Positions 1 to 64,000 of a stretch of DNA of 64,000 nt are shown in pieces. The stretch is taken from positions 22,536-86,535 of the forward strand of contig JBGAHN010000003.1 of the NCBI GenBank assembly GCA_044226145.1, read 5' to 3'. Within the stretch, counting starts at the first letter, position 1; each line of letters starts with the position of its first letter. The DNA is from Labilithrix sp. GTDB lineage: Bacteria; Myxococcota_A; Polyangia; Polyangiales; Polyangiaceae. The notes beneath the pieces are model-generated. The model did not search any database, was not told the origin of the DNA, and was given only the letters and a program-made list of their open reading frames with translations. The translations under genes and the position numbers were made by a program.

Positions 1-1
1 G

Positions 2-805
2 CTCCTTGAGCGGCGCGGTGAGCGGCGACGGCAACGCGAAGCGCGTGCTGAGCTCCGGCAGCTGGTTCTTCGCCTCGTTGAACTCGTCGAGCTGGCGCAG
101 GCCCTCCATGAGGAGCTCTTGCACGCCGAGGTTCATCTCGTTCGGGAACTCGCGCTCGTCCGGCGGATCGAGATCGAACAACCCCTTTTGCCACGTGAGC
201 ATCCGGAAGATGCTCTTCATCGGCGGCACTTCGTCGAGATCGTTGATCGACGCGTAGTAGATGACGCCCTTGCGCAGGTAGATCTTGCCGACGTCGTCCG
301 TCTCGGTGCGGACCACGAGGACGCCGTTCTTCTTCGACGTCGAGAAGAGCTGGAGCAAGTCGGGCAGCGGCACCTCTTCGATGCTGCCGCTCATCGTCCG
401 CGCCTGCGTCGTGCGGCGCGCGGCGGCGACGTTCTCCAGATCGCGCTTGGCGTCCATGCTCTCGGTGCGCGGGCCTTCCGTCGCGGCGATCACCTTGAGG
501 ATGCTCGTGCCGATGAGGACGCGATCGCCCTCCTTGAGGCGCGCGCGCTTGATCTTCTCACCGTTGACGAACGTGCCGTTCGTCGAGCCGAGGTCTTCGA
601 TCCAGATCTGATCGCCCTGCATGTTGATGCGCGCATGCTTGCGGCTCACCATGTCTTCGACGAGCACCATGTCGAGATCGCTCGAGCGACCGACGATGAT
701 GACGGGCTTCTCGCTCCCGATCGGAAACTCCCCGCCTTGGTACTTGCCGCTGATGAACCGCAAGACGTAGGAGCGAGCTCCCGCTCCGGGACGCATCGAC
801 GACAT
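2..805 (-). CDS. FHA domain + DUF4388 domain protein (3' end runs off the window)
   Basis: Not in the ORF track; read manually on the minus strand from ATG 805: MSSMRPGAGARSYVLRFISGKYQGGEF...IVGRSSDLDMVLVEDMVSRKHARI...EDLGSTNGTFVNG (canonical FHA GR/SxxH/NG), then MSGSIEEVPLPDLLQLFSTSKKNGVLVV (DUF4388-type). Confidence 0.85.
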   Translation of the reverse strand, partial: MSSMRPGAGARSYVLRFISGKYQGGEFPIGSEKPVIIVGRSSDLDMVLVEDMVSRKHARINMQGDQIWIEDLGSTNGTFVNGEKIKRARLKEGDRVLIGTSILKVIAATEGPRTESMDAKRDLENVAAARRTTQARTMSGSIEEVPLPDLLQLFSTSKKNGVLVVRTETDDVGKIYLRKGVIYYASINDLDEVPPMKSIFRMLTWQKGLFDLDPPDEREFPNEMNLGVQELLMEGLRQLDEFNEAKNQLPELSTRFALPSPLTAPLKE

Positions 806-977
806 GGAGGATGCCTTCTGGGCAGGATCTTGCATCGTGAGGGAAAAACCGAGGGACGGAGGTGAAGCTCGAAAGCGGCGTCGGGCTCGCGCGGCGGACG
901 GATCAGGCGTCCGGAAACGTTCGCCAAATACCAAACAGAAGACTAACGAGGCCGACCAAAGATGGTCAAGTCGCGGT

Positions 978-2195
978 ATGGAAACCGACGAGGCCATGGC
1001 GTCGGAGAAGAACGACAAGGAGCACACGGGTGCGGAGGGGTCCGGAGCCCGTTCCGAGTCGATTTCGGGCCCGCTTTCGGGGCACGCGTTCGCGCCACGA
1101 CGTGTTTTCGACGACGAAGGCGACGCTTTCGGCACCCACCGCGCGATCGAGCCGCGTCGAGCGCTGCCGCAGCCGGCCGAGCGCGTGGACAACGATTTTT
1201 CACGGCTTTTCGCCGGTGAGCTCCTCCTTTCCGTCGACACGCTGAACATCGACGCGGCGAGCTTCCGCCAAATGGAGGAGCACGACGCGGGCGCCGGATC
1301 CGCGGAATCGGAGTCCACGGAGTCCATCGAGGACCGCGTCGGGAAACGTGTGCTCGAGACGGTTCGGGCGCGCGGCAAACAGCACAACCCCGTGACGGGC
1401 TCGGGCGGGATGCTCCTCGGGCGCGTCCTCCAGGTGGCGAAAGGCCATCCGTCGACGACCGGCGAGGCGGAGCCGCTCGCTCCCGGCGATCGCGTCGCCA
1501 CGCTGGTTTCCCTGTCGCTGACCCCGCTCCGGGTCGATCGCGTGCGCGACGTGCGCCGGGAAAGCGCGCAGCTCGACGTCGAAGGCGAAGCCGTTTTGTT
1601 CGCGAGCGGTGCTTACGCGCGCCTGCCAGACGATCTCCCGGAGCGCCTCGCCCTCGCCGTCCTCGACGTGGCCGGCGCGGCGCCTCAAGTGGCCCGACTC
1701 GCGGCCCCAGGATCGTGCGTGTGCATCCTGGGCGCGGGCGGAAAGAGCGGCATCCTGTGCGCGGCCGAAGCGCGGCGGCAGGTAGGTCCGAGTGGGCGCG
1801 TCATCGGCGTCGAGAGCCATGCGCCGTACGCGGACGATCTGCGTCGCCTCGGCTACTGCACGGACGTTCTGACGCTCGACGCGCGCGATCCCGTGGCCGT
1901 CCGCCGCGCGGTCCTCGACGCCAACGGAGGCCGCGAGGTCGATCTCGCCTTGTCGTGCGTGAACGTGACCGACGCCGAGATGAGCGCCGTGCTCGTCACG
2001 CGCGATCGCGGCCGATGCTACTTCTTCGCGATGTCGACGAGCTTCACGAAGGCGGCCCTCGGCGCGGAGGGCGTCGGCAAGGACGTCGAGCTGATCATCG
2101 GAAACGGCTTCGCGCACGGACACGCCGCGCACACGCTCGCGATGATGCGCGATTTCCCCGAGCTCCGCGCCCTGTTCGAAAAACGCTACGGCTGA
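978..2195 (+). CDS. kdd: L-erythro-3,5-diaminohexanoate dehydrogenase (lysine degradation)
   Basis: Motifs FGTHRAIEP..ALPQPA, TLNIDAASF, KQHNPVTGSGGMLLG, LVSLSLTPL, VLDVAGA, GAGGKSG, YFFAMSTSF match the Kdd family as I recall it; start uncertain (ATG 978 or 996; the track start at 804 is probably too long). Confidence 0.85.
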   Translation: METDEAMASEKNDKEHTGAEGSGARSESISGPLSGHAFAPRRVFDDEGDAFGTHRAIEPRRALPQPAERVDNDFSRLFAGELLLSVDTLNIDAASFRQMEEHDAGAGSAESESTESIEDRVGKRVLETVRARGKQHNPVTGSGGMLLGRVLQVAKGHPSTTGEAEPLAPGDRVATLVSLSLTPLRVDRVRDVRRESAQLDVEGEAVLFASGAYARLPDDLPERLALAVLDVAGAAPQVARLAAPGSCVCILGAGGKSGILCAAEARRQVGPSGRVIGVESHAPYADDLRRLGYCTDVLTLDARDPVAVRRAVLDANGGREVDLALSCVNVTDAEMSAVLVTRDRGRCYFFAMSTSFTKAALGAEGVGKDVELIIGNGFAHGHAAHTLAMMRDFPELRALFEKRYG

Positions 2196-2249
2196 CGCGC
2201 GCGAGGACGGCACGCGCCGAGGACGGCCCGGCGCCGCGCCCTTCTTCGA

Positions 2250-2278
2250 TTGACGGGCCCCTCCGCGCGAGGTTGGAT
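2250..2278 (+). promoter_or_regulatory. Putative sigma70-type promoter for fhs (TTGACG-17-TTGGAT), 8 nt before ATG
   Basis: Near-consensus -35 with 17-nt spacing; weak -10; no SD before ATG 2287. Confidence 0.3.
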
Positions 2279-2286
2279 CCGCCGCC

Positions 2287-3969
2287 ATGACCCACGCCCC
2301 GCGCTCGATCGACGACGTCGCCAAGGAACTCGGACTCGGACGCGACGACTACGAGGTCTACGGTCGCGGCAAGGCGAAGCTCGAGCTGTCGCTGCTCGAC
2401 GCCACGTCGACGACGCCGACGAAGAAGGGGCGGCTCGTGCTCGTGACGGCGATCAACCCGACGCCCGCGGGCGAAGGCAAGACGACCACGTCGATCGGCC
2501 TGGCGATGGGGCTCCGGCGCATCGGCAAGGACGCCATCTTGGCGCTGCGCGAGCCGTCGCTCGGTCCGGTGTTCGGCGTCAAAGGCGGAGGCACGGGCGG
2601 AGGCAAGGCGTCGCTCACGCCCGCCGACGACATCAACCTCCACTTCACGGGCGACATCCACGCCATCACGACGGCGCACAACCTGCTCTCGGCGCTCGTC
2701 GACAACGCCTTGCACTTCCACGACGAAATCGACGGCAAGGGTGAGCTCGATCCGCGGCAAGTCACGTGGGGGCGCGCGCTCGACATGAACGACCGCTCGC
2801 TCCGCAAGTGCGTCGTCGGGCTCGGCGGCAAGACCGGCGGCGTCCCGCGCGAAGAGCGCTTCGACATCACGGCGGCGAGCGAAATCATGGCGATTTTGGC
2901 GCTCTCGTCGAGCTACGCCGACCTCGAAGAGCGCCTCTCGCGCGTCGTCGTCGGCAGCACCTACGAAGGACATCCCGTCACGGCCGGCGACCTTCAGGCA
3001 TCGCGCGCGATGACCGCCGTGCTGCGCGACGCGCTCAAGCCGAACCTCGTCCAGACCGCCGAGGGCGGACCGGCCATCGTCCACTGCGGGCCGTTCGGCA
3101 ACATCGCGCACGGGTGCAACAGCGTGCTCGCGACACGCCTGGCGACGAAGCTCGGCGACTACGCCATCACCGAGGCGGGCTTCGGCTTCGATCTCGGCGG
3201 CGAGAAGTTCCTCGACATCAAGTGCCGGCAAGCGGGCCTCTGGCCGCGGGCGGTGGTGATCGTCGCGACGCTCCGCGCGCTCAAGATGCACGGCGGCGCC
3301 CCCGTGAAGACGTGCGCCGAGCCCGACGAGGCGAGCCTCGCGCGTGGCATCGAGCACCTCGAGAAGCACCTCGAGACCGCGCAGGCGTTCGGCCTCGTGC
3401 CGATCGTCGCGATCAACGTCTTCCCGAACGACACGGCCGGCGAGCTCGAGCTCGTCGAGCGCGCCGTGGAGAAGCTCGGCGCGCGGTTCGCCCGATCGGA
3501 GGGGTTCGGCAAGGGCGGCGAAGGAGCCATCGAGCTCGCGCGCGTCGTCGCCGAGGTGGTCGACGCGACGGACGCCGTCCCGCCGGCCCCGAAATACGTC
3601 TACGACTCGGCCGATCCGCCGAAGGAGAAGATCCGCAAGATCGCGCGCACCGTGTACGGGGCCGCGGACGCGCACTTCACGGCCGCCGCGGACAAGCAGC
3701 TCCGCCGGATGGTCGACCTCGGCCACGGCCAGCTCCCCATCTGCATGGCGAAGACGCAGATGTCGCTGAGCGACGATCCGGCGCTGTACGGCCGTCCGCG
3801 CGACTTCGTCGTGACGGTGCGCGAAGTGCGGCTCAGCGCGGGCGCGGGCTTCCTGGTGGCGCTCACGGGCGACATGATGACGATGCCGGGCTTGCCGCGC
3901 GTGCCCTCTTCGCGAGGCATCCGGCTCCTCGACGACGGCAAAATCAAAGGCCTGATGCAGAACGACTGA
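2287..3969 (+). CDS. fhs: Formate--tetrahydrofolate ligase
   Basis: TAINPTPAGEGKTTTSIGL, LREPSLGPVFGVKGGGTGGG, NLHFTGDIHAIT, HCGPFGNIAHG, ICMAKTQ, MTMPGLP signatures; 560 aa. Confidence 0.97.
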   Translation: MTHAPRSIDDVAKELGLGRDDYEVYGRGKAKLELSLLDATSTTPTKKGRLVLVTAINPTPAGEGKTTTSIGLAMGLRRIGKDAILALREPSLGPVFGVKGGGTGGGKASLTPADDINLHFTGDIHAITTAHNLLSALVDNALHFHDEIDGKGELDPRQVTWGRALDMNDRSLRKCVVGLGGKTGGVPREERFDITAASEIMAILALSSSYADLEERLSRVVVGSTYEGHPVTAGDLQASRAMTAVLRDALKPNLVQTAEGGPAIVHCGPFGNIAHGCNSVLATRLATKLGDYAITEAGFGFDLGGEKFLDIKCRQAGLWPRAVVIVATLRALKMHGGAPVKTCAEPDEASLARGIEHLEKHLETAQAFGLVPIVAINVFPNDTAGELELVERAVEKLGARFARSEGFGKGGEGAIELARVVAEVVDATDAVPPAPKYVYDSADPPKEKIRKIARTVYGAADAHFTAAADKQLRRMVDLGHGQLPICMAKTQMSLSDDPALYGRPRDFVVTVREVRLSAGAGFLVALTGDMMTMPGLPRVPSSRGIRLLDDGKIKGLMQND

Positions 3970-3978
3970 CGGCCGCCG

Positions 3979-6180
3979 TCACTCCGACTTCGGCAGCGAC
4001 TCGGCGGTCAGCGACGACGGCGGTGGCGTCGTCAACGACTCGCCCGCGCCCGGCAGTTGGATGACGAACTTGCTGCCGAACCCCGCCTGGCTCTGCACGT
4101 GGATGTTGCCGCCGGCGTTCTGCACGATGCTCTGGCTGATCGCGAGCCCGAGGCCGGTCCCCTGTTCTTTCGTCGTGAAGAACGGGACGAAGAGGTTCTT
4201 CAGGACCTTCTGGCTGATGCCGGGCCCCGTGTCCTGGACCGCGATCTCGACGATCTCGGGATCTTCGGTGCGCGCCAAGAACGACCGCTCGCTCGACGGC
4301 CCCGCGGAGATCCACGAGCTGCGCGGCGCGCGCCGCTGCGAGGTGCTGATCGTCACGCGTCCGCGCCCGTCCATCGCCTGGATGGCGTTCTGCACGAGGT
4401 TCAAGAGGACCTGCCGGAGCTTCTCGGGGTCGATGCGCGCGCGCGGCAGCGACTCGGCGAGCTCGAGGCGCACCTCCGTCTCCTCGCTCTTCTGGCTCGC
4501 GAGGATCTGCATCGTGCGACGGACCGCCGCGTTGATGTCGACGGGCACGGGGTTGCCCGCGTGCGGCCGCGCGTAGTCGAGGAAGCTCCCGACGACGCGG
4601 TTCAGCCGGTCGGTCTCTTCGAGGATGATGCCGAGGAACTCCTTGCTCGTCGGATCGCCCGCGCCGGCCTCCACTTCTTCGAGGAGCTGCGCCGCGCCCT
4701 TGATGGCGCCGAGCGGGTTCTTGACCTCGTGCGCGAGCCCCGCGGCCATCGATCCGAGCGCGGCGAGGCGATCGCGATCCTTCATGCGCGCGTAGATGCG
4801 GCTGTTCGCGATCGCGACGCCCATCTGCGCGGCGACCATCTCGAGGAGCGAAATCTCCTCCGGGGTGAACGCGTCGCGGACCCGCTCGTCGGCCACGCAC
4901 AAGAGTCCGACGAGCTCCTCGCCGTCGCCGCGGATCGCGAGCACGACCGCGCTCTGCAGCGGGCCGAGCGCCGCGGCGGCCGTCAAGAGAGGGGCCATCG
5001 CTTCCCGGACCGAAGCCGGCGCGCGTTCGTGCGAGCCCGCCTCCGCTTCCCGCGCGACTTCCTCGAGCGAGAGCGACAAGCCGAGCCGTTCGAGGAGCGG
5101 CCGCATCGCGAGCGTCTCGAGGCGAGGGCGCGGCGCCGCCCCGAACGAGCCCACGAGATCGAAGCCGGCGTCGTCCAAGTCCCGGAGGTACACGGCGCAC
5201 GACGTGACGCGTCGCGAGCGCTCGAGGCCCGCGAGGACGACTTGGATCATCTCCTCGTTCTCGAGCGTGTGCGCGAGCCTCCGCCGGAGCTCCATGACGC
5301 TCGTCTCGAGGTCGTAGCGTTCCCGGAAGAAAAAGCGATGGATGCGCGTCTCGACTTCATGCTCGAGCGGCTCGAACAAAACCAAGAAGACGATCGCGAC
5401 GAGGACGGCATTCAAATACATCGCGCCGAACCGGCCGATGTACGTGATGAAGAAATAGAAGATGCCCGCGAGCGCGAAGGCGAGCGCGGTCGACACCAGG
5501 AGCCGCCCGACGAGCTCGTAGAGATCCGCGAGGCGCGGGCGCGCGAGCGACTCGGCGAGCACGAAGAGGAAGATGACGGCGAGCACCGCGCCGATTGGCG
5601 GCAGGTACACGCCGAGGAACGAGACGAAGTCGGCCAGCGTGAACGTCATCGCCAGCGCACCGACGGTGGCGAGGAACCGCGTGCGATCGCGGACGGCACG
5701 CGACGGGCTCGCCTGGCCGCGCCGCCAGAGCGAGAGCAGCGCCGCGGCGAGGAGCCCGAAGACGTAGAGGTAGACCGCGCCGAGCACCAGCGCCCGCACC
5801 GCCGCCGACGCGCCTTGGTAAGGCGACAAGACGACGGCGAGCATCGGTACGCCGAGCGCCGCCGCCACGCGCCCGAGACGCGACCGAATCTTCGCGTCCG
5901 CCGGCGCCTCTTCGTCGATCGGCGTGATCGAGCGGAAAAGGTGCACCGCGAACTGCGGAAGGAGCACCGTCAATACGCCCGTCGCGCGCTCGAAGATCGC
6001 CTTCTGCGCGTCCTGCATGAGGTCCGCGAGCGATTGGCTCACGTACCAGAAGGCGAGGCACGTCGAGAACGCCGCGAACAACCAGTGCTGGGTGCGACGC
6101 CCGCGGAGGAGCATCGAGAGCCCGATCGCGAACGCGATGACGCCGCAGAAGAGGGTCGTTCGTGCGCGAAGATCACCCAC
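3979..6180 (-). CDS. Multi-pass membrane sensor histidine kinase with GAF-like domain
   Basis: Several N-terminal TM segments; H-box LAHEVKNPL, N-box NLVQNAIQAM, DTGPGI, FVPFFTTK, GTGLGL; no receiver domain. Confidence 0.92.
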   Translation of the reverse strand: MGDLRARTTLFCGVIAFAIGLSMLLRGRRTQHWLFAAFSTCLAFWYVSQSLADLMQDAQKAIFERATGVLTVLLPQFAVHLFRSITPIDEEAPADAKIRSRLGRVAAALGVPMLAVVLSPYQGASAAVRALVLGAVYLYVFGLLAAALLSLWRRGQASPSRAVRDRTRFLATVGALAMTFTLADFVSFLGVYLPPIGAVLAVIFLFVLAESLARPRLADLYELVGRLLVSTALAFALAGIFYFFITYIGRFGAMYLNAVLVAIVFLVLFEPLEHEVETRIHRFFFRERYDLETSVMELRRRLAHTLENEEMIQVVLAGLERSRRVTSCAVYLRDLDDAGFDLVGSFGAAPRPRLETLAMRPLLERLGLSLSLEEVAREAEAGSHERAPASVREAMAPLLTAAAALGPLQSAVVLAIRGDGEELVGLLCVADERVRDAFTPEEISLLEMVAAQMGVAIANSRIYARMKDRDRLAALGSMAAGLAHEVKNPLGAIKGAAQLLEEVEAGAGDPTSKEFLGIILEETDRLNRVVGSFLDYARPHAGNPVPVDINAAVRRTMQILASQKSEETEVRLELAESLPRARIDPEKLRQVLLNLVQNAIQAMDGRGRVTISTSQRRAPRSSWISAGPSSERSFLARTEDPEIVEIAVQDTGPGISQKVLKNLFVPFFTTKEQGTGLGLAISQSIVQNAGGNIHVQSQAGFGSKFVIQLPGAGESLTTPPPSSLTAESLPKSE

Positions 6181-6269
6181 GCGGCAAGGCTACAGCGGTC
6201 CCGTGGGTCGAACCGCGGATTTCGTCGGGATGGATGAGCCGACGAAAAAGCTGCGCCGATGCGCGACGA

Positions 6270-6584
6270 CTACTTCGACGAGCCCGAGCCCGAGCGTTGG
6301 CCGCTGCCACGGCTCGGCGAGCCCGACCAAGGCACGGGATTGGGTCCCTGGGTTTCGCCTTTGTTCGGAGCGAACGACTCGAACTGCCGAAGGTTGGCGT
6401 CGAGGGCAAACGGACCCTTCGTCGAAGATCCGCCCGCGTTCGAATCGTCGTCGCCAGGTGCGGTCGACGAGACGTCGCTCTCCAACGTCTGTTCGTCGTC
6501 TTCGGCGCCCGTTTGCACGGCGCACGCCGGGAGCGCGAACGCGAGGAGAAGAAGGCAGCGCGAAAAGATCCCGAACCGGTTCAT
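6270..6584 (-). CDS. Small exported lipoprotein/peptide (104 aa), unknown function
   Basis: ATG at 6584 overlaps the upstream TGA (ATGA); MNRFGIFSRCLLLLAFALPA-C has signal peptide plus lipobox-like LPAC; acidic linker, then QGPNPVPW and a Ser/Gly tail. Confidence 0.75.
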   Translation of the reverse strand: MNRFGIFSRCLLLLAFALPACAVQTGAEDDEQTLESDVSSTAPGDDDSNAGGSSTKGPFALDANLRQFESFAPNKGETQGPNPVPWSGSPSRGSGQRSGSGSSK

Positions 6585-9500
6585 GAGCTTCCCTCGGAAG
6601 AATACGCCGAAAGTCCGTACTGTTTCACGAGTTGTGACAAACGCGGACGTTTCATGCCCAAAAGCGACGCCGCCCGCGTGATATTCCCTTGTGTTTCCGA
6701 AAGCGCCCGGGCGATGCAATCCCGCTCGATTTGACGCTTCATGTCGGAAAGTGAGACGGTCCCCTGCCGGACGCACGAGTACGCGGCCGACGTGACACCG
6801 GACTCTTCTTCGGGGAGCACACCGCTCACGTCGTCGTCGCCGAACACCTCGCCCGAGAGGCTCGCCGGGGGCGGCGGCAGGAGGCTGCCTCGGATCGACA
6901 GCGACGGCGGCGGCTGCGACGCGGGGCCGGATTGCGCGAGCTCGCGGAGATCGTCGACGTTGTCGATGAGGTCGCCCATGCGAATCTCGGAGCCTTCCGC
7001 GAACAGCGACACCGCGCGGAGCACGTTTTCGAGCTCGCGAACGTTGCCCGGCCACCGGTGGCGGCTGAGCAAATCCACGGCGTCGCGCGCGAGCGTCTTC
7101 GGCGACTCGTCGCGCTCGGCGGCGATGCGCGCGAGCAGGTGTTCCGCGATTTTCGGCAGATCGCCGATGCGCGCGCGCAGGGCCGGGACCTCGAGCGTGA
7201 TGCCCCGGAGCCGGTAGTAGAGATCCTCGCGGAACTCGCCGCGCTCGACCATCGCCCGGAGATCGCGGTGCGTCGCGCAGATGATCCGGACGTTGGCGCG
7301 GATCGACTGCGTCCCGCCGACGCGCTCGAAGGTCTTCTCTTGGAGCACGCGCAGGAGGGCGACCTGCGTGCGCGGGGAGATGTCGCCGATCTCGTCGAGG
7401 AAGAGCGTGCCTCCTTCGGCGAGCTCGAAGCGTCCGCGACGGCGCGCGCTCGCGCCGGTGAACGCGCCTTTTTCATGACCGAAGAGCTCCGACAGGAGGA
7501 GCGTCTCGACCAGCGCCGCGCAGTTGACGCTGACGAGCGGTCCCGTCGCCCGATCGCTCGCGCGATGAAGGGCCTCGGCCACGAGCTCCTTGCCCGTGCC
7601 GCTCTCGCCGCGGACGAGCACGGTGGCGTTCGAACGCGCCACTTTTCGAATGGCGGTGTTGAGCGCACGAATCGACGGATCGTCGCCGACGAGCTCGCGG
7701 GCCATGCCGGTATCGTTCGACACCGGCATGCGCGAAAGCGGCGCGATCTCGTCTTCCGACTTCAGCTCGCAATCCGCCAACGACGTCGAGAGGCGCGAGA
7801 TCGCGACGACGTCGGCCTTGGCGAGGTACGCGGCGCGCACGTCGGGAGGAAGCGTCGCCGCGATTTGATCCCGAAGCGCGGTGGCGCGGCCGATCTGCGC
7901 CTGGGCGTCGAGGACGTTGCCTTGATCGCGGGAGATGGTCGACAGCAGGAGGTAGATCTCGGCGAGGAGATCGACTTCCTTCGCCTCGTGGACGAGGGCG
8001 CACGCGTCGCGCGCCGCATCGAACGCGGGCTTGCCCACGGCGCGGAGATGATGCGCCGCCAGGATCGCGAACTCGGCCTTCGCGCGGGCGCTCTTCACGG
8101 TCTTGGAGGCGTGCGCCAACATCGCTTCGGCGCCGCGGACGTCGCCTTCCTCGAGGGCGATGCGAACCGAAACCGCGCGGATGACCTCGATCGTCTGAAA
8201 ATCGCGCGAAACTTCGGCGTCGATGAGCGCGGCTTCGATCTCGCGACGCGCGAGCTCGCTGTTCCCGCGAGCCAGCGCGATTTGGGCAGCCACGCGCTTG
8301 AAGTTGGCGGACAACGTCGGGATGGACTTCGTGGCGACGCCGCTCGAGAGCAGGCGGCGGCCGAACGCGACGCCGTGCTCCGCGTGGGCGATGAGGCCGA
8401 GGAAAAGCCTGACGTCGGCGAGGTTCGTGATGGACGTCAGCGCGAGACGAGGACCGAGCACGGAGTGCGGGTATCGGACCGTCGCCTCCCAATGCGCGAG
8501 CGCGCCGCCGTAATCCCGCTGGCTGAACGCGATGACGCCGAGGTTCAGGTGCGCGTGCGCGACGGCCTGATCGATGCCCCAACGTTCGCCGTCTTCGCGG
8601 ACGAGCTCGAGGATGGCGCGGGCGTCGTCGAGCGCGCCCTTCGACAAGAGCGCGATGCCGCGGTTGACGCGCGCGCGGAGCTCGGAAGAACGTTCGCCCG
8701 CCGCCGAAGCATCGAGCGCGTCTTCGGCGAACGACGCGTCGGCTTCGTCCCAACGACCTTCCGCGAGGAGGACCTTGCCGATGGTGTTGCGCACCGCGAG
8801 CTTCGTGTGCGCGGACTTCGTCGACGCCATCGCGCGTTCGGCACACGCCGTCGCGTCCGCGAGCTGGCCGGCGAGGTAGTCGACCTCCGCGAGCTCCGCG
8901 AACGTCTTCGCGCGCAGCTCCGCGTCCTGCGTGAGCGAGAGCGCCTTGTTCAACGAGATGCGCGCCGCGACGATGTCGCCGAGCGCCGCCAGCGCGCGCC
9001 CCATGAGGAGCGACACCGTCGGCTCGGCCGCGTCGATGGCGGCCGCGCTCTCGCACCAACGCTGCGCCTCGCGCGCTTCACCGATCGCGAGCGCGCGCTC
9101 GGCCGCGCGGACACGGAGCGCGAGCCCCGCTTCGCCGCGGACGGTTTCCAGCGCGTCGAGCCAGGTCCGACCGATCTCGCGCGCGGCCTTCGGGTCGGAC
9201 GCCGCGCGAAGGGCCTTGTCCATCGCCACGTCGGCGTCGTCGATCCGTCCCGCGCCGACCAAGAGCTCGGCGGCGCGCGCGTACGCCCACGGATCGGGCG
9301 TCGTGCCGGGGCCCGCGAGCAGGTGCGCGGCTTCGACCTGGAGGTCTTGCAGATCGAGCTCGCCCTGGACCTTGGAGACCCACGGCAGCACCGTCACGAG
9401 CGACTCGTTCCGGACGACGGCGCCGCTCGCCACGAGCTCGTCGATCGCGTCGTTCGCCGCGATGACGGAGAGCGGCAACGAACGCCCCGCGAGGACGAGG

Positions 9501-10318
9501 CAGCCGAGCCAGCGGCGCGCGCGATCGCTCAGGCCATGGAGCGTCGACTCCGCCTTCGGCGAGAGACGCCGAACGAAGCTCCACCACGTGTCGAGCGATT
9601 CGAGATCGGCGCTCGAGAAATTCGTCCAGACCTCTTCGGCCACTCCGCTCAGCCAACGGAGCTTGTCGGCTTCGCCGAGCGCGGGATCGAGCACGTACGT
9701 CTCGGTTTCGTTCGCGCCTTGATCGGCCATCGAAGCTTCGATGGCGGCCGCCGGGTCGTCCGTGACGAGCACGAAGAGCGACGAGCTCGTCGGGCCCGAC
9801 ATGCGACGCGCCAGCTCGTCGACCACGGCTCCGTCCCAAGTCTCGGCTTTGGGGAGCGTGAGGAGGACGTGCGCGCCACGCTCGACGATCGCGCGCGCCA
9901 ACGTCTCCGCGCACGCCGACGCGTCGCTCGGGACCTCGACGCCGAGCTGCATGGCGAGCTCGCACGAAACCGGCACGTGAACCCCGCCCCGCGACGCGTC
10001 GAGCGCCGTGAGCACGTTCGCTCGGTTCGCGCGCAACCGCCGCGCGAGGTGCGCGATCAGCGCGACGTGCGAGCTTCGCGGGGCGGACACGACGACCACT
10101 CCCGGAACCAAGGGGAACGTCGCGACGCGGTCGTCCAAATCGACGAACCCACGCCCGCGGCGCGCATCACGTGCGCCCGGAAGCGAAACGACGTTGTGGA
10201 TGGGGAGCGAGAAAGCCAACGGGCGAAACCTAGCCGATGGGAGATCCGGTTCAAGGACGGAAGAGCCTCTCTTACGTCTCCAAAGGTGGGTTCTGTGGGG
10301 GAACGTGCTTCGGTGCAA
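6581..10318 (-). CDS. Sigma54-dependent enhancer-binding protein with N-terminal degenerate NTPase-like region and TPR-like repeats
   Basis: GESGTGKE, SELFGHEKGAFTGA, TLFLDEIGD, RWPGNVRELEN, C-terminal Fis-type HTH (GNITRAASLLGMKRPRL); long helical TPR-like middle; true start uncertain (possibly ~10150). Confidence 0.9.
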   Translation of the reverse strand: MHRSTFPHRTHLWRRKRGSSVLEPDLPSARFRPLAFSLPIHNVVSLPGARDARRGRGFVDLDDRVATFPLVPGVVVVSAPRSSHVALIAHLARRLRANRANVLTALDASRGGVHVPVSCELAMQLGVEVPSDASACAETLARAIVERGAHVLLTLPKAETWDGAVVDELARRMSGPTSSSLFVLVTDDPAAAIEASMADQGANETETYVLDPALGEADKLRWLSGVAEEVWTNFSSADLESLDTWWSFVRRLSPKAESTLHGLSDRARRWLGCLVLAGRSLPLSVIAANDAIDELVASGAVVRNESLVTVLPWVSKVQGELDLQDLQVEAAHLLAGPGTTPDPWAYARAAELLVGAGRIDDADVAMDKALRAASDPKAAREIGRTWLDALETVRGEAGLALRVRAAERALAIGEAREAQRWCESAAAIDAAEPTVSLLMGRALAALGDIVAARISLNKALSLTQDAELRAKTFAELAEVDYLAGQLADATACAERAMASTKSAHTKLAVRNTIGKVLLAEGRWDEADASFAEDALDASAAGERSSELRARVNRGIALLSKGALDDARAILELVREDGERWGIDQAVAHAHLNLGVIAFSQRDYGGALAHWEATVRYPHSVLGPRLALTSITNLADVRLFLGLIAHAEHGVAFGRRLLSSGVATKSIPTLSANFKRVAAQIALARGNSELARREIEAALIDAEVSRDFQTIEVIRAVSVRIALEEGDVRGAEAMLAHASKTVKSARAKAEFAILAAHHLRAVGKPAFDAARDACALVHEAKEVDLLAEIYLLLSTISRDQGNVLDAQAQIGRATALRDQIAATLPPDVRAAYLAKADVVAISRLSTSLADCELKSEDEIAPLSRMPVSNDTGMARELVGDDPSIRALNTAIRKVARSNATVLVRGESGTGKELVAEALHRASDRATGPLVSVNCAALVETLLLSELFGHEKGAFTGASARRRGRFELAEGGTLFLDEIGDISPRTQVALLRVLQEKTFERVGGTQSIRANVRIICATHRDLRAMVERGEFREDLYYRLRGITLEVPALRARIGDLPKIAEHLLARIAAERDESPKTLARDAVDLLSRHRWPGNVRELENVLRAVSLFAEGSEIRMGDLIDNVDDLRELAQSGPASQPPPSLSIRGSLLPPPPASLSGEVFGDDDVSGVLPEEESGVTSAAYSCVRQGTVSLSDMKRQIERDCIARALSETQGNITRAASLLGMKRPRLSQLVKQYGLSAYSSEGSS

Positions 10319-10407
10319 GTAAGGCGCTTTTTACGCTTTCATATCGAGGGCCTAGGAACCATGACCCGAATCGGGAAACGCGCAAGGTATCCCTTTCGAT
10401 AGCGTCC

Positions 10408-11340
10408 TCAGGGCCGCACCGGCGACTTCTTGCGCACCGCCGACTTCTTGCGCGCCGCCGACGCCGAGCGCGCCACCGGCTTCTTTCGCGGCTTCGTCGC
10501 ATGGGCCTTGGTCGGATCGAGCCACGCCTTCGCGCGGACGAGGACGTGCTCGATGCCGTCGAAGTCCTTCGGGGGCGCTTCGCCGAGGGCGCGCGCGATG
10601 GGGAGCTGCGCCCACGTGCTCGCGAGGTAGATCGGCAGGAGCTCCGGGAAGCGCTCGCGCAGCAAATCGATTTGCCGCCCGATGCCCGCCGCGTCGCCGC
10701 GTCGAACGGGGCCCGTCAGCGCGTCCGGGAAGCCGAGCGCCTCGACGTTGTCGGCCACGCTTCGCAGGAGCGGACCGAGGAGCTTGGGCGCGTCGGACGC
10801 CGGCACGCCCGAGGCTTCGAGCAGCTTCGCGCCCATCGCGGAGAGAGCGGCCGCGCCGTTCGCGACGATGCCGGCCGCGGCGTGGTAGCCGACGGTGTCG
10901 AGCCCCGGGAACGTGCGGGGGCTCATCCCGAGCTTCTTGGCGAGGCGACGCGCGCGGGTGACGGCGGCCGCGTCGCCTTGCACGTGCACGTTGCCGCGTG
11001 TGAGCGTCGGGAACGACGTCCGCGACGCGAAGGAGATCATCGGGTGCATCTGCGCGACGCCGGCCGTCACGGGCGCGAGCGCGCGCAAGACGTCGGCGGA
11101 ACGCGCGCCGGCGTTGTGGACGACGACGGCCTTCTTCTTGACGATGCCCGAGGACGCGAGCTCCTCGGCGAGCGGCTCGAGCGCGCGATCACGGACCGCG
11201 AGGACGACGACGTCGGCGTCGATGGGCTTCTTGGGGAGGCCCTTGCGCGCGGGGCGCAGCGTCACGCGCACGCCACGTTCTTCGAGCGCATGCGCGAGCG
11301 CGCGCCCCACCTTGCCGGCACCGAAGACGAAGACCTTCAT
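10408..11340 (-). CDS. Rossmann-like + DUF2520 domain oxidoreductase
   Basis: MKVFVFGAGKVG, QMHPMISF, YHAAAGIVAN, ALTGPVRRGD; basic C-terminal tail. Confidence 0.85.
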   Translation of the reverse strand: MKVFVFGAGKVGRALAHALEERGVRVTLRPARKGLPKKPIDADVVVLAVRDRALEPLAEELASSGIVKKKAVVVHNAGARSADVLRALAPVTAGVAQMHPMISFASRTSFPTLTRGNVHVQGDAAAVTRARRLAKKLGMSPRTFPGLDTVGYHAAAGIVANGAAALSAMGAKLLEASGVPASDAPKLLGPLLRSVADNVEALGFPDALTGPVRRGDAAGIGRQIDLLRERFPELLPIYLASTWAQLPIARALGEAPPKDFDGIEHVLVRAKAWLDPTKAHATKPRKKPVARSASAARKKSAVRKKSPVRP

Positions 11341-11372
11341 GCGATCTTCTCTCTTCGCGACGGCTCCGCGCG

Positions 11373-11996
11373 TCAAGGACGGGCGTACAGGCGGTGCGCA
11401 CGGACGAACGCGAGCACCTCGCGCGGCACGAAGTCTTCGAGGTCCGACCAGCGCTCCGCCGCGATCATGGCGCGCACTTCGGTGCTGGAAATCGCGGGGA
11501 GGACGGCGGGCGGCGCGCCTTCGTACGCCACGCCGACGCGACCGAGCACGATCGGCGGCGCGAGCTGGGCGATGCGATCGAACCCGAACCACTTCGACGA
11601 CTCGACGACGAGATCGGCGCCCATGACGAAGCGCATCGACCACGAAGGGTGCTGGGCGTGCAGGTGCTCGAGCGTGCGGAGCGTGCGGCTCTCGCCCCCG
11701 AGCTCCTCCTCGACGCGCGAGATCGAAACGCGCGGGAGGAAGCCCATGGCCTTCTCGCACATGGCGACGCGGTCTTCGTAGGGGGCGAGCTCCTTGGCGA
11801 ACGGGTGGCGGAACGTCGGCACCACCAGGACGCGCGCGACGTCGAAGCGCGCCAGCACGACGGCGACGGCGAGCACGTGGGCGAGGTGCGGAGGGTTGAA
11901 GCTCCCGCCGAAGATCGCCGTGATCGGCCCTTCGTTCGCCGTCGAGGACGACGCGTCAGCGACGGCGGGCGACGCCTTGTCCCGTGCGTGGCTCAC
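11373..11996 (-). CDS. nadD: Nicotinate-nucleotide adenylyltransferase
   Basis: IFGGSFNPPHLAH (HxxH), FVMGAD, ISSTEVR; GTG start overlaps upstream TGA (GTGA). Confidence 0.92.
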   Translation of the reverse strand: MSHARDKASPAVADASSSTANEGPITAIFGGSFNPPHLAHVLAVAVVLARFDVARVLVVPTFRHPFAKELAPYEDRVAMCEKAMGFLPRVSISRVEEELGGESRTLRTLEHLHAQHPSWSMRFVMGADLVVESSKWFGFDRIAQLAPPIVLGRVGVAYEGAPPAVLPAISSTEVRAMIAAERWSDLEDFVPREVLAFVRAHRLYARP

Positions 11997-12619
11997 GACT
12001 CGTCCTGGGGAGGTTCTTTGGATTCGCCGACGCGTGCGACGACTTCCTTCTGCGTGAGCGTGCCGTCGACGTCGTGGATCGCGACCGTGACGTCGCCGTG
12101 GGCGTCTTCGACGACGGCGACCCCGCCGCCCTCGGACTGCATCGTCCCGGGGGACACGAACCAACGCGCGCCGACGCGACGGACGACGGGCTGATCGCTG
12201 CGGCCGAAGAAGAGGAGGTGCGCGGCGAGAATGTCTTCCTCCTCGAGCTGCGCCCTGTCGTCGATCAAGACCGCGACGAAATCGCCGATGGTCTCGATCG
12301 TGCGCCCGCGCTCCTCGGGGAGGGCTTCGAGGGCCTTGAGTCGCAACCGCGCGCGCTCGCGCGCGACGAAGCGATCGATGTCGGCCGCCGATCCCACCGG
12401 GGCGAGCTCGGCCGCGCGGCGCCACGCGCCATCATCGCTCGGATCGTCGCCGACGAGCTTCTTGGCCCACGCGGCGACGACCTGGTCGAGCGCGCCGTCC
12501 TGCCCGAGGTAGATCGCGCGGTCCACGCGGGCCCGGTTCAAGAGGAACTCGGCGGCGCGACCGAGGGCGGCGACGTCCCCGTTCGATGGGCCGAGAAGTC
12601 CGAGGCGCATGGGAGTCAT
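11993..12619 (-). CDS. Hypothetical protein, metallophosphoesterase-like fold without metal ligands
   Basis: MRLGLLGPSNGDVAAL...VDRAIYLGQD...LLFFGRSDQP...WFVSPG follows the small calcineurin-like phosphoesterase pattern; coding-like GC3; start 12619 or 12610. Confidence 0.65.
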   Translation of the reverse strand: MTPMRLGLLGPSNGDVAALGRAAEFLLNRARVDRAIYLGQDGALDQVVAAWAKKLVGDDPSDDGAWRRAAELAPVGSAADIDRFVARERARLRLKALEALPEERGRTIETIGDFVAVLIDDRAQLEEEDILAAHLLFFGRSDQPVVRRVGARWFVSPGTMQSEGGGVAVVEDAHGDVTVAIHDVDGTLTQKEVVARVGESKEPPQDES

Positions 12620-12736
12620 CGAAAATAGTGCCACGGCGCGCGCGAGGAAAGGCCGTCCCGCGGAAAAAATCGGCCGAAGACGGCGGGTCGCGCGCGCCTT
12701 TGTCCTCCGTTTCTCTCTAAGATGCGGGCGGCATCG

Positions 12737-14038
12737 ATGGTCTCGCCTTATCGAACCGCGCCGATTCGTCGCCCCGTCACGGTCACGCTCGACGGAAAGC
12801 CCCTCGTCGCCGAAGAAGGCGAGCCGCTCGCCGCGGCGTTCATCGCCGAGGGCAAGTTGACGCTCGCGCGGAGCCCCAAGTTCCATAGGCCGCGCGGGCC
12901 GTCGTGCTTCCGGGGCGCGTGCGACGGGTGCCTCGCGCGCGTCGACGGGGTGCCGAACGTCCTGACGTGCATGGTCCCGGCCGAGGACGGCATGACCGTC
13001 ACGACGCAGAACCGCGTGGGTTTCCGCGAGGCGGATTTGCTTCGTGTCACGGACTGGTTCTTCCCCGAAGGGATGAACCACCACGAGCTCTTCGCGGGCG
13101 TGTTCGGCGTGCAAGCGCTCATGCAGACGTTCGCGAGGCGCGTCGCCGGGCTCGGCAAGCTGCCGGAGCACGCGCTCGCTCCGCGCGAGGCGCGCCGGAG
13201 GCACACGGACGTGCTCGTCGTCGGGAGCGGCCCTTCGGGCATGGCGATCGCCTCGCGCATGGCCCGCGCAGGACGTCGCGTCGAGGTCGTCGAAGATCAG
13301 CCCGTCTTCGGAGGAGGCCTCCGCGCGCTCGACGGCGAAGCGCTTCGCCCGTTCGCCGAAGGCATGCGCGCCTTCGAGAAAGACGTGGAGCGCGGCGCAG
13401 TGCGCCTTCGGACGCGGACGGTGGCCGGAGGGCTCTACGATCGCGACTTGCTCGTCGTGTCGGAAGAGGGCGCCGAGATCCTGACGGCCGACGCCTTGGT
13501 GCTCGCGTCCGGCGCGCACGACGGCGTGCTCGCGTTCGAAGGCAACGACTTGCCCGGCGTCGTCAGCGCGCGCGCGGCGGGGTTCCTCTTGGGGCGAAAC
13601 GTGCTCGTCGGGCAGCGACCGGCCATCGTGGTGTCGAACGGCGGCGGCCCATTCGGTGCATCTTACATGCAAAAATTCCAGCGGCTGGCCGACGTCGAAG
13701 AAGGGCGCGACTGGCACGCCGAGATCGTCATGGGTGAGCCCGTCCGCGTCGAGGGCTCGAACCGCGTCTCTTCCGTCGTCGTCCGGACCGAGCACGGTGA
13801 ACGCGAGATCGTCGCCGACGCCGTGCTCGTCGACGCGCCCCGCGCACCGGCCCACGAGCTCGCGACCCAGGCCGGCGCCGATCTCGTCCACGAGCCGCGT
13901 GGGTTCGTGGTCCGCACGAAAGAGGGGCGCGTCGGCGACGGCGTCTACGCGCTCGGGGAGTTGTGCGGGACGTTGCTCGACGCCGCCGCGATCGACGCCG
14001 AGGCCGACCGCGTCGCACGGACCATCCTGGGTTCCTGA
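12737..14038 (+). CDS. 2Fe-2S + FAD/NAD(P)-binding oxidoreductase (sarcosine oxidase alpha N-terminal / opine oxidase-like)
   Basis: TVTLDGKPLVAEEGEPLAAA, PSCFRGACDGC..RVDGVPNVLTC (2Fe-2S), DVLVVGSGPSG, GNDLPGVV; start 12722 or 12737. Confidence 0.85.
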   Translation: MVSPYRTAPIRRPVTVTLDGKPLVAEEGEPLAAAFIAEGKLTLARSPKFHRPRGPSCFRGACDGCLARVDGVPNVLTCMVPAEDGMTVTTQNRVGFREADLLRVTDWFFPEGMNHHELFAGVFGVQALMQTFARRVAGLGKLPEHALAPREARRRHTDVLVVGSGPSGMAIASRMARAGRRVEVVEDQPVFGGGLRALDGEALRPFAEGMRAFEKDVERGAVRLRTRTVAGGLYDRDLLVVSEEGAEILTADALVLASGAHDGVLAFEGNDLPGVVSARAAGFLLGRNVLVGQRPAIVVSNGGGPFGASYMQKFQRLADVEEGRDWHAEIVMGEPVRVEGSNRVSSVVVRTEHGEREIVADAVLVDAPRAPAHELATQAGADLVHEPRGFVVRTKEGRVGDGVYALGELCGTLLDAAAIDAEADRVARTILGS

Positions 14039-14132
14039 TCGAACTTCGCGACGACCCGCGAACGCCTCCGGCGAAACGAGCGCCGCGCGCGACCCGTTTC
14101 GATCGACCGAACGTCCGTCGTCCGACCGAACG

Positions 14133-14918
14133 TCAATCGTCGACGAGCGGCCCGAAGAGGCCGACGCCGAGCACGAGAGCGACGCACGCCGCCATTCCCA
14201 TCATGCCGAGGAACCCCGAATAGGACTCGAACGGCAGCGCCTCGAAGGCCTTGCGCGTCCCCACGGCGCCGCAGAGGAGGACCGGCGAGAGCAGCGGGAA
14301 GAGCACGATCGCGAGCACCAGATCGCGCGCGCGCGTCCGCACGGTCATGACGCCGAAGAGCGTGCCGACGAGCGACAGCGCGAGCGTGCCGGCGAGCAGG
14401 AGCACGACGAACGCGAGCACGTGGACGGAGGCGCCTTCGGTCGCTCGGCCGGCCGCTTCGAACGCGGCGATGCTGCGCGCCGATCCGACCTCGAAGTCGA
14501 CGTGGAACAGGAACATGCAGAGCAGGACGAGCGGGACCTCGACGGCCGTGATGGTGACGAACGCCGCGAGCGCCTTGCCGAGGAAGATGGCCGGCCGCGG
14601 GATCGGCGAAACGAGGAGCCCGGTGAGCGCGGATTCGTCGCGCTCGCGCTGCCAGATGCGCCCGAACGAGAGCACCGACGCGAACAGGATCGTGATCCAG
14701 ATCGTGCCGGCCGCCGTCGAGGGGTTCGTCGCTTCGTCGACGTAGAACGCCATGCTCGCGAGCACGGCGACGACGAGCGCGAAGACCCCGGCGGTGGCGA
14801 GGATCTCGCGCGTCCGGAGCTCGATGCGGACGTCCTTGCGGAAGATCTCCCACGTCGCGGCGAGGAGCGTCGGTCGCTCGGCGGCGCTCGGACGAACCTC
14901 TCTCGAGACGGCGGTCAC
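14133..14918 (-). CDS. ccmB: Heme exporter protein B
   Basis: IFRKDVRIELRTRE, IWITILFASVLSFGR, ERDESALTGLLVSP, IFLGK, VLFPLLSPVLL; six TM segments. Confidence 0.88.
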   Translation of the reverse strand: MTAVSREVRPSAAERPTLLAATWEIFRKDVRIELRTREILATAGVFALVVAVLASMAFYVDEATNPSTAAGTIWITILFASVLSFGRIWQRERDESALTGLLVSPIPRPAIFLGKALAAFVTITAVEVPLVLLCMFLFHVDFEVGSARSIAAFEAAGRATEGASVHVLAFVVLLLAGTLALSLVGTLFGVMTVRTRARDLVLAIVLFPLLSPVLLCGAVGTRKAFEALPFESYSGFLGMMGMAACVALVLGVGLFGPLVDD

Positions 14919-14931
14919 GAACCCCGTCGTA

Positions 14932-15441
14932 TCAGAGATGGTGCTCTTTGATGAACGCGTTCATGAACGACACGCCGCGGTCGTACGACGAACGGAGCTG
15001 CGTCACGAGCCGCTCCTCGATCATCGAGCCGACCATCAGGATCTTCACCTCCGCCGAGATGCGGCAGTGGCGGACGATCTTCTTGTCGCCCACCGTCTCC
15101 GTGTGGACGTTGCCGACGATGCGGGCTTTCTCCGCCATGACGCTCGGGACGATGCGGAACGAGTACCGCCACGCCTTCTTGTCGAGCGTCCCCTCTTCCG
15201 TGTAGCCGAAGCGGTCGCCGGCGAGCTTCTTGAGCGGCGCCGGCAAATCCCCGAGCGGCGGCTCGATGCTCACGCGGCGCGTGGCTTTGTCGGCGTCGTC
15301 TTGCAACTCCACGAGCTTCCACTGCGGGAAGCCGAGGTGCTCCATGTACATCTTCCGATTGAAGTCAGCGTCGAAGACGAGCTTCGTCCAGTACGTGACT
15401 TCGTCGGTGTCGATCTCGTGGCGGAGCGTGACTTCGGGCAT
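14932..15441 (-). CDS. DUF2505-like (SRPBCC/START-fold) protein
   Basis: 169-aa ORF in operon context; pattern resembles DUF2505. Confidence 0.6.
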   Translation of the reverse strand: MPEVTLRHEIDTDEVTYWTKLVFDADFNRKMYMEHLGFPQWKLVELQDDADKATRRVSIEPPLGDLPAPLKKLAGDRFGYTEEGTLDKKAWRYSFRIVPSVMAEKARIVGNVHTETVGDKKIVRHCRISAEVKILMVGSMIEERLVTQLRSSYDRGVSFMNAFIKEHHL

Positions 15442-15450
15442 GGGACGCGC

Positions 15451-16083
15451 TCAGAAGACGAACACGCCGAGCGCCACGACCGTCGACCACAGGCCCTTGG
15501 CGTGGCCCTCGGCGCTCTGGACGACGTTGCGCGTCTTGAGGATGGTCTTCTCCATCTTGAACGCCTGCTCGCGCTCGTTCCACGCCTTCTCGGGATCGAA
15601 GTCGATGCCGAGCGTCGTCGCGAGCATCGTCGCCGCGAGATCTTCGGCGTACTCGCCGGCCTTCTTCGCGGTCTCGCCGTAGCTGTGGTGCTCGGAGAGG
15701 TAGCCATATTGGTTCGGGTCGGACGGACGCGCGAGCCCGATCGACGCCGCGATGAGGCGGTTCGGCTCGTTCGTGTCTTGGCGCGCCATCACGCAATGGA
15801 CGATCTGTCCCGGCATGATGTAGCGCTGGCCGTCCTTGCGGCTGATCTCGCGGCAGTGCGGCGGGAAGATCGAGCTCACGGTCACGAGGTTCGCCTTCTC
15901 GATGCCGGCGTCGCGCAGCGCGAGCTCGAACGACGAGAGGCGATCCTTGTGAACGCCGACGCCGTTCGTGAAGAAGATCGCCTTCGGCACCAACATCTCG
16001 CTCATGACCGGGAAGCCACTGGCGCCGATGCGGATGTTCGATTCGGTCGTCTTCTTGGGTGCGGGAACGTTCTTCTTGGCCAT
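15451..16083 (-). CDS. pdaD: Pyruvoyl-dependent arginine decarboxylase
   Basis: [35 protein letters not shown] (Ser-Ser self-cleavage site), YGYLSEHH; SD GAGG before ATG 16083. Confidence 0.88.
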
Positions 16084-16184
16084 GGAGTTCCTCGGTCGCA
16101 ACGGCGCCCACGCGTGCATGCGCATACGTGGGCGCTGGGGCTACGTCGATGACGCGATTCGATGCGAAGAGCGCGGGGGGCTCT

Positions 16185-16610
16185 TCAGCCTTTCTTCTTG
16201 GCGGCCTTGGCGGCGACAGGCTTGGCAGCGACCTTCTTCGCCGCCGGCTTCGGCGCGGCCTTCTTCGCGGCGGGCTTCTTCGGCGCGTGGCGCTTCTCGC
16301 TGGACGTGTAGAGGTCCCAGAGGCGCGGAACCGGGTACGCCGCGAGGCGCGTGCGATAGCCCGCATCCTTGCGGTTTTCGAGCTTGAGGATCGCGTCGAT
16401 GAGCTTGTCGCGCGTGCCGAACTTCTCCTTCACGGCGGCGAAGGTCGCGTGGAGCTTGAGGAGCTTCGCGTTCGAGACGTGCGCGAGGCCCTTGTCGGCG
16501 TTCGTGCGCGAGACCCAGAGGCCGTCGTCCTTGGTGAAGGTCTCGAGCTGGGCGACGAGCTTGGCCTTGTCACCGAACTTCTCTTTGACGGTCGCGAGCG
16601 GGCTTTTCAT
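16185..16610 (-). CDS. Basic protein with Lys/Ala/Pro-rich histone-H1-like C-terminal tail
   Basis: SD AGGAG before ATG 16610; ends HAPKKPAAKKAAPKPAAKKVAAKPVAAKAAKKKG. Confidence 0.8.
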   Translation of the reverse strand: MKSPLATVKEKFGDKAKLVAQLETFTKDDGLWVSRTNADKGLAHVSNAKLLKLHATFAAVKEKFGTRDKLIDAILKLENRKDAGYRTRLAAYPVPRLWDLYTSSEKRHAPKKPAAKKAAPKPAAKKVAAKPVAAKAAKKKG

Positions 16611-16662
16611 GAGGATCTCCTGAGGGGTGCGCGAGATGACTCGCGCGGCAAAAAGGGCCTGC

Positions 16663-16691
16663 CGATTACCAGACCCCCGGCCGACCGGCAA
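16663..16691 (-). promoter_or_regulatory. Putative sigma70 promoter (TTGCCG-17-TAATCG, extended TG) for the histone-like gene
   Basis: Correct spacing, TGn extension, ~50 nt upstream of ATG; 7-bp hairpin in the leader at 16629-16646. Confidence 0.4.
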
Positions 16692-16870
16692 GCCCAGGAC
16701 CACCAGGAAGCGAGCAGCGGCTCGGCGAAGTGGATGGCCGGGGCAAGCGCCGCCATGGCCAAGTCCAGAGGTCATGGATGTGTTAAAGGAGGGGCGCGTC
16801 GTCCTTCGGCGCTCCGGCTCGGCGTTCGGGCACCCCGGAGGCCGAATCGGCACGGCTGACGGGAGGCCCT

Positions 16871-17776
16871 ATGTCCTCGATTTCATTGAATGATACCCGT
16901 TACCAGCGCTCCCTGCGGGCCTGTGCGCGCCACGCGTTCGTCGTCGCGTTCGCAGCGGGGTTCGGGTGTGGTGGGGGTGCCTTCGCCGAGGCCCCGAAGC
17001 ACTCCGCGTCGCATGGCCAGCGTGGGTACGACGAGCCGGCCACCGCCGAGGTCCAAGCCGAGTCGACCTCCGATCGAGACGAGGGGTACGGCTACGCATT
17101 CAACGATGCCCCTCGGGCCCCCGCCGACATGGCGGTGACGGGCAACGCGCTCGGTGCGCCGCCGCCCCCGCCACCACCACCGTCAACGCCAGCAAACCCC
17201 ACGACGCCGACGTCGACGGACGACAAGGGGCGCGACGGCGCGCAGATCGTCTACACCGCGAACCTGTCGATCGCCGTCTATCAGGTCGACCAAGGGCTCG
17301 CGCGGGTCGAGGCCATCGCACGCGAGGTCGGCGGTTATCTCACGCTCAAGCGCACCCGCGACATCACGATCCGCGTGCCGCGCGCGAAGTTCGAACAGGC
17401 GCTGGCGGCCGTCGACGGCGTCGGTGACGTGCTCTCGCGCAACGTGCAAGCGGAGGACGTGACCGACGAGTACGTCGATCTCGAGATCCGCATCAAGAAC
17501 GCCCGCGCGATGCAGGCCCGCTTGCAGCAGCTCCTGCAGCGCGCCGAGGTGAAGGACGCCCTCGAAATCGAAAAGGAGCTCCATCGCGTGACCGAGGAGC
17601 TCGAACGGCTCGAAGGCAAGCTCAAGCTCCTCCGCGATCGGGTCGCCTACTCGACGATCACCGTGAGTTTCCAAGCGCGCGGAGCCGGCGTCCAAGCCAC
17701 GCGCGTGCGCCTCCCCTTCCCGTGGCTGTCGGAGCTGGGTCTGCCGAACCTCTTGTCGCTCGAGGAGTCGAAATGA
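16871..17776 (+). CDS. DUF4349 domain protein
   Basis: SD GGAGG; IVYTANLSIAV, ITIRVPRAKFE, EDVTDEYVDLEIRI, DALEIEKELHRVTEELERLEG, RVAYSTITV. Confidence 0.88.
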   Translation: MSSISLNDTRYQRSLRACARHAFVVAFAAGFGCGGGAFAEAPKHSASHGQRGYDEPATAEVQAESTSDRDEGYGYAFNDAPRAPADMAVTGNALGAPPPPPPPPSTPANPTTPTSTDDKGRDGAQIVYTANLSIAVYQVDQGLARVEAIAREVGGYLTLKRTRDITIRVPRAKFEQALAAVDGVGDVLSRNVQAEDVTDEYVDLEIRIKNARAMQARLQQLLQRAEVKDALEIEKELHRVTEELERLEGKLKLLRDRVAYSTITVSFQARGAGVQATRVRLPFPWLSELGLPNLLSLEESK

Positions 17777-18303
17777 TGCGCGCACGCCTCGCCGTGGCCT
17801 GCCTCGCGCTCGGAGCCGCGTCGTTCGGCGCGCTCGGATGCGGAAAGCCCTTCGTCGTCGAATCCGCGCCGGGCTTCGTCGTCTTGAAGGATCAAGCGTC
17901 GTACGAATGGCGCGCGACCACGACCGAAGGTGTCGTCGTCGGCGTGCGCGTGGTCGACGACGAGGATCGCGGCGATCTCGGCTTCTGGACGAGCGCGGTG
18001 ACGGGTCAGCTCCGCGACGTCTCCGGCTACGCGCTGCTCGAGTCGTCGGACATCGTGTCGCGCGACGGCACGAAGGGGCGCCTCTTGAAGTTCGGCCACG
18101 ACGAAGGCGAGAACAAGCCGTACGCCTACTGGCTCGCGCTCTACCTCGCGCAGGGACGCATCTTCCTCGTCGACGCGGGCGGCGAAAAAGAGGCGTTCGA
18201 GCGGGCGCGACCGAACGTCGAATGGACGCTCGCCTCGGTGCGCGTCCAATGCCCGGGGTTCTTGTCGCCGGTGTTCTCGTCGCGCACTTGCCATCGGTGG
18301 TGA
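17773..18303 (+). CDS. Putative lipoprotein
   Basis: ATGA overlap with the DUF4349 gene; signal peptide ending ALGC. Confidence 0.75.
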   Translation: MMRARLAVACLALGAASFGALGCGKPFVVESAPGFVVLKDQASYEWRATTTEGVVVGVRVVDDEDRGDLGFWTSAVTGQLRDVSGYALLESSDIVSRDGTKGRLLKFGHDEGENKPYAYWLALYLAQGRIFLVDAGGEKEAFERARPNVEWTLASVRVQCPGFLSPVFSSRTCHRW

Positions 18304-18333
18304 CGTGACGAACGAGCCGCGCGTCGCACCTCG

Positions 18334-20070
18334 CTACGTGCCGTTCGGCCCCTTCGCCTTCACCGCCAGGATGCGCGCGGCCTCCCGAAGGACGTGGTTT
18401 TCGGGGTTTTGCGTGGCGAGCTCGGCGTAAAGCTCGGCGGCCGACGCGTACGAACCTTCGGCGGCCTTGTCGAGGGCGACGCGCGACGGCGTTTTGCGAG
18501 CGCCGGGGCCGGCCGATGCGCGAGGGGATGGTGAGGGCGACGCGGAAGGGGCCGCGACCGGCATCGGGGGTGCGCTCGACACGGTCGCGACGACGGCCAT
18601 CGGCGACGGCGTGACTTGGGCCGATGCCATCGAAGTGCTCGGAAGGGTCGCCGACGGCGCCGCCGATGATGGCGATGGAACCGACGACGGCGAGGGCGGC
18701 GGAGAGACGGACGCGGACGACGGCGAGGGCGGCGGAGAGACGGACGCGAGCGAGGAGGCGTCCGCTCTCGATTGCAGGCACAAGAGAAGAACGGCGAGCG
18801 TGGTCGGAAGGACGAGGGCGACCGTCAGCTTGCGAACCGGCGACGCATGCTTCCAAGCCACGACGACGCGCTCGAGATGCGGCGATCGAAGGGAAACGGC
18901 AGGCGATGAAGCGGACTTTCGGTCGGTCGTCGTGGCATTTCGTTCGACCATGGGAGCGGCCATCGTCGCGGGAGCGGGGGAGCCATCGTAGGCGCTGACG
19001 CAAGCGTTGGCGGCAGGGCGATGCCAGCCAGAGCCCGCGGTACCCACGACGGAACGCGCCGAAATCCACTCCATCGACGGGGGAACGACGACCCGCGATG
19101 GCGCTCCGACATCGCCACCCCGGACCGGCTCGTGAGGCATGACGGGGGCTCGTCGTGGATCGCCGACGGACGGCTCGATGCGGGACGGCGGCATCGACGG
19201 CGAAGCGACGTGCGCCGGCCGCGAGGGCGCCGGGCGCATCGACATGGGACGCATCGAAACGGGAGGCGACAACGCCGGCGGCGCCGATCGAGACGCCATG
19301 GTTCGTGGAGGCATCGACGGCGACGCCATGCTCATCGGCGCGACCCTCGAGGGCGGCGACGCCATGCGCGGCGGCGATGGCGGTGGCGGTGGCGGAGACT
19401 CGGGCGGCGGAGAGAGGGACGCCGTCGGGAACGTAGGTGGCCGCGGAGGCGAGGCCGGAGCACCGCCATCCGCGCGGGACGACGCGTCGATCGCCGGAAT
19501 CACCATCGTGCGGTACGGATCGAACGGCTTCGGCGAGGGAACGTCGGGCTTGGGCGACGTCATCTCCGACACTGGTCTCCGAATCGCCGCCGCACGCGCC
19601 GACGTCTCCGATGCGGACGGGCCGAGCGGAGGAGGAACCTCCGTGGTTGCGTCCCCCACCGAGGGGACGTTCGCGCGCTCGCTCACGAGGGCCGCGAGGA
19701 GCTCGTCCGTCGAATCGGCGACCATCGTCGATCCCTCGTTCGCCGCCTTCTCTGCGCCCGAAGCCCGCGGAATCAGCGAAATCCGTGCGCCGCCGAACGC
19801 GAGGTGCGCGAACGTCGTCACCCGCATCCACGCGTCGTCGAGAGGCCGGCCGTTGAGCCACGCGCGGTGCGGCACCGAAGAGCGCACGAGCAGCGACGCG
19901 CCGTCGTGCATGACCACGACGTGAACGGGGGCGACGTCGGCCGCGCGAACGCGCCAAGTGCCGTTCGTCCCCACGGTGAACGGGATCTTCGCGTAGGCGG
20001 AATAGAGCACCTGCTCGGTTTCGTCGCTCGCTCCGTCGACGAGGCGAAGAACGAAGTCACTCGGCGGCAT
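18334..20070 (-). CDS. Degenerate FHA-domain protein with long Pro/Ser-rich linker, one TM helix and a short helical C-terminus
   Basis: N-terminal FHA-like fold (FTVGTNG..APVHVVV..AWLNG), Pro-rich repeats, TM LTVALVLPTTLAVLLLCL; start overlaps cpaF2 stop by 14 nt. Confidence 0.75.
   Translation of the reverse strand: MPPSDFVLRLVDGASDETEQVLYSAYAKIPFTVGTNGTWRVRAADVAPVHVVVMHDGASLLVRSSVPHRAWLNGRPLDDAWMRVTTFAHLAFGGARISLIPRASGAEKAANEGSTMVADSTDELLAALVSERANVPSVGDATTEVPPPLGPSASETSARAAAIRRPVSEMTSPKPDVPSPKPFDPYRTMVIPAIDASSRADGGAPASPPRPPTFPTASLSPPPESPPPPPPSPPRMASPPSRVAPMSMASPSMPPRTMASRSAPPALSPPVSMRPMSMRPAPSRPAHVASPSMPPSRIEPSVGDPRRAPVMPHEPVRGGDVGAPSRVVVPPSMEWISARSVVGTAGSGWHRPAANACVSAYDGSPAPATMAAPMVERNATTTDRKSASSPAVSLRSPHLERVVVAWKHASPVRKLTVALVLPTTLAVLLLCLQSRADASSLASVSPPPSPSSASVSPPPSPSSVPSPSSAAPSATLPSTSMASAQVTPSPMAVVATVSSAPPMPVAAPSASPSPSPRASAGPGARKTPSRVALDKAAEGSYASAAELYAELATQNPENHVLREAARILAVKAKGPNGT
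18683..18748. repeat. Perfect 33-bp tandem repeat x2 within the Pro/Ser-rich linker
   Basis: gacgacggcgagggcggcggagagacggacgcg at 18683-18715 and 18716-18748. Confidence 0.9.
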
Positions 20071-21178
20071 GATCCACGCCCTTTCGAAGCATCGCGTCGG
20101 GGAGACGCTCACCGTGCTCTTCCACCTGCTCTTTGCAGGCCGGGACGATGCCCGTCGGGACCAGGCGGCTCACGATGCGACGGTCCTTCGTGACGCCGCC
20201 GTAGCGACGCACGAACAAATCTTGGACGTCGTAGCGCTGCGCCGCGACGTCGAAGCCGAGGACCTCGCTGATGTGCGTCACCTTGCGGCTCCCGTCTTGC
20301 AGGCGCGAGACCTGGACGATCACTTGGATGCCCGAACCAATCTGCGTCCGCATCGCGGCGAGCGGCATCCCGACGTCGCTCATCATCGCCATCGTCTCGA
20401 GTCGGGCGAGCGTGTCGCGCGGGTACGTCGCGTGCAGCGTCCCCATGCAACCGCCGTGACCGCTCGTCATGGCTTGCACGATGTCGAGCGCCTCGCCGCC
20501 GCGGATTTCTCCGACGACGATGCGGTCCGGGCGCATGCGCAGCGTCGCGCGGAACAAATCCCGGATCGTCACCGCATCGCGGCCCTTCGGATCGGCCGGG
20601 CGCGCCTCGAGCTGAACGACGTGCGGCTTTTGGAACTGCACTTCGCGCGAATCTTCGATGATCACGACGCGTTCGCCGTCGGGGATGAACCCGGAGAGGG
20701 CGTTGAGCATCGAGGTCTTGCCGCTGCCCGTCCCTCCCGCGACGACGATGTTGACCTTCGCCACCACGAACGCCCGGAGCGCCTCGGCCGCGTCGGACGT
20801 CATCGAATCGAACGACAAGAGGCGTTCGACCGTCAGCGTCTCCTTGAAGAACCGGCGAATGGCGACGTGCGGCCCGTCGGGAGCGACCGGCGGCAAAATG
20901 GCTTCGACGCGCGACCCGTCGGGCATGCGCCCCTCGAGAATGGGACGTTGTTCCGTGATGGGTTTTCCGACGTATTGCGAGAGGTTCCGCAGCGCCGCGA
21001 CGAGCGCTTCACGGCTGTCGAAGCGCGCGTCCGTCTTGGAGACGACGCCACGCTGCTCGATGTAGATCTGGTCAGGCCCGTTGATCATGATCTCGCTGAC
21101 GGACGCGTCATCCAAGAACGGACGAATGGGCGCGAAGAATCCGAGGATCGTTTTTTCGAAGATCGGGGTCGGAATCAC
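20057..21178 (-). CDS. cpaF: Tad/Flp pilus assembly ATPase CpaF/TadA, second copy (no FHA)
   Basis: EIMINGP, GGTGSGKT, IIEDSRE, LRMRPDRIVVGEIRGGEA, MTSGHGGCMGTLHA; GTGA overlap with upstream gene. Confidence 0.92.
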   Translation of the reverse strand: MIPTPIFEKTILGFFAPIRPFLDDASVSEIMINGPDQIYIEQRGVVSKTDARFDSREALVAALRNLSQYVGKPITEQRPILEGRMPDGSRVEAILPPVAPDGPHVAIRRFFKETLTVERLLSFDSMTSDAAEALRAFVVAKVNIVVAGGTGSGKTSMLNALSGFIPDGERVVIIEDSREVQFQKPHVVQLEARPADPKGRDAVTIRDLFRATLRMRPDRIVVGEIRGGEALDIVQAMTSGHGGCMGTLHATYPRDTLARLETMAMMSDVGMPLAAMRTQIGSGIQVIVQVSRLQDGSRKVTHISEVLGFDVAAQRYDVQDLFVRRYGGVTKDRRIVSRLVPTGIVPACKEQVEEHGERLPDAMLRKGVDHAAE

Positions 21179-21750
21179 GGCTTGCCTCCCAGGAGGTTGC
21201 CGCGCACCTCTTCGGCATAGGCACCGGCAGGGTCGGATTTCAGGTATTCTCGAAATTCGGCATTGGCCAATTTAGGATTCCCGCGATCGCGCTCGATCTG
21301 CGCGAGCACGTAGTGCGCATCGGCGAAATTCGGCTGCGCGAGGAGGATGTGTTTCAAGTCTCTGTACGCACCGTCCGCGTCTCCGAGGGCCCTTCGAAGG
21401 ACCGCGGCGGCGAACCGAATGTCCGGGTCGACCGGGTGCTTGCGGAGGAATTCGTCGGCGTACTCGAGCGCCGCCGGATACCGTCCGTCCGCGACGCACA
21501 CCGCGACGAGGCGTCGTGTGAGTTTACCGGCCTCGCCGCCGGAGCGGAGCGCCGCCACGAAGTACTGTTCGGCGCGGGTCATGTCACCGACCGCGGCGAA
21601 CGCCTCTCCGCGCGCCACGAGCTGCGCAGGCGTCGATTCGCGCCGCATCACCTCCAAGTCCCGCTTCAGCTTCGGTTGCGCCGGCGCGCAGCCCGCCGCG
21701 GTCGACATCGCCACCAACGCCACGACGAGCACCTTCGACCATCGTTCCAT
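21175..21750 (-). CDS. TPR-containing lipoprotein (TadD/pilotin-like)
   Basis: Signal peptide ending AAGC; TPR-like helices (GEAFAAVGDMTRAEQYF, AHYVLAQIERDRGN). Confidence 0.8.
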   Translation of the reverse strand: MERWSKVLVVALVAMSTAAGCAPAQPKLKRDLEVMRRESTPAQLVARGEAFAAVGDMTRAEQYFVAALRSGGEAGKLTRRLVAVCVADGRYPAALEYADEFLRKHPVDPDIRFAAAVLRRALGDADGAYRDLKHILLAQPNFADAHYVLAQIERDRGNPKLANAEFREYLKSDPAGAYAEEVRGNLLGGKP

Positions 21751-22607
21751 CACGGCTTCTCCGTTCGTTGGCTCTTGATCTGTCGCTCGACACCGCCGAG
21801 CCACGCGACGAACGGTCCTTGCTGGCCCTCGGTGAGGCGCGTGAGGGCGTCGACGTCGTTGCTGGCGAGCTCGAAGTCCTTCACGGCGAGCGAATGCTCG
21901 AGCCGCAAGCGGCGCGCGCGCAGCTCGAGGACGGTGGCTTCCCGAAGGTCCTTCGACGCGGCCTCGGCCTCGGTCGCGGCGGCTTCGTCGTGCGCGAGTC
22001 GGTAGCACGCGGCCGCGACGGTGTAGGCGTTGACGGCCTCGACGGCCTCGCGTGGGGAAAACGGGCTTCGTTCGCGCGCGGCGTCGGCGAACGTGCGTTG
22101 GTCCGCGCCGAGGACGCGGGCTTCGGCGGACTCGGTGCGCGGGCACGCCACGTCGCTCGTCGAGAACAGGTTCGGCAGCTCGAGCTCCTCGACGTCGAAG
22201 GTCCTCCTCTTCGACATCAAGAACAACGCGAGCACCGCCGGCACCGCGAGCACACACGCCACGCGCACGAGCATCGTGGACCGCGCCGTCCCTGGTTTCG
22301 CCGCGACGTCGCGCGGTGCGCGCGCGGCGTGGATCTGCGTGTCACCGATCTTCAAGAGCCCCCACTGCGGCACGACGCGGACCCCGAGGGGAACGCCGTC
22401 GAGCGCCGCAGGAGGAGCGGACGCGACACCTTGGAAGCGGACGCCGTCGGCGACCAGCTCGACGACCACGTGCTCGGCGGCGGCTTGGTCGACGGCGAGT
22501 CTCACGTCGCAGTGCGCGCCGGCTCCGACCGTGGCGCGGGAGGCCTGGACGACGAGCCGCTCGCGGCGGCCGTCCGGATGGCGAACTTCGAACCGAATTT
22601 CTTCCAC
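21750..22607 (-). CDS. Degenerate FHA-domain membrane protein
   Basis: GTG 22607 with SD GAGG; ATVGAGAHCDVRL..AAAEHVVV (FHA-like), TM LVRVACVLAVPAVLALFLM; stop overlaps the TPR gene start. Confidence 0.75.
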   Translation of the reverse strand: MEEIRFEVRHPDGRRERLVVQASRATVGAGAHCDVRLAVDQAAAEHVVVELVADGVRFQGVASAPPAALDGVPLGVRVVPQWGLLKIGDTQIHAARAPRDVAAKPGTARSTMLVRVACVLAVPAVLALFLMSKRRTFDVEELELPNLFSTSDVACPRTESAEARVLGADQRTFADAARERSPFSPREAVEAVNAYTVAAACYRLAHDEAAATEAEAASKDLREATVLELRARRLRLEHSLAVKDFELASNDVDALTRLTEGQQGPFVAWLGGVERQIKSQRTEKP

Positions 22608-22642
22608 GACGACACCTCGGAGACCGCGGTTGCGGCCTGTCC

Positions 22643-23542
22643 TCAAAGCCCCGTCTGCTTCAACGTGAGGATGATGGGGCCGACGATGAGGATCAGAATG
22701 GCGACGAACACGAGCAGAAGCGGCCCGATCATCGAGACCGCTGCCTTTGCAGCAGCCTCTTCGGCCCGAACGCTCCTTCGTTGCCTGGAAATTTCGGCTT
22801 GGATGCGGAGCACGTCGGCGAGCGGATTTCCCCGCAATTCCGCCTGGACGACGGCGCCGACGAACTCCTTCACCGGGTCGATGGGCGTCCGCTCGGCGAA
22901 CTCTTCGAGGGCTTGCCGTCGCGTGCGCCCGAGGTTGAGCGCGTGGAGCGTCAACGACAGCTCCTCGATGAGCGGATCGTCCGGCGTCCCCGTCTTCTCG
23001 AGGACCTGCTTGACCGCGCCCGGGAAGTCGAGCCCTGCGCCCATGCCGAGCGCGATGTGGTCGATGGCGTTCGGTAGCCGTCGCCCGATGGCCTTCGCGC
23101 GCTCGGCGACCTCGCCCGATAGCCACAGGTACGGTGCGAAGCCGCCGAAGCACCCGACCCCCATCACCACGAACGGTCCCATCTTCGCGAGCGGGCCCCA
23201 AGCGGCGCCAAGGCCGAACGCCAGGGCTCCGCAGAGCACGCTCAAGAAGACGAACTCTTCGGGGAGGAGGCCGAGGATGCCTCCCGCCATGCCGATTTGC
23301 CGGTCGAGGGACGCGTGGAACTTCGCGGAGAGGAACGGGCCGACGCGCACCCCTCCCCAACGCACGATCGGCTCCACCTGGACCCAACCACCTTGGCCGG
23401 CGAGCGCTCGCTGGCGCTTGAGGCCTCGAAGTCCGGTTCGTCCGGCCTCGCGCGTCGGCGCCGCGGCGGCGGCATACCCGAGGAGAAGAAGACCCAAGAA
23501 CAGGGCCACGCACGCCGTCGTTTTGAGGAGATCGAATTTCAT
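22643..23542 (-). CDS. tadC: Tad pilus inner-membrane platform protein TadC (T2SS F family)
   Basis: LPNAIDHIALGMGAGL, LGRTRRQALEEFAER, QAELRGNPLADVLR, AEEAAAKAAVSMIGPL. Confidence 0.9.
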   Translation of the reverse strand: MKFDLLKTTACVALFLGLLLLGYAAAAAPTREAGRTGLRGLKRQRALAGQGGWVQVEPIVRWGGVRVGPFLSAKFHASLDRQIGMAGGILGLLPEEFVFLSVLCGALAFGLGAAWGPLAKMGPFVVMGVGCFGGFAPYLWLSGEVAERAKAIGRRLPNAIDHIALGMGAGLDFPGAVKQVLEKTGTPDDPLIEELSLTLHALNLGRTRRQALEEFAERTPIDPVKEFVGAVVQAELRGNPLADVLRIQAEISRQRRSVRAEEAAAKAAVSMIGPLLLVFVAILILIVGPIILTLKQTGL

Positions 23543-24405
23543 ATGTCCACCGTGAGGATTTTTCTCGCGAGGAGCAGCGCGGCGAGCCACAAGGTGACGG
23601 CCACACCAATGGCTATTTGTCCGTAAATCGATTGTTGGAGCGGCTCGAAATAGCCAGGTTTGACCGCGTTGAAGGCCCACGCCGCGCCGGCGGGGAAGAG
23701 CGCCAGAACCCAGAGCTGCGCGCGCCCCTCCCCCGTTTTGCTGCGGACGACGCCGAACAAGCGGTTCATCTCGCGGATCGTCCCGGCCGTTCGCTCGAGC
23801 GTGAATGGCAAATTTCCACCGACACGAAGGCCGATGAGGACCGCCGAGAACGCCACGTCGACGGACTTGCTCCCGAGGCGCGACGACATCGCCACGAGCG
23901 CCTGCTCGAGCGTGCTGCCGACGCGCATCTCACTCAGGACCTGTTCGATCTCCTGCCGCATCGGCTGACGGAGCACCACGGTCGTGGCTTCGAGCGCGGC
24001 GCCGGGGCTCGGGACCGTTTTGAGGGAGTTCGCGAGCGAGACGATGAACCCGTCGATCTGATCTTCGATGAGCGCAATATGCTTTTTTCGCGCCCTCGCG
24101 AGACCAACCGCCGGCGCGAACACCGCGACGAGGATCCCCAGCGGCCAGTGACGAACGCCGATCGTGAGTTGCGCGAGGACGACGCCGAAAGCAGCGAGCA
24201 CCTGTCCCGTCACGATGCGTTTGCCGTTCTCGGGCAAGAACAACGCGCGAAGCGACCGATCGAGGTACGTGACGTACCGCGACAGGAGCCGCGTCGCGAC
24301 CGAACCAGGCATCGCGAACGCGAAGGCCAAAAAACCCGCGCCGAAGGCGACGAGCGCGAGGGCCACGATTTTCGTCCCACCGAGGGTCAGCGCCGGCAAG
24401 TTCAA
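23539..24405 (-). CDS. tadB: Tad pilus inner-membrane platform protein TadB
   Basis: Follows cpaF; SLANSLK, EMRVGSTLEQAL, GGNLPFTLERTAGTIRE, TGEGRAQLWVL. Confidence 0.88.
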   Translation of the reverse strand: MNLPALTLGGTKIVALALVAFGAGFLAFAFAMPGSVATRLLSRYVTYLDRSLRALFLPENGKRIVTGQVLAAFGVVLAQLTIGVRHWPLGILVAVFAPAVGLARARKKHIALIEDQIDGFIVSLANSLKTVPSPGAALEATTVVLRQPMRQEIEQVLSEMRVGSTLEQALVAMSSRLGSKSVDVAFSAVLIGLRVGGNLPFTLERTAGTIREMNRLFGVVRSKTGEGRAQLWVLALFPAGAAWAFNAVKPGYFEPLQQSIYGQIAIGVAVTLWLAALLLARKILTVDI

Positions 24406-26099
24406 AGGTAGTCCTCCCCTTCGCCGACGAGATCCATGACGACGAAGTCGTTGAGGTAGGTCGGCAAAAAGCCTGTCGCTCGAAACTCGCCGAGGACTTT
24501 GCCTTTCGGTCCGGTACCCGTTCGCACGTACTCGAAGATCGGGACGAGCTCGATTTCGCCATCGTCGCCGATACCGGTCACCTCGGTGATCGAGGTCACG
24601 CGGCGGCTACCGTCGGAGAGCCGCGATTGCTGAACGAAGAGCTGCACGCTGCCGGCGATTTGTTCGCGGATCGCGCGCACCGGCAAATCGAGCCCCGCCA
24701 TGAGCACCAGCGTCTCGAGCCTCGCGACGGCCTCTCGCGGCGAGTTGGCGTGCGTCGTCGTGAGCGAGCCGTCATGACCAGTGTTCATCGCCTGGAGCAT
24801 GTCGAGCGCTTCGCCGCCACGGCATTCGCCGACGACGATGCGGTCGGGGCGCATGCGGAGCGCGTTCTTCACGAGATCGCGAATCGTGTATTCGCCATTT
24901 CCCTCCATGTTGGGCGGCCGCGTCTCGAGCGAGACGACGTGCGGTTGCTTGAGCTGGAGCTCGGCGGCGTCTTCGATGGTGACGACGCGCTCTTCGGAGG
25001 GAATGGCCGCGGACAAGGCGTTGAGGAGCGTCGTCTTTCCGCTGCCGGTGCCGCCGGAAATGACGATGTTCTTCTTGGCGACGACGCTTCGCGTGAGGAA
25101 TTTCGCCATGCGATCGGTCATGGCGCCGAACTCGATGAGCTTGTCGATCGTGAGCGGCGACCGCGAGAACTTGCGAATGGTGATGGCCGATCCGCGGAGC
25201 GCCAGCGGCCTTATCACGGCGTTGACACGCGAGCCGTCCGCGAGGCGCGCATCGACGAGCGGGACGGACTCGTCGATGCGGCGGCCGAGGGGCGTGACGA
25301 TGCGTTCGATCGCCGCGCGGACGCGGTCGTCGTTCGTGAACTTCGCGTCGGCGCGCGTGAGCTTGCCGCGTTGCTCGACGTAGATCGTATTCGGGTCGAC
25401 GACCATGATCTCGTTGACGGTCGGATCCGAGAGGAAGCGCTCGAGGGGACCCAAGCCCAGCGCTTCGTCCGCGAGCGCGCCGACGAGCTCGTGGCGATCC
25501 ACGTGCGCGGGAATGCGATCCCCGAGGGCGTCGACGATGCATCGAAGAGCAGTGAGGACCTTCGAGCGGAGCGCCGCGTCGTTCGCCGCGCCGCCTTTGA
25601 TCGCCGAAAGATCGAGGTGTTCGAGCAACTTTTTGTGCACCTCGGACCGCAACGCGTTGTCCGCCGCGCGCGCGTCGTCGTCGCTTCCCGAGAAGACTTC
25701 GTTCGCGCTCGAGCTCCCTTCGACCGACGGCGTGACCTTCATGGCCTTTTCGCTCGACGCGGCCTTCGCACTCGCCGTTCCGGGAAGATCGACGACGATG
25801 GTGTATTCACCAATCTCGATCGGCGTCCCGAAAGGCACGTCGATCGATGTTTGCTTCACCGAATGAATCCCCACCCGCGTACCGTTCGTCGATGTGTCCT
25901 GGACGCGCAACGACGAGCCGCGAAGGTCCACGATCACGTGCTGACGAGACGCGAGATCGCTCTTGAGGACGACGTTGCACTGCGCGTCTCGCCCGATGGT
26001 GAGCACGCCCTGCGAGAGCGAGAGCTCGTACGTCCTCGTGCGGTCGTTCTTGGTCACCGAGACCGACGCGCGAACGGGAGCGAAGGCCGGCGCGTTCAC
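24402..26099 (-). CDS. cpaF: FHA-fused Tad pilus ATPase CpaF/TadA
   Basis: N-terminal FHA (TIGRDAQC..SRQH..STNGT); GGTGSGKT, TIEDAAEL, LRMRPDRIVVGECRGGEA, MNTGHDGSLTTTHA. Confidence 0.95.
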   Translation of the reverse strand: MNAPAFAPVRASVSVTKNDRTRTYELSLSQGVLTIGRDAQCNVVLKSDLASRQHVIVDLRGSSLRVQDTSTNGTRVGIHSVKQTSIDVPFGTPIEIGEYTIVVDLPGTASAKAASSEKAMKVTPSVEGSSSANEVFSGSDDDARAADNALRSEVHKKLLEHLDLSAIKGGAANDAALRSKVLTALRCIVDALGDRIPAHVDRHELVGALADEALGLGPLERFLSDPTVNEIMVVDPNTIYVEQRGKLTRADAKFTNDDRVRAAIERIVTPLGRRIDESVPLVDARLADGSRVNAVIRPLALRGSAITIRKFSRSPLTIDKLIEFGAMTDRMAKFLTRSVVAKKNIVISGGTGSGKTTLLNALSAAIPSEERVVTIEDAAELQLKQPHVVSLETRPPNMEGNGEYTIRDLVKNALRMRPDRIVVGECRGGEALDMLQAMNTGHDGSLTTTHANSPREAVARLETLVLMAGLDLPVRAIREQIAGSVQLFVQQSRLSDGSRRVTSITEVTGIGDDGEIELVPIFEYVRTGTGPKGKVLGEFRATGFLPTYLNDFVVMDLVGEGEDYL

Positions 26100-27427
26100 G
26101 GCGTCCCCATCGTCGGCTGGGTGCCGGGACGTTTGTCGTAGGCCCGCGCCGTTTTGATATTTCCGTCGAACTTTTCGAACCGCGCGATCGCGGCGTCGAC
26201 GAGCTCCGAGGCTGGTGTCGACACCGCCTGCACCACGCTCGGGACGACGAACACCGCCCCTTCCGTCTCGAGCTCTTGGTTCTGGTGCGAACCGAACAAA
26301 AGCCCCAGGACGGGGATATCGGACAAGAGCGGAAGTCCGGTGACCGAATGCGTCTGCGACTGCGTACGAATACCGGACAGAACGATGGATTGACCGAGCT
26401 TCAACGTGATGTTCGTCGTCAATTTCGACGTCGTGCGCCCCGGCAGCGCGGAGTTGCCCACGGCGGCCACGAGATCGCTCACGTCGGCGTCGAGGCGCAT
26501 GTCGATCTCGCGTTTGCTCGGGTTGTACCGCGGGAGCACGGTGACGTTCGTGCCGTAAGGAATGCGCTGCACGCCGATCGTGAGCCCCGTGTTGACGGTG
26601 AAGTTTTGCTCACCGCCATTGGCGAAATTCGCCTCGACGCCGTTGTTCGTCACGACCGTGGCCTGCTTCAAGACCTTCGCCCATCCTTTGCGCGACGCGA
26701 TGTCGAGACGCGGGAGCGGCTGGTTCGTGATGCTCGCCGTCGCCGCGCGGCTGCCCGCGACGAAATCGAACGCCAGCGAGCTTTGAACGACCGAATCGCC
26801 GCCGATCTGGCCGGGCCACCCGAGGCCCACGCCATAGCTCGAATTGCGGTCGTATTGAACGAAGTAGAAGTCGATGCGAACGATGAATTTGTTCTCGTCG
26901 AGCGAACCTCCGGCACCTCCCGGGAGCGTCACCAAGGACTCCACTTGATTGGGATAGAGCGAGGCGACTTGCTGGACGCGTTTGAGCTCGGGTTCGGTCG
27001 CGACGATACCGTCGATGATGATATGCGATCCAATCCTTCGAACGCGCACGCCCGGCGCGTTCTCGAGGAGCTGCGCGAGCTCCTTTTCGACGACCTGGGG
27101 AGAGCGCGCGAACACGTGGATGTTGAGCGTGACCTGCGTTCCGTCGTTCTTGATGAGGAGGAGGGTCGTCGACCCGGGTTTGCGACCGTTGACGACGAAT
27201 TGCGAATTGTCCGTCGTCAACCGGACGTCGACGATCCCGGCGGCGCCCTCGGAGAAGTTGCGGACGTCTTTCGCCGAAAGCGTCTTCGTCTCTCCGACGG
27301 CCATGGCGATGTCTTCTCCGCTTTCGGCGGCGACGCGTTCGTTCGGGGCGGCGCTCGACGTGGAAGGCGCGAGCGCGAGCAGAGCGGCGGTGAGGGGGAG
27401 CGCGAAGCGCAGACGGTGGGTATTCAT
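26096..27427 (-). CDS. cpaC: Tad secretin RcpA/CpaC (pilus N-terminal domain + BON-like + secretin)
   Basis: Signal peptide; MAVGETKTL..VNGRKPGSTTLL; C-terminal secretin pattern (LKLGQSIVLSG, GLPLLSDIPVLGLLFGS). Confidence 0.9.
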   Translation of the reverse strand: MNTHRLRFALPLTAALLALAPSTSSAAPNERVAAESGEDIAMAVGETKTLSAKDVRNFSEGAAGIVDVRLTTDNSQFVVNGRKPGSTTLLLIKNDGTQVTLNIHVFARSPQVVEKELAQLLENAPGVRVRRIGSHIIIDGIVATEPELKRVQQVASLYPNQVESLVTLPGGAGGSLDENKFIVRIDFYFVQYDRNSSYGVGLGWPGQIGGDSVVQSSLAFDFVAGSRAATASITNQPLPRLDIASRKGWAKVLKQATVVTNNGVEANFANGGEQNFTVNTGLTIGVQRIPYGTNVTVLPRYNPSKREIDMRLDADVSDLVAAVGNSALPGRTTSKLTTNITLKLGQSIVLSGIRTQSQTHSVTGLPLLSDIPVLGLLFGSHQNQELETEGAVFVVPSVVQAVSTPASELVDAAIARFEKFDGNIKTARAYDKRPGTQPTMGTP

Positions 27428-28197
27428 CGGACGGGAATTTCTTTGACGGGAGTGGGACCGACGGGTGCGCGCCGGCGCGAGCTCTGGAAGGCCGGTCGAC
27501 GCGCGGCGTCGCCGAGATCCGCGAGGGTGACGTCGACCGGCGAATCGGTGATGCGCTGGTCTTGAGCATTGCGAACGACGACGGTGATCTCTCCTTTTTC
27601 CATCGCGAGCGCGAGGAGTTGGCTCTCCGAAAGCGAAACGCTGACGGTGATGACGCGTTCACGACGCTCTTTGGAGCCTTGCTCGAACGACGTGCTCACG
27701 CCGTTGGCGAGGACCAGCACGCGTTGGAGGAGGACCGATGCTTCTCTCGAGTCTCCACACACGCACACGATGTCCACGAAGTCCCCGGGGCGAACGAGCG
27801 GCAGCGAATCCGAAATTCGAACACGGATAGGGGCCGCGCGATTGCCGGGTTGGACGAGAGTGCTGAGCGGGCGAACATCGTCTTTCGGCAAGAGAACGTC
27901 CGCCCAGGCGATGCTCTGCTGAACCGGTATCGTGTTCGTCGCCTGGAGGTTCAGGATCTTGTCCTTGTCGGCGGCGCGGAGCACCCGATCGTCGACGTAC
28001 GCCGCCGGGATGTCGCGCGTTCCGAGCATGGCTTCGGTGATCAGCTTGCCGCGCGGAATGGTGTCGTTCGCGACGAGGACCTGAACGACGCGACCACCCG
28101 AAAGTTCCTGTTCGGCGCGTCGCAGATAGAGGAGGGTCAGGCCAACGCCGACGACGGCGGCGACGAGACCGATGAGACCGGCAGTACGAGCGTTCAC
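27424..28197 (-). CDS. cpaB: Flp pilus assembly protein CpaB/RcpC
   Basis: N-terminal TM, SAF domain (VLVANDTIPRGKLIT), LVRPGDFVDI, LLQRVLVLA; GTGA overlap with cpaA. Confidence 0.92.
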   Translation of the reverse strand: MNARTAGLIGLVAAVVGVGLTLLYLRRAEQELSGGRVVQVLVANDTIPRGKLITEAMLGTRDIPAAYVDDRVLRAADKDKILNLQATNTIPVQQSIAWADVLLPKDDVRPLSTLVQPGNRAAPIRVRISDSLPLVRPGDFVDIVCVCGDSREASVLLQRVLVLANGVSTSFEQGSKERRERVITVSVSLSESQLLALAMEKGEITVVVRNAQDQRITDSPVDVTLADLGDAARRPAFQSSRRRAPVGPTPVKEIPVR

Positions 28198-28742
28198 GGC
28201 GTTGGACTCCCAGACAGTGCGTTCACGACGAACGTGGACGCGGTTCCGAGGAAGATGGCGGGGCCGAGCCGAAACCACGTCGACATCTCTTGAGGGACGG
28301 CCTTTCGCTTTTCACGGCGACGAAACGGGTTCGTCACGAGCGTCAGCGTGTTCAGCAGCGTCCGCGTGAGCGTCCCTTCGTAAGCGAGCTTCATCGGCAC
28401 GAGGAGCGCCGCGGCCACGAAGGCATAGGTTTCGGCCTGGAGGCCTCCGAGCGGATGAAGCAGAGCGCCGAGGACGGCGAAGAGTTTCACGTCTCCGCCG
28501 CCCATCGCTCCTTTGAGGAACATGAAGAGCGGGACGAGGGCGCAGAGGAGCGCGCCCCCGATGGCGAATCCCGCTTGTTCGAGCCCTCCTCGCAGGCCAC
28601 CGAGGTTCGCCCCGTGCGCGAAGTGAGCGGCGATGGCGGCCACGAATCCGAAGAGCGTGAGCTTGTTCGGAATGTGGCCGGTCCGGTGGTCGGTCCACGC
28701 CGCGCATGCGGCGAGCAGCGTGGCTGCGAGGAGGAAGTACAT
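28194..28742 (-). CDS. cpaA: Prepilin peptidase CpaA/TadV (A24)
   Basis: AAWTDHRTGHIPN, MGGGDVKL, FRLGPAIF. Confidence 0.93.
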   Translation of the reverse strand: MYFLLAATLLAACAAWTDHRTGHIPNKLTLFGFVAAIAAHFAHGANLGGLRGGLEQAGFAIGGALLCALVPLFMFLKGAMGGGDVKLFAVLGALLHPLGGLQAETYAFVAAALLVPMKLAYEGTLTRTLLNTLTLVTNPFRRREKRKAVPQEMSTWFRLGPAIFLGTASTFVVNALSGSPTP

Positions 28743-28770
28743 CGAACGACGACTTACCTTGTTGGATCAC

Positions 28771-28968
28771 TCACTTCGAGTAGCCTTCTGAGTTGATCGA
28801 ACCAACCGCCGTTCCCTGCGCCTTGATCTTGTCGCCAACATTTCCGCCAAACGTGCTGTAGGCACCGATGCAAAGGAGCGCCACGAGCCCAACCAGCATG
28901 ATGTACTCGACGAGGTTGGCGCCGCGGGTGTCACGAGCAAGACGACGGGTCACGAGACGAAGGTTCAT
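28771..28968 (-). CDS. flp: Flp family type IVc major pilin
   Basis: Strong SD; RDTRG|ANLVEYIMLVGLVAL (G cleavage site, E+5, Y+6); 65 aa. Confidence 0.92.
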   Translation of the reverse strand: MNLRLVTRRLARDTRGANLVEYIMLVGLVALLCIGAYSTFGGNVGDKIKAQGTAVGSINSEGYSK

Positions 28969-28992
28969 GATAATTTCTCCTGTTCTTCCTTT

Positions 28993-29012
28993 TTGAATGA
29001 TTCTTGAATGAT
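28993..29012. promoter_or_regulatory. Direct repeat TTGAATGAT x2 with 11-bp period upstream of flp
   Basis: Copies at 28993-29001 and 29004-29012 in an AT-rich patch. Confidence 0.45.
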
Positions 29013-29042
29013 GATTTCGAGCAACGAAGCTCGACCCGATAC

Positions 29043-29237
29043 CTAAGGCAGCGGGCCGAGCAGAAACGTTCGGTTGACGTCGAGCGCGCTCCCGAAGGCG
29101 GCCCCCAACGCGATGAGCGCGCCGATGCAGACCAGCGCGACCGAACCGACGAGCACCGTGTACTCCGTCAGCGCGGCGCCGCGCGTGTCGCGCAAGCAAC
29201 GTGTCCAGCGGAGGAGCGAAGAGCCCGACGAGTGCAT
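29043..29237 (-). CDS. Second Flp-like pilin
   Basis: SD GGAGGG; RDTRG|AALTEYTVLVGSVAL with E+5/Y+6; 64 aa. Confidence 0.82.
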   Translation of the reverse strand: MHSSGSSLLRWTRCLRDTRGAALTEYTVLVGSVALVCIGALIALGAAFGSALDVNRTFLLGPLP

Positions 29238-29269
29238 CGTGCCCTCCCTCTCGACCGGTCCCCGACGAG

Positions 29270-29305
29270 GTTGCGTGGTTCGGTAAAAAAGTTCGAACAC
29301 GCAAC
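29270..29305. promoter_or_regulatory. Inverted repeat between the divergent Tad operons
   Basis: gttgcgtggttcg-(gtaaaaaagtt)-cgaacacgcaac: 12 pairs with one bulge. Confidence 0.5.
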
Positions 29306-29333
29306 TTTCCCCGCATTTCGCCGATGAAGGGGG

Positions 29334-29993
29334 GTGATGAACAACGTCCATCCCTCCCCGAACTCCTCTCAGGGTCGGTCCCGCGGCCGGTCGAAAGAGG
29401 CGTCGAAGGGCAGCTCGAAAGGCCTCCTCCGAGAGACCCGGGGCGCCGTCTACGTCGAGTTCCTCATCGCGTTCCTGCCGGTCTTCGTCTTCTTCCTATG
29501 CATGATCCAGCTCTCGCTCCTCTTCTCGGCGAAGCTGATGGTCGAGCACGCCGCGGTCATCGGCGCCCGCGCGGCGGCGGTCGTCTTCGGCGACGCCCCC
29601 TCCGTCTACGGCGAGTCCGCCGCCGAGACGAACGTCATGACGAAGAAGCGACGGCAGACTGTGTATGACGCCGTCGTACTCTCGCTCGCGCCGCTCATCC
29701 TCGACGGCTCGCTCGTGTCGCTGAACGTCCTATTTCCCGAGGCCACGAAGCCCGACGGCAAAGACCAACCGGAAGGAACACGCATCGACGCCATGAACCT
29801 CGGCGGGACCCACATGACCCGTGTCCGCGTCGAAGCGAAGGTCGTCTGCAAAATCGCGCTAGCCGACGCCATCGCCTGTTCGGGATTCGGCAATTACCTT
29901 CGCGACGCCGCGGGGTTCGCGCGCCTCGCAAACGTCCGCGCCGAGAGCATATTTCCATATCAGGGAGCGAGTTATGTTTACGAAGAACGATGA
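29334..29993 (+). CDS. tadE: TadE-like pseudopilin
   Basis: RETRG|AVYVEFLIAFLPVFVFFL, VEHAAVIGARAAAV. Confidence 0.9.
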   Translation: MMNNVHPSPNSSQGRSRGRSKEASKGSSKGLLRETRGAVYVEFLIAFLPVFVFFLCMIQLSLLFSAKLMVEHAAVIGARAAAVVFGDAPSVYGESAAETNVMTKKRRQTVYDAVVLSLAPLILDGSLVSLNVLFPEATKPDGKDQPEGTRIDAMNLGGTHMTRVRVEAKVVCKIALADAIACSGFGNYLRDAAGFARLANVRAESIFPYQGASYVYEER

Positions 29994-31647
29994 CTCGCAC
30001 GTGCGTCTGCCGCACGACGAGCGCGGCGCGATCATGGTCATGGGCATTTTCATGTGCACATGCCTGGTCGGAGCGCTCTGGTATTTGGCCTCCATCGGCG
30101 ACTCGATCCTCTATCGCGAACGCCTGCAGGAAGCTTCGGACGCGGTCGTCTTCAGCAATGTCGTCCTGCACGCACGCGGGATGAACCTCATCGTCCTCAT
30201 CAATCTCATCATGGCGTGCGTGCTCGGGGTGCGTGTCGCGCTCAAGGTCGCGCAACTCGTCTGCGCCATCGCCGGCGCGGTATTCTTCGTCATCGGTATC
30301 TTCGCCCCGCCGTTCATGTCGGCGGCGGAGCCGTGCTTGGATGCGGCGATCGAACTCCAAACGGTCATCGACGACACTCGCCCGACGATCAACGATACGC
30401 TGAAGGCCCTCAGCGGCACGCAGACACTGATCGCGAAAGCGACCCCGGGCGCTGCCCTCATCGGCGCTACCATTTCCGTGGGAGGTAAATACAAGCCGCT
30501 CGTTCCGGGCGCGCTCGTCCTCGACGAAGAGGTCGTTGAAGGTCTGCCCGTGGCGCGCGGGGGCGAGACCAAGCTCTGCAAAGAGGCCGGTCGTTCGCTG
30601 GGCGGAATTACCGGTTGGCTGCTCAAGGAAATCGGACTCGACGCGTTCGGAGCAGCGAGCGAGTGGCTCGGCGACAAAATGGGCACCATCGCCAATCTAG
30701 CGCCGGGCTACTTCTGCGAAATGGGGTCGGTCGGCGGCTCGCCGGAAGCGGCCATCGACGCCATGCTCGGCGACTCCGCGCAGAAACGCTGCGAGAACGG
30801 TGGGCCCGCCGTCGCCTACGAGCAAGCCGAGTCCGAATGGCAATCGGCGTGCACCGACGCCGGCGTCACGTGCGAGGGCGACAGCGGCAACGACCGACCG
30901 GTGGAGAGCCGTCAAATCTCGGAAGTTGGACGACAAACCGGCAGCACGACCCCCGAGAAGCAGCGCGAGCTCGATGAGCTACGTACGAGACGCGACGCGG
31001 CGGCGAAGTCGGTCAACGGATATCTGGATGCTTTCCGCTCTCGACCGTTCGTCGATGAATCGATGTGCGAAACGTGGGCAAAAACCGTCGCCAAGGCCGA
31101 ATTCGAAGAAACCCGAGCCAAAAACAAGTCCTCCGGCGAAACCGATACGACCGATATGACCGGAAAGCAGGTCAAGGAAGGTTGGTACAACGGCGGTCCG
31201 GAAGCTCAGTTCGTCGGCGGCGCCATCGGCAAAGCCTCGTTCCTCGAGCGATCGGTGAAATTCGTTCGAATCGCGGCGGTCGACGATGCGCGGATGAGCG
31301 ATACGAAAGCCCCGATCGAGGCCCAAATCCCTGCGTGGACCCAGGCCGAGCTGTTCTTCGACTGCGAGGAGAGCTGGTCGAAGTGCAACGATGAAGAAGA
31401 CGCCATGTGGCACTTGAAGTGGCGGGCGCGCCTGCGCCGCTACGATGGCTCGAAGCCGTTGGACGAGATCGCATCGCTCTTTGCGCTCGGGGTGACCGTG
31501 AAGGACGCCGCCACAGGAATGAAGGCCGTCGCGGCGGACCCCGGGACTTCGGCCCCACTCAATGCGCTCGTAGGAAACACGCGGCTACGCGGCGAACTGG
31601 CCGGAGTCATCGGAGACACTCACGTGATGACCCATGGAATTCATTGA
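29974..31647 (+). CDS. TadG-like large minor pilin/tip protein, Cys-rich
   Basis: DERG|AIMVMGIFM, RERLQEASDAVVFS..ARGMNLI (Tad N-terminal motif). Confidence 0.82.
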   Translation: MFTKNDDSHVRLPHDERGAIMVMGIFMCTCLVGALWYLASIGDSILYRERLQEASDAVVFSNVVLHARGMNLIVLINLIMACVLGVRVALKVAQLVCAIAGAVFFVIGIFAPPFMSAAEPCLDAAIELQTVIDDTRPTINDTLKALSGTQTLIAKATPGAALIGATISVGGKYKPLVPGALVLDEEVVEGLPVARGGETKLCKEAGRSLGGITGWLLKEIGLDAFGAASEWLGDKMGTIANLAPGYFCEMGSVGGSPEAAIDAMLGDSAQKRCENGGPAVAYEQAESEWQSACTDAGVTCEGDSGNDRPVESRQISEVGRQTGSTTPEKQRELDELRTRRDAAAKSVNGYLDAFRSRPFVDESMCETWAKTVAKAEFEETRAKNKSSGETDTTDMTGKQVKEGWYNGGPEAQFVGGAIGKASFLERSVKFVRIAAVDDARMSDTKAPIEAQIPAWTQAELFFDCEESWSKCNDEEDAMWHLKWRARLRRYDGSKPLDEIASLFALGVTVKDAATGMKAVAADPGTSAPLNALVGNTRLRGELAGVIGDTHVMTHGIH

Positions 31648-32206
31648 GGGTGACATGTCCATTCGAAACCAATCACCGAAACGTTCGAGAAGGCATCGCC
31701 CTCGCGGCGCGGTGTTCGTCGAAGCACTCGTCGTCATCTCCGTATTCATCCTCTTCCTCCTGGGAATCCTCTTCTTTCGAGAACTGTACCTAAAAAAGCT
31801 GAGCACGATGCGACTCGCCAGGGCCGGCGCGATGGCGCACGCGATGGCGGCATGCAAGCCGGACATCGGCGCCATCTTGCGCGACGACATCCCCGCGTCG
31901 TCGAAGGCATCGCGACGCTCGACCACCGAGCCCCTCCTCACGGAACGGGCGAAAGCACCCGAGTCGAAAGCCGACAACATTTTCGACAAGATGGACGACG
32001 GGAGCGGAGGAACGCCGCTCAACGAAGTCAATGACGTCGGGCTCTCGAGCTCCGCTAGCGCCACCTCGAAGCCAAGTCCATTCGAGGCGGAGATCGGATT
32101 TCGGGGAGACGTCACCTCCAACTCGTACGTGAGCTGCGGGGACGAGCTTCAAACAGAACAATATGGCGCCATCGCGCCGTTCATCGCGTCTCAAATCTAC
32201 AAATGA
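31634..32206 (+). CDS. Second TadE/TadF-like pseudopilin
   Basis: RPRG|AVFVEALVVISVFILFLL, RLARAGA; start 31634 or 31655. Confidence 0.8.
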   Translation: MEFIEGDMSIRNQSPKRSRRHRPRGAVFVEALVVISVFILFLLGILFFRELYLKKLSTMRLARAGAMAHAMAACKPDIGAILRDDIPASSKASRRSTTEPLLTERAKAPESKADNIFDKMDDGSGGTPLNEVNDVGLSSSASATSKPSPFEAEIGFRGDVTSNSYVSCGDELQTEQYGAIAPFIASQIYK

Positions 32207-33183
32207 TTCTCCCCATGAAGCGAGCCTCCCGACCTTCACGACACGTCCTCCGCTGGATCATCCCATCGATGCGCACGCTGCGCGTGACGGCGTATGCCAC
32301 GTTCGCCTTCGGGCTCCTCGCGTTGCTCGCCGCGCGGTCCGTTTACGCCGACGCACGCGAGATCGCGCTCGGCGTCGGGCATCAGCTCGGGACGCTTGAG
32401 GACCTCACGGGGGGCGCGTACCTCCTGCACGTCAACGGGGCCGAGATTCACCGCTCCAGCGCGCGCACGGACCTCTCGATGAAGGAGGTGCTCGATCGCT
32501 ACCAAGCTTATTGTGCGGCGAGCCCGTCGGCGCTCGGACTCGCGATGCGTGACATCCCTCGCGCGCTCGAAGAACGCGTGGAGCTGCCGAAGGACGATCC
32601 GCTCCGCACGGGTATCGTCCGCGAGGAGGACGATACCCGCGGGATGGTCGCTTGCTTCGTCGACGACGGCGCGGCGAACCGCGGCCTCGAAGGCGTTCGT
32701 GAACGCGTCGGAGAATTTCGGCGCACCGGCGACCTCACCGCGTTCGGCAAATTCCGATACGCGTTCGTGGAAAAGCGCGCGAGCGGTGGGAGCCACGTCG
32801 TCACACTCTGGTCGGACGGCGGCCTCATCGTCGGCCACATGTTCCCCGCGAGCGGTGACGCGCCCGGGACGGACTCGACGCTCGCGCCTCGCCCCGCCGG
32901 GAGCCGACGCACGTTCGCGGCGTGGGCCGAAGGTTACCCCGCCGGCGTTCGCATCTACGAGGCGCACGCTCCCCGCGCCGACGTCGAACGCCACTACGAC
33001 GACGTCTTCGCGAAGGCGGAGTTCCAGAAGGTCGCCCGTGAAGGTGGCGCCGCTTACGTCGGCCCCGACGGAACGGAGGTGTTCGTGGCCTTGCGCACGG
33101 CGGGAGACCGGACGCTCGCCACCGTCGTCGAAGCCGGCCGTGAATCCGTGCGCGACGTGCATGCCGAATGGAGGGAACCGTGA
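32203..33183 (+). CDS. Hypothetical membrane-anchored/exported protein in the Tad operon
   Basis: ATGA overlap; N-terminal hydrophobic segment; 326 aa. Confidence 0.75.
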   Translation: MILPMKRASRPSRHVLRWIIPSMRTLRVTAYATFAFGLLALLAARSVYADAREIALGVGHQLGTLEDLTGGAYLLHVNGAEIHRSSARTDLSMKEVLDRYQAYCAASPSALGLAMRDIPRALEERVELPKDDPLRTGIVREEDDTRGMVACFVDDGAANRGLEGVRERVGEFRRTGDLTAFGKFRYAFVEKRASGGSHVVTLWSDGGLIVGHMFPASGDAPGTDSTLAPRPAGSRRTFAAWAEGYPAGVRIYEAHAPRADVERHYDDVFAKAEFQKVAREGGAAYVGPDGTEVFVALRTAGDRTLATVVEAGRESVRDVHAEWREP

Positions 33184-33863
33184 AACGATCGTTCATCGCT
33201 ATGGCCTGCTCCGCCCTCTCGTTCGGCGGCGTGGGATGCCGTGAATCCACCCAAGACCTGAGCGCAACCATCGACTTCGGCATCGACGTCGACGTGACGA
33301 GCGATCCGGGAAAGGGAACGCCGAGCGCGGAGATCGTCGCGCGTGGTCGATCGATCGCGACGACGGACGGCGCGGGGCACGTGAGCCTCCAGCTCGGAGG
33401 CGCGGAGGGCGACGTCGTCGAGCTGTCCGTCAAATGCCCGGCGGGGTTCGAGTCACCGAGCCAGCCCATGTCCGTGGCGATTCATCGCTTGTCGACCGCG
33501 TCGCGCCGACCGCACTTCGATGCGCGGTGTGCGCCGCAACGGCGAACCGTCGTCGTGGGTGTCCGCGCCGACCGAGGGCCGAACCTCCCCGTGATGCACC
33601 TCGGGCGGGAGGTCGCGCGAACCGACGAATCGGGCGCCGCCCTCGTGGCGCTCACCGTGAAGCCGGGAGAGCACGTTTCCCTGATGCTCGACACGAAGAC
33701 GGACGCGACCAAGGGCCCGAAGCTCTTGCCCGAAAGCCCGATTCTCACGTTCGTCGCGCAAGATCGCGACGACTTCGTCACGCTCGATCAGCGGTTCGAC
33801 GTCGAGAAAATCGCTCCGAAGAGCGCACCCAGGCCCAAGCGGGCGGGCCCGACGCGCATTTGA
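33180..33863 (+). CDS. Hypothetical lipoprotein (Ig-like beta-rich) in the Tad operon
   Basis: GTGA overlap; signal ending GVGC; two repeats of G.(S/E)(I/V)A(T/R)TD..G. Confidence 0.75.
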   Translation: MKRSFIAMACSALSFGGVGCRESTQDLSATIDFGIDVDVTSDPGKGTPSAEIVARGRSIATTDGAGHVSLQLGGAEGDVVELSVKCPAGFESPSQPMSVAIHRLSTASRRPHFDARCAPQRRTVVVGVRADRGPNLPVMHLGREVARTDESGAALVALTVKPGEHVSLMLDTKTDATKGPKLLPESPILTFVAQDRDDFVTLDQRFDVEKIAPKSAPRPKRAGPTRI

Positions 33864-33886
33864 TTCGCCGCTCGATTCGCCGACGA

Positions 33887-34648
33887 TCAGCTCTTCATTC
33901 GATATCCGGCTTTGACCATCCAACGAACGGTCATGAGGCATAGGAGCATGAACACGAACGTCATCCCGACGCTGACTTCGACGCGCACGTCCGAGACGCC
34001 GTAGAAGCTCCAACGAAAGCCGCTGACCAAATAGACGACAGGGTTGAAGAGCGTCATTTTCTGCCACAACGGCGGCAGCATGTGGATCGAGTAGAAGCTC
34101 CCCCCGAGGAACGTCAGCGGCGTCACGATCAGCATCGGCACGAGCTGGAGCTTCTCGAAGCCGTCCGCCCAAAGTCCGATGATGAATCCGAACAAGCTGA
34201 ACGTCACCGACGTGAGCACGAGGAAGACGGCCATCCAAATCGGGTGTTGGACCTCATAGGCGACGAACAAGCGCGCCGTCGCCAAGATGATGCTCCCGAT
34301 GAGGATGGATTTCGTCGCGGCGGCGCCGACGTAGCCGAAGAGGATTTCGACGTACGAAATCGGGGCGGACAAAACTTCGTAAATGGTCCCGGAGAAGCGC
34401 GGCAGATAGATCCCGAACGACGCGTTCGAGATGCTCTCCGTGAGCAGCGAGAGCATGGTGAGGCCGGGAATGATGAACGCGGCGTAGCGAATGCCGTCGA
34501 TCTCCGTCATTCGCGAGCCGATCGCCGAGCCGAAGACGATGAAGTAGAGCGACGTCGACAAGACGGGCGACGCGATGCTCTGGAGGAGCGTCCGCCACGT
34601 GCGGGACATCTCGAACACGTAAATCGCATAAATCGCGTGGCGGTTCAT
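33887..34648 (-). CDS. ABC-2 type transporter permease (YadH-like)
   Basis: [46 protein letters not shown]. Confidence 0.92.
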
Positions 34649-35571
34649 GTGCGCGACCTCAGCAAGTCGACGAAGATGTCTTCGAGCGAGCTCTCTTTCG
34701 TTTGGAGATCTTTGAAGTCGATGCCGCGGGCCTCGAGCTTTCGCAGGAGATCGGCGATGCCGGAGCGATCGCCCTTGGCGTCGAACGTGTAGACGAGCTT
34801 CGTGCCGTCGTCCGACAACGTCAGCGGCTCCGTGGAGAGCTCGGCGGGCAACGCGTCGAGGGGGCGTTGCAGGAGGAGCGTGAGCTGCTTTTTCCCGAGC
34901 TTCTGCATGAGCGTCGTCTTCTCCTCGACGAGGACGATCTCGCCGCGGTGAATGACGCCGATGCGATCGGCCATCTGCTCGGCCTCTTCGATGTAGTGCG
35001 TCGTCAAGATGACCGTCACGCCGGTCTCACGGAGCACGCGGACCATGTTCCACATGTCCTTGCGCAGCTCGACGTCGACGCCGGCCGTGGGTTCGTCGAG
35101 GAAGAGGATCGAAGGCTCGTGCGAGAGGGCCTTGGCGATGAGGACGCGCCGCTTCATCCCGCCCGAGAGCGAGAGGATCTTGTCCTTCCTCTTGTCCCAA
35201 AGGGAGAGATCGCGCAGCACCTTCTCGACGTATCCGGGGTTCGGTGGTTTTCCGAAGAGGCCGCGGCTGAACGACACCGTCGCCCAGACCGTCTCGAACA
35301 TGTCCGTCGAGAGCTCTTGTGGGACGAGGCCGATCTTCGAGCGGGCGGCGCGGAAGTCCGAGACGATGTCGTGGCCGTCGGCGACCACCGTTCCCGACGT
35401 GGGATTGACGATGCCGCAGATGACGCCGATGAGCGTCGTCTTGCCCGCGCCATTGGGCCCCAAGAGCGCGAAGATCTCACCGCGCCGAATCTCGAGGTCG
35501 ACGTGCTTGAGCGCTTCGAAACCCGATGCGTATTTCTTCGAGAGGTTCTTGACCGTGATGATCGACGACAC
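34645..35571 (-). CDS. ABC transporter ATP-binding protein (YadG-like)
   Basis: [32 protein letters not shown]. Confidence 0.95.
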
Positions 35572-35664
35572 GCGGCCTCCGGGCCGCGAAGCTTAGGGGA
35601 GACGCCGCGCGCGCGAAACGACGATTCGTTCGGGAGGCGACGCTTCGTCGAACGGTCGATCCGG

Positions 35665-37857
35665 TCACGACGACGACGCGATTCCCCCGCGGACGAGCGC
35701 GGCGCGGAGCTTCTCCACGCGCTCCTTCGAGGCTCGATCGATGTCCGAAATCTCCTTGTTCAAGGCCGATTTCCGAGTTTCGCCGGAGAGCATCCGCGCG
35801 ACGAGGGGTTGGGACGCCGCGCCGCGATCGCGCACGACCTCGGCGTCTTCGCGCAAGCGGCGGAGCTCGTCGTCCACGGCGCCGAGCTCTTCGGTGAGGG
35901 CGCGTCGTCGATCCTTCGCCGCCTCGGCCTCGCGAACCAACGGGAGCGCCGACGTGAAGGCCGCCTTCGTCGCCGCATCCAGCGAGGGATGGCGGGACAT
36001 CTCTTCGAGCGCCTTCGTCGAGAGACCGGCGAGCGGCACGTTCCGCGCGATGCCTTCTTCGACGACGACGCGGCGCTCGAGCGTCTGCTTCGGACCGACC
36101 TGGAACGTCGCGATCGGCGCGTTCGACGCCGTGTCGAAGTCCAAGCCGTCGGCGCCCGTCACGGCCCCGTTTCGGTCGACGTGCAAACGAACGGCGAACG
36201 TTCGACCGGAATGGCCGCGATTTTCGAGGGTCCAGGTGGACGTGGTGGTTCGTCGGTAGTGCGCTTCGAGCGCGTCGCCGACGACGCGGGCGCGTTCGAG
36301 CTGCTCTTTCCGATCGACGCGCGCCTCTCGCGCATCGGCGTCGAGATCGGCGCCGAACGTCACGAACGCGCGCGTCCCCGGGAGCATGCGATCGATGGCG
36401 GCCTCGCCCGCGAAGCGACCGCCGAGGAAGAACGCCATCGTCCCAGGGGGCAGCGTTTGTGTGGTCGAGTTGACGAAGCGCACGCTTTGCCTCGCCGGGG
36501 ATCCGGCCTCGCCGATCCACGCCATCGGCTCGGCCACCACGGGTTGCTGCAAGAACGGAACGAGCTCCGATGCGTGCGCGTGGAGCGCGAGCGGGCGTGG
36601 GACGCGGTAGACGAAGAAGACCCCTTGCTCTTGGCCCGTCGCTTCGGCCACCGCCGCGAGGTTTCCGATGCTGAGGAGCGAGCTCGAGCCTTCGCCCGTG
36701 CCGGCCCCCGCGCCGTGTCCGACGGTGCCGATGCGCCCGAGGCCGATGCCATAGCCGCCGCCACCTTCGCCGATCCCGGAGAGCCCCAACCCGCCGACGT
36801 CGTCGCCCGAGCCGCTCCACATCGAGTCCACCGTGCGATCGACGAGCTGCGGGACCGTCGACAGCTCGTGCTCCGGCGTGACGAGCTCGCGGCGCGCATA
36901 GCGAGGGGCCGCGAGGGGAAAGAGGAAGGAGTCGGGCCGCCCGTTGACCAGCTCGACGCGCACGTCCTGCCAGTCCTCGTCGGTGTCGTTGTGGACGAGC
37001 ACCCATCCTTGGAGCACGGCGTGCGATGCGTCGTCCACGACGACCCGATAGTTCGTTCGCCACACGGGCGTCTCGGCGACGTAGCCGAGCGTGACCGGCG
37101 TGCGCGCGGCGCCGAAGACATGAAGTCGATGCTGGCTCGCCGGCCCGCGCGCGAGGAGGGCGTCCAGCGCGGCGTCGAGGCGCTTGGCTTGCGAGGGATC
37201 GGTCGGACGAACGGCGCGCACATCCCCTGCCTCGACGCGAACGATGCGCGAATCGGCGTCCACCAGCGTCAGCCGCAACGGCGAGGCGGGTGACGGCGAG
37301 GCGGGCGACCGGGAGGCCGGCGACTGCGAGGTGGGCGACGGCGAGGCCGGCACGCTCTCGACGTGCACCAACTTCCCGACGATCGCGCCCGACGACGTCT
37401 CGACGGACACCGTCGCGCCGACGAGGCTCGTCACGAGCGACGCGTACGTGACGGGCTCGTCGTCCGAAGAAAACCCCGCCAACGTCCTCGCCATTTCGCG
37501 GCTCAAGCGGCTGCCGAACGCGACGCCGTCGACGCGGACGTCTCCGTTCGGGCCGAGGACGACGAGCGACTTCAGCGCGTCGTCGAGGTGGCCGGAGGGC
37601 AAGACGAGCGACGCATCGCCGCCTTCGGGGAGCGGCCCCGTTCGTTCGAAATACCCCACGCCCGTCTCGTAGAGGCGGAGCATGCGGAGCGGCATGGTCG
37701 GAGTTGCCACGCGAGACGTCGACCGCTCCGCGCAGCCCGAGAGCCACAGCCCCAGCACGACGACGGAGGTGACGCGTGCGACCCCGAGCGGCTTCGAAAC
37801 GCGCAGGTTTTTTCTCACGGAAACGACGGACAGCGGCCGCGGTCGAAAGTTTCGCAC
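35665..37857 (-). CDS. DUF4139/DUF4140-type lipoprotein
   Basis: Lipobox LSGC; RLYETGVGYFER, LDDALKSL, VAETPVWRTNYRV, LQGWVLVHNDTDEDW, LVNGRP; start uncertain. Confidence 0.82.
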   Translation of the reverse strand: MRNFRPRPLSVVSVRKNLRVSKPLGVARVTSVVVLGLWLSGCAERSTSRVATPTMPLRMLRLYETGVGYFERTGPLPEGGDASLVLPSGHLDDALKSLVVLGPNGDVRVDGVAFGSRLSREMARTLAGFSSDDEPVTYASLVTSLVGATVSVETSSGAIVGKLVHVESVPASPSPTSQSPASRSPASPSPASPLRLTLVDADSRIVRVEAGDVRAVRPTDPSQAKRLDAALDALLARGPASQHRLHVFGAARTPVTLGYVAETPVWRTNYRVVVDDASHAVLQGWVLVHNDTDEDWQDVRVELVNGRPDSFLFPLAAPRYARRELVTPEHELSTVPQLVDRTVDSMWSGSGDDVGGLGLSGIGEGGGGYGIGLGRIGTVGHGAGAGTGEGSSSLLSIGNLAAVAEATGQEQGVFFVYRVPRPLALHAHASELVPFLQQPVVAEPMAWIGEAGSPARQSVRFVNSTTQTLPPGTMAFFLGGRFAGEAAIDRMLPGTRAFVTFGADLDADAREARVDRKEQLERARVVGDALEAHYRRTTTSTWTLENRGHSGRTFAVRLHVDRNGAVTGADGLDFDTASNAPIATFQVGPKQTLERRVVVEEGIARNVPLAGLSTKALEEMSRHPSLDAATKAAFTSALPLVREAEAAKDRRRALTEELGAVDDELRRLREDAEVVRDRGAASQPLVARMLSGETRKSALNKEISDIDRASKERVEKLRAALVRGGIASSS
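37280..37351. repeat. Degenerate 15-bp tandem repeat (~5 copies) encoding an SPxSP linker
   Basis: ggcgaggcgggtgac / ggcgaggcgggcgac / cgggaggccggcgac / tgcgaggtgggcgac / ggcgaggccggc. Confidence 0.8.
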
Positions 37858-37891
37858 CCGACGTCGAAAGCTTTGCTAACTCGTGGGAGCG

Positions 37892-39346
37892 ATGTCCAAA
37901 CCGCGGCTCCGATTCGCTCCTTCCCCCACGGGCTACCTCCACATCGGCGGCGTGCGCACGGCGCTGTTCAATTGGCTCTGGGCGCGCAAGACCGGCGGCA
38001 CGTTCGTCCTCCGCATCGAAGACACGGACCAGGAGCGCTCCACGGACGCGAGCCGCGCCGTCATCCTCGATTCGCTCGGTTGGCTCGGGCTGAATTGGGA
38101 CGAGGGGCCTCACGCGGCGGATCCGAACGGACCCGAGACGGGCGCCTTCGGACCGTACACGCAGATGAAGCGGCTCGACATCTACCGCGCGCACGCCGAG
38201 CAGCTCGTCCGCGAAGGTAAAGCTTACCGCTGCTACTGCACGAAAGAGGAGCTCGACGCGCAGCGCGAAGCGCTCAAGCAGAAGGATCCCAAAGCGCAGT
38301 TCAAATATCCGGGCACGTGCCGCGATCGCAAGGACGAGCCGAACCTGCCGTTCGTCATCCGCTTCAAGGTCGATCGGACGGGATCGGTCACGTACACCGA
38401 CAAGGTGTTCGGCGAGATCACGACGCCCAACGTCGAGCAGCAAGACTTCGTCATCGTGCGCAAGGACGGCGTGCCGCTCTACAACTTCGGCGTCGTCGTC
38501 GACGACGTCACGATGGGCATCACGCTCGTGGCGCGCGGGCGCGACCACATGATCAACACGCCGCCGCAGATCCTCATCTACCGCGCGCTCGGCGCGAACG
38601 TCCCCGAGTTCGCGCACCTGCCCATGATGCTCGCGCAGAGCGGCGAGAAGCTCTCGAAACGGCACGGCGCCGTGAGCGTCACCGAGTACCGGGACAACGG
38701 GTACGCGCCCGACGCGGTCCTCAACTACCTCGCGCGGTTCGGGTGGTCGTACGGCGACCAGGAGATTTTCTCGAAGGACGATCTCGTCGCGGCGTTCGAT
38801 TGGGCGAACTGCGGGCGGGGCGACGGCAAGTTCGACCCGAAGAAGTTCCTCGCGATCAACCACGAGCACCTCAAGACGCCGCGCCTCGTGCCCGACGCGG
38901 TCTACGCCGAGCGCACGCTGCCGTTCGTCCACCAGCGCGGGCTCGCCCACGTCACGGCGGCCGACGTCGAACGTGCACTCTACATGATTCGTGAGCGGGC
39001 GCAGACCTTCGTGCAAGCGGCGGACATGCTCGACCCGTTCTTCCGCGAGCCGCCGGTCGTCGACGAGAAGGCCGCGGCCAAATTCCTGACCGCCGACGCC
39101 GCGCCGAACCTGCGCGGGCTTCGTGACGCGCTCGCGAAGGTCACGTCGTGGACGGAGGCCGACCTCGAGAAGGCGACGCACGATTGGATCACCGCGGCGG
39201 GGCTCGAGATGAAGGCGATTGGCCAGCCCGTGCGCGTGGCGCTGACCGGACGCACCGCGAGCCCCGGCCTCTACCAGGTCCTGTTCGTCCTCGGCCGCGA
39301 TGTGTCGCTCGCACGCCTCGACCGGGCCGCCGAGCTGACATCGTGA
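37892..39346 (+). CDS. gltX: Glutamate--tRNA ligase
   Basis: RFAPSPTGYLHIGG, LRIEDTD, YRCYCT, RGRDH, KLSKR, C-terminal anticodon-binding domain; start 37892 (or GTG 37883). Confidence 0.96.
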   Translation: MSKPRLRFAPSPTGYLHIGGVRTALFNWLWARKTGGTFVLRIEDTDQERSTDASRAVILDSLGWLGLNWDEGPHAADPNGPETGAFGPYTQMKRLDIYRAHAEQLVREGKAYRCYCTKEELDAQREALKQKDPKAQFKYPGTCRDRKDEPNLPFVIRFKVDRTGSVTYTDKVFGEITTPNVEQQDFVIVRKDGVPLYNFGVVVDDVTMGITLVARGRDHMINTPPQILIYRALGANVPEFAHLPMMLAQSGEKLSKRHGAVSVTEYRDNGYAPDAVLNYLARFGWSYGDQEIFSKDDLVAAFDWANCGRGDGKFDPKKFLAINHEHLKTPRLVPDAVYAERTLPFVHQRGLAHVTAADVERALYMIRERAQTFVQAADMLDPFFREPPVVDEKAAAKFLTADAAPNLRGLRDALAKVTSWTEADLEKATHDWITAAGLEMKAIGQPVRVALTGRTASPGLYQVLFVLGRDVSLARLDRAAELTS

Positions 39347-40425
39347 TCTCGTACCTCCCGACCGACCGCACCGCGGAGCTCACCGGCCTCGCGAAGTTCG
39401 TCGAGACGATCAAGCCCGTCCTGCCGATCCCGGCGCTGCTCGCCGTCTTGCCGATCATCTGGCTGATGTTCCGCAAGACGTGGCGCGAGCTCGACGAAGA
39501 CGCCCACGAGGCGCGCGGCAAGATCCTCGCGTCGGGGAAGATCGATCTCCGGCCCGCCGTCGCCCTCGTGCTCGTCGCCGTGATCCTGACGATGCAGGAG
39601 TATTACGGCGGGCGCACCTTCTTCAACCAGGCGATCTATCCGATCCTCGCGCGCATCGAGCCCGAGCACCCGGGGCTTCGGCTCCTCCGCTACGACGAGC
39701 TCTGGGGCTTCGTGTGGTGGTCGGGCACGCGCGTGCTCGGCTACGTCTTCCCGTTCCTCGTCTGGAAGTTCTTCTTCCGACGCGACAGCCTGCTCGATTT
39801 CGGCCTACGAACGCGCGGCTTCTTCGACCACGCGTGGATTTACGGCTTGTTCCTCGCCGTCGTCTTGCCGGCGATGCTCGTCGTCGCGCGCAGCCCGGAT
39901 TTCGGCGCCTATTATCCCTTTTACAAGAACGCGTCGCGGAGCTGGTTCGATTTCCTGGCGTGGGAATCGATGTATTTTGCACAGTTCTTCGCGCTGGAGA
40001 TGTTCTTCCGCGGCTTCTGGCTCGGCGCGCTCCGCAAGAGCTTCGGCTCGGGCGCGATCTTCGCGATGGCCGTGCCGTACTGCATGATCCACTACGGCAA
40101 GCCGTACCTCGAGGCTTGCGGCGCCATCATCGCGGGCATCGCGCTCGGCTCGCTCTCGATGAAGACGAAGAGCATCTACCAGGGCTTCCTCGTCCACGTC
40201 ACGGTGGCGGCGCTGATGGATTGGCTCTCGCTCCGCCACCGCCACTGCACGCCCCTCGTGTTCTGGCCGCCCGAGTCCCCGTCGACGTGCGCGTCGCAGA
40301 CGGCGCTCCGCGATCAGCTCGCCTCCCGCGTCGAGCTCGTGGCGACGAGCATCTTCGCGACCCTGCTCGTCGTGGGCATCGTCTTCTTCCTGCGCGCCCG
40401 CCGAAGGCGGCTACGGGCGAGTTGA
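39343..40425 (+). CDS. CPBP (Abi/Rce1-like) intramembrane glutamic endopeptidase
   Basis: GTGA overlap with gltX; LEMFFRGF, MIHYGKP, FLVH; multiple TM segments. Confidence 0.85.
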   Translation: MISYLPTDRTAELTGLAKFVETIKPVLPIPALLAVLPIIWLMFRKTWRELDEDAHEARGKILASGKIDLRPAVALVLVAVILTMQEYYGGRTFFNQAIYPILARIEPEHPGLRLLRYDELWGFVWWSGTRVLGYVFPFLVWKFFFRRDSLLDFGLRTRGFFDHAWIYGLFLAVVLPAMLVVARSPDFGAYYPFYKNASRSWFDFLAWESMYFAQFFALEMFFRGFWLGALRKSFGSGAIFAMAVPYCMIHYGKPYLEACGAIIAGIALGSLSMKTKSIYQGFLVHVTVAALMDWLSLRHRHCTPLVFWPPESPSTCASQTALRDQLASRVELVATSIFATLLVVGIVFFLRARRRRLRAS

Positions 40426-40478
40426 AAATTCGCGCGAATCTTGCGCGAGCGCGGCCGCTCTGCCACGATCGGGGGACG

Positions 40479-41246
40479 ATGCGGCGACGACTCATGCTTC
40501 TTTTGAGCCTCGCCTTGTCGTGCGCCTTGTCCTTCCCAGGCGTCGCCGCGGCCGACATCTACCAATGGACCGACGCCGAGGGCGTCCTCCATTTCACGAA
40601 CCGCCCCACGAGCACGCCGGGCGCGAAGCTCTACATGCGGAGCACGTCCCCGTCGCCCGCCGTCGGCGCCCCGATCTTCGCCCCGCAGGACCGCGACATC
40701 GCGCGCTACACCCGATACGACGAGCTCATTCGACAAGCGGCGGCCCTCTACCAGATCCCCGAGCAGCTCGTGCGCGCCGTCATTCGCGTCGAGAGCGACT
40801 ACGATCCGCGCGCCATCAGCAGCTCGGGAGCGCGCGGCCTCATGCAGCTCATGCCGACGACGGCGGAGCGCATGCAGGTGCGCGACATCCACGACCCGCG
40901 CGAGAACATCTTCGGCGGCGTGCGCTACCTCCGCGTCCTCGCGAACATGTTCAACGGCGATCTCGAGCTGACGCTCGCGGCGTACAACGCGGGCGAAGGC
41001 GCCGTCATGCAATACGGAGGCATCCCGCCGTTCCAGCAAACGCGCGACTACGTCGTCAAGGTCAGCTCGTATTACCGGCGTTATCGGACGATCGCCGACG
41101 CCGTCGAGGCGAGCACCGGCCTCTCGGCCACGCAAGCCGCGGCCGTCACCTTCGCTGCCGCCGTGCCCGGAGCGGCCGCCATCGCCGGAGCGGCCGCCGT
41201 CGCATCCGACGCGAAAGCGGCCGTCCGGAACGCCTCCACGCCGTAG
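40479..41246 (+). CDS. Lytic transglycosylase (DUF4124 + SLT domain)
   Basis: Signal peptide; DIYQWTDAEGVLHFTN; VESDYDPRAISSSGARGLMQLMP; AAYNAG. Confidence 0.92.
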   Translation: MRRRLMLLLSLALSCALSFPGVAAADIYQWTDAEGVLHFTNRPTSTPGAKLYMRSTSPSPAVGAPIFAPQDRDIARYTRYDELIRQAAALYQIPEQLVRAVIRVESDYDPRAISSSGARGLMQLMPTTAERMQVRDIHDPRENIFGGVRYLRVLANMFNGDLELTLAAYNAGEGAVMQYGGIPPFQQTRDYVVKVSSYYRRYRTIADAVEASTGLSATQAAAVTFAAAVPGAAAIAGAAAVASDAKAAVRNASTP

Positions 41247-41300
41247 CCGTCTCGGGTCCGCGCGGCTCGTGCTACGAAGGCGAAGGAACAGGGCACGATC

Positions 41301-43205
41301 ATGAGGCTCATTCGCATCGCCGTCGCGAGCATCAACACGACCGTGGGGGCCGTCCGCTCCAACGTCGACCGCGCCATCGCCGTCGCCCGACGCGCCGCGG
41401 ACGACGGGGCCACGCTCGTCGCTTTCCCCGAGCAGCTCGTCGCCGGCTATTCGCCCGAAGATCTCGTCCAGTGGCGCGCGTTCGTCGACGCGCAATGGAA
41501 CGAGCTCGAACGCTTCGCGCGGGAGACGTCGACCTCGACGGCCGTCTTCGCCCTCGGCCTCACCGTCGCGCGCGGACCGCACGTCTACAACTGCGCGGCG
41601 CTCGTGCACGGCGGGAAGATCCTCGGGCTCGTGCCGAAGGAGAAGCTGCCGACGTACAACGTCTTCTACGAGGCCCGCGTCTACGCGCGCGGCGCGGCCG
41701 GCCTCTACGACGAGGTGCACGGCGTCCCCTTCGGCGATCTGATCTTCGACTTCGACTTCGGCACGGTGGCCCTCGAGGTCTGCGAAGATCTCTGGTCGCC
41801 CGACGGGCCGATGCGCCGCCGCTCGTACGCCGGCGCCGAAATCATCGTCAATTTGTCCGCGTCGCCGTTCCGCCTCGGCGTCGTCGCGACGCGGCGCGAG
41901 ATGCTGGCGACGCGCGCGGGCGACAACCAGGTCACGATCGCGTACGCGAACCTCGTCGGCGCCAACGACGGGCTCGTGTTCGACGGCGGCGGCTACGTCG
42001 CGCAGAACGGTCGGCTCGTGCTCGACGCGCCGCGGTTCGCCGAGGGCTTCGCGGCGGTCAACGTCGACCTCGACCGGACGCGGCGCCTCCGCACCGAGAA
42101 CACGACGTGGCGCGCCGACCAGGAGGCCTTCGCGACGACGTCACCCCGCATCGTGCGGATTCGGTCGACCGCGAGCACCGCGGGAACGCGATCGCTCGCC
42201 TACCCCGTCCCGGAGAACCGGAGCTTCTTCCTCCCCGGACCGGGGCGCGCGCTCACGACGCGCGAGGAGTTCTGCGAGGATCTGCTCGACGCGCTCGCGC
42301 TCGGCATCGGCGACTACTTCGAGAAGACCGGCGCGTTCGCGACGATCGGCGTCGCGCTCTCGGGCGGTCGCGACAGCCTCCTCTGCCTCTACCTGGCCAG
42401 GCGTTGGATCCACCGGCGCTTCGGTCACCTCGGCAAGACCGCGGAGGCCGACAAGGCCCGCGAGATCCTCCGCGGCTTCTTCATGCCGTCGCGTCACTCG
42501 TCGAACGAGACGCGCATCGCCGCCGAGCAGACGGCCAAGGACTTCGACGTGCCGTTCGTCGTCGTCCCGATCGACGAGGGCGCGGATCGCGAGCTCGAGG
42601 CCGTCGCGACGATGCTCCAACCCGGCGAAGCGCTGACGCCCATGGCCAAGCAGAACGTGCAAGCACGCGTCCGCGCCGAGCGCATGTGGACATGGACGAA
42701 TTGCGCGCGCGGATTGTTCCTGCAAACGAGCAACATGAGCGAGAAGGCCGTCGGCTACACGACGATCGGCGGCGACATGGAGGGCGCGCTCAGTGTCATC
42801 GCGAACGTCCCGAAGACCGTCGTGAACGCGCTGCTCGACTACCTGCTCGAGAAAGAGGGCTACGAGGGCATCCGGCGCACGCTCGAAAAACCCGCGTCCG
42901 CCGAGCTCGCCGAAGACCAAGAAGACGAACGCGAGCTCATGCCGTTCGTCGTCCTCGACGCGTGTTTCGCGCTCTACGCCGGCGAGAAAATGGCGCCGCG
43001 CGAGGTCCACGAGGTCTTGCTCACGATGTTCCCCGAGTACGATCCGGCGTCGATCGAGGAATGGTCGGCGCGGTTCGCTCGTCTCTTCACGCAGTCGATC
43101 TACAAGTGGGTGCAGACGCCGCTGTGCTTGCACGTCGGCAACCTCGATCTCGATCGCGAGCGCGCGTTGCAGCTCCCGGTCGTCCAAAAGAGCGAGTGGG
43201 GCTGA
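41301..43205 (+). CDS. nadE: Glutamine-dependent NAD+ synthetase
   Basis: Nitrilase domain (FPEQ, KEKLPTY, EVCEDLW) + NAD synthase (LSGGRDS, QNVQARVR, GYTTIGGD). Confidence 0.94.
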   Translation: MRLIRIAVASINTTVGAVRSNVDRAIAVARRAADDGATLVAFPEQLVAGYSPEDLVQWRAFVDAQWNELERFARETSTSTAVFALGLTVARGPHVYNCAALVHGGKILGLVPKEKLPTYNVFYEARVYARGAAGLYDEVHGVPFGDLIFDFDFGTVALEVCEDLWSPDGPMRRRSYAGAEIIVNLSASPFRLGVVATRREMLATRAGDNQVTIAYANLVGANDGLVFDGGGYVAQNGRLVLDAPRFAEGFAAVNVDLDRTRRLRTENTTWRADQEAFATTSPRIVRIRSTASTAGTRSLAYPVPENRSFFLPGPGRALTTREEFCEDLLDALALGIGDYFEKTGAFATIGVALSGGRDSLLCLYLARRWIHRRFGHLGKTAEADKAREILRGFFMPSRHSSNETRIAAEQTAKDFDVPFVVVPIDEGADRELEAVATMLQPGEALTPMAKQNVQARVRAERMWTWTNCARGLFLQTSNMSEKAVGYTTIGGDMEGALSVIANVPKTVVNALLDYLLEKEGYEGIRRTLEKPASAELAEDQEDERELMPFVVLDACFALYAGEKMAPREVHEVLLTMFPEYDPASIEEWSARFARLFTQSIYKWVQTPLCLHVGNLDLDRERALQLPVVQKSEWG

Positions 43206-43287
43206 TCGGCGGCGAACGACGGCCGACACCGCCGCGAAAGGCAACGAACTTTCACCGCACGGGCGGTCGTGCCAGAATGGATCGGTC

Positions 43288-44658
43288 GTGCGGTTCAGCG
43301 AAGCTTCTCCCTGGTTTTACGCCGTGATCGGCGTCGCCGCCCTCGCGGGTGCGGTGGCGGCCGCCGGCTGCGGAGAAGCCGTCCCGAGCGCGAACGCGTC
43401 GTCCACGCGCCCGTCGAAGGTCGCGAAATCCAACAAGCGCGCCGCGACACGCGAGCCCGTCGCCGCGGAGGCCGCCGAAGTCCTCGCCATCAAGCCGTCG
43501 AACGTGGTCGGTGCCCTCGAGCGGCCGCACGCGCTCCGGCGCTTCTTCGACGCGCTCGACAAAGTCGAGGGAGGCCGCGCGGTCGACGACGTCCGCATCG
43601 TGCAGTTCGGTGACTCGCACACGGCCGCGGACATCCAGACGGGCATCACGCGGCGCGCGCTCCAAGCGAAATTCGGCGACGGCGGGCGCGGGTTCGTCGC
43701 CGTCGGCAAGCCGTGGAAGGGCTACGTGCAAGAGGGTGTCCGCTGCGGCATGTCCTCCGAGTTCTCGCCCGAGCGCGGTCGCCTCGAACGCGGGAGCTTC
43801 TCGGGCGACGGGCTCTACGGCCTCTCGGGCATCGCGCTCGACACCGGCGTCCGCAACGCGCGCGCGTGGGCCGACATCGCGCCCGGTACGCACCGCGCGG
43901 AAATCGACTACCTCGAGCGCCCCGGCGGCGGCTCGTTCGACGTCTTCGTCGACGGCATCCGGGTCGTCCGCGTCGCGACGCGCGGCGAGTGGACGGCCTC
44001 GGCGTACCGCTCGTTCGAGCTCGAAGCCGGCAGCGCGCACCAGCTCGAGGTTCGCAGCGTCGGCGACGGCGCCGTGCGCGTCTTCGGCGTGTCGCTCGAT
44101 CGGCAAACGCACGGCGTCGTCTACGACGCGCTCGGCATCAACGGCGCTCGCATCTCGACCTGCCTCCAATGGAACGAGGCGCACTTCGACGAGCAGCTCC
44201 GCCATCGGGATCCGGCGCTCGTCGTCCTCGCCTACGGCACGAATGAATCGACCGACGAATCGACGCCGAGCGACGTGTACGAACGGCAGCTCGTCGACAT
44301 GCTCGGTCGCGTCGCGCGCGCCGTCCCATCCGCGTCGTGCCTGCTCCTGGGGCCGCCCGATCGCGCGGTTCGCTCCGGCGATCGCGGGTGGACCACGTCG
44401 ACGAAGCTCCTCGAGATCATCGCCTCGCAACGGCGCGTCGCCGAGGCGGCCGGATGTGCATTCTACAACCAACTCGAGGCCATGGGCGGCGCCGGCACGG
44501 TCGCCACGTGGGCCGCGGAGGATCCGCCGCGCGCCCGTCCGGATCGCGTGCATCTTACACGCGAAGGCTACGCGGAGCTCGGCAGCACGTTCGCCGCGGA
44601 TCTGCTGCGCGCATACGAGAGCCACCGCCGCGAACGCGGGTCGACCGCAAAGCCTTAG
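43288..44658 (+). CDS. SGNH/GDSL hydrolase-fold lipoprotein (PatB-like O-acetyltransferase)
   Basis: AAGC lipobox; QFGDSHT, GING, YGTNE, DRVH catalytic blocks. Confidence 0.85.
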   Translation: MRFSEASPWFYAVIGVAALAGAVAAAGCGEAVPSANASSTRPSKVAKSNKRAATREPVAAEAAEVLAIKPSNVVGALERPHALRRFFDALDKVEGGRAVDDVRIVQFGDSHTAADIQTGITRRALQAKFGDGGRGFVAVGKPWKGYVQEGVRCGMSSEFSPERGRLERGSFSGDGLYGLSGIALDTGVRNARAWADIAPGTHRAEIDYLERPGGGSFDVFVDGIRVVRVATRGEWTASAYRSFELEAGSAHQLEVRSVGDGAVRVFGVSLDRQTHGVVYDALGINGARISTCLQWNEAHFDEQLRHRDPALVVLAYGTNESTDESTPSDVYERQLVDMLGRVARAVPSASCLLLGPPDRAVRSGDRGWTTSTKLLEIIASQRRVAEAAGCAFYNQLEAMGGAGTVATWAAEDPPRARPDRVHLTREGYAELGSTFAADLLRAYESHRRERGSTAKP

Positions 44659-44679
44659 CCTCGCTCGACGACGGAGATC

Positions 44680-46125
44680 CTAGTTCGCCTTCGGCGCGTC
44701 CGGGTGCGCCGCGCGCCACGCCTCGAAGCCCGACGCGAGCGACTTGTAGAACAGGTCACCGACGATCTCCGCGCCCGCGGGCGTCGGGTGCGTGAGATCG
44801 CCGCCGCAGAGGCCCTTCTTCGCCCACTTCGCCATCGTGCCGTTGCCGCCCATGGCCTCGAACGTGTCGAAGAACGCCACCTTCGTCGCGAGCGCCACGC
44901 TCCGTTGCGCGGCGACGAGCTTCTCGATGACGGGCTTCGTCCGCAGCGCGCCGTTCTCGGACGTCTCCGCGCGGTCGAGCGGCGACGCGACGAGGATCGA
45001 CGCCTCGGGCGCCGCCGCGCGCACCTTCTCGACGACCGCGGTGAGCGTCTTCTCGTAGCTCGCCGGCACGCCGAGCGCCTCGCTCTCGTTCGTCCCGAAC
45101 TGCAAGATCACGAGCGACGGCCGACGGAGCTCGAACTGCTCCGCCCAGTGCTTGCCGTCGATGCCGTTCAAGAGCTCCGCGCGCGCGCCGTTGATGCCGA
45201 TCGCGTCGTAGACGACGCCGGGCCGGTCGCGCTCGAGCACGACGCCGAACATCCTCGGATTGCCCGACACGACGCGGAGAAAGAGCTTCGCCTCGCCGTC
45301 CGGCACCTCGATGGACTTCACGCGCGACGCCTTCGTGCTCCCTTTCGTCGAGAAGCGCTCGGTGTGATCGCCCACGCGCGCGTCCACGTCTCCCCCGCCC
45401 TCCGTCTCGAGGTAATAGACGTCGAACCGCGAGACGTTCTTGCCGTGCGTGTTGGCTCCCGCCGACGTGCCGAAGTGCGCCGTCGCGCCGACCGTCCCCT
45501 TGAAGCTCACGCCGCCGAAGCCGTACATGCCGTCGTTCGTGAGTGGCCCGGTGATGCGGCTCGAGGTCCAGCCGTCGCTCGCGCCGTGCGTGACGTCGTT
45601 GTGGAAATACCACTCCCACGGGTTCGCCAAGAGCAGGAACCCGTGCCCGGCGTCGCCGAACTCCGCCTGCATCTTGCGGCGCATCGTGCCCGAGATGTAG
45701 TCGCTCGTGAGCACGCTATCGCCGTAGTGGAGAATGCGCGTCACCGCCCCGGGCTGTTGCGCCGCCGTCTTCGCGAGCTCGGCATAGAAGGCGTCGAGCG
45801 CGTGCCCCGTCGGATCTTCGATGGCGATGGATCCGAGGTTCTTCGCGAGCGCCTCGGCCGAGACCGGCTCGCTGCCCTTCGACGGCTCGTCGGGCAGCGC
45901 GTTCGTCACCGAGCCCTTGTTTTCGGACGCCTTGAGCGCCGTCTCCCCTTGTTCGAGCGGCGTGCTCGCCTTCTCCTCGACCGGCGGCACGTCGACGGCC
46001 GCGCTGTCCCACGGCGCCCGGACGATGCGGAAACGCGCGAGCCGCGGCGACAGGTACGGCACGGCCAGCAGGCCGAGCATGACCGCGAACGCCGCGGTCG
46101 TCTTTCCCCCGAGAGGATGGCTCAC
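44680..46125 (-). CDS. SGNH/GDSL hydrolase-fold protein (PatB-like)
   Basis: N-terminal TM; HYGDS, GING, FGTNE, DLTHP. Confidence 0.85.
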   Translation of the reverse strand: MSHPLGGKTTAAFAVMLGLLAVPYLSPRLARFRIVRAPWDSAAVDVPPVEEKASTPLEQGETALKASENKGSVTNALPDEPSKGSEPVSAEALAKNLGSIAIEDPTGHALDAFYAELAKTAAQQPGAVTRILHYGDSVLTSDYISGTMRRKMQAEFGDAGHGFLLLANPWEWYFHNDVTHGASDGWTSSRITGPLTNDGMYGFGGVSFKGTVGATAHFGTSAGANTHGKNVSRFDVYYLETEGGGDVDARVGDHTERFSTKGSTKASRVKSIEVPDGEAKLFLRVVSGNPRMFGVVLERDRPGVVYDAIGINGARAELLNGIDGKHWAEQFELRRPSLVILQFGTNESEALGVPASYEKTLTAVVEKVRAAAPEASILVASPLDRAETSENGALRTKPVIEKLVAAQRSVALATKVAFFDTFEAMGGNGTMAKWAKKGLCGGDLTHPTPAGAEIVGDLFYKSLASGFEAWRAAHPDAPKAN

Positions 46126-46134
46126 GCGCCCAAG

Positions 46135-46163
46135 GCTTTAGCGGCAAGCCGCACGTCTATCAA
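46135..46163 (-). promoter_or_regulatory. Putative sigma70 promoter (TTGATA-17-TAAAGC), 9 nt before GTG 46125
   Basis: Exact 17-nt spacing in an AT-rich divergent gap; a TATAAG at 46165-46170 may serve the opposite MBOAT gene. Confidence 0.45.
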
Positions 46164-46183
46164 CTATAAGGAAGCGCCGCCCC

Positions 46184-47725
46184 ATGCTCTTCGCCAGCCC
46201 GATCTACGGCGTCTTCCTGGTCTTCACGTACACCGTGTTCTGGGCGCTCCGACGACGTTCGCTGCTCCGGCCGCTCTTTTTGATGCTGGCGAGCTACGTC
46301 TTCTACTTCGTCGGCACCTACGACGCCGCGCTCGAGCAGGACGTGCCGCTCGGTCCGCTCGGCTGGACGATCCTCTGCGTCGCCATCATCTTCGTCGGCA
46401 GCTCGCTCGACTACGCCATCGGCCGCATGCTCGGGCGCACCGAGAACCCGACGACGCGCAAGATGCTCTTGCTCGTCTCGGTCGTCTACTACCTGGGCGT
46501 CCTCTCCATCTTCAAGTACTTCAACTTCTTCGCCGACTCCGTCGCCGACATCGCGCGTGGGTTCGGCGTCCAGCTCTCGCCGATCCACCTGCGCCTCGTC
46601 CTGCCGTTCGGCATCTCGTTCTTCACGTTCGAGACGATGAGCTACACGATCGACGTCTACCGCCGCGAGATCCCGCCCGCGGACCGCTACCTCGACTACC
46701 TCCTCTTCGTCTGCTTCTTCCCGCACCTCGTGGCCGGTCCCATCGTGCGCCCGAAGACGATGCTCCCGCAGCTCGCCGCCGAGCCGGTCGCGACGGACGC
46801 CATGAAGGCCCAAGGCCTCTTCCTCATCGCCACGGGCTTGATGAAGAAGATCATCGTCGGCGACACGCTCGGCCTGAACCTCGTCAACCGCGTCTTCGAC
46901 AACCCCGAGCGTTTCTCGTCGCTCGAAGTCCTCGTCGCCGTCTACGCCTACGCCATCAAGATCTACGCGGATTTTTCGGGCTACACGGACGTCGCCATCG
47001 GGAGCGCGAAGCTCTTCGGCTACGACCTCCCGAAGAACTTCGACGTGCCGTACACGTCGGCGAGCCTGCAAGAGTTCTGGCGCCGCTGGCACATCTCGCT
47101 GTCGACCTGGCTCCGCGACTACCTCTACATCTCGCTCGGCGGCAACCGCGGCAGCACGTGGAAGACGTACCGCAACTTGATGCTCACGATGGTGCTCGGC
47201 GGCCTCTGGCACGGCGCCTCGTGGAACTTCGTCATCTGGGGCACGCTCCACGGCGGCGCACTGGCGGTCGAGCGCGCGTGGCAACGCCGCCCCTGGCGGT
47301 CCGCGCAAACCGCGAAGGCGGTCGCGAAGACCGGAAGGGACGGCGCGGAAGACGCGGCCGGCTCCTCGTCGAACACCTCGGGCCGTAGCCCACTCGTTCA
47401 CGTCCTCGCCGTCGTCGCGACGTTCCACTTCGTGTGCTTCGCGTGGATCTTCTTCCGCGCGCCGACGTTCGCGCACGCGACGCTCATGCTCTCGCGCATG
47501 GGCAAGCTCACCTTCGACGCACCGAACCTCGCGCCGCGCGTCCTCGCCGTCCTCGCGGCCGCGTTCGCCCTGCATTTCCTGCCGCGCGGTTGGTTCGAGC
47601 GCGCACGCGACGGCTTCGCGCGGAGCCCTGCGTGGGTCCAAGGCACCGCCCTCGCCGCGAGCGCCTACGCGATCCATTTCGCCGCGGGCGCGAAGGTCGA
47701 GCCCTTCATCTACGGCCAATTCTGA
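46184..47725 (+). CDS. MBOAT family O-acyltransferase (PatA/AlgI/DltB-like)
   Basis: LPFGISFFTFETMSY, FFPHLVAGPI, EFWRRWHISLSTWLRDYLYISLGG, GLWHG. Confidence 0.95.
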   Translation: MLFASPIYGVFLVFTYTVFWALRRRSLLRPLFLMLASYVFYFVGTYDAALEQDVPLGPLGWTILCVAIIFVGSSLDYAIGRMLGRTENPTTRKMLLLVSVVYYLGVLSIFKYFNFFADSVADIARGFGVQLSPIHLRLVLPFGISFFTFETMSYTIDVYRREIPPADRYLDYLLFVCFFPHLVAGPIVRPKTMLPQLAAEPVATDAMKAQGLFLIATGLMKKIIVGDTLGLNLVNRVFDNPERFSSLEVLVAVYAYAIKIYADFSGYTDVAIGSAKLFGYDLPKNFDVPYTSASLQEFWRRWHISLSTWLRDYLYISLGGNRGSTWKTYRNLMLTMVLGGLWHGASWNFVIWGTLHGGALAVERAWQRRPWRSAQTAKAVAKTGRDGAEDAAGSSSNTSGRSPLVHVLAVVATFHFVCFAWIFFRAPTFAHATLMLSRMGKLTFDAPNLAPRVLAVLAAAFALHFLPRGWFERARDGFARSPAWVQGTALAASAYAIHFAAGAKVEPFIYGQF

Positions 47726-47740
47726 CGACGGCCGATTCGC

Positions 47741-47794
47741 GGCTCCGTGGCTCCGTGACGCCGCGACTCCGCGGATCCGTGACTCCGCGACGCC
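47741..47794. repeat. Degenerate 8-bp tandem repeat (~7 copies, consensus GRCTCCGY)
   Basis: ggctccgt ggctccgt gacgccgc gactccgc ggatccgt gactccgc gacgcc. Confidence 0.75.
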
Positions 47795-47813
47795 ACAGGG
47801 CTCGAGACAGCGC

Positions 47814-47875
47814 TCGAGTTCGCAGCGCAACGACGCCCCACGGTTCGAGTTCGCAGCGCGACGACGGCGCACGGC
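47814..47875. repeat. Imperfect 31-bp tandem repeat x2
   Basis: tcgagttcgcagcgcaacgacgccccacggt / tcgagttcgcagcgcgacgacggcgcacggc. Confidence 0.8.
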
Positions 47876-48563
47876 TGCGGTGACGGGTCGCGCGCTGTCA
47901 CTACGGATCGCGCGGACGTGCGCCGACGGAGGCATGCACCTACATGGTGGGCGCGATCGGCGTGAGAAAGTGGTCGACCGTCGAGACCGGCTGTAACTTA
48001 CATAAATCAGGAAGCGAATCCGTCACTCCTGAAGACGTGGAGGAACGAACCTACCGATGACCGCAACCCGATCGCGCGAACTCGAGCTCGAGCGTGCTCG
48101 CGTCCGAGCACGGCCGGCGCCGCGGACACGATTCACCCGCGAAGGTGAACGTTTCGCGGTCCGACGAGCCCCGCGTTCCGCGTCTTGCGGAAACACCGAA
48201 TCCGACCGTTCGTGGCGGGACCCGCGAACGGCGCACCTTCGGTCCGTGGTTTGCTACCTCCCCGGAACCTCATCTCGAAGCGCCTCCGCGACGGGCGGCT
48301 TCGAGGTCTCGATCAGGCGCGCATGCGATGCCGGCGGTCTCGGTTCGACCGCCGCAGCCGCGTTGCGCGTCGCGCACGAACGCGGTCTCGACCACGAGCA
48401 CCCGTTCGAAACGGCGCCCTCGGAAATCACGCTCGGCGCGTACGAATCACGTGCTTCTCATCGGCACACGAAGAAGACGTCGACGGGGACGGGTGCCCCG
48501 TCGGCTCGTTGGGGAAAACGGGCACTCCCGGAATCTCCCGGGACGCCCAAAGGGGTAAGGTGG

Positions 48564-48821
48564 ATGACTCCTTTCATCGCGTCGCTCGATTCGCTGTCTC
48601 TCGACGAGGCAGCGGCGTATTTGAAAGCTGCGGAAGACGACGAGCTCGAAGCCGCCTATGCGCTGGCCAGAGACCGCAACCTTCTCGACGGCGGGAACAA
48701 CGAAGACCCGGACGAGGCGGAAGTGCACCACGCCTTGTTCTTGCTGCGCCGCGCACAAGGGCTGAACGCACCGAGCTTCGACTCGATGCGCATCCAGCTC
48801 CGTAGCCGCGTCGCCGCCTAG
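48564..48821 (+). CDS. Small acidic helical hypothetical protein (85 aa)
   Basis: SD-like AAGGTGG; globular-looking sequence MTPFIASLDSLSLDEAAAYLK...LRSRVAA; the in-frame upstream part (48057-48563) looks non-coding. Confidence 0.65.
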   Translation: MTPFIASLDSLSLDEAAAYLKAAEDDELEAAYALARDRNLLDGGNNEDPDEAEVHHALFLLRRAQGLNAPSFDSMRIQLRSRVAA

Positions 48822-48968
48822 GAAGGCTGCACGCACCCGAACGCGGTGCCCCGATGCGGGAGCACCACCGAGCCGCCCGGGTCGGGATTTCCTGGCCCGG
48901 GCGTCGCTCCATCCGGCGTCCAAGGCCACGACGCCGAGCGTCGAAGCGGCGGCCGTTTTCCGAGGCCT

Positions 48969-48997
48969 TTGAAGCTTCGCGGGCGCGATGGTACGAC
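48969..48997 (+). promoter_or_regulatory. Putative sigma70 promoter (TTGAAG-17-TACGAC, extended TG), 10 nt before ATG 49008
   Basis: Spacing and TGn extension; no SD. Confidence 0.35.
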
Positions 48998-49007
48998 GCG
49001 GCCCACG

Positions 49008-51356
49008 ATGAAGATCGTTTGCATCGGCGGAGGTCCGGCGGGGCTCTATTTCGCGCTCTTGTTCAAGAAGGCGCGGCCCGACGCGGACGTCACGGTCATC
49101 GAGCGCAACCCCGAGGGGGTCACGTTCGGTTGGGGCGTCGTGTTCTCGGACGAGACGCTCTCGTACCTCGAGGAGAACGATCCGCCGACGCACGAGGCCA
49201 TCGCGGAGGCGTTCGCGCACTGGACGGCGATCGACATCTTCTACCGCGGTGAGAAGCTGCGCTCGGACGGGCACGGGTTCTCCGGCATCGCGCGGAAGAA
49301 GCTGCTCGAGATCTTGGAGGCGCGCGCGCGCGAGCTCGGCGTGAAACTCGTGTTCGGCGCGAACGTCGACGCGGCGAAGCTCGAGGAGTGGACGGCGGGC
49401 GCCGATCTCGTGGTCGCGTGCGACGGCGTCCGTAGCGGTATCCGCGAGCGGTTCGCGTCGTCGTTCGCGCCGTCGGCCGACGTCCGCAAGGCGCGCTACA
49501 TCTGGCTCGGCACGAAGAAGACGTTCGACGCGTTCACGTTCTACTTCGAAGAGAACGAGCACGGGATGTTCAACGTGCACGCGTACCGGTTCGACCGCGA
49601 CACGAGCACGTTCATCGTCGAGTGCGACGAGGCGACGTTCGAGGCGTCCGGGCTCGGGCAAAAGACGACCGAAGAGAGCATCGCCTACCTCGAGCAGCTC
49701 TTCGCAAAGCACCTCGGCGGGGAGAAGCTCCTCGCGAACAAATCGCAGTGGGTGCAGTTCGTCACGATCAAGTGCGAGCGCTGGCACCACGACAACGTCG
49801 TGCTCCTCGGTGACGCCGCGCACACCGCGCATTTCTCCATCGGCTCGGGCACGAAGATGGCGATGGAGGACTCCATCGCGCTCGTCGCGGCGCTCGACGA
49901 GCACCTGCCCGAGGGAAAAGATCCCGCGCGGGGAGACGTCGCGCGCGCGCTCGCGGCGTACGAGGAGGCGCGGCGGCCGATCGTCGAGCGCACGCAGAAG
50001 GCCGCGCAAGACAGCCTCCTTTGGTTCGAGAACGTCAAGCGCTACCGCGATTTGCCGCCCTCGCAGTTCGCGTTCAGCCTCCTGACGCGCAGCAAGCGCA
50101 TCACGTACGACAACCTGAAGCTCCGCGACGACGCGTTCGTCGAGCGCGTGCGCGTCGAGCACCACGGCCGCGCGGAGACGGCGGGCGCGAAGACGGCAAG
50201 CGCATCGCTCGCCACGCCGCCGATGTTCACGCCGCTGTCACTCCGCGGGCTCACGATCCCGAACCGCGTCGTCGTGTCGCCCATGTGCATGTATTCTGCA
50301 AATGAAGGGCTGCCCAACGACTTCCACTTCGCGCACTACACGGCGCGCGCGATGGGCGGCGCCGGGCTCGTCATGACGGAGATGACGGACGTGTCGCGCG
50401 ATGGCCGCATCTCCCCCGGCTGCACGGGCATCTACGAGCGCGCGCACGTCGACGCGTGGCGGCGCATCGTGGAGTTCGTGCACGCGCGGTCGCACGCGAA
50501 GATCGGCATGCAGCTCGGGCACGCGGGGCGGAAGGGCTCGACGAAGGTCATGTGGGAGGGCAGCGATCGGCCGCTCGAGGCGGGCAATTGGCCGCTCGTG
50601 AGCGCGTCGCCCATCCCGTACTTGCCGGAGAGCCAAGTACCGCGCGAGATGTCGCGGGCCGACATGGACGCGGTGAAGGCCGATTTCGTGCGGAGCGCCC
50701 GGTGGGCCGACGAGGCCGGGTTCGATCTCATCGAGCTGCACATGGCGCACGGGTATTTGCTCGCGAGCTTCCTCTCGCCGCTGACGAACGCGCGGACCGA
50801 CGCGTACGGTGGCTCGCGCGAGGCGCGCATGCGCTACCCGCTCGAGGTCTTCGAGGCCGTGCGCGCGGCGTGGCCGGCGGACAAGCCGATGAGCGTGCGC
50901 GTCTCGGCCACGGATTGGATCGATGGAGGCGTCCAAGACGACGACGTCCTCGCGCTCGCGCGCGCGCTCAAGGCGCTGGGGTGCGACGTGATCGACACGT
51001 CGGCCGGGCTCACGACGCCGGCGTCGCGGCCGAAGTTCTACGGGCGCATGTACCAGGCGTACTGGTCGGACATGATTCGCAACGAGGCGAAGATCCCGAC
51101 CGTCGCCGTCGGCGGCATCGCGAGCGGTGACCACGTCAACACGCTCGTCTTGTCGGGGCGCGCCGATCTGTGTGCGCTCGCGCGGCCGCACCTCGCGAAC
51201 CCGCACTTCACGATGACGACGGCCATCGAGCAGGGCTACCGCGGCGAGGCGGTCGGGTGGCCGTCGCCCTACGGCGTCGTCAAGCCGCCCGTCGCGCCGC
51301 CCGCGTCCGTCGGCACGCCGGTGGGTAGGGCCGCGCCCGCGCGACCGCGCTCGTAG
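49008..51356 (+). CDS. Bifunctional salicylyl-CoA 5-hydroxylase / anthraniloyl-CoA monooxygenase-type protein (FAD monooxygenase + old-yellow-enzyme domain)
   Basis: MKIVCIGGGPAGLYFA, FGWGVVFSD, LLGDAAHTAHFSIGSGTKMAMED; then NRVVVSPMCMYSA, QLGHAGRKGS, ELHMAHGYLLASFLSP. Confidence 0.93.
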   Translation: MKIVCIGGGPAGLYFALLFKKARPDADVTVIERNPEGVTFGWGVVFSDETLSYLEENDPPTHEAIAEAFAHWTAIDIFYRGEKLRSDGHGFSGIARKKLLEILEARARELGVKLVFGANVDAAKLEEWTAGADLVVACDGVRSGIRERFASSFAPSADVRKARYIWLGTKKTFDAFTFYFEENEHGMFNVHAYRFDRDTSTFIVECDEATFEASGLGQKTTEESIAYLEQLFAKHLGGEKLLANKSQWVQFVTIKCERWHHDNVVLLGDAAHTAHFSIGSGTKMAMEDSIALVAALDEHLPEGKDPARGDVARALAAYEEARRPIVERTQKAAQDSLLWFENVKRYRDLPPSQFAFSLLTRSKRITYDNLKLRDDAFVERVRVEHHGRAETAGAKTASASLATPPMFTPLSLRGLTIPNRVVVSPMCMYSANEGLPNDFHFAHYTARAMGGAGLVMTEMTDVSRDGRISPGCTGIYERAHVDAWRRIVEFVHARSHAKIGMQLGHAGRKGSTKVMWEGSDRPLEAGNWPLVSASPIPYLPESQVPREMSRADMDAVKADFVRSARWADEAGFDLIELHMAHGYLLASFLSPLTNARTDAYGGSREARMRYPLEVFEAVRAAWPADKPMSVRVSATDWIDGGVQDDDVLALARALKALGCDVIDTSAGLTTPASRPKFYGRMYQAYWSDMIRNEAKIPTVAVGGIASGDHVNTLVLSGRADLCALARPHLANPHFTMTTAIEQGYRGEAVGWPSPYGVVKPPVAPPASVGTPVGRAAPARPRS

Positions 51357-51916
51357 TCGGCGGCCGCGGCGGTCACGATCTCGAGATCGCGCGAGGCCTT
51401 CTCGCTCTCGGCGAGGAGCTCCGCGGTGAAGACGGTCAGGCCCCAAATGCCGTTGTCGCGACGTCGAAACGGCCATCGCGTCCCGCGCGCGGTCACCACG
51501 CTCGCGCGGTCACCTTCGACGTCGACGGCGACGACGCCGGACAGGTCTTTGCGGAGCCGCTTGGCGAACCCGCGCCGTTCGTAGAGCATCGCGAAGACGT
51601 CGCTGCCGTCGGGCGCGTTCGCGAACGGCTCGTACTGACGCAGGAGCTCCGAACGGCGAGGCTCCGGGTAGCTCGCACGGACCTTCTCGGCGGCCTTCGC
51701 GCGCGCGTCGCGAACCGAATAGCAAGCCCACTGCGCCTCCGTTTCGAGGTAGGCGAAGAACCCACGCGGGTCGCCCGCCGCGACGCTCTTGGCGATGCGC
51801 GCGTAGGCGCCTTCGGGGAGACGATCGCCGGGAAACGGCTTGTAGAGCACCGCCACGCACGCCGCGATGACGACGACGACAGCGACGACGATCATCGTGA
51901 CAGTTCGACGCGACAT
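51269..51916 (-). CDS. Hypothetical N-terminally anchored protein
   Basis: TM MIVVAVVVVIAACVAVLY; coding-like frame; 3' end overlaps the convergent gene by 88 nt. Confidence 0.7.
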   Translation of the reverse strand: MSRRTVTMIVVAVVVVIAACVAVLYKPFPGDRLPEGAYARIAKSVAAGDPRGFFAYLETEAQWACYSVRDARAKAAEKVRASYPEPRRSELLRQYEPFANAPDGSDVFAMLYERRGFAKRLRKDLSGVVAVDVEGDRASVVTARGTRWPFRRRDNGIWGLTVFTAELLAESEKASRDLEIVTAAAADYERGRAGAALPTGVPTDAGGATGGLTTP

Positions 51917-52028
51917 GATGGCGGCTCACGATAGCGCACGTATCGACACGTTGCTCGCCGCATCCATTGCAAAGGAGCGCCGCGACTGCGAACTTTAGGT
52001 GTTTGGCTTTACGCCGGGAGGGCCCCCC

Positions 52029-53204
52029 ATGCTCAAGCGCTTGATCATCGTCACGACCATCGGCACGTGCTTGCTCGCCGCCTGCGGGAGCGACGGCGGA
52101 GACGCCTCGAACGAAGCGAAGAAGACGAAGGACGCCGGGCAAGCCTCGAGCGACGCCGGACAGTCCACGAACGGCGGCGACCCTTCGGGTTTCGGCGACG
52201 ACGGTCGCGACGCCTCGACGAGCGGGGCGCGATCGTGTGCGAACGATCTCGATTGCGGGAGCGGCGGGATCTGCCTCGAGGAGACGAAGACGTGCAGCTG
52301 CGGCGCGGAGCTCGCCAAAGCGGACGTCGTCGCGCCGAACGTCCTCATCGTGCTCGACCGGTCTTGCTCGATGACGGGCACCGTCGCCAAAGCGACGAAG
52401 TGGCAAATCGCCGTCTCGGCGTTGGAGGGCCTCATCAAGAAGAACGACGGCGCGCTGCGCTTCGGGCTCGAGCTCTTCCCGGACAGGGCCGGAGACAGTT
52501 GCTCGCAGGACGCGATGACGTTCGCTCCAGATCCGACGGCAGGCGCGAAGATCGTCGCGCTGCTCCTCGCCGCCTTGGACAAAAAAGACACGTACTACCC
52601 GAACGGACCGTGCGTGACGAACATCTACCGCGCGATCGCGGCGGCGGCCGCGGAGCCGACGCTGCAGGACAAGACACGCGGCAACTACATCGTCCTCCTG
52701 ACGGACGGCCAGCAGGGCGGGTGCGGTGGCGGTGGCGACAAGGAGACCACCGACGCCATCCAGGCCCTGCACTCCAACGCTCAAGTCGACACCTTCGTGC
52801 TCGGCTTCGGCAGCGGCGTGGACACCAAGCAAATGGACATTTGGGCCGACGCGGGCGGGCAACCGCGCAAGGACGCGCCGCACAAGTATTACGACACGAC
52901 GGATCAGGCGAGCCTCGAGAAGGCCCTCGACGAGATCGCCGGAAAGGCTCGCTCGTGCTCGCTCCATCTCTCGTCACCGCCTCCCGGTGGCGATCCGGGG
53001 CTCGTCTACGTGTTCCTCGACAAGGACAAGACGCCGCGGCCGCGCGACACGACTCATGCGGGCCAATGGGACTACGACGCCGCCACGCAAACCGTGACGC
53101 TCTATGGCGCGGAATGCGAAGGGTTCAAGAACGGAACGATCGCGGACGTCAACGTCGTCTTCGGTTGCCCCGGCGGCGCCGCGCCCCAAAACCCCGTCAA
53201 CTGA
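52029..53204 (+). CDS. VWA-domain lipoprotein
   Basis: Lipobox LAAC; Cys-rich motif; MIDAS DRSCS and LLTDG. Confidence 0.85.
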   Translation: MLKRLIIVTTIGTCLLAACGSDGGDASNEAKKTKDAGQASSDAGQSTNGGDPSGFGDDGRDASTSGARSCANDLDCGSGGICLEETKTCSCGAELAKADVVAPNVLIVLDRSCSMTGTVAKATKWQIAVSALEGLIKKNDGALRFGLELFPDRAGDSCSQDAMTFAPDPTAGAKIVALLLAALDKKDTYYPNGPCVTNIYRAIAAAAAEPTLQDKTRGNYIVLLTDGQQGGCGGGGDKETTDAIQALHSNAQVDTFVLGFGSGVDTKQMDIWADAGGQPRKDAPHKYYDTTDQASLEKALDEIAGKARSCSLHLSSPPPGGDPGLVYVFLDKDKTPRPRDTTHAGQWDYDAATQTVTLYGAECEGFKNGTIADVNVVFGCPGGAAPQNPVN

Positions 53205-53277
53205 TCCACGCTCGACGGCGTCGTCGACGAAACGCTGCGACCGTTTGCGACGCGACGCGCGTGCGGCATCGTTCACC

Positions 53278-53306
53278 TTGTCGGATGCGCCGACGGCACT
53301 TACATC
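53278..53306 (+). promoter_or_regulatory. Putative sigma70 promoter (TTGTCG-17-TACATC), 7 nt before egtB ATG
   Basis: Geometry places the start site at the ATG; no SD. Confidence 0.35.
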
Positions 53307-53313
53307 GCTCCAG

Positions 53314-54693
53314 ATGAGCGATGCGGCGAGCCAACCTTCTCGCGTGCTTGCGCGCGTCCTCGAGGCACGGCACCGAACGGTCCAGCTCGCGGAGCCGCTC
53401 TCGCCGGAGGACGCCGTCGCGCAATCGATGCCGGACGCGAGCCCGGCGAAATGGCATCTGGCGCACACGACGTGGTTCTTCGAACGGTTCGTCCTGAGGC
53501 CGCTCGGCGTCGCGCCGATCGACGAGCGCTACGACTACTTGTTCAACTCCTACTACGACGCGGTGGGCGCGCGGCATCCGCGATCGCAGCGGGGGCTGTT
53601 GACGCGTCCGTCGCTCGACGAAGTGCTCGCGTACCGTCGCGCGATCGACGGGAAGCTATCCGAGCTGCCTGAGGCGCGCCTGGCGAGTGTGGCGGCGATG
53701 CTCGAGCTCGGCGCGAACCACGAAGAGCAGCACCAAGAGCTGCTCTTGACGGACATCAAGCACCTGTTCGGCTCGAACCCGACGTTTCCGGTCTACGTCA
53801 CGCGCCGCGACGCCCCCGCGCGCCGCGAGGGAAGGTCGCGCGCGCCACGATGGCGCACGTTCGATGGCGGCCTCGTCGAGGTGGGTCACGACGGCGAGGG
53901 CTTTGCATTCGACAACGAGGGCCCGCGGCATCGCGTGCACCTTGCACCTTTCTCGATCCGATCGACGCTCGTGACCACCGCCGAATACCTCGAATTCATC
54001 CGCGACGGAGGGTACGACCGCCCCGAGCTCTGGCTCGCGGACGGGTTCTCGTGGGCGCGCGCATCGCATCGACGCGCGCCGATGCATTGGATCGACGGAG
54101 GGGATGCTCGGCGCGACGAAGGCACGCAACTGCCGCACCTCTTCACGCTGCACGGCGCGGGCGTGGCCCGACCGGACGATCCCGTCTGCCATGTCAGCTA
54201 CTACGAGGCCGACGCGTTCGCGCGGTGGGCAGGCGCGCGCTTGCCGACGGAGGCCGAATGGGAGGTCGCCGCGCGCGACGTCGCGGCGCGCCGAGGTGCA
54301 AGCGACATCGCCGAACGCCACGGAGCGCGCGACGTCTCTGCGCGCCGCGGTGCGCACGTCGGTCACTTCCTGGACGACGGCGACTTGCATCCGCGGGCGC
54401 CCGACCGCTCCCGCGAGCGCTCCCTCGACGCGGACGGCGAAGAATCATGCATTCTGCAAATGTTCGGCGACGCCTGGGAATGGACCTCGAGCGCGTACGC
54501 GCCGTACCCGGGGTTCCGACCGGCCGAAGGCGCCGTCGGTGAGTACAACGGCAAGTTCATGGTGAACCAGTTCGTGCTGCGGGGGGGATCGTGCGTCACC
54601 CCGCGTGGGCACGTGCGCGCGACGTACCGCAATTTCTTTCCGCCGCACGCTTCGTGGCAGTTCACGGGGATCCGGCTCGCGAGGTCCGAATGA
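53314..54693 (+). CDS. egtB: Ergothioneine biosynthesis sulfoxide synthase
   Basis: QSMPDASPAKWHLAHTTWFFE, YLFNSYY, NHEEQHQELLLTD, FGE-like domain, GEYNGKFM. Confidence 0.95.
   Translation: MSDAASQPSRVLARVLEARHRTVQLAEPLSPEDAVAQSMPDASPAKWHLAHTTWFFERFVLRPLGVAPIDERYDYLFNSYYDAVGARHPRSQRGLLTRPSLDEVLAYRRAIDGKLSELPEARLASVAAMLELGANHEEQHQELLLTDIKHLFGSNPTFPVYVTRRDAPARREGRSRAPRWRTFDGGLVEVGHDGEGFAFDNEGPRHRVHLAPFSIRSTLVTTAEYLEFIRDGGYDRPELWLADGFSWARASHRRAPMHWIDGGDARRDEGTQLPHLFTLHGAGVARPDDPVCHVSYYEADAFARWAGARLPTEAEWEVAARDVAARRGASDIAERHGARDVSARRGAHVGHFLDDGDLHPRAPDRSRERSLDADGEESCILQMFGDAWEWTSSAYAPYPGFRPAEGAVGEYNGKFMVNQFVLRGGSCVTPRGHVRATYRNFFPPHASWQFTGIRLARSE
54271..54351 (+). repeat. Degenerate 27-nt tandem repeat x3 in egtB
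   Basis: Encodes ARDVAARRG / ASDIAERHG / ARDVSARRG. Confidence 0.75.
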
Positions 54694-55694
54694 CGTTCGC
54701 CCACGGCACGCTCGACATCGTCGTGAAAGATCGCACGAGCGACCGCGAGCGCTTCCGACGCGACGTGCTCGAGGGGCTGTCGCGCACGCCGAAGGTCTTG
54801 CCGCCGAAATGGTTCTACGATCGCGAAGGGTCGCGCCTCTTCGACGAAATCTGCGAGCTGCCCGAGTACTACGTGACGCGCGCGGAGCTCTCGATCCTCG
54901 CGCGCGACGCGGACGCGATCGTCGAGCGTTGGGGAGACCACGTACGCATCGTCGAGCCGGGCGCCGGGAGCTGCACGAAGACGCGCCACCTGCTCGCCGC
55001 GCTCGGCGCCCGTCGTTGCGCCAGCTACGTCCCCGTCGACATCTCGCGCGATCACCTCGTCGAGACGGCGGCGCGCGTGCGAAGGGAGCTGCCCTGGCTC
55101 GACGTCGAGCCCGTCGCCCTCGATTTCGTCGCCGACGCGCTCCCGTCGGACGGCTCTCCAGGGCGCACCGTCGTCTATTTTCCGGGCTCGACGCTCGGGA
55201 ACTTCGAGCCGCGCGAGGCCGAAGACCTGCTCCGCCGCTTTCGGCGCGCGACGGGTCCCGATGGCATCGTCGTCCTCGGGATCGACCTGAGGAAGGATCC
55301 GGCCGCGCTCCACGCCGCCTACAACGACGCGCGCGGCGTCACGGCGGCGTTCAACAAGAACGTGCTCGCGCGGATGAACCACGAGCTCGGCGGTGACGTC
55401 GATCCGTCGAGCTTCTGGCACTACGCGTTCTATGCGCCGCGGGAGAGCCGGGTGGAGATGCATCTCGTCAGCCAGAGGGTGCAGACGGTTCGCGTCGCAG
55501 GCGCTCGGTTCCGGTTCGACGATGGGGAGTCGATCCGCACCGAATGCTCGCAGAAATACGACCTCGCGTCGGCCGATCGGCTGGCCCGGCTAGCCGGGCT
55601 CCGACGCACCGCGACCTGGACGGACGAAGAACGGCGCTTCGCGATCCTGGAGTTGAGACCGGACGAAGGCCGCGTTCACGACAAGGGTGATTGA
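54690..55694 (+). CDS. egtD: L-histidine N-alpha-methyltransferase
   Basis: ATGA overlap; KVLPPKWFYDREGSRLFDEICELPEYYVTRAE, PGSTLGNF, AYND, RTECSQKY. Confidence 0.95.
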   Translation: MTFAHGTLDIVVKDRTSDRERFRRDVLEGLSRTPKVLPPKWFYDREGSRLFDEICELPEYYVTRAELSILARDADAIVERWGDHVRIVEPGAGSCTKTRHLLAALGARRCASYVPVDISRDHLVETAARVRRELPWLDVEPVALDFVADALPSDGSPGRTVVYFPGSTLGNFEPREAEDLLRRFRRATGPDGIVVLGIDLRKDPAALHAAYNDARGVTAAFNKNVLARMNHELGGDVDPSSFWHYAFYAPRESRVEMHLVSQRVQTVRVAGARFRFDDGESIRTECSQKYDLASADRLARLAGLRRTATWTDEERRFAILELRPDEGRVHDKGD

Positions 55695-55777
55695 CGAACC
55701 GCGCCGTCGTGGACGTGTCATTTGTCGGTGAGGGCCCCACGACCCCACGAAGCGGCGCTACGATGGGCCGTCCGACG

Positions 55778-56743
55778 ATGACCCGCACACGCTTCGCACC
55801 TTCGCCGACGGGCGATCTGCATCTCGGAGGCACGTGGACCGCCCTCGCGGCGTGGGCGCTGGCGCGCGCGAGCGGCGGACGAGCGATCCTGCGCATGGAG
55901 GACATCGACACGCCGCGGGTGGTCGCCGGCGCGGCCGAGCGCATCGCCGAAGATCTCGCGTGGCTCGGGCTGGATTGGGACGAGAGTCCGAGCAAGGGTG
56001 GATTTCATGCACCCTACACACAATCGGAGCGCACGGCGATCTACGAGGACGCGCTCGCGAAGCTCGACGCGCTCGGGTTGACGTACCCGTGCGATTGCTC
56101 TCGGGCGGAGATCGCGCGCGTGGCGAGCGCGCCGCACGCGGGCGAGGAGACGATCTACCCCGGCACGTGCAGGGACCTACCGAAGGATCGCCGCATGAAG
56201 CGCGATCCTTCCATCCGGCTGCGCGTGCCCGAGGGAGCGATGATCTCGTTCGTGGATCGCATCGCCGGGTTCTTCGAGCAGCGCGTCGATCTCACGGCGG
56301 GCGACTTCGTGCTCCGGCGCGGCGATCGCGTCTTCGCGTACCAGCTCGTCGTGGCCGTCGACGACGCCGTCATGGGGATCACGGACGTCGTGCGCGCGTC
56401 GGATCTCCTGGGATCGACGGGGAGGCAGCTCTGGATCATGCAGCTCCTCGGTCACTCGCGGGCGCCGACGTACACGCACCTGCCGATGGTCGTGGGACCG
56501 AACGGCGATCGGCTCGCCAAGCGGCATCACGCGACGACCGTACGCGAGCTCGCCGCGCGGGGTGTTCGTGCGGCGGACATCGTCGGACGGCTCGCGCAAG
56601 CGCTCGGCCTCGTGGGCGGGCCCAGCCGGCCGATGACACCACGCGAGGTCGCGCGCCAGCTCGTGCCGCCGTCGAATTGGCGGAAAACGGCGTGGATCGC
56701 GCCCGATTCGTGGGACGACGCGCGCGCCGACCGATCTGCCTAA
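55778..56743 (+). CDS. gluQ: Glutamyl-queuosine tRNA(Asp) synthetase
   Basis: RFAPSPTGDLHLG, LRMEDID, CDCSR, AYQLVVAVDD, RLAKR; lacks the anticodon-binding domain; start 55691-55778. Confidence 0.92.
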   Translation: MTRTRFAPSPTGDLHLGGTWTALAAWALARASGGRAILRMEDIDTPRVVAGAAERIAEDLAWLGLDWDESPSKGGFHAPYTQSERTAIYEDALAKLDALGLTYPCDCSRAEIARVASAPHAGEETIYPGTCRDLPKDRRMKRDPSIRLRVPEGAMISFVDRIAGFFEQRVDLTAGDFVLRRGDRVFAYQLVVAVDDAVMGITDVVRASDLLGSTGRQLWIMQLLGHSRAPTYTHLPMVVGPNGDRLAKRHHATTVRELAARGVRAADIVGRLAQALGLVGGPSRPMTPREVARQLVPPSNWRKTAWIAPDSWDDARADRSA

Positions 56744-56749
56744 CCGGGA

Positions 56750-57202
56750 CTAGCCGTGGAGCGCCAGGTAGACGCCGACGGCGATGCTGGCCACGCCGGC
56801 GACGACCCACACCGCGATCCATGCCCTCGACTCACCATCGGCGGTGTTCGGCGAGCGGCTGGACGTCGGCGATGGGGACGACGTCGGACCGCCTCGAGAG
56901 CGGGAGGAGCCGTTGCCGCGCGACGAGCGCGGGGTCGAAGGGAGCGCCGACGGCGACGAGACCAGCGTCGTCTCGCTACCGGGAGGCGGAACGTCGTCCT
57001 GCGCGGGCGTCGAAGGGGGCGGCGCGGGCGCGAGGTCCGCGACCGAGACCATCGGCGTCACGCCGGGATCTTCCAGTTCGACCTTCGCCTCCTGGGCCTC
57101 CGTCGATGCTTCGCGCAGGCCGGACGTCATCGACCGACGGGTGCTCGGACCGTCGTCGTTCGTGCGGGAGGGTTCGGGGAGCGCTTTCTCTTCCTCGGGC
57201 AT
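56750..57202 (-). CDS. Low-complexity protein with C-terminal TM anchor
   Basis: Pro/Ser-rich body, terminal WIAVWVVAGVASIAVGVYLAL. Confidence 0.65.
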   Translation of the reverse strand: MPEEEKALPEPSRTNDDGPSTRRSMTSGLREASTEAQEAKVELEDPGVTPMVSVADLAPAPPPSTPAQDDVPPPGSETTLVSSPSALPSTPRSSRGNGSSRSRGGPTSSPSPTSSRSPNTADGESRAWIAVWVVAGVASIAVGVYLALHG

Positions 57203-57322
57203 GACGCAAAGCGAAGTCGACGGACGCCGTCCGTCGTTCGAGCGTAGCTCCGGTCCGACGAGCGCGCGAGGACGGGTGCACGTCGGTGCCCCTCGATGGC
57301 CGTCGATGCGTAGGCCGAGGAC

Positions 57323-58282
57323 CTACCTTGCGCCACACGCCGCGCGGATTTTCGGCGACGTCATGCGCGGATCGAAGCGAACTTCGGGGGCGTTCGCGCG
57401 CAGCGAATCGCACGCCGCGGCGGCCAGGCCTGGCGCGTCCAGGGCCACGTAGGCCTCGAGCAGGGCGCGGAAGACCGTGGCGAGCTGGGGCTTGGTCAGC
57501 GGGCCGGAGCCGAGGACCCGGTTCGCGCGCGCGACGGCGTCGACGTAGCGTCCGGCGCGGACGTCCGCCAAGAGCGGAGGGAGATCCGCCTCGCCGCGTC
57601 GCTGGCTCTCGAAGACCTGTCCTCCGCCCTCGGTCCGGATGCGGTCGGCGGCGCGCTCGGCCTCCTTCTTACCTTCGGCCGTCAGCGCGAGATCGAGCAG
57701 CGGCACGAGCACGACGTCGCCGCGCAGGAGCTTCTGCGTACCCGTCCGGTGGTTGTACGCGTCGAGCTCCCAGGCGCGGTTCATGTTGCCGAGGTAGCGC
57801 TGCGAGAGCATCGCCATCGTGTCGCCGTCACCCGCGATGTACGCGATGACGGCGGGGATTTCGATCTCCTGCCCGACCGACGGCGGGACCCACGACACGG
57901 CGCCGTTCGCGCGCGCCAAGACGTCGGCGCGCTTCCGATCGCCGAGGAAGGTGCGCGCGAGATCGGGCCAGGTCTCGCCGCCGACGACGCGGTAATGCGA
58001 GGGCGCGGGGATCTCGAGCGGCTGGCCCGGGACGATGAGGCTCCCGCCGTGCACGTCGAGGGCGTTGGCGGACGCGATCGCCGTCTCGAAGCGGGGCGAG
58101 CCGTAGACGCGGATCGCGATCTGCGCGAGCGTCTCCCCCTCCGAGACGACGTGCGTGAAGGCCGCCGCGCGGCGCCCGATCGCTCCGACGAACGCGAACG
58201 CCGCGAGCGCGCACACGGCGCGAACGGGAGCGCGAAACGAAGGCCACGAAGGCCACGAAGGCCACGAACCAATGCGTCTCAT
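57323..58282 (-). CDS. Exported triple-LysM domain protein
   Basis: Signal peptide; HVVSEGETLAQIAIRVYG, YRVVGGETWPDLARTFLG, YIAGDGDTMAMLSQRYLG; ATGA overlap with the kinase gene. Confidence 0.88.
   Translation of the reverse strand: MRRIGSWPSWPSWPSFRAPVRAVCALAAFAFVGAIGRRAAAFTHVVSEGETLAQIAIRVYGSPRFETAIASANALDVHGGSLIVPGQPLEIPAPSHYRVVGGETWPDLARTFLGDRKRADVLARANGAVSWVPPSVGQEIEIPAVIAYIAGDGDTMAMLSQRYLGNMNRAWELDAYNHRTGTQKLLRGDVVLVPLLDLALTAEGKKEAERAADRIRTEGGGQVFESQRRGEADLPPLLADVRAGRYVDAVARANRVLGSGPLTKPQLATVFRALLEAYVALDAPGLAAAACDSLRANAPEVRFDPRMTSPKIRAACGAR
58237..58268. repeat. Perfect 9-bp tandem repeat (acgaaggcc x3.5) encoding WPS-WPS-WPS in the LysM signal peptide
   Basis: Units at 58237, 58246, 58255 and a partial unit at 58264. 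Confidence 0.9.
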
Positions 58283-59760
58283 CGTCCTCCTCCGGCGTCG
58301 TCGGACACGCTCGCCTCGTCGATCGCCGCGATGGCGCCTCCCTCTTCGGGCAGCGGCATCGTGATCTCCAACGTCACGATCTGCCCTTCGACCACGTCGA
58401 CGGTCCGACGGACGTCGGGGGTGTCGGGGTGCGAGAGCGTGACGAAATGGCGGCCTTCGGAGAGCGGGATCGGGCGGGCGAACGGCGTCGTTTCGACGTG
58501 CGCGTCGTCGACGTTCACGTGAGCCCAGGGCGTCGCCAACACCCGCAGGCCACCGGCGCGAGCAGGGACGAGGGGCAGCGGATCCGAGCCCGCCTGGGAT
58601 CCTTCCGCCGCGGCGGACGGCGACGAGAGCTCGATGGCGAGCGCGCCGGCGGCGAACAACGCGCCGAGGACGACGAAGCCCAGCATGGCTCGCCCCGTGC
58701 GCACGCGAGGACCGCGCTCGGCGCCTTCGTGCTTCGCCAACCTCCCGCCCTTGACGAACCCGGCTTCGGCGAGCGTCGATCGCACGATGAGCGAGGGATC
58801 TTCGCGCGTGCGCGAGCGAAGCGTGGCCGAGAGGTGCTCGAGGACGACGGCGCCGCTGGCGAAGCGATCGTCGGGTGATTTTTCGAGCAGGCGCATGACG
58901 ATGCGCTCGACCGAGCGCGGGACGTCGGGGGCGCGCTCGCGGAGCGGCGGCGGGGTGTCACGCCGGATGCGCTGCGCCGAGTCGCGCGCCTCGAGCCCGG
59001 GCGGCGGACGCGACGTCCGCGCGTGCGATGGGCTGGTCCCCTTCGAGGTCACGCGCGGCGGATGCATCGAATGCGACGGCGTCTCGAAGGGCCGCGTGCC
59101 ACTCAACATCTGGTAGAGCACGACGCCGAGCGAGAAGAGATCGCTCCGCGCGTCGACGAAGTCGCCGAGGATTTGCTCGGGCGACATGTAGGCGGGCGTC
59201 CCGAACATCTCCTTCTTCACGTCCGGCACGATGCGCCCCGACGGCGTGATGCCCTCGGTCCCGAACGCGTCGCTCACGCTGGCCGTGCGCGCGCGCTGCG
59301 CGATGCCGAAATCGGCGAGCTTGACGGTGCCCGTCTTCGAGAGGAGGACGTTGCCGGGCGAGAGATCGCGGTGCACGACGCCGTGCTCGTGGACGTGCGT
59401 GAGCCCCGCGCAGATGCCGCACGCGATGGCCAGCGCGGCGTCGACGCCGAGCTTTCGCCGCTTGGCGAGGAGCTGCTGGAGCGACGGGCCGTCGACGTGC
59501 TCGAGCACGAGGTAGGGGCGTCCGTCGGCGCGCGCAAGCTCGATGAGCAACACGACGTTCGGGTGCGCGAAGTCCGCCAAGATGGCCGCCTCGCGCTCGA
59601 GCTGCTCGCCGAACGACGACGTCGGCGAGATCGACAGCTTCAGCGTCTTGATGGCGACGAAGCGGCCGAGCGGCTCCTGCACCGCGCGGTAGATCGTCGA
59701 CGCCGGTCCCGAGCCGAGCACCTCGGTCGTGCGGTAGGTGCCGAAACGGACCTCGCTCAT
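58279..59760 (-). CDS. Hanks-type Ser/Thr protein kinase with TM helix and C-terminal PEGA-like domain
   Basis: VAIK, HRDLSPGN, DFG, GTPAYMSPEQ, SDLFSLG; TM AMLGFVVLGALFAAGALAI; C-terminal LRVLATPWAHVNVD. Confidence 0.93.
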   Translation of the reverse strand: MSEVRFGTYRTTEVLGSGPASTIYRAVQEPLGRFVAIKTLKLSISPTSSFGEQLEREAAILADFAHPNVVLLIELARADGRPYLVLEHVDGPSLQQLLAKRRKLGVDAALAIACGICAGLTHVHEHGVVHRDLSPGNVLLSKTGTVKLADFGIAQRARTASVSDAFGTEGITPSGRIVPDVKKEMFGTPAYMSPEQILGDFVDARSDLFSLGVVLYQMLSGTRPFETPSHSMHPPRVTSKGTSPSHARTSRPPPGLEARDSAQRIRRDTPPPLRERAPDVPRSVERIVMRLLEKSPDDRFASGAVVLEHLSATLRSRTREDPSLIVRSTLAEAGFVKGGRLAKHEGAERGPRVRTGRAMLGFVVLGALFAAGALAIELSSPSAAAEGSQAGSDPLPLVPARAGGLRVLATPWAHVNVDDAHVETTPFARPIPLSEGRHFVTLSHPDTPDVRRTVDVVEGQIVTLEITMPLPEEGGAIAAIDEASVSDDAGGGR

Positions 59761-61325
59761 CGCTCGCGGGGCAGAGAGCGGACGAGGAGCGAGTGCCCCG
59801 TCATCACGGGCGGGACGGGCAGCTTCATGATCTCGAGCATCGTCGGCGCGACGTCGCAGATGCGGCCACCCGCGCGGATCGTCACGTCGCGATCGGCGTC
59901 GTTCACGTAGAGGAGCGGCACGGGGTTGAGCGTGTGCGCCGTGTGCGGCTGCCCGGTGGCCGGATCGATCATGAGCTCGCAGTTGCCGTGGTCGGCCGTG
60001 ATGAAGAGCGCGCCACCTTGCCTACGGACCGCGTCGACGATCTTGCCGATGCCGGCGTCGACGGCCTCGACGGCGTGGGTCGCCGCGTCGAGCACGCCCG
60101 TGTGGCCGACCATGTCGGGGTTGGCGAAGTTCACGAGGACGAAGTCGTACGTCCCGCCGTCGATGGCGCTCGCGACCGCGTCGGCGACGGCGGCCGCGCT
60201 CATCTCGGGCTTGTGGTCGTACGTCGGCACGTCCTTCGGCGAAGGGATCATGCGGCGCTCTTCGCCCGGGAAGGTCTCTTCGCGACCGCCGTTGAAGAAG
60301 TACGTGACGTGCGCGTACTTCTCCGTCTCGGCGCAGCGGAACTGCGTGAGGCCCGCGCGCGCGATCACCTCGGGGAAGATGTCGGCGTAGGTCTCTTTCG
60401 GAAACGCGATCGGCAGCCCCAGCGTCGTGTCGTACGTCGTCATGCACGCGTACGTGCGGAACGGCGGCGCGTTCCCCGCGCGCGCGAACGAGTCGAACTC
60501 CGGGAACGCGAGCGCGCGCGTGAGCTCACGGGCGCGATCCGGCCGGAAGTTGAAGTGCAGCGCGGCGTCTTTCTCCGAGTCGACGCCCGCGTAGTCGCCG
60601 ACGACGAACGGCTCGACGAACTCGTCGGTCTTCTTCGCCGCGATGCTCTCCTCGACGCCGCCGACGGCGCTCGCTTTCCGCGGCGCGTCCGCGGTCGCGA
60701 TCGCGCGGTAAGCCTTCTCGACGCGCTCCCAGCGGTTGTCGCGGTCCATCGCCCAATAGCGCCCCGACACGGTGCCGATGACGCCCTTGCCGGCGAGCTT
60801 CGATTCGAGCGCCGACAGGTAGCCGGGCGCGGTGCCGGGCTGGACGTCGCGGCCGTCGAGGAACGCGTGCACGACGACGGGGACGCCGCTCGCGTGCGCC
60901 GCGTCGACGAGCGCGTACAACTGCGTGTTCATGCTGTGGACGCCGCCGTCCGAGACGAGCCCCAAGAGGTGGAGCCGACCGCCCTTGGCCTTCGCGCTCG
61001 CGATGACGTTCGCGATGACCGGGTTTTGCGCGAGCGCACCGCTCTCGACCGCCGCGTCGATGCGCATGATGTCCATGAGCGCGATGCGCCCGGCGCCGAA
61101 ATTCAGGTGGCCGACCTCGCTGTTGCCCATCTGCCCGGGCGGCAAGCCGACGTCCGGCCCGCTCGTGCCGATGAGGCCGTGCGGGTAGCGCGCGTAGAGC
61201 GCGTCGAGGTGCGGTGTCTTGGCGAGCCGGACGGCGTTCGCATCGACCTCGGCGCGCTCGCCGAAGCCGTCCAGGATCATCAAAACCACGGGACGGGGTC
61301 GATGGACCGGTGCTTGCCCTGACAT
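59757..61325 (-). CDS. gpmI: 2,3-bisphosphoglycerate-independent phosphoglycerate mutase
   Basis: ILDGFG, QMGNSEVGH, DGGVHS, AETEKYAHVT, NPDMVGHTG, TADHGN. Confidence 0.97.
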   Translation of the reverse strand: MSGQAPVHRPRPVVLMILDGFGERAEVDANAVRLAKTPHLDALYARYPHGLIGTSGPDVGLPPGQMGNSEVGHLNFGAGRIALMDIMRIDAAVESGALAQNPVIANVIASAKAKGGRLHLLGLVSDGGVHSMNTQLYALVDAAHASGVPVVVHAFLDGRDVQPGTAPGYLSALESKLAGKGVIGTVSGRYWAMDRDNRWERVEKAYRAIATADAPRKASAVGGVEESIAAKKTDEFVEPFVVGDYAGVDSEKDAALHFNFRPDRARELTRALAFPEFDSFARAGNAPPFRTYACMTTYDTTLGLPIAFPKETYADIFPEVIARAGLTQFRCAETEKYAHVTYFFNGGREETFPGEERRMIPSPKDVPTYDHKPEMSAAAVADAVASAIDGGTYDFVLVNFANPDMVGHTGVLDAATHAVEAVDAGIGKIVDAVRRQGGALFITADHGNCELMIDPATGQPHTAHTLNPVPLLYVNDADRDVTIRAGGRICDVAPTMLEIMKLPVPPVMTGHSLLVRSLPRER

Positions 61326-61364
61326 GACGCGGGCACCATAGCACCAGGTCCAGGCGCGACGCCG

Positions 61365-62540
61365 TCAGATCGCGAGCAGCCAGCCGTGCGGATCGGGGTC
61401 TTTGCTGGCGTGGATGCCGTCGAGCGCCTTCTTGAGGCGCGGCGCGACCTCGAAGTTCGTCGACGTGATCGTGCCGCCTTCCCAAGCGACCTCGCGAATG
61501 GGCGAGATGACCGCGGCCGTGCCCGTTCCCCAGAGCTCGACGGACTTGCCGGCGCGCGACGCCTCCACGATCTCGGTGAGCGAGACGGTGCGCTCTTCGA
61601 CCGGGACGCCCCAGTCGCGCAGGAGGGTCAGGCACGAGTCGCGCGTGATGCCGGCGAGGATCGTCCCTTCGAGCGGCGGCGTGATCACGCGGTCGCCGAT
61701 GCGGGCGAACACGTTCATCGTCCCTGCCTCTTCGAGGTTCTCGTGGTGGACCGCGTCGAGCCAGAGCACCTGGTCGAAGCCGCGCTCCTTCGCGCGCTTC
61801 GCGCCGAACAGGCTCGTCGCGTAGTTGCCGCCCGTCTTGACGGCACCGACGCCGCCCTTGGCCGCGCGCACGAACTCCTTTTCGGCCCAGAGACGGAGCG
61901 CGTGCTCGTCGCCGTCCCAGTACGAGCCGACGGGCGAGAGCATGACGGAGAACACGTGCTCGTTCGCGGGGCGGACGCCGAGGAAGCTCTCGTCGGCGTG
62001 CAGGGTCGGGCGGACGTAGAGCGCGCCGACGTCGTGGGTCGGGCACCAATCGGCGTCGACGCGCACGATCGCGCGCACGGCCTCGATGAAGAGCTCGACG
62101 GGGACCTCCGGCATGCAGAGGCGCTTGGCGCTCGACGCGAAGCGCTTCGCATGAGCTTGCGGACGGAAGAGCTTGATGTCCGACCCCGTGCGGAACGCCT
62201 TCAAGCCCTCGAAAATCGATAGCCCGTACTGCACCGCGCCCGCGGCGAGCGACACGTGCGGCTGGGTCGCCGGGACGATGCGGGCGTTCTGCCAGGTCTT
62301 GCCGTCGTGCTCGGCGACGAAGACGTGATCCGTGAGGAATTTGCCGAACCCGAGCTTCGTGGTCGACGGGCGCGGGCGCGGCGACGTCGTGCGCGTGACG
62401 GGGAAGCCGAGGACGCTCTCACCGCTTTGGGCGCCGCTCTGGGCGCGTGCCCCATGCGTGCCCGCGGCGGAACTCGCTGTCGAAGGCGGGTTCTGGAGAG
62501 GAGCGTCCGACTTGCCGGTCCCGTGTGCGAGGTCGACCAT
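61365..62540 (-). CDS. ilvE: Branched-chain amino acid aminotransferase
   Basis: YGLSIFEGLKA, KTGGNY (PLP lysine), EEAGTMN, ILAGITRDS, GTAAVISP. Confidence 0.93.
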   Translation of the reverse strand: MVDLAHGTGKSDAPLQNPPSTASSAAGTHGARAQSGAQSGESVLGFPVTRTTSPRPRPSTTKLGFGKFLTDHVFVAEHDGKTWQNARIVPATQPHVSLAAGAVQYGLSIFEGLKAFRTGSDIKLFRPQAHAKRFASSAKRLCMPEVPVELFIEAVRAIVRVDADWCPTHDVGALYVRPTLHADESFLGVRPANEHVFSVMLSPVGSYWDGDEHALRLWAEKEFVRAAKGGVGAVKTGGNYATSLFGAKRAKERGFDQVLWLDAVHHENLEEAGTMNVFARIGDRVITPPLEGTILAGITRDSCLTLLRDWGVPVEERTVSLTEIVEASRAGKSVELWGTGTAAVISPIREVAWEGGTITSTNFEVAPRLKKALDGIHASKDPDPHGWLLAI

Positions 62541-62547
62541 GCGAAAG

Positions 62548-62576
62548 GGTCTAGCGTCGCCGCCTCGGAGGGTCAA
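62548..62576 (-). promoter_or_regulatory. Sigma70-type promoter for ilvE (TTGACC-17-TAGACC), 7 nt before ATG
   Basis: Near-consensus -35, exact spacing, predicted start site at the ATG. Confidence 0.55.
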
Positions 62577-62708
62577 CGTGATGAGCACGCGAAAGGCTTT
62601 CGGTTGCGCATCGCGTAAGCGCACCGAGCCGCGTGGCGACGGACGACCTGCGCTACGCGTCAAAGCGGGGCGCCTCACCCCGCGCAAGCCGCGCTCGCGA
62701 CCGCCGCA

Positions 62709-62742
62709 CTTCGACGCGCCTCTCCAACGAGGCGCGTCGAAG
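62709..62742 (-). terminator. Strong hairpin (14-bp perfect stem, 6-nt loop) after the last gene; terminator-like but no U tract
   Basis: cttcgacgcgcctc-tccaac-gaggcgcgtcgaag, 24 nt downstream of stop 62766. Confidence 0.5.
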
Positions 62743-62765
62743 GCGGAAACGACGCCATCCGTTCG

Positions 62766-63998
62766 TCAGTTCGGAGGAAGCTCCGAGCAAACGTGGTTGA
62801 TGCACGTCACGTTGACGCCGACGTCGTTGCAGCAGTCCGCCGCAACGTCGCATCGATCTCCGATCTGGCTGCATCCCGTGCTCGACGAGCCGCAGATCGC
62901 AGTGCCCGCGTCGTTCGACGCGTCGCAGAACCCGTTGCAGCAATCGGTGCCCGACGTGCACGACTCGCCGTCGCCCTTGCACGGATCGAGCGCCCAGTAC
63001 GCGCGCATGTTGCGCGTCGTCGGATCCTGGCCGGGGAGCCAGAAGGGCGGGTGGCTCGGATCCTCGGTGGACGTCGACGCTCCGGCGACGTCGAGCGCGG
63101 CGACCCAGAGCTGCTTGGTCCCGGAGCCTTCCGTCCCGTCCTTGTAGGGAATGTCGACGAGGAGGTTGCCGTACGTGCGGCGCGAGTGGAAAACGAGCCA
63201 GAAATAGCCGCCCGAAGCCACGGGGGCGAACGTCGGCTCGTAGCTCCGGTGCTGATCGCGAGCCTCACCCGCGGCCGGCGAGAGCGTCTTGTTGATCGCG
63301 TCGAGCGCGATGGCGTGGTTCGGGTTCTTCGTGTCGACCGCGTAGAGATCGCCGAGGAACGACACCGCGAGCGAGCCGTAGTCCGGGCCGATTTGGTAGA
63401 CGACCCAGCGGTGGTCCGGCGAGAGCGTCGGATAGGCGATTTTGTTGGTGCCGGCCGGCGTGTCGACGAGCTTCACGCGGTTCGAGAACTTCTTCGTCTT
63501 CGCGTCCCAATCGAGGCCGTAGAGCGCACCGTCCTGCGAGTCGACGTAGGCGAAGTACTCGTTGTCCGCGGAGAACGTCGGGAAGTACGTGTGATGACCA
63601 GCGCCGACGAGCGTGTCGAGATCGGTGCCCGCGATCGTCGGGAGGCTCGTCGCGGTGGTCGTCGCCGCGGTCAGATCGATCGGTAGATCGTCCTTGCCGC
63701 CCGCGCCGCGGATGTTCGCCCAGTTCTCGACGGCGATCTTGCCGTCCGGGGTCACGCCCGCGAGCGCGAGCCGCGTCGGAGGCGCGTTCGTCTGGTAGCC
63801 GTGGAAGACGGTCTTGTCGGCCTGCAGGTCGTAGACGCTCGACCAGACGTCCACCACGTTCCCCCAGTACCCCGTCCCCATCACGAGGGTCGAACCGTCG
63901 GCCGACGCCGTGTGGCACGACGGACAGAACATCTTCGTCGTCGGGTTGTTCGGTGCGTTCCATTCGCCGGGCGGCGGCACCGTGGCCGATCCGAGGAA
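62766..63998 (-). CDS. Secreted protein, TolB/WD40-like beta-propeller with Cys-rich C-terminus (5' end outside the window)
   Basis: YFPTFSADN, YPTLSPDHRWVVY, YEPTFAP repeats; C-terminal C-x6-C-x5-CC-x3-C units; frame open to the window edge. Confidence 0.82.
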   Translation of the reverse strand, partial: FLGSATVPPPGEWNAPNNPTTKMFCPSCHTASADGSTLVMGTGYWGNVVDVWSSVYDLQADKTVFHGYQTNAPPTRLALAGVTPDGKIAVENWANIRGAGGKDDLPIDLTAATTTATSLPTIAGTDLDTLVGAGHHTYFPTFSADNEYFAYVDSQDGALYGLDWDAKTKKFSNRVKLVDTPAGTNKIAYPTLSPDHRWVVYQIGPDYGSLAVSFLGDLYAVDTKNPNHAIALDAINKTLSPAAGEARDQHRSYEPTFAPVASGGYFWLVFHSRRTYGNLLVDIPYKDGTEGSGTKQLWVAALDVAGASTSTEDPSHPPFWLPGQDPTTRNMRAYWALDPCKGDGESCTSGTDCCNGFCDASNDAGTAICGSSSTGCSQIGDRCDVAADCCNDVGVNVTCINHVCSELPPN

Positions 63999-64000
63999 AT

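Follow-up and report, generated by a model that had tools for sequence, protein, structure and literature searches.

A small predicted lipoprotein gene with a conserved proline heptad is coupled to a TPR-bearing sigma-54 activator gene in Labilithrix-type myxobacteria and suggests an undescribed ligand-receptor pair

The stretch of DNA analysed here (the window) comprises 64,000 nucleotides from Labilithrix sp. (GCA_044226145.1 JBGAHN010000003.1:22536-86535). Three consecutive genes on its minus strand are of interest, a long gene encoding a sigma-54 activator, a small gene encoding a predicted exported lipoprotein of 104 amino acids and, after a gap of 89 nt, a gene encoding a membrane histidine kinase of 733 amino acids. 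The TGA of the activator gene (6583..6581) overlaps the ATG of the small gene (6584..6582), which ends with TAG. The flanking genes are housekeeping genes (FTHFS, DUF2520 and a cytidylyltransferase), and neither a gene encoding a receiver domain nearby nor an exosortase context in the window was found. The coordinates of all features are given in Table 1.

Table 1. Features of the activator-lipoprotein-kinase locus
Position	Strand	Feature	Basis
6581..10318	-	Sigma-54 activator (bEBP), longest open frame 1245 aa; true start probably downstream, at TTG 10219 or at GTG 10090 as in the public 1169-aa call (record P0055)	Pfam Sigma54_activat (PF00158, 8e-70), AAA_lid_14, HTH_8; weak TPR hits; GAFTGA at 7468..7451; Walker A GESGTGKE; TTG 10318 lies inside a promoter-like -12 element
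9353..10162	-	Predicted degenerate STAND-type alpha/beta NTPase-like domain plus helical and winged-helix modules; Walker A position reads APxxxH	AlphaFold2 residues about 20-289, pLDDT mostly above 85; best PDB match 6MFV, a STAND protein with a TPR sensor (E 2.5e-10); H57 and R60 invariant, no GxxxxGK[ST]
7751..9352	-	Predicted superhelical TPR sensor region, about 26 helices or about 13 repeats	AlphaFold2 residues 290-823, pLDDT 90-98; Foldseek hits to the OGT, LGN and Ctr9 TPR superhelices; weak Pfam TPR and TPR_MalT hits
6950..7693	-	AAA+ sigma-54 interaction domain with its lid	PF00158 at residues 876-1042, PF25601 at 1048-1123
6638..6736	-	Fis-type HTH DNA-binding domain	Pfam HTH_8 at residues 1195-1227
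6581..6584	-	ATGA stop/start overlap coupling the activator gene and the small gene	Same 4-nt overlap (ATGA, GTGA or TTGA) in 39 of 41 homologous loci; gap of 4-5 nt in the other two
6270..6584	-	Gene of the 104-aa heptad lipoprotein (predicted)	159 family clusters at 50% identity among 1.84 billion proteins, all small; no Pfam or NCBIfam match
6522..6584	-	Predicted signal peptide (residues 1-20) and lipobox Cys21 (LPAC, atypical Pro at -2)	Cys invariant in both family alignments; lipobox-type Cys in 190 of 192 family proteins; 175 of 191 pass the PROSITE rule, the window's subclade fails it on Pro at -2
6327..6347	-	Heptad GPNPVPW (residues 80-86), a single copy; only conserved element of the mature protein	P, P, P and W invariant, G nearly so; highest pLDDT block of an otherwise disordered model
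3979..6180	-	Membrane histidine kinase, about 9 TM helices with short loops, then GAF, HisKA and HATPase; PrsK-like but below that family's cut-off	Pfam; TIGR02916 (PEP_his_kin) 120.8 bits against a cut-off of 300, match spanning residues 17-617; adjacent in all orthologous loci, TM domain 76-88% identical; single-copy per genome
10314..10329	-	Degenerate -24/-12 element AAGCGCCTTACTTGCA; -12 part (CTTGCA) intact, -24 GG reads AG	Same letters in independent metagenome contigs; relatives carry TGG(A/C)TC(A/G)-N3-CTTGCA at the equivalent place

The product of the small gene is MNRFGIFSRCLLLLAFALPAC/AVQTGAEDDEQTLESDVSS...GPNPVPWSGSPSRGSGQRSGSGSSK. It has a positively charged n-region and a hydrophobic core, the stretch after the cysteine is acidic, and the heptad is followed by a G/S-rich tail. 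The lipobox is atypical in that it carries Pro at -2, and the window's copy and its three closest homologs thereby fail the strict rule of PROSITE PS51257 ([LVI][ASTVI][GAS]C); lipidation is a prediction. AlphaFold2 with 37 homologs predicts no fold beyond the signal-peptide helix (pLDDT 54.7), which fits a disordered protein. Thus, the observation made in an earlier note, namely a signal peptide and lipobox-like LPAC, an acidic disordered linker, a compact proline motif and a GS-rich tail encoded by a small ORF that overlaps the activator's stop codon, is correct.

Several lines of evidence show that the small ORF is a real gene. The GC content at codon positions 1/2/3 is 0.60/0.57/0.79 in this frame. 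Three close homologs (64-74% identity) exist in the same synteny and with the same ATGA overlap. Compared with two homologs, dN/dS is about 0.40 overall and 0.06-0.18 for residues 1-41, where dS is 0.35-0.56, so that the conservation is at the protein level. A near-identical contig of 291 nt from a sludge metatranscriptome spans 6348-6638 and thus the junction of the two genes, and the whole locus of a relative is assembled from RNA-seq libraries. Both fit expression, although DNA carry-over cannot be excluded. The organism itself turns up in sludge, bioreactor and biofilm metagenomes from several studies. The earlier note further expected that annotation pipelines would easily miss or mis-start this ORF. 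This is not supported, since the 104-aa protein and its homologs are already present as called genes in public collections, albeit named only 'hypothetical protein'. Source annotations of homologs name Labilithrix sp. and Polyangiaceae.

The earlier note had proposed as a test that a small ORF with a conserved PxPxPW-like motif, but without a conserved linker, should lie downstream of homologous activators. A six-frame search of 60 relatives with the 104-aa protein alone gave only weak hits (E 2e-5 to 0.3), which became meaningful only when they proved to lie downstream of activator homologs. We therefore located homologs of the activator's N-terminal region in 60 related genomes, retrieved 40 loci and read what follows each stop codon. 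In 41 of 41 activator genes, an ORF encoding a small lipoprotein (85-226 aa) by prediction begins at the stop codon. This set covers orthologs, four paralog classes, other genera of the family and six other families of the order, and metagenome contigs show the same arrangement. In an alignment of 29 of these proteins, the only invariant columns are the lipobox Cys and P-x-P-x-P-W, with a nearly invariant G before it, whereas mean column identity is 23%. The test was thus clearly positive, and the refuting condition of the earlier note, no small ORF or conserved motif downstream of orthologous activators, does not hold. In the six distant families the lipoprotein is larger and has a Cys-containing domain without a Pfam match, but it still ends in 1-4 copies of DPSPQPS, DPNPQPN, DPTPQPA or DPSPDPM. 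The motif GP.P.PW occurs only 10 times in 11.8 million six-frame residues of the genome, and only one of these is the gene studied here; by chance the motif appears about 8.5e-7 times per residue. A profile search of 1.84 billion representative proteins detected the family clusters listed in Table 1. A scan of the phylum with a profile from one alignment (A2) mostly returned matches to the signal peptide only outside the family, and full-length matches were confined to one family (f1).

The heptads bear a signature of specificity. Of 192 family proteins, 175 carry exactly two heptads, and in 175 of the 179 proteins with several copies the copies are identical in amino acids. In contrast, at least 40 variants occur between proteins, with H, L, S, V, Q, R, F, E, N and others at the first variable position (x1) and E, D, Q, V, N and others at the second (x2). 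In 23 proteins for which the DNA was examined, the two identical heptads differ synonymously at 58 of 161 codons (36%), including Ser TCG against AGC and Leu TTG against CTC. Selection on the peptide therefore maintains the identity. Recent gene conversion or duplication is ruled out by these differences, and so is a constraint on DNA or RNA, the latter also in view of the dS in the conserved N-terminal part. The distant families show the same pattern with DPSPQPS, DPNPQPN and DPTPQPA repeats. Within single genomes, paralogous pairs carry different heptads. One of the related genomes (G015) has pairs with GPVPDPW, GPFPQPW, GPQPVPW and GPYPEPW, and these variants map onto well-supported clades of the activator tree, although this is also what shared descent alone would produce. 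A genus-mate with a 12.19-Mb single-contig genome carries two pairs, with GPSPDPW in two copies and with CxxC-GPSPQPW. Some subclades add CxxC directly before the first heptad (45 proteins). The heptads are followed by hydrophilic G/S/N tails of 4-47 residues, which end in KP in 77 of 191 proteins and contain no TM segment.

Concerning the protein that might read the heptad, the kinase follows the pair in every orthologous locus and in several other families, but it is missing beside all paralog pairs and is single-copy in genomes that hold 2-4 pairs. Its membrane domain is about 80% identical where the activator N-termini are about 50% and the lipoproteins about 25% identical. The kinase is therefore disfavoured as reader of the heptad. 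The genes next to paralog pairs are unrelated to each other. Identified by eye from the ORF translations without a domain search, they look like glycogen synthase, Hsp70-like, LOG, LLM oxidoreductase, another FHA-bEBP, arginine decarboxylase and MATE, and no linked protease or peptide permease gene was found among them. Between the small ORF and the kinase gene only one weak hairpin was found, which as a terminator is no better than shuffled sequences. The activator is thus the only partner that is always present and that diversifies with the heptad.

The activator is a bacterial enhancer-binding protein by its AAA+ domain with Walker A and GAFTGA and its C-terminal Fis-type HTH, and sigma-54 (rpoN) is present in the genome (PF04552, 218 bits on contig C259). 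The weak TPR and MalT-TPR hits lie in the 850 residues or so preceding the AAA+ domain. The N-terminal 833 residues give a confident AlphaFold2 model (pLDDT 90.5, pTM 0.85) with an eroded P-loop (consensus APxxxHxA) in the NTPase-like domain. The top PDB match, 6MFV, is followed by TPR superhelices such as OGT and LGN, which bind extended peptides.

With regard to regulation, a -24/-12 element (consensus TGG-A/C-T-C-R-N3-C-TTGC-A) lies on the coding strand upstream of the activator gene, with a match of at least 10/12 in 18 of 35 loci and of at least 9/12 in nearly all genus members. Background is 0.02 per 800 nt, and only two hits fall on the opposite strand. As judged from sequence, the operons of most relatives are therefore sigma-54-dependent, and positive autoregulation is plausible. 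In the window itself no site within 1 mismatch of TGGCAC-N5-TTGC was found, and at the equivalent position the -24 GG is lost, so that autoregulation is doubtful here. The TTG at 10318 is part of this element, which places the real start codon probably downstream. The window's copy is a divergent member of the family, with a single heptad, Pro in the lipobox, a decayed -24 element and a long activator branch, yet still under purifying selection.

Taken together, our analysis establishes a conserved activator/lipoprotein pair that is translationally coupled everywhere examined, a disordered carrier whose only conserved element is the heptad [G/D]-P-x-P-x-P-[W/...], variable residues that differ between paralogs and lineages but are kept identical between the tandem copies within one protein, and an activator N-terminus modelled as a degenerate STAND NTPase followed by a long TPR superhelix, a fold that typically binds extended peptides. 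Function, including lipidation, processing, uptake, binding to the TPR domain and any effect on the activator, is inferred. Our best, still tentative, explanation is that the two proteins form a cognate receptor/ligand pair as the conserved core of a signalling module in Labilithrix-type (Polyangiales-like) myxobacteria. In this view, the prolipoprotein would be exported and lipidated, proteases would release one or two identical heptapeptide-containing fragments, and these would re-enter the cytoplasm through a peptide permease and bind the TPR groove of their own activator. This would change how the N-terminal domain controls hexamer assembly of the AAA+ domain and hence sigma-54-dependent transcription, in most relatives including that of the operon itself, which would give positive feedback. 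Paralogous pairs would then be insulated private channels, as Rap-Phr pairs are in Bacillus, and the PrsK-like kinase downstream of the ancestral pair would be a second, shared input or output. Besides the insulated paralogs and the likely autoinduction, the identical tandem copies favour this reading, since RRNPPA propeptides can carry tandemly duplicated pheromones (PMC11343458). However, the ligand is predicted to be exported and lipid-anchored while the TPR domain is cytoplasmic, so that a route of maturation and re-import has to be assumed, and release from within the C-terminal region would need two cuts. The interpretation given in the earlier note, a peptide-sensing circuit analogous to RRNPP systems but wired to sigma-54, is thus partly supported, as a functional analogy and not as membership.

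Other explanations have to be considered. The topology problem would be solved without re-import if the TPR domain bound the heptad of the not-yet-exported prolipoprotein, which the same ribosome makes next to the activator. Efficient Sec/Lgt/Lsp/Lol traffic would remove the ligand, and failure of export or lipoprotein maturation would let the precursor accumulate in the cytoplasm and switch the activator, making the lipoprotein a monitoring substrate for envelope biogenesis. The universal coupling fits such co-translational pairing in cis at fixed stoichiometry, so does a disordered carrier with an N-terminal signal and C-terminal motifs, and the arguments from heptad and TPR domain apply equally. 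Nevertheless, we consider this export sentinel unlikely, because several insulated pairs with different heptads in one genome are hard to justify if all of them report the same export pathway, and positive autoregulation would amplify a stress signal without limit. Also unlikely, though slightly less so, is a role solely in the periplasm or outer membrane, for example as a co-sensor of the PrsK-like kinase or as a ligand of another envelope protein, with mere co-expression of the activator. The predicted location is extracytoplasmic, the kinase follows directly in the ancestral locus, also in other families of the order, and signalling from lipoproteins to kinases has precedents in NlpE/CpxA and RcsF. 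Moreover, PrsK/PrsR systems include a TPR lipoprotein, PrsT (PMC1569441). Against this stand the absence of the kinase beside paralog pairs, its short loops and conserved membrane domain in the face of diversifying heptads, the lack of any other conserved neighbour that could serve as a paralog-specific periplasmic partner, and the lack of a receiver domain in the activator to take a phosphoryl signal.

Two further readings are very unlikely. A translation-arrest peptide, in which P-x-P-x-P-W stalls the ribosome until export pulls on the nascent chain and so regulates the downstream gene, would fit the layout of an N-terminal export signal, a spacer of about 54 residues and a Pro/Trp-rich C-terminal motif upstream of the kinase gene in orthologs. 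But the ribosome tunnel is the same for all paralogs, so that arrest does not explain paralog-specific residues kept identical between tandem copies, paralog pairs have no conserved downstream gene, and alternating PxP is not known as a strong arrest motif. Finally, the small gene may be an unrelated passenger of the operon whose proline motif serves a structural role, as 4-nt overlaps are common in GC-rich operons and the link between the two products rests on sequence alone. Yet the pairing survives at 41 of 41 loci, across paralog duplications and relocations and across families with activator identity down to about 27-35%, and the concerted evolution of the heptads argues against it as well.

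Compared with the RRNPP(A) quorum-sensing pairs of Bacillota (Rap-Phr, NprR-NprX, PlcR-PapR, Rgg-SHP, PrgX, AimR-AimP), the pair shares a gene for a proposed receptor with a modelled TPR domain, predicted to be cytoplasmic, followed directly by a small gene for a predicted exported precursor, a short motif near the C-terminus of an otherwise non-conserved protein, and distinct motifs of paralogous pairs in one genome. Positive feedback is common in these systems, and phr genes overlap the 3' end of rap genes. However, the activator gave no Pfam or NCBIfam hit to RRNPP receptors, and no RRNPP structure appeared among the top 50 Foldseek PDB matches. The predicted receptor is a 13-repeat TPR domain behind a degenerate STAND NTPase fused to a sigma-54 AAA+ activator, the precursor is a predicted lipoprotein of a diderm bacterium and not a Sec/SPI or PptAB substrate, and the taxon is Myxococcota, whereas the RRNPPA survey covers Firmicutes only (PMC9765709). 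With STAND transcription regulators with repeat sensors (MalT, AfsR/LAL regulators and PH0952, PDB 6MFV), whose TPR/SUPR sensor binds the inducer, the modelled activator shares the order of an NTPase-like domain, helical and winged-helix modules and a repeat sensor. It differs in the eroded P-loop, which makes nucleotide-driven switching unlikely, in the output through a sigma-54 AAA+ domain and a Fis-type HTH instead of a LuxR- or SARP-type DNA-binding domain, and in the proposed ligand, a genetically coupled peptide or protein. PrsK/PrsR/PrsT regulators of PEP-CTERM/exosortase systems (TIGR02916/02915/02917; Haft et al. 2006, PMC1569441) likewise combine a multi-TM GAF histidine kinase, a sigma-54 activator, TPR repeats and a lipoprotein, and many heptads contain P-E-P. 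But the kinase, although matched over its full length, remains below the cut-off, the activator lacks a receiver domain and carries the TPRs itself, and the lipoprotein has neither TPRs nor the C-terminal TM helix and Arg cluster of a PEP-CTERM domain. Membership in the RRNPP, PrsK and PEP-CTERM families is therefore rejected. With secretion-monitoring arrest peptides (SecM, MifM, VemP) the small gene shares a C-terminal Pro/Trp-containing motif in an ORF placed so that export status could be sensed, but its heptad varies between paralogs and is duplicated identically, and no conserved gene lies downstream of the paralogs.

Literature searches found no description of this pair. In the papers found, peptide signalling read by cytoplasmic TPR receptors is described only for Firmicutes and their mobile elements (PMC9765709). 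Sigma-54 activators are known to be controlled by phosphorylation, small molecules and protein partners, and control by genetically coupled peptides is not known. A more far-reaching and on balance unlikely possibility, which the evidence does not contradict, is a peptide-pheromone system of a Gram-negative lineage that arose independently of RRNPP, in which lipoprotein precursors release identical GPxPxPW heptapeptides that are read in the cytoplasm by the TPR sensor of a STAND-derived sigma-54 activator, with up to four insulated paralogous channels per genome and sigma-54-dependent autoinduction. It would be the first peptide-gated bacterial enhancer-binding protein and the first cytoplasmic-receptor peptide quorum sensing in Myxococcota.

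A previously unnamed protein family is thus welded to a distinctive STAND/TPR sigma-54 activator across a whole myxobacterial lineage. A short invariant scaffold, variable specificity positions, tandem copies kept identical by selection and paralog-specific variants are what a private ligand-receptor code would leave. Even if the reader of the heptad turns out to be something else, the pair is a well-defined and experimentally tractable module, and Labilithrix luteola is cultivable. If the model holds, it would supply orthogonal peptide/activator pairs for synthetic biology, give a new principle for controlling enhancer-binding proteins and open cell-cell or envelope-to-cytoplasm signalling in social, predatory myxobacteria to direct test.

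At the site that carries a sigma-54 -24/-12 promoter in relatives, the window reads AAGCGCCTTACTTGCA, with an intact -12 part, whereas the GG has become AG. The TTG with which the longest open reading frame of the activator begins lies inside this element, so the activator must start further downstream. In one strain variant (sequencing run X4) the site is changed further, at position 10327. Directly after the stop codon of the small ORF a weak terminator-like hairpin with a T-run is found, but it is not more than shuffled sequence gives, and its fold z-score is -0.8. The membrane and GAF region of the kinase aligns over its full length to the PEP-CTERM kinase PrsK, even though it remains far below the cut-off, and the TM domain of the kinase is unusually conserved across the genus (76-88% identity).

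Sequence runs X26 and X27 were compared with positions 5900-7300 of the window. An 8067-nt contig of a relative's locus, with genes on both strands, is assembled from libraries labelled metatranscriptomic at a depth of 46-75, which means either broad transcription or DNA carry-over. In this comparison the part comprising the C-terminus of the lipoprotein and the intergenic stretch is replaced by unlike sequence.

Coordinates of the features in the window and of one homologous locus
Feature	Location	Strand
Site equivalent to the sigma-54 -24/-12 promoter of relatives	window 10314-10329	minus
TTG start of the longest activator ORF	window 10318	minus
Kinase	window 3979-6180	minus
Terminator-like hairpin with T-run	window 6254-6268	minus
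Lipoprotein C-terminus plus intergenic stretch, replaced by unlike sequence	window 6201-6343	
Tandem locus L062 (genome G021, contig C6)	73600-84500	

Concerning the sequences around the heptad, a CxxC motif sits directly before the first heptad (e.g. CAGCGPVPDPW) in the homologous loci L061, L063, L064, L066-L069, L072, L075, L076 and L083 and in 45 of 191 database members. It could be a disulfide or a metal site, and it is lacking in the window's copy. In loci L077 and L079, which belong to the paralog class GPQPVPW, the heptad is followed by a Cys-rich hydrophobic extension (WCSAFVCGTVSCPCLPF...), unlike the G/S tails of other classes. Moreover, among the family proteins (P0006-P0314), 77 of 191 end in Lys-Pro (KKP, TKP or NKP), a conserved C-terminal dipeptide which could be a processing or recognition signal. 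An odd relative of 165 aa from the search of representative proteins (P0309) is without a lipobox and carries five tandem GPVPDPYRTRT units, with Tyr in place of Trp.

In other families of the order (loci L091-L096) the coupled lipoprotein is larger (119-226 aa) and has a conserved Cys-containing segment (APAGCEG...VC[IV]DT) that matches no Pfam family, followed by 1-4 identical DPxPQPx repeats in place of GPxPxPW. At L062 and at L074 (genome G027, contig C343) a tandem arrangement is present, in which an activator and a lipoprotein with two copies of GPHPDPW are followed by a second activator paralog, a second lipoprotein (GQPEPW/PPPW) and then the single kinase. This arrangement looks like a snapshot of how paralog pairs arise by local duplication.

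Follow-up and report, generated by a model that had tools for sequence, protein, structure and literature searches.

The window analysed here, a 64,000-nt stretch of contig JBGAHN010000003.1 of Labilithrix sp. (Polyangiaceae) to whose positions all coordinates refer, carries a Tad/Flp pilus locus that departs from the Tad hallmark of one motor ATPase per system, since two intact CpaF genes, cpaF1 and cpaF2, lie in a single translationally coupled operon extending from flp to an FHA-like/TPR-like gene. The CpaF1/CpaF2 pair is neither a chance association nor a recent duplicate. We tentatively read the locus as encoding a Tad/Flp pilus machine of the Kil type, FHA-regulated and without TadZ, in which two different hexameric motor ATPases may act on one TadB/TadC platform. 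It also seems quite possible, if short of probable, that CpaF1 and CpaF2 divide the labour on this platform in a PilB/PilT-like manner. Because the pair is conserved in many relatives, while Tad pili are thought to depend on one reversible motor, the arrangement could be a natural split between "push" and "pull".

Gene content of the operon and structure of its two ATPases

The genes of the operon are arranged on the minus strand in the order flp-flp-cpaA-cpaB-cpaC-cpaF1-tadB-tadC-FHA/TM-TPR lipoprotein-cpaF2, followed by the FHA-like/TPR-like gene (Table 1). The Tad/Flp (type IVc) core is present: Flp-type pilins, an A24 peptidase, CpaB/RcpC, a secretin, two separate T2SSF proteins, and a TadA/CpaF-type ATPase. 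The Flp_Fap scores are 9.3e-6 and 0.0054 (below Pfam's cut-off), but the G/xxxxEY motif is present. The likely start of cpaB is a GTG at 28197 overlapping the cpaA stop codon, while the longest open reading frame begins at 28278.

Table 1. Genes of the two-CpaF locus and of the adjacent divergent operon in the 64,000-nt window.
Feature	Position	Strand	Basis
Flp-type pilin 1, 64 aa	29043..29237	-	...RG/AALTEY...; weak Flp_Fap, E=0.0054
Flp-type pilin 2, 65 aa	28771..28968	-	...RG/ANLVEY...; Flp_Fap E=9.3e-6
Prepilin peptidase CpaA/TadV	28194..28742	-	Peptidase_A24 E=1.1e-16
CpaB/RcpC	27424..28197	-	RcpC E=4.9e-13; SAF
CpaC secretin, 443 aa	26096..27427	-	Secretin E=2.7e-30; T2SS-T3SS_pil_N
cpaF1, FHA-fused CpaF/KilF-type ATPase, 565 aa	24402..26099	-	T2SSE E=2.1e-59; FHA E=2.3e-10
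TadB/CpaG platform protein	23539..24405	-	T2SSF E=2.9e-8
TadC/CpaH platform protein	22643..23542	-	T2SSF E=4.3e-15
Protein with FHA/YscD-like N-terminal domain and TM segment	21750..22646	-	weak Yop-YscD_cpl, E=0.006
TPR lipoprotein, TadD/YfiO-like	21175..21753	-	TPR_14, TPR_16, TPR_19; signal peptide and Cys lipobox
cpaF2, N1-less CpaF paralogue, 373 aa	20057..21178	-	T2SSE E=3e-54; catalytic motifs intact
Coupled gene 3' of cpaF2	18334..20070	-	14-nt overlap; possibly KilD-like, by eye
Divergent operon: TadE-like, minor-pilin/TadG-like genes, conserved unknowns	29334..33863	+	
Genes of the divergent operon	29334-29993, 29974-31647, 31634-32206, 32203-33183, 33168-33863	+	first gene: TadE E=8.3e-6

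The first-pass annotation of this DNA had placed both ATPase genes in one operon by 4-nt start/stop overlaps. Such overlaps were found at the six junctions from cpaC/cpaF1 to TPR/cpaF2 (GTGA at cpaC/cpaF1, TTGA at cpaF1/tadB, ATGA at tadB/tadC, TTGA at tadC/FHA-TM, GTGA(TG) at FHA-TM/TPR, and GTGA at TPR/cpaF2), but the junction 3' of cpaF2 is a 14-nt overlap, ATGCCGCCGAGTGA. The two reading frames themselves, described there as an FHA-fused ATPase and an ATPase-only protein, were recovered exactly, and the Walker A, Asp, Walker B, and His boxes on which their intactness had been argued are all present in the translations: GGTGSGKT, IEDAAELQ, RPDRIVVGE, and GHDGSLTTTHAN in CpaF1, and GGTGSGKT, IEDSREVQ, RPDRIVVGE, and GHGGCMGTLHAT in CpaF2. 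The best NCBIfam match of either protein is the TadA family, TIGR03819.

CpaF1 consists of an FHA domain (residues 34-97), a three-helix N1 region (approximately 145-210), N2, and the CTD, and a PDB sequence search aligned it with residues 129-476 of Caulobacter CpaF (372 bits, 4e-110). CpaF2 is built of N2 and the CTD only; its alignment covers residues 145-476 of Caulobacter CpaF (305 bits, 8e-90), and since it begins at residue 145, both NTD0 and NTD1 are missing. The AF2 model of CpaF2 likewise has two domains (pLDDT 90), and the closest fold identified by Foldseek is that of CpaF (TM 0.81 to 9E24), with a TM of 0.57 to PilT. The gene is short by nature. No start codon precedes 21178 once the upstream stop is passed; its relatives measure 365-388 aa, many of them with fewer than 30 open codons upstream. 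The possibility that CpaF2 is a PilT homologue was rejected: it branches within the CpaF/TadA radiation, its fold is nearest to CpaF, and the AIRNLIRE motif is absent.

Among the remaining genes, the FHA/TM gene is kept in synteny among related loci, and its counterparts by position in the loci L101 and L115 encode proteins with FHA matches of 1e-7 to 1e-18. The protein encoded 3' of cpaF2 has, by eye, an FHA-like N-terminus, a Pro/Ser-rich linker, a TM segment, and a TPR-like C-terminus; searches of Pfam and NCBIfam returned no match, and its N- and C-terminal parts recur 3' of cpaF2 in roughly every second related locus. Homologues of the divergent-operon genes also flank related loci. Domain searches found no TadZ/CpaE ParA-like domain in any gene from 17.8 to 33.9 kb.

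Conservation and co-divergence of the CpaF1/CpaF2 pair

Upstream sequence of 6 kb or more was available for 61 related Polyangiales loci, and 57 of these have the order cpaF1-tadB-tadC-FHA/TM-TPR-cpaF2, the carriers including Labilithrix luteola, Chondromyces apiculatus, and a Sorangium MAG. The source genome itself contains three such systems, paralogous to one another, and in each of them both ATPases accompany a single TadC; the second is split, with its tadC on contig C172. Further examples of the pair come from other families of Myxococcota (L095, L097, L118, and L119) and from one MAG that is labelled Desulfosarcinaceae (L115). As an old and widely conserved module, it makes a stronger case than a single-locus oddity.

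The cores of CpaF1 and CpaF2 share 42-50% identity within a locus. Phylogenetic analysis placed them in two separate, well-supported clades within the CpaF/TadA radiation, with SH-like values of 99 and 96 in FastTree and SH-aLRT values of 96 and 93 in IQ-TREE, and to judge by these trees they are old paralogues. Pairwise distances among the CpaF1 proteins track those among the CpaF2 proteins (r=0.90; 0 of 2000 permutations), CpaF2 evolving 1.37 times faster than CpaF1. Residues E308, D309, E312, R347, R349, D351, R352, E357, R359, E362, H374, H382, and R392 are invariant in all 65 CpaF1 and 88 CpaF2 sequences. It is very improbable that CpaF2 is just a spare motor, redundant or used under particular conditions, that lacks a mechanistic role of its own. 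The rcpA2-tadA2 module of Bdellovibrio bacteriovorus, dispensable for predation and expressed differently (preprint 10.64898/2026.07.08.737194), offers a precedent for such a spare, but the pair has persisted for long across families, its gene order fixed and its genes translationally coupled, it is kept in all three paralogous systems of the source genome, and the differences between CpaF1 and CpaF2 are clade-specific and fixed rather than drifting.

The co-divergence of the two genes, together with their strict 1:1 copy number and the presence of a separate pair in every paralogous system of the source genome, would also be consistent with a mixed hexamer (e.g., 3+3), in which FHA/N1-bearing and N1-less subunits alternate to give one motor with built-in asymmetry. 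Two or three CpaF units also occur naturally fused in a single chain, so that rings of non-identical CpaF units are feasible; in several of these fusions (P0125, P0131, and P0133) the first unit has N1 and the later units start from N2, and in one relative (L025) cpaF1 and cpaF2 are directly adjacent. However, the fused proteins fall outside both the CpaF1 and CpaF2 clades and the units of most of them are mutual nearest relatives, and therefore the fusions are independent events. CpaF1 and CpaF2 each retain all the catalytic and arginine residues of a self-sufficient homo-hexamer, four genes usually lie between them, and they are unlinked in 4 of the 61 loci and in Bradymonas. These features, along with the faster evolution of CpaF2, make a mixed ring an unlikely arrangement.

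In Bradymonas sediminis, a CpaF2-type gene is located 2.8 Mb from the Kil-like locus and adjoins a Ser/Thr kinase-like gene. Orphan CpaF2-clade genes directly 5' of Ser/Thr kinase genes, found there and in L117, and a kinase near cpaF2 in L101 could point to a regulatory or docking ATPase, acting in a Ser/Thr-kinase/FHA signalling layer that replaces TadZ/CpaE and licenses or localises the machine without moving pilins. The lack of TadZ/CpaE in the operon and the FHA-type proteins flanking cpaF2 fit such a role, but throughout a wide clade the full catalytic apparatus of a motor shows no variation and the fold of CpaF2 is that of CpaF, nothing like the ParA/MinD fold of TadZ, and we consider a mainly regulatory or docking function improbable.

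Working faces of CpaF1 and CpaF2 and a possible division of labour

According to preprint 10.64898/2026.02.24.707734, extension and retraction motors engage opposite faces. For the bifunctional "inverting" CpaF, assigned to class III of the motors (Whitfield et al. 2026, preprint), the extension-face motifs lie in alpha5-loop 8 (including D208) and in the pore loop (including E331), and the retraction-face motifs comprise P386/R387, the beta13-beta14 turn, and the C-terminal motif. CpaF1 retains N1 and a Caulobacter-like N-terminal ("extension") face: loop 8 and alpha5 are near-invariant (identity 0.65, entropy 0.17), and the loop 8 motif GRRIDESS, the pore-loop motif N-L/M-E-G, and E331 (in 65 of 65 sequences) are all kept. 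Loop 8 and alpha5 of CpaF2 are diverged (identity 0.28, entropy 1.11), and position 331 is occupied by K or R in 81 of 88 sequences and never by E in 32 distant members of the clade. In Caulobacter, the quadruple mutation E331K/G332A/S333A/G334A abolishes Tad function (PMC11300603).

The CpaF2 pore loop is changed yet conserved, D329 and G332 being invariant, and therefore an N-face contact with the platform may persist. An altered but conserved loop would also suit a different client on the same face, as expected if CpaF2 were an accessory motor serving a separate step of the same machine other than retraction, such as priming with minor pilins or a tip complex, handling of the second Flp pilin, or effector export through the secretin. 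Besides two Flp genes, the locus includes a divergent TadE/TadG-like operon, and cpaF2 moves as a module with the FHA/TM protein, the TPR lipoprotein, and the FHA-like/TPR-like protein, detachable from cpaF1-tadBC. However, each system has one TadB/TadC pair only, and no second platform gene adjoins cpaF2 in any locus examined; we consider an accessory role improbable.

On the C-face, D310 and Y316 of the beta13-beta14 turn, to which the PilT AIRNLIRE motif maps (preprint 10.64898/2026.02.24.707734), are found in 90% or more of a diverse set of 45 CpaF2-clade proteins, whereas the corresponding columns vary in CpaF1. R387 is required for retraction in Caulobacter (preprint 10.64898/2026.02.24.707734); this position is R or K in 75 of 88 Polyangiales CpaF2 versus 25 of 65 CpaF1 sequences and is the most variable of its segment in CpaF1, although the CpaF1 of the window itself carries Arg and the position is not basic in distant CpaF2-clade members. 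Loop26-beta15 of the C-terminal motif (Caulobacter 458-476) has an entropy of 0.98 in CpaF1 versus 1.83 in CpaF2. Since this element is better conserved in CpaF1, the C-face argument is not clean.

The absence of N1 from CpaF2, its diverged N-face, and its conserved C-face turn may nevertheless lend indirect support to a division of labour between an extension and a retraction motor. Since it keeps N1 and a Caulobacter-like N-face, FHA-CpaF1 would act as the canonical motor, recruited or gated via its FHA domain, and would polymerise the Flp pilus. CpaF2 is an old paralogue reduced to N2 and the CTD, a PilT-like domain make-up, and is predicted to be fully competent for ATP hydrolysis while lacking the pore-loop Glu of the extension face. 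It would form a ring of its own, use its C-terminal face to dock on the platform, and drive or accelerate pilus retraction, so that a PilB/PilT-like exchange of motors would have arisen inside the Tad lineage. The sequences establish the gene content, the intact motifs, the conserved pairing, the separate clades, and the asymmetries between the two proteins; homo-hexamers, a common platform, and the direction assigned to each motor we infer.

It is conceivable, though on balance doubtful, that after an ancient gene duplication each motor specialised on one working face, an FHA-gated motor with N1 serving extension (CpaF1/KilF type) and an N1-less motor using the C-face serving retraction (CpaF2), in an independent re-invention of the PilB/PilT solution. 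If true, this split would be conserved across Polyangia, Bradymonadia, and other Myxococcota, possibly beyond, within a Tad/Epd lineage currently defined by one inverting bifunctional ATPase, and it could give predators a forceful, separately regulated retraction that draws prey or toxin-tipped pili towards the cell. By homology, the locus may have a role in predation.

Comparison with known Tad, Kil and type IV pilus systems

The first-pass annotation had described characterised Tad systems as relying on a single ATPase, in agreement with the published accounts (PMC6920026, PMC8460266, PMC12075869, preprint 10.64898/2026.02.24.707734), and our literature search found no paper describing or characterising the dual-CpaF arrangement. 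A second CpaF in a coupled Tad operon contrasts with the published single-ATPase Kil and Caulobacter Tad systems.

The Kil system of Myxococcus xanthus is a Tad-like apparatus for contact-dependent killing (Seef et al. 2021, PMC8460266; Herrou et al. 2025, PMC12075869), described with one ATPase and with genes in two clusters. The comparison with Kil made in the first-pass annotation is borne out. Both have an FHA-fused CpaF-type ATPase (KilF type), Flp pilins, a prepilin peptidase, CpaB, a secretin, a TadB/TadC-type platform, and TadG-like minor pilin genes, and neither locus has TadZ. The FHA/TM protein encoded directly after the platform genes is, by position and domain type, a putative counterpart of MXAN_4649, the FHA/PrgH-YscD-like membrane protein of M. 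xanthus, and the product of the last gene, after the ATPase gene, may by eye resemble KilD, the FHA/TPR protein of M. xanthus. In the tree, CpaF1 groups (support 97) with an ATPase from the Kil-like locus of B. sediminis that was assigned by genome position to DN745_00690, the gene listed as the KilF orthologue (PMC8460266, supplementary file 2); the link between CpaF1 and KilF is indirect, because the tree does not include M. xanthus KilF itself. Unlike Kil, the locus in the window is contiguous, and two additional proteins, the N1-less CpaF2 and a TPR lipoprotein, are encoded between the FHA/TM gene and the last one.

The Tad machine of the predator Bdellovibrio bacteriovorus combines a TadZA fusion with the extra paralogues tadA2 and tadA3 (preprint 10.64898/2026.07.08.737194), so that it, too, has multiple TadA-family genes, and FHA and TPR proteins are encoded close by. 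However, its paralogues are in separate loci (rcpA2-tadA2 and a lone tadA3) and its main motor is fused to TadZ, whereas the second ATPase of the window belongs to the main operon through translational coupling and no TadZ is encoded there.

In Caulobacter crescentus, CpaF is a single bifunctional Tad motor (PDB 8RJF, 8RKD, 9E24; PMC6920026, PMC11300603, PMC12019362), for which an inversion model has been proposed (preprint 10.64898/2026.02.24.707734). CpaF1 and CpaF2 are likewise CpaF-lineage ATPases with all catalytic motifs, but two genes are present here where Caulobacter has one for both directions; CpaF1 has an FHA domain where Caulobacter CpaF has the disordered NTD0, and CpaF2 lacks NTD0 and NTD1 and has K/R in place of E331.

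In the PilB/PilT, BfpD/BfpF, and MshE/PilT ("class I") systems, a long N1-bearing ATPase is combined with a short one of about 350-375 aa consisting of N2 and the CTD. CpaF2 matches this PilT-type layout, having N2 and the CTD but no N1, a length class of about 340-375 aa, and a longer partner with FHA and N1, CpaF1. Its conserved motif sits at the same beta13-beta14 turn as AIRNLIRE of PilT. In PilB/PilT systems both ATPases serve one platform, as CpaF1 and CpaF2 would do here, and if the function of CpaF2 is analogous to that of PilT, the likeness would be of independent origin.

The ATPase genes and their operon

The first-pass annotation had reported two CpaF-type ORFs in one tad operon; both lie where it had placed them, and both match Pfam T2SSE (see the table below), while TIGR03819 (TadA family) is the top NCBIfam model for the two alike. 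The Walker A, Asp box, Walker B and His box motifs that it had read as intact are all legible in both translations. Its description of an operon held together by 4-nt start/stop overlaps stood for the GTGA, ATGA or TTGA junctions from cpaA onward, but not for the junction 3' of cpaF2, which is 14 nt. Judged from the junction sequences, translational coupling spans cpaA to the gene following cpaF2.

Coordinates of the ATPase genes and associated features in the window
Feature	Position	Strand	Description
cpaF1	24402-26099	minus	565 aa; Pfam T2SSE E=2.1e-59; FHA domain at residues 34-97
cpaF2	20057-21178	minus	373 aa; Pfam T2SSE E=3e-54
Coupled gene 3' of cpaF2	18334-20070	minus	578 aa; FHA-like N-terminus, TM segment and TPR-like C-terminus (by eye)
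Two tandem Flp pilin genes	28771-29237	minus	Divergent; at the operon head

The minus-strand genes encode, in order, two Flp pilins, an A24 prepilin peptidase, CpaB, the CpaC secretin, FHA-CpaF1, TadB and TadC, followed by an FHA/YscD-like protein with a TM segment, a TPR lipoprotein, CpaF2 and a 578-aa protein; a TadE/TadG-like operon runs divergently on the plus strand, and TadZ/CpaE is absent from the locus. Judged by this gene content, the locus is a Kil-type Tad system. The promoter and terminator scan returned nothing beyond chance. The 578-aa product had no Pfam or NCBIfam match, its middle or linker part is very Pro/Ser-rich (SPPPSPSS repeats), and it resembles KilD (FHA+TPR) only loosely. 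The two pilins would be candidate clients if two motors serve different clients.

Two other identities of cpaF2 were considered and rejected. A start-codon artefact behind its short length disagrees with the ORF position and with the lengths and upstream open codons of its relatives, and a conjugative VirB11/TrbB ATPase disagrees with TadA as the best family, CpaF as the nearest fold and the location of the gene inside a tad operon.

Distribution and age of the pair

Polyangiaceae and Labilithrix MAGs and isolates are the nearest relatives. The first-pass annotation had suggested counting cpaF pairs in Myxococcota tad loci; among 61 related loci for which 6 kb or more of upstream sequence was available, FHA-cpaF1 accompanies cpaF2 in 57, including two in which cpaF1 is fragmented by the assembly, and the pair also occurs in other families. 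Most of the 57 have cpaF1 some 3.3 kb upstream of cpaF2, the gene order being cpaF1-tadB-tadC-FHA/TM-TPR-cpaF2, and in four loci of the related set the FHA/TM-TPR-cpaF2 module is detached. At one locus (L025, CALFNG010000224.1) cpaF1 and cpaF2 are adjacent, separated by a 100 nt gap with no tadB/tadC, FHA/TM or TPR genes between them.

The window's genome carries three paralogous systems, each consisting of one long and one short ATPase and one TadC. The loci of these Kil-type systems are C276:66000-86000 (L012), C172:15298-16167 and C40:26000-56000 (L013, L014). In the second system tadB/tadC are not beside cpaF1 and its tadC homologue lies on a different contig; the third has its TPR-cpaF2 module 13 kb off, on the opposite strand.

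In a 250-genome sample of Myxococcota, short-type homologues (starting at residue 2-6) were found across many families and frequently lay a few kb away from a long one; the loci checked were L095, L097, L099, L100, L118 and L119. The dual arrangement is present in two MAG families (f36 and f43), two genomes (G152 and G182) have an ordinary FHA-less Tad locus, and the unlinked short gene of Bradymonas sediminis (WP_111334926.1) stands beside a kinase-like gene. Taking the labels as given, a short-type protein exists in Sumerlaeota, and a Desulfosarcinaceae MAG has an FHA-long/short pair inside one tad operon. The latter locus (L115, ENA ERZ23486730 scaffold_80), which as labelled places the same design outside Myxococcota, has the order CpaB-secretin-FHA-CpaF-TadB-TadC-DUF192-FHA protein-double-FHA protein-short CpaF-TPR.

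The phylogeny of both ATPases, likewise suggested at first pass, separated them. On a 210-row tree, CpaF2 proteins group with most N1-less representatives in a single clade (support 99), FHA-CpaF1 proteins make up another (support 96), and Caulobacter CpaF falls in a third. An IQ-TREE analysis of 114 rows agreed and placed both ATPases of the Desulfosarcinaceae-labelled locus in their respective clades. The CpaF1 and CpaF2 cores of the same locus share 42-50% identity, and across 61 loci their distance matrices correlate with r=0.90, a value reached in 0 of 2000 permutations, with CpaF2 evolving at 1.37 times the rate of CpaF1. By its separate clades, its core identity and its correlated distances, the pair is old and co-inherited. 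A recent duplicate or decaying copy was rejected on the identity, the separate clades, the invariant catalytic residues and a model pLDDT of 90.

Asymmetry of the two proteins and possible arrangements of the motors

To compare the proteins, 65 CpaF1 and 88 CpaF2 cores were aligned with the solved Caulobacter CpaF sequence, and faces were assigned from the model of a 2026 preprint, whose motifs we placed on the alignment ourselves. In that model, CpaF reverses by flipping on the platform, the N-terminal face with N1 serving extension and the C-terminal face (R387, the beta13-beta14 turn and a C-terminal motif) serving retraction (10.64898/2026.02.24.707734). Neither clade varies at any catalytic or arginine residue. 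The N-terminal face of CpaF1 is almost frozen and Caulobacter-like, with loop 8 reading GRRIDESS, a pore loop N-[LM]-E-G and E331 in all 65 sequences; in CpaF2, loop 8 is variable, the pore loop reads D-[PA]-[KR]-G, and Glu331 is absent throughout the wider clade; its equivalent in CpaF2 is K198. In Caulobacter, D208K abolishes function, as does the quadruple change E331K/G332A/S333A/G334A, and the D208 and E331 loops were modelled against CpaG and CpaH (PMC11300603). CpaF2 also lacks NTD0 and NTD1 entirely; its AF2 model consists of N2 and CTD, and the closest fold is CpaF (TM 0.81). The N-terminal face is strongly asymmetric.

On the C-terminal face, D310 and Y316 of the beta13-beta14 turn are each shared by no fewer than 90% of the 45 diverse CpaF2-clade members, and these columns are variable in CpaF1. 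Position 387 is R/K in 75 of the 88 Polyangiales CpaF2 proteins, and in CpaF1 no site of the segment varies more, although the window's own CpaF1 has R387; distant CpaF2 proteins keep no basic residue there. What asymmetry this face has comes from R387 (in Polyangiales only) and the turn. A clean reciprocal loss of faces held only in part, since the C-terminal motif runs the opposite way, being more conserved in CpaF1 than in CpaF2.

The most economical reading, which we propose tentatively, is that two separate rings act on one platform. The FHA-CpaF1 ring would be the extension motor, and the CpaF2 ring would be a PilT-like partner engaging the platform by its C-terminal face, its likeness to PilT having been arrived at by convergence.

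Alternatively, CpaF1 and CpaF2 could possibly share one mixed ring. Two or three complete CpaF units do occur naturally in one fused chain (P0125-P0133 of the representative library), but these fusions were rejected as Rosetta-stone evidence; being independent duplications outside both clades, they demonstrate no more than the feasibility of such rings. Each of the two proteins, moreover, appears catalytically self-sufficient from its residue conservation. P0125 (1156 aa) has three units, P0127, P0130, P0131, P0132 and P0133 have two, and P0128 has two and a Q/P-rich tail; N1 helices are confined to the first unit in P0125, P0131 and P0133, and some fused units have a degenerate Walker A (SGNSRAGKT, VGSTSTGKT). 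These fusions would yield covalently linked pseudo-hetero-hexamers. A mixed CpaF1/CpaF2 ring would itself be new, because to our knowledge no hetero-hexameric motor of the PilT/VirB11 class has been described.

CpaF2 may instead be the motor of an accessory step or a regulator linked to kinases and FHA proteins; kinase genes adjoining orphan CpaF2 copies point to the latter. In B. sediminis (L096, G013:C1:3002000-3021999) and at L117, the orphan gene immediately precedes a Ser/Thr protein kinase gene, a context that hints at a tie to kinase/FHA signalling. Both orphans sit in a conserved Obg/cytochrome-c-assembly neighbourhood, far from the Kil-like locus drawn for B. sediminis in the 2021 Kil paper. 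Another orphan (L116, GCA_046766335.1 JBJNWC010000386.1) is coupled to a gene for a 600-aa DnaJ/TPR protein; encoded a few kb off are an FHA protein and, as a prokaryotic ubiquitin-like set, ThiF, JAB, UQ_con and Prok-RING.

Comparison with known Tad and Kil systems

How a Tad pilus retracts on one ATPase is an open question in the field. With N-terminal face and N1 features on one co-inherited protein and an N1-less architecture on the other, the pair would allow a direct genetic test of the flip model, in which deletion of one motor should split extension from retraction; cultured carriers include Labilithrix luteola, Chondromyces apiculatus and B. sediminis.

The premise of the first-pass annotation that characterised Tad systems use a single CpaF agrees with the literature. 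Tad systems have been described with one ATPase (PMC6920026, PMC6668835), and in the scheme of the 2026 preprint Tad falls under 'class III, single inverting ATPase' (10.64898/2026.02.24.707734). Bdellovibrio has extra TadA paralogues in other loci, one of them dispensable (10.64898/2026.07.08.737194). Our literature search turned up no account of a second, N1-less CpaF inside the operon. The M. xanthus Kil gene table gives KilF (FHA-ATPase), then KilD (FHA+TPR), with an FHA/PrgH-like protein following the platform genes. It contains one ATPase only; both Kil papers state a single ATPase, and KilF is the only one that their supplements list (PMC8460266, PMC12075869). In contrast, the locus studied here encodes two, and the set of components described for Kil-type predation machines would need revision.
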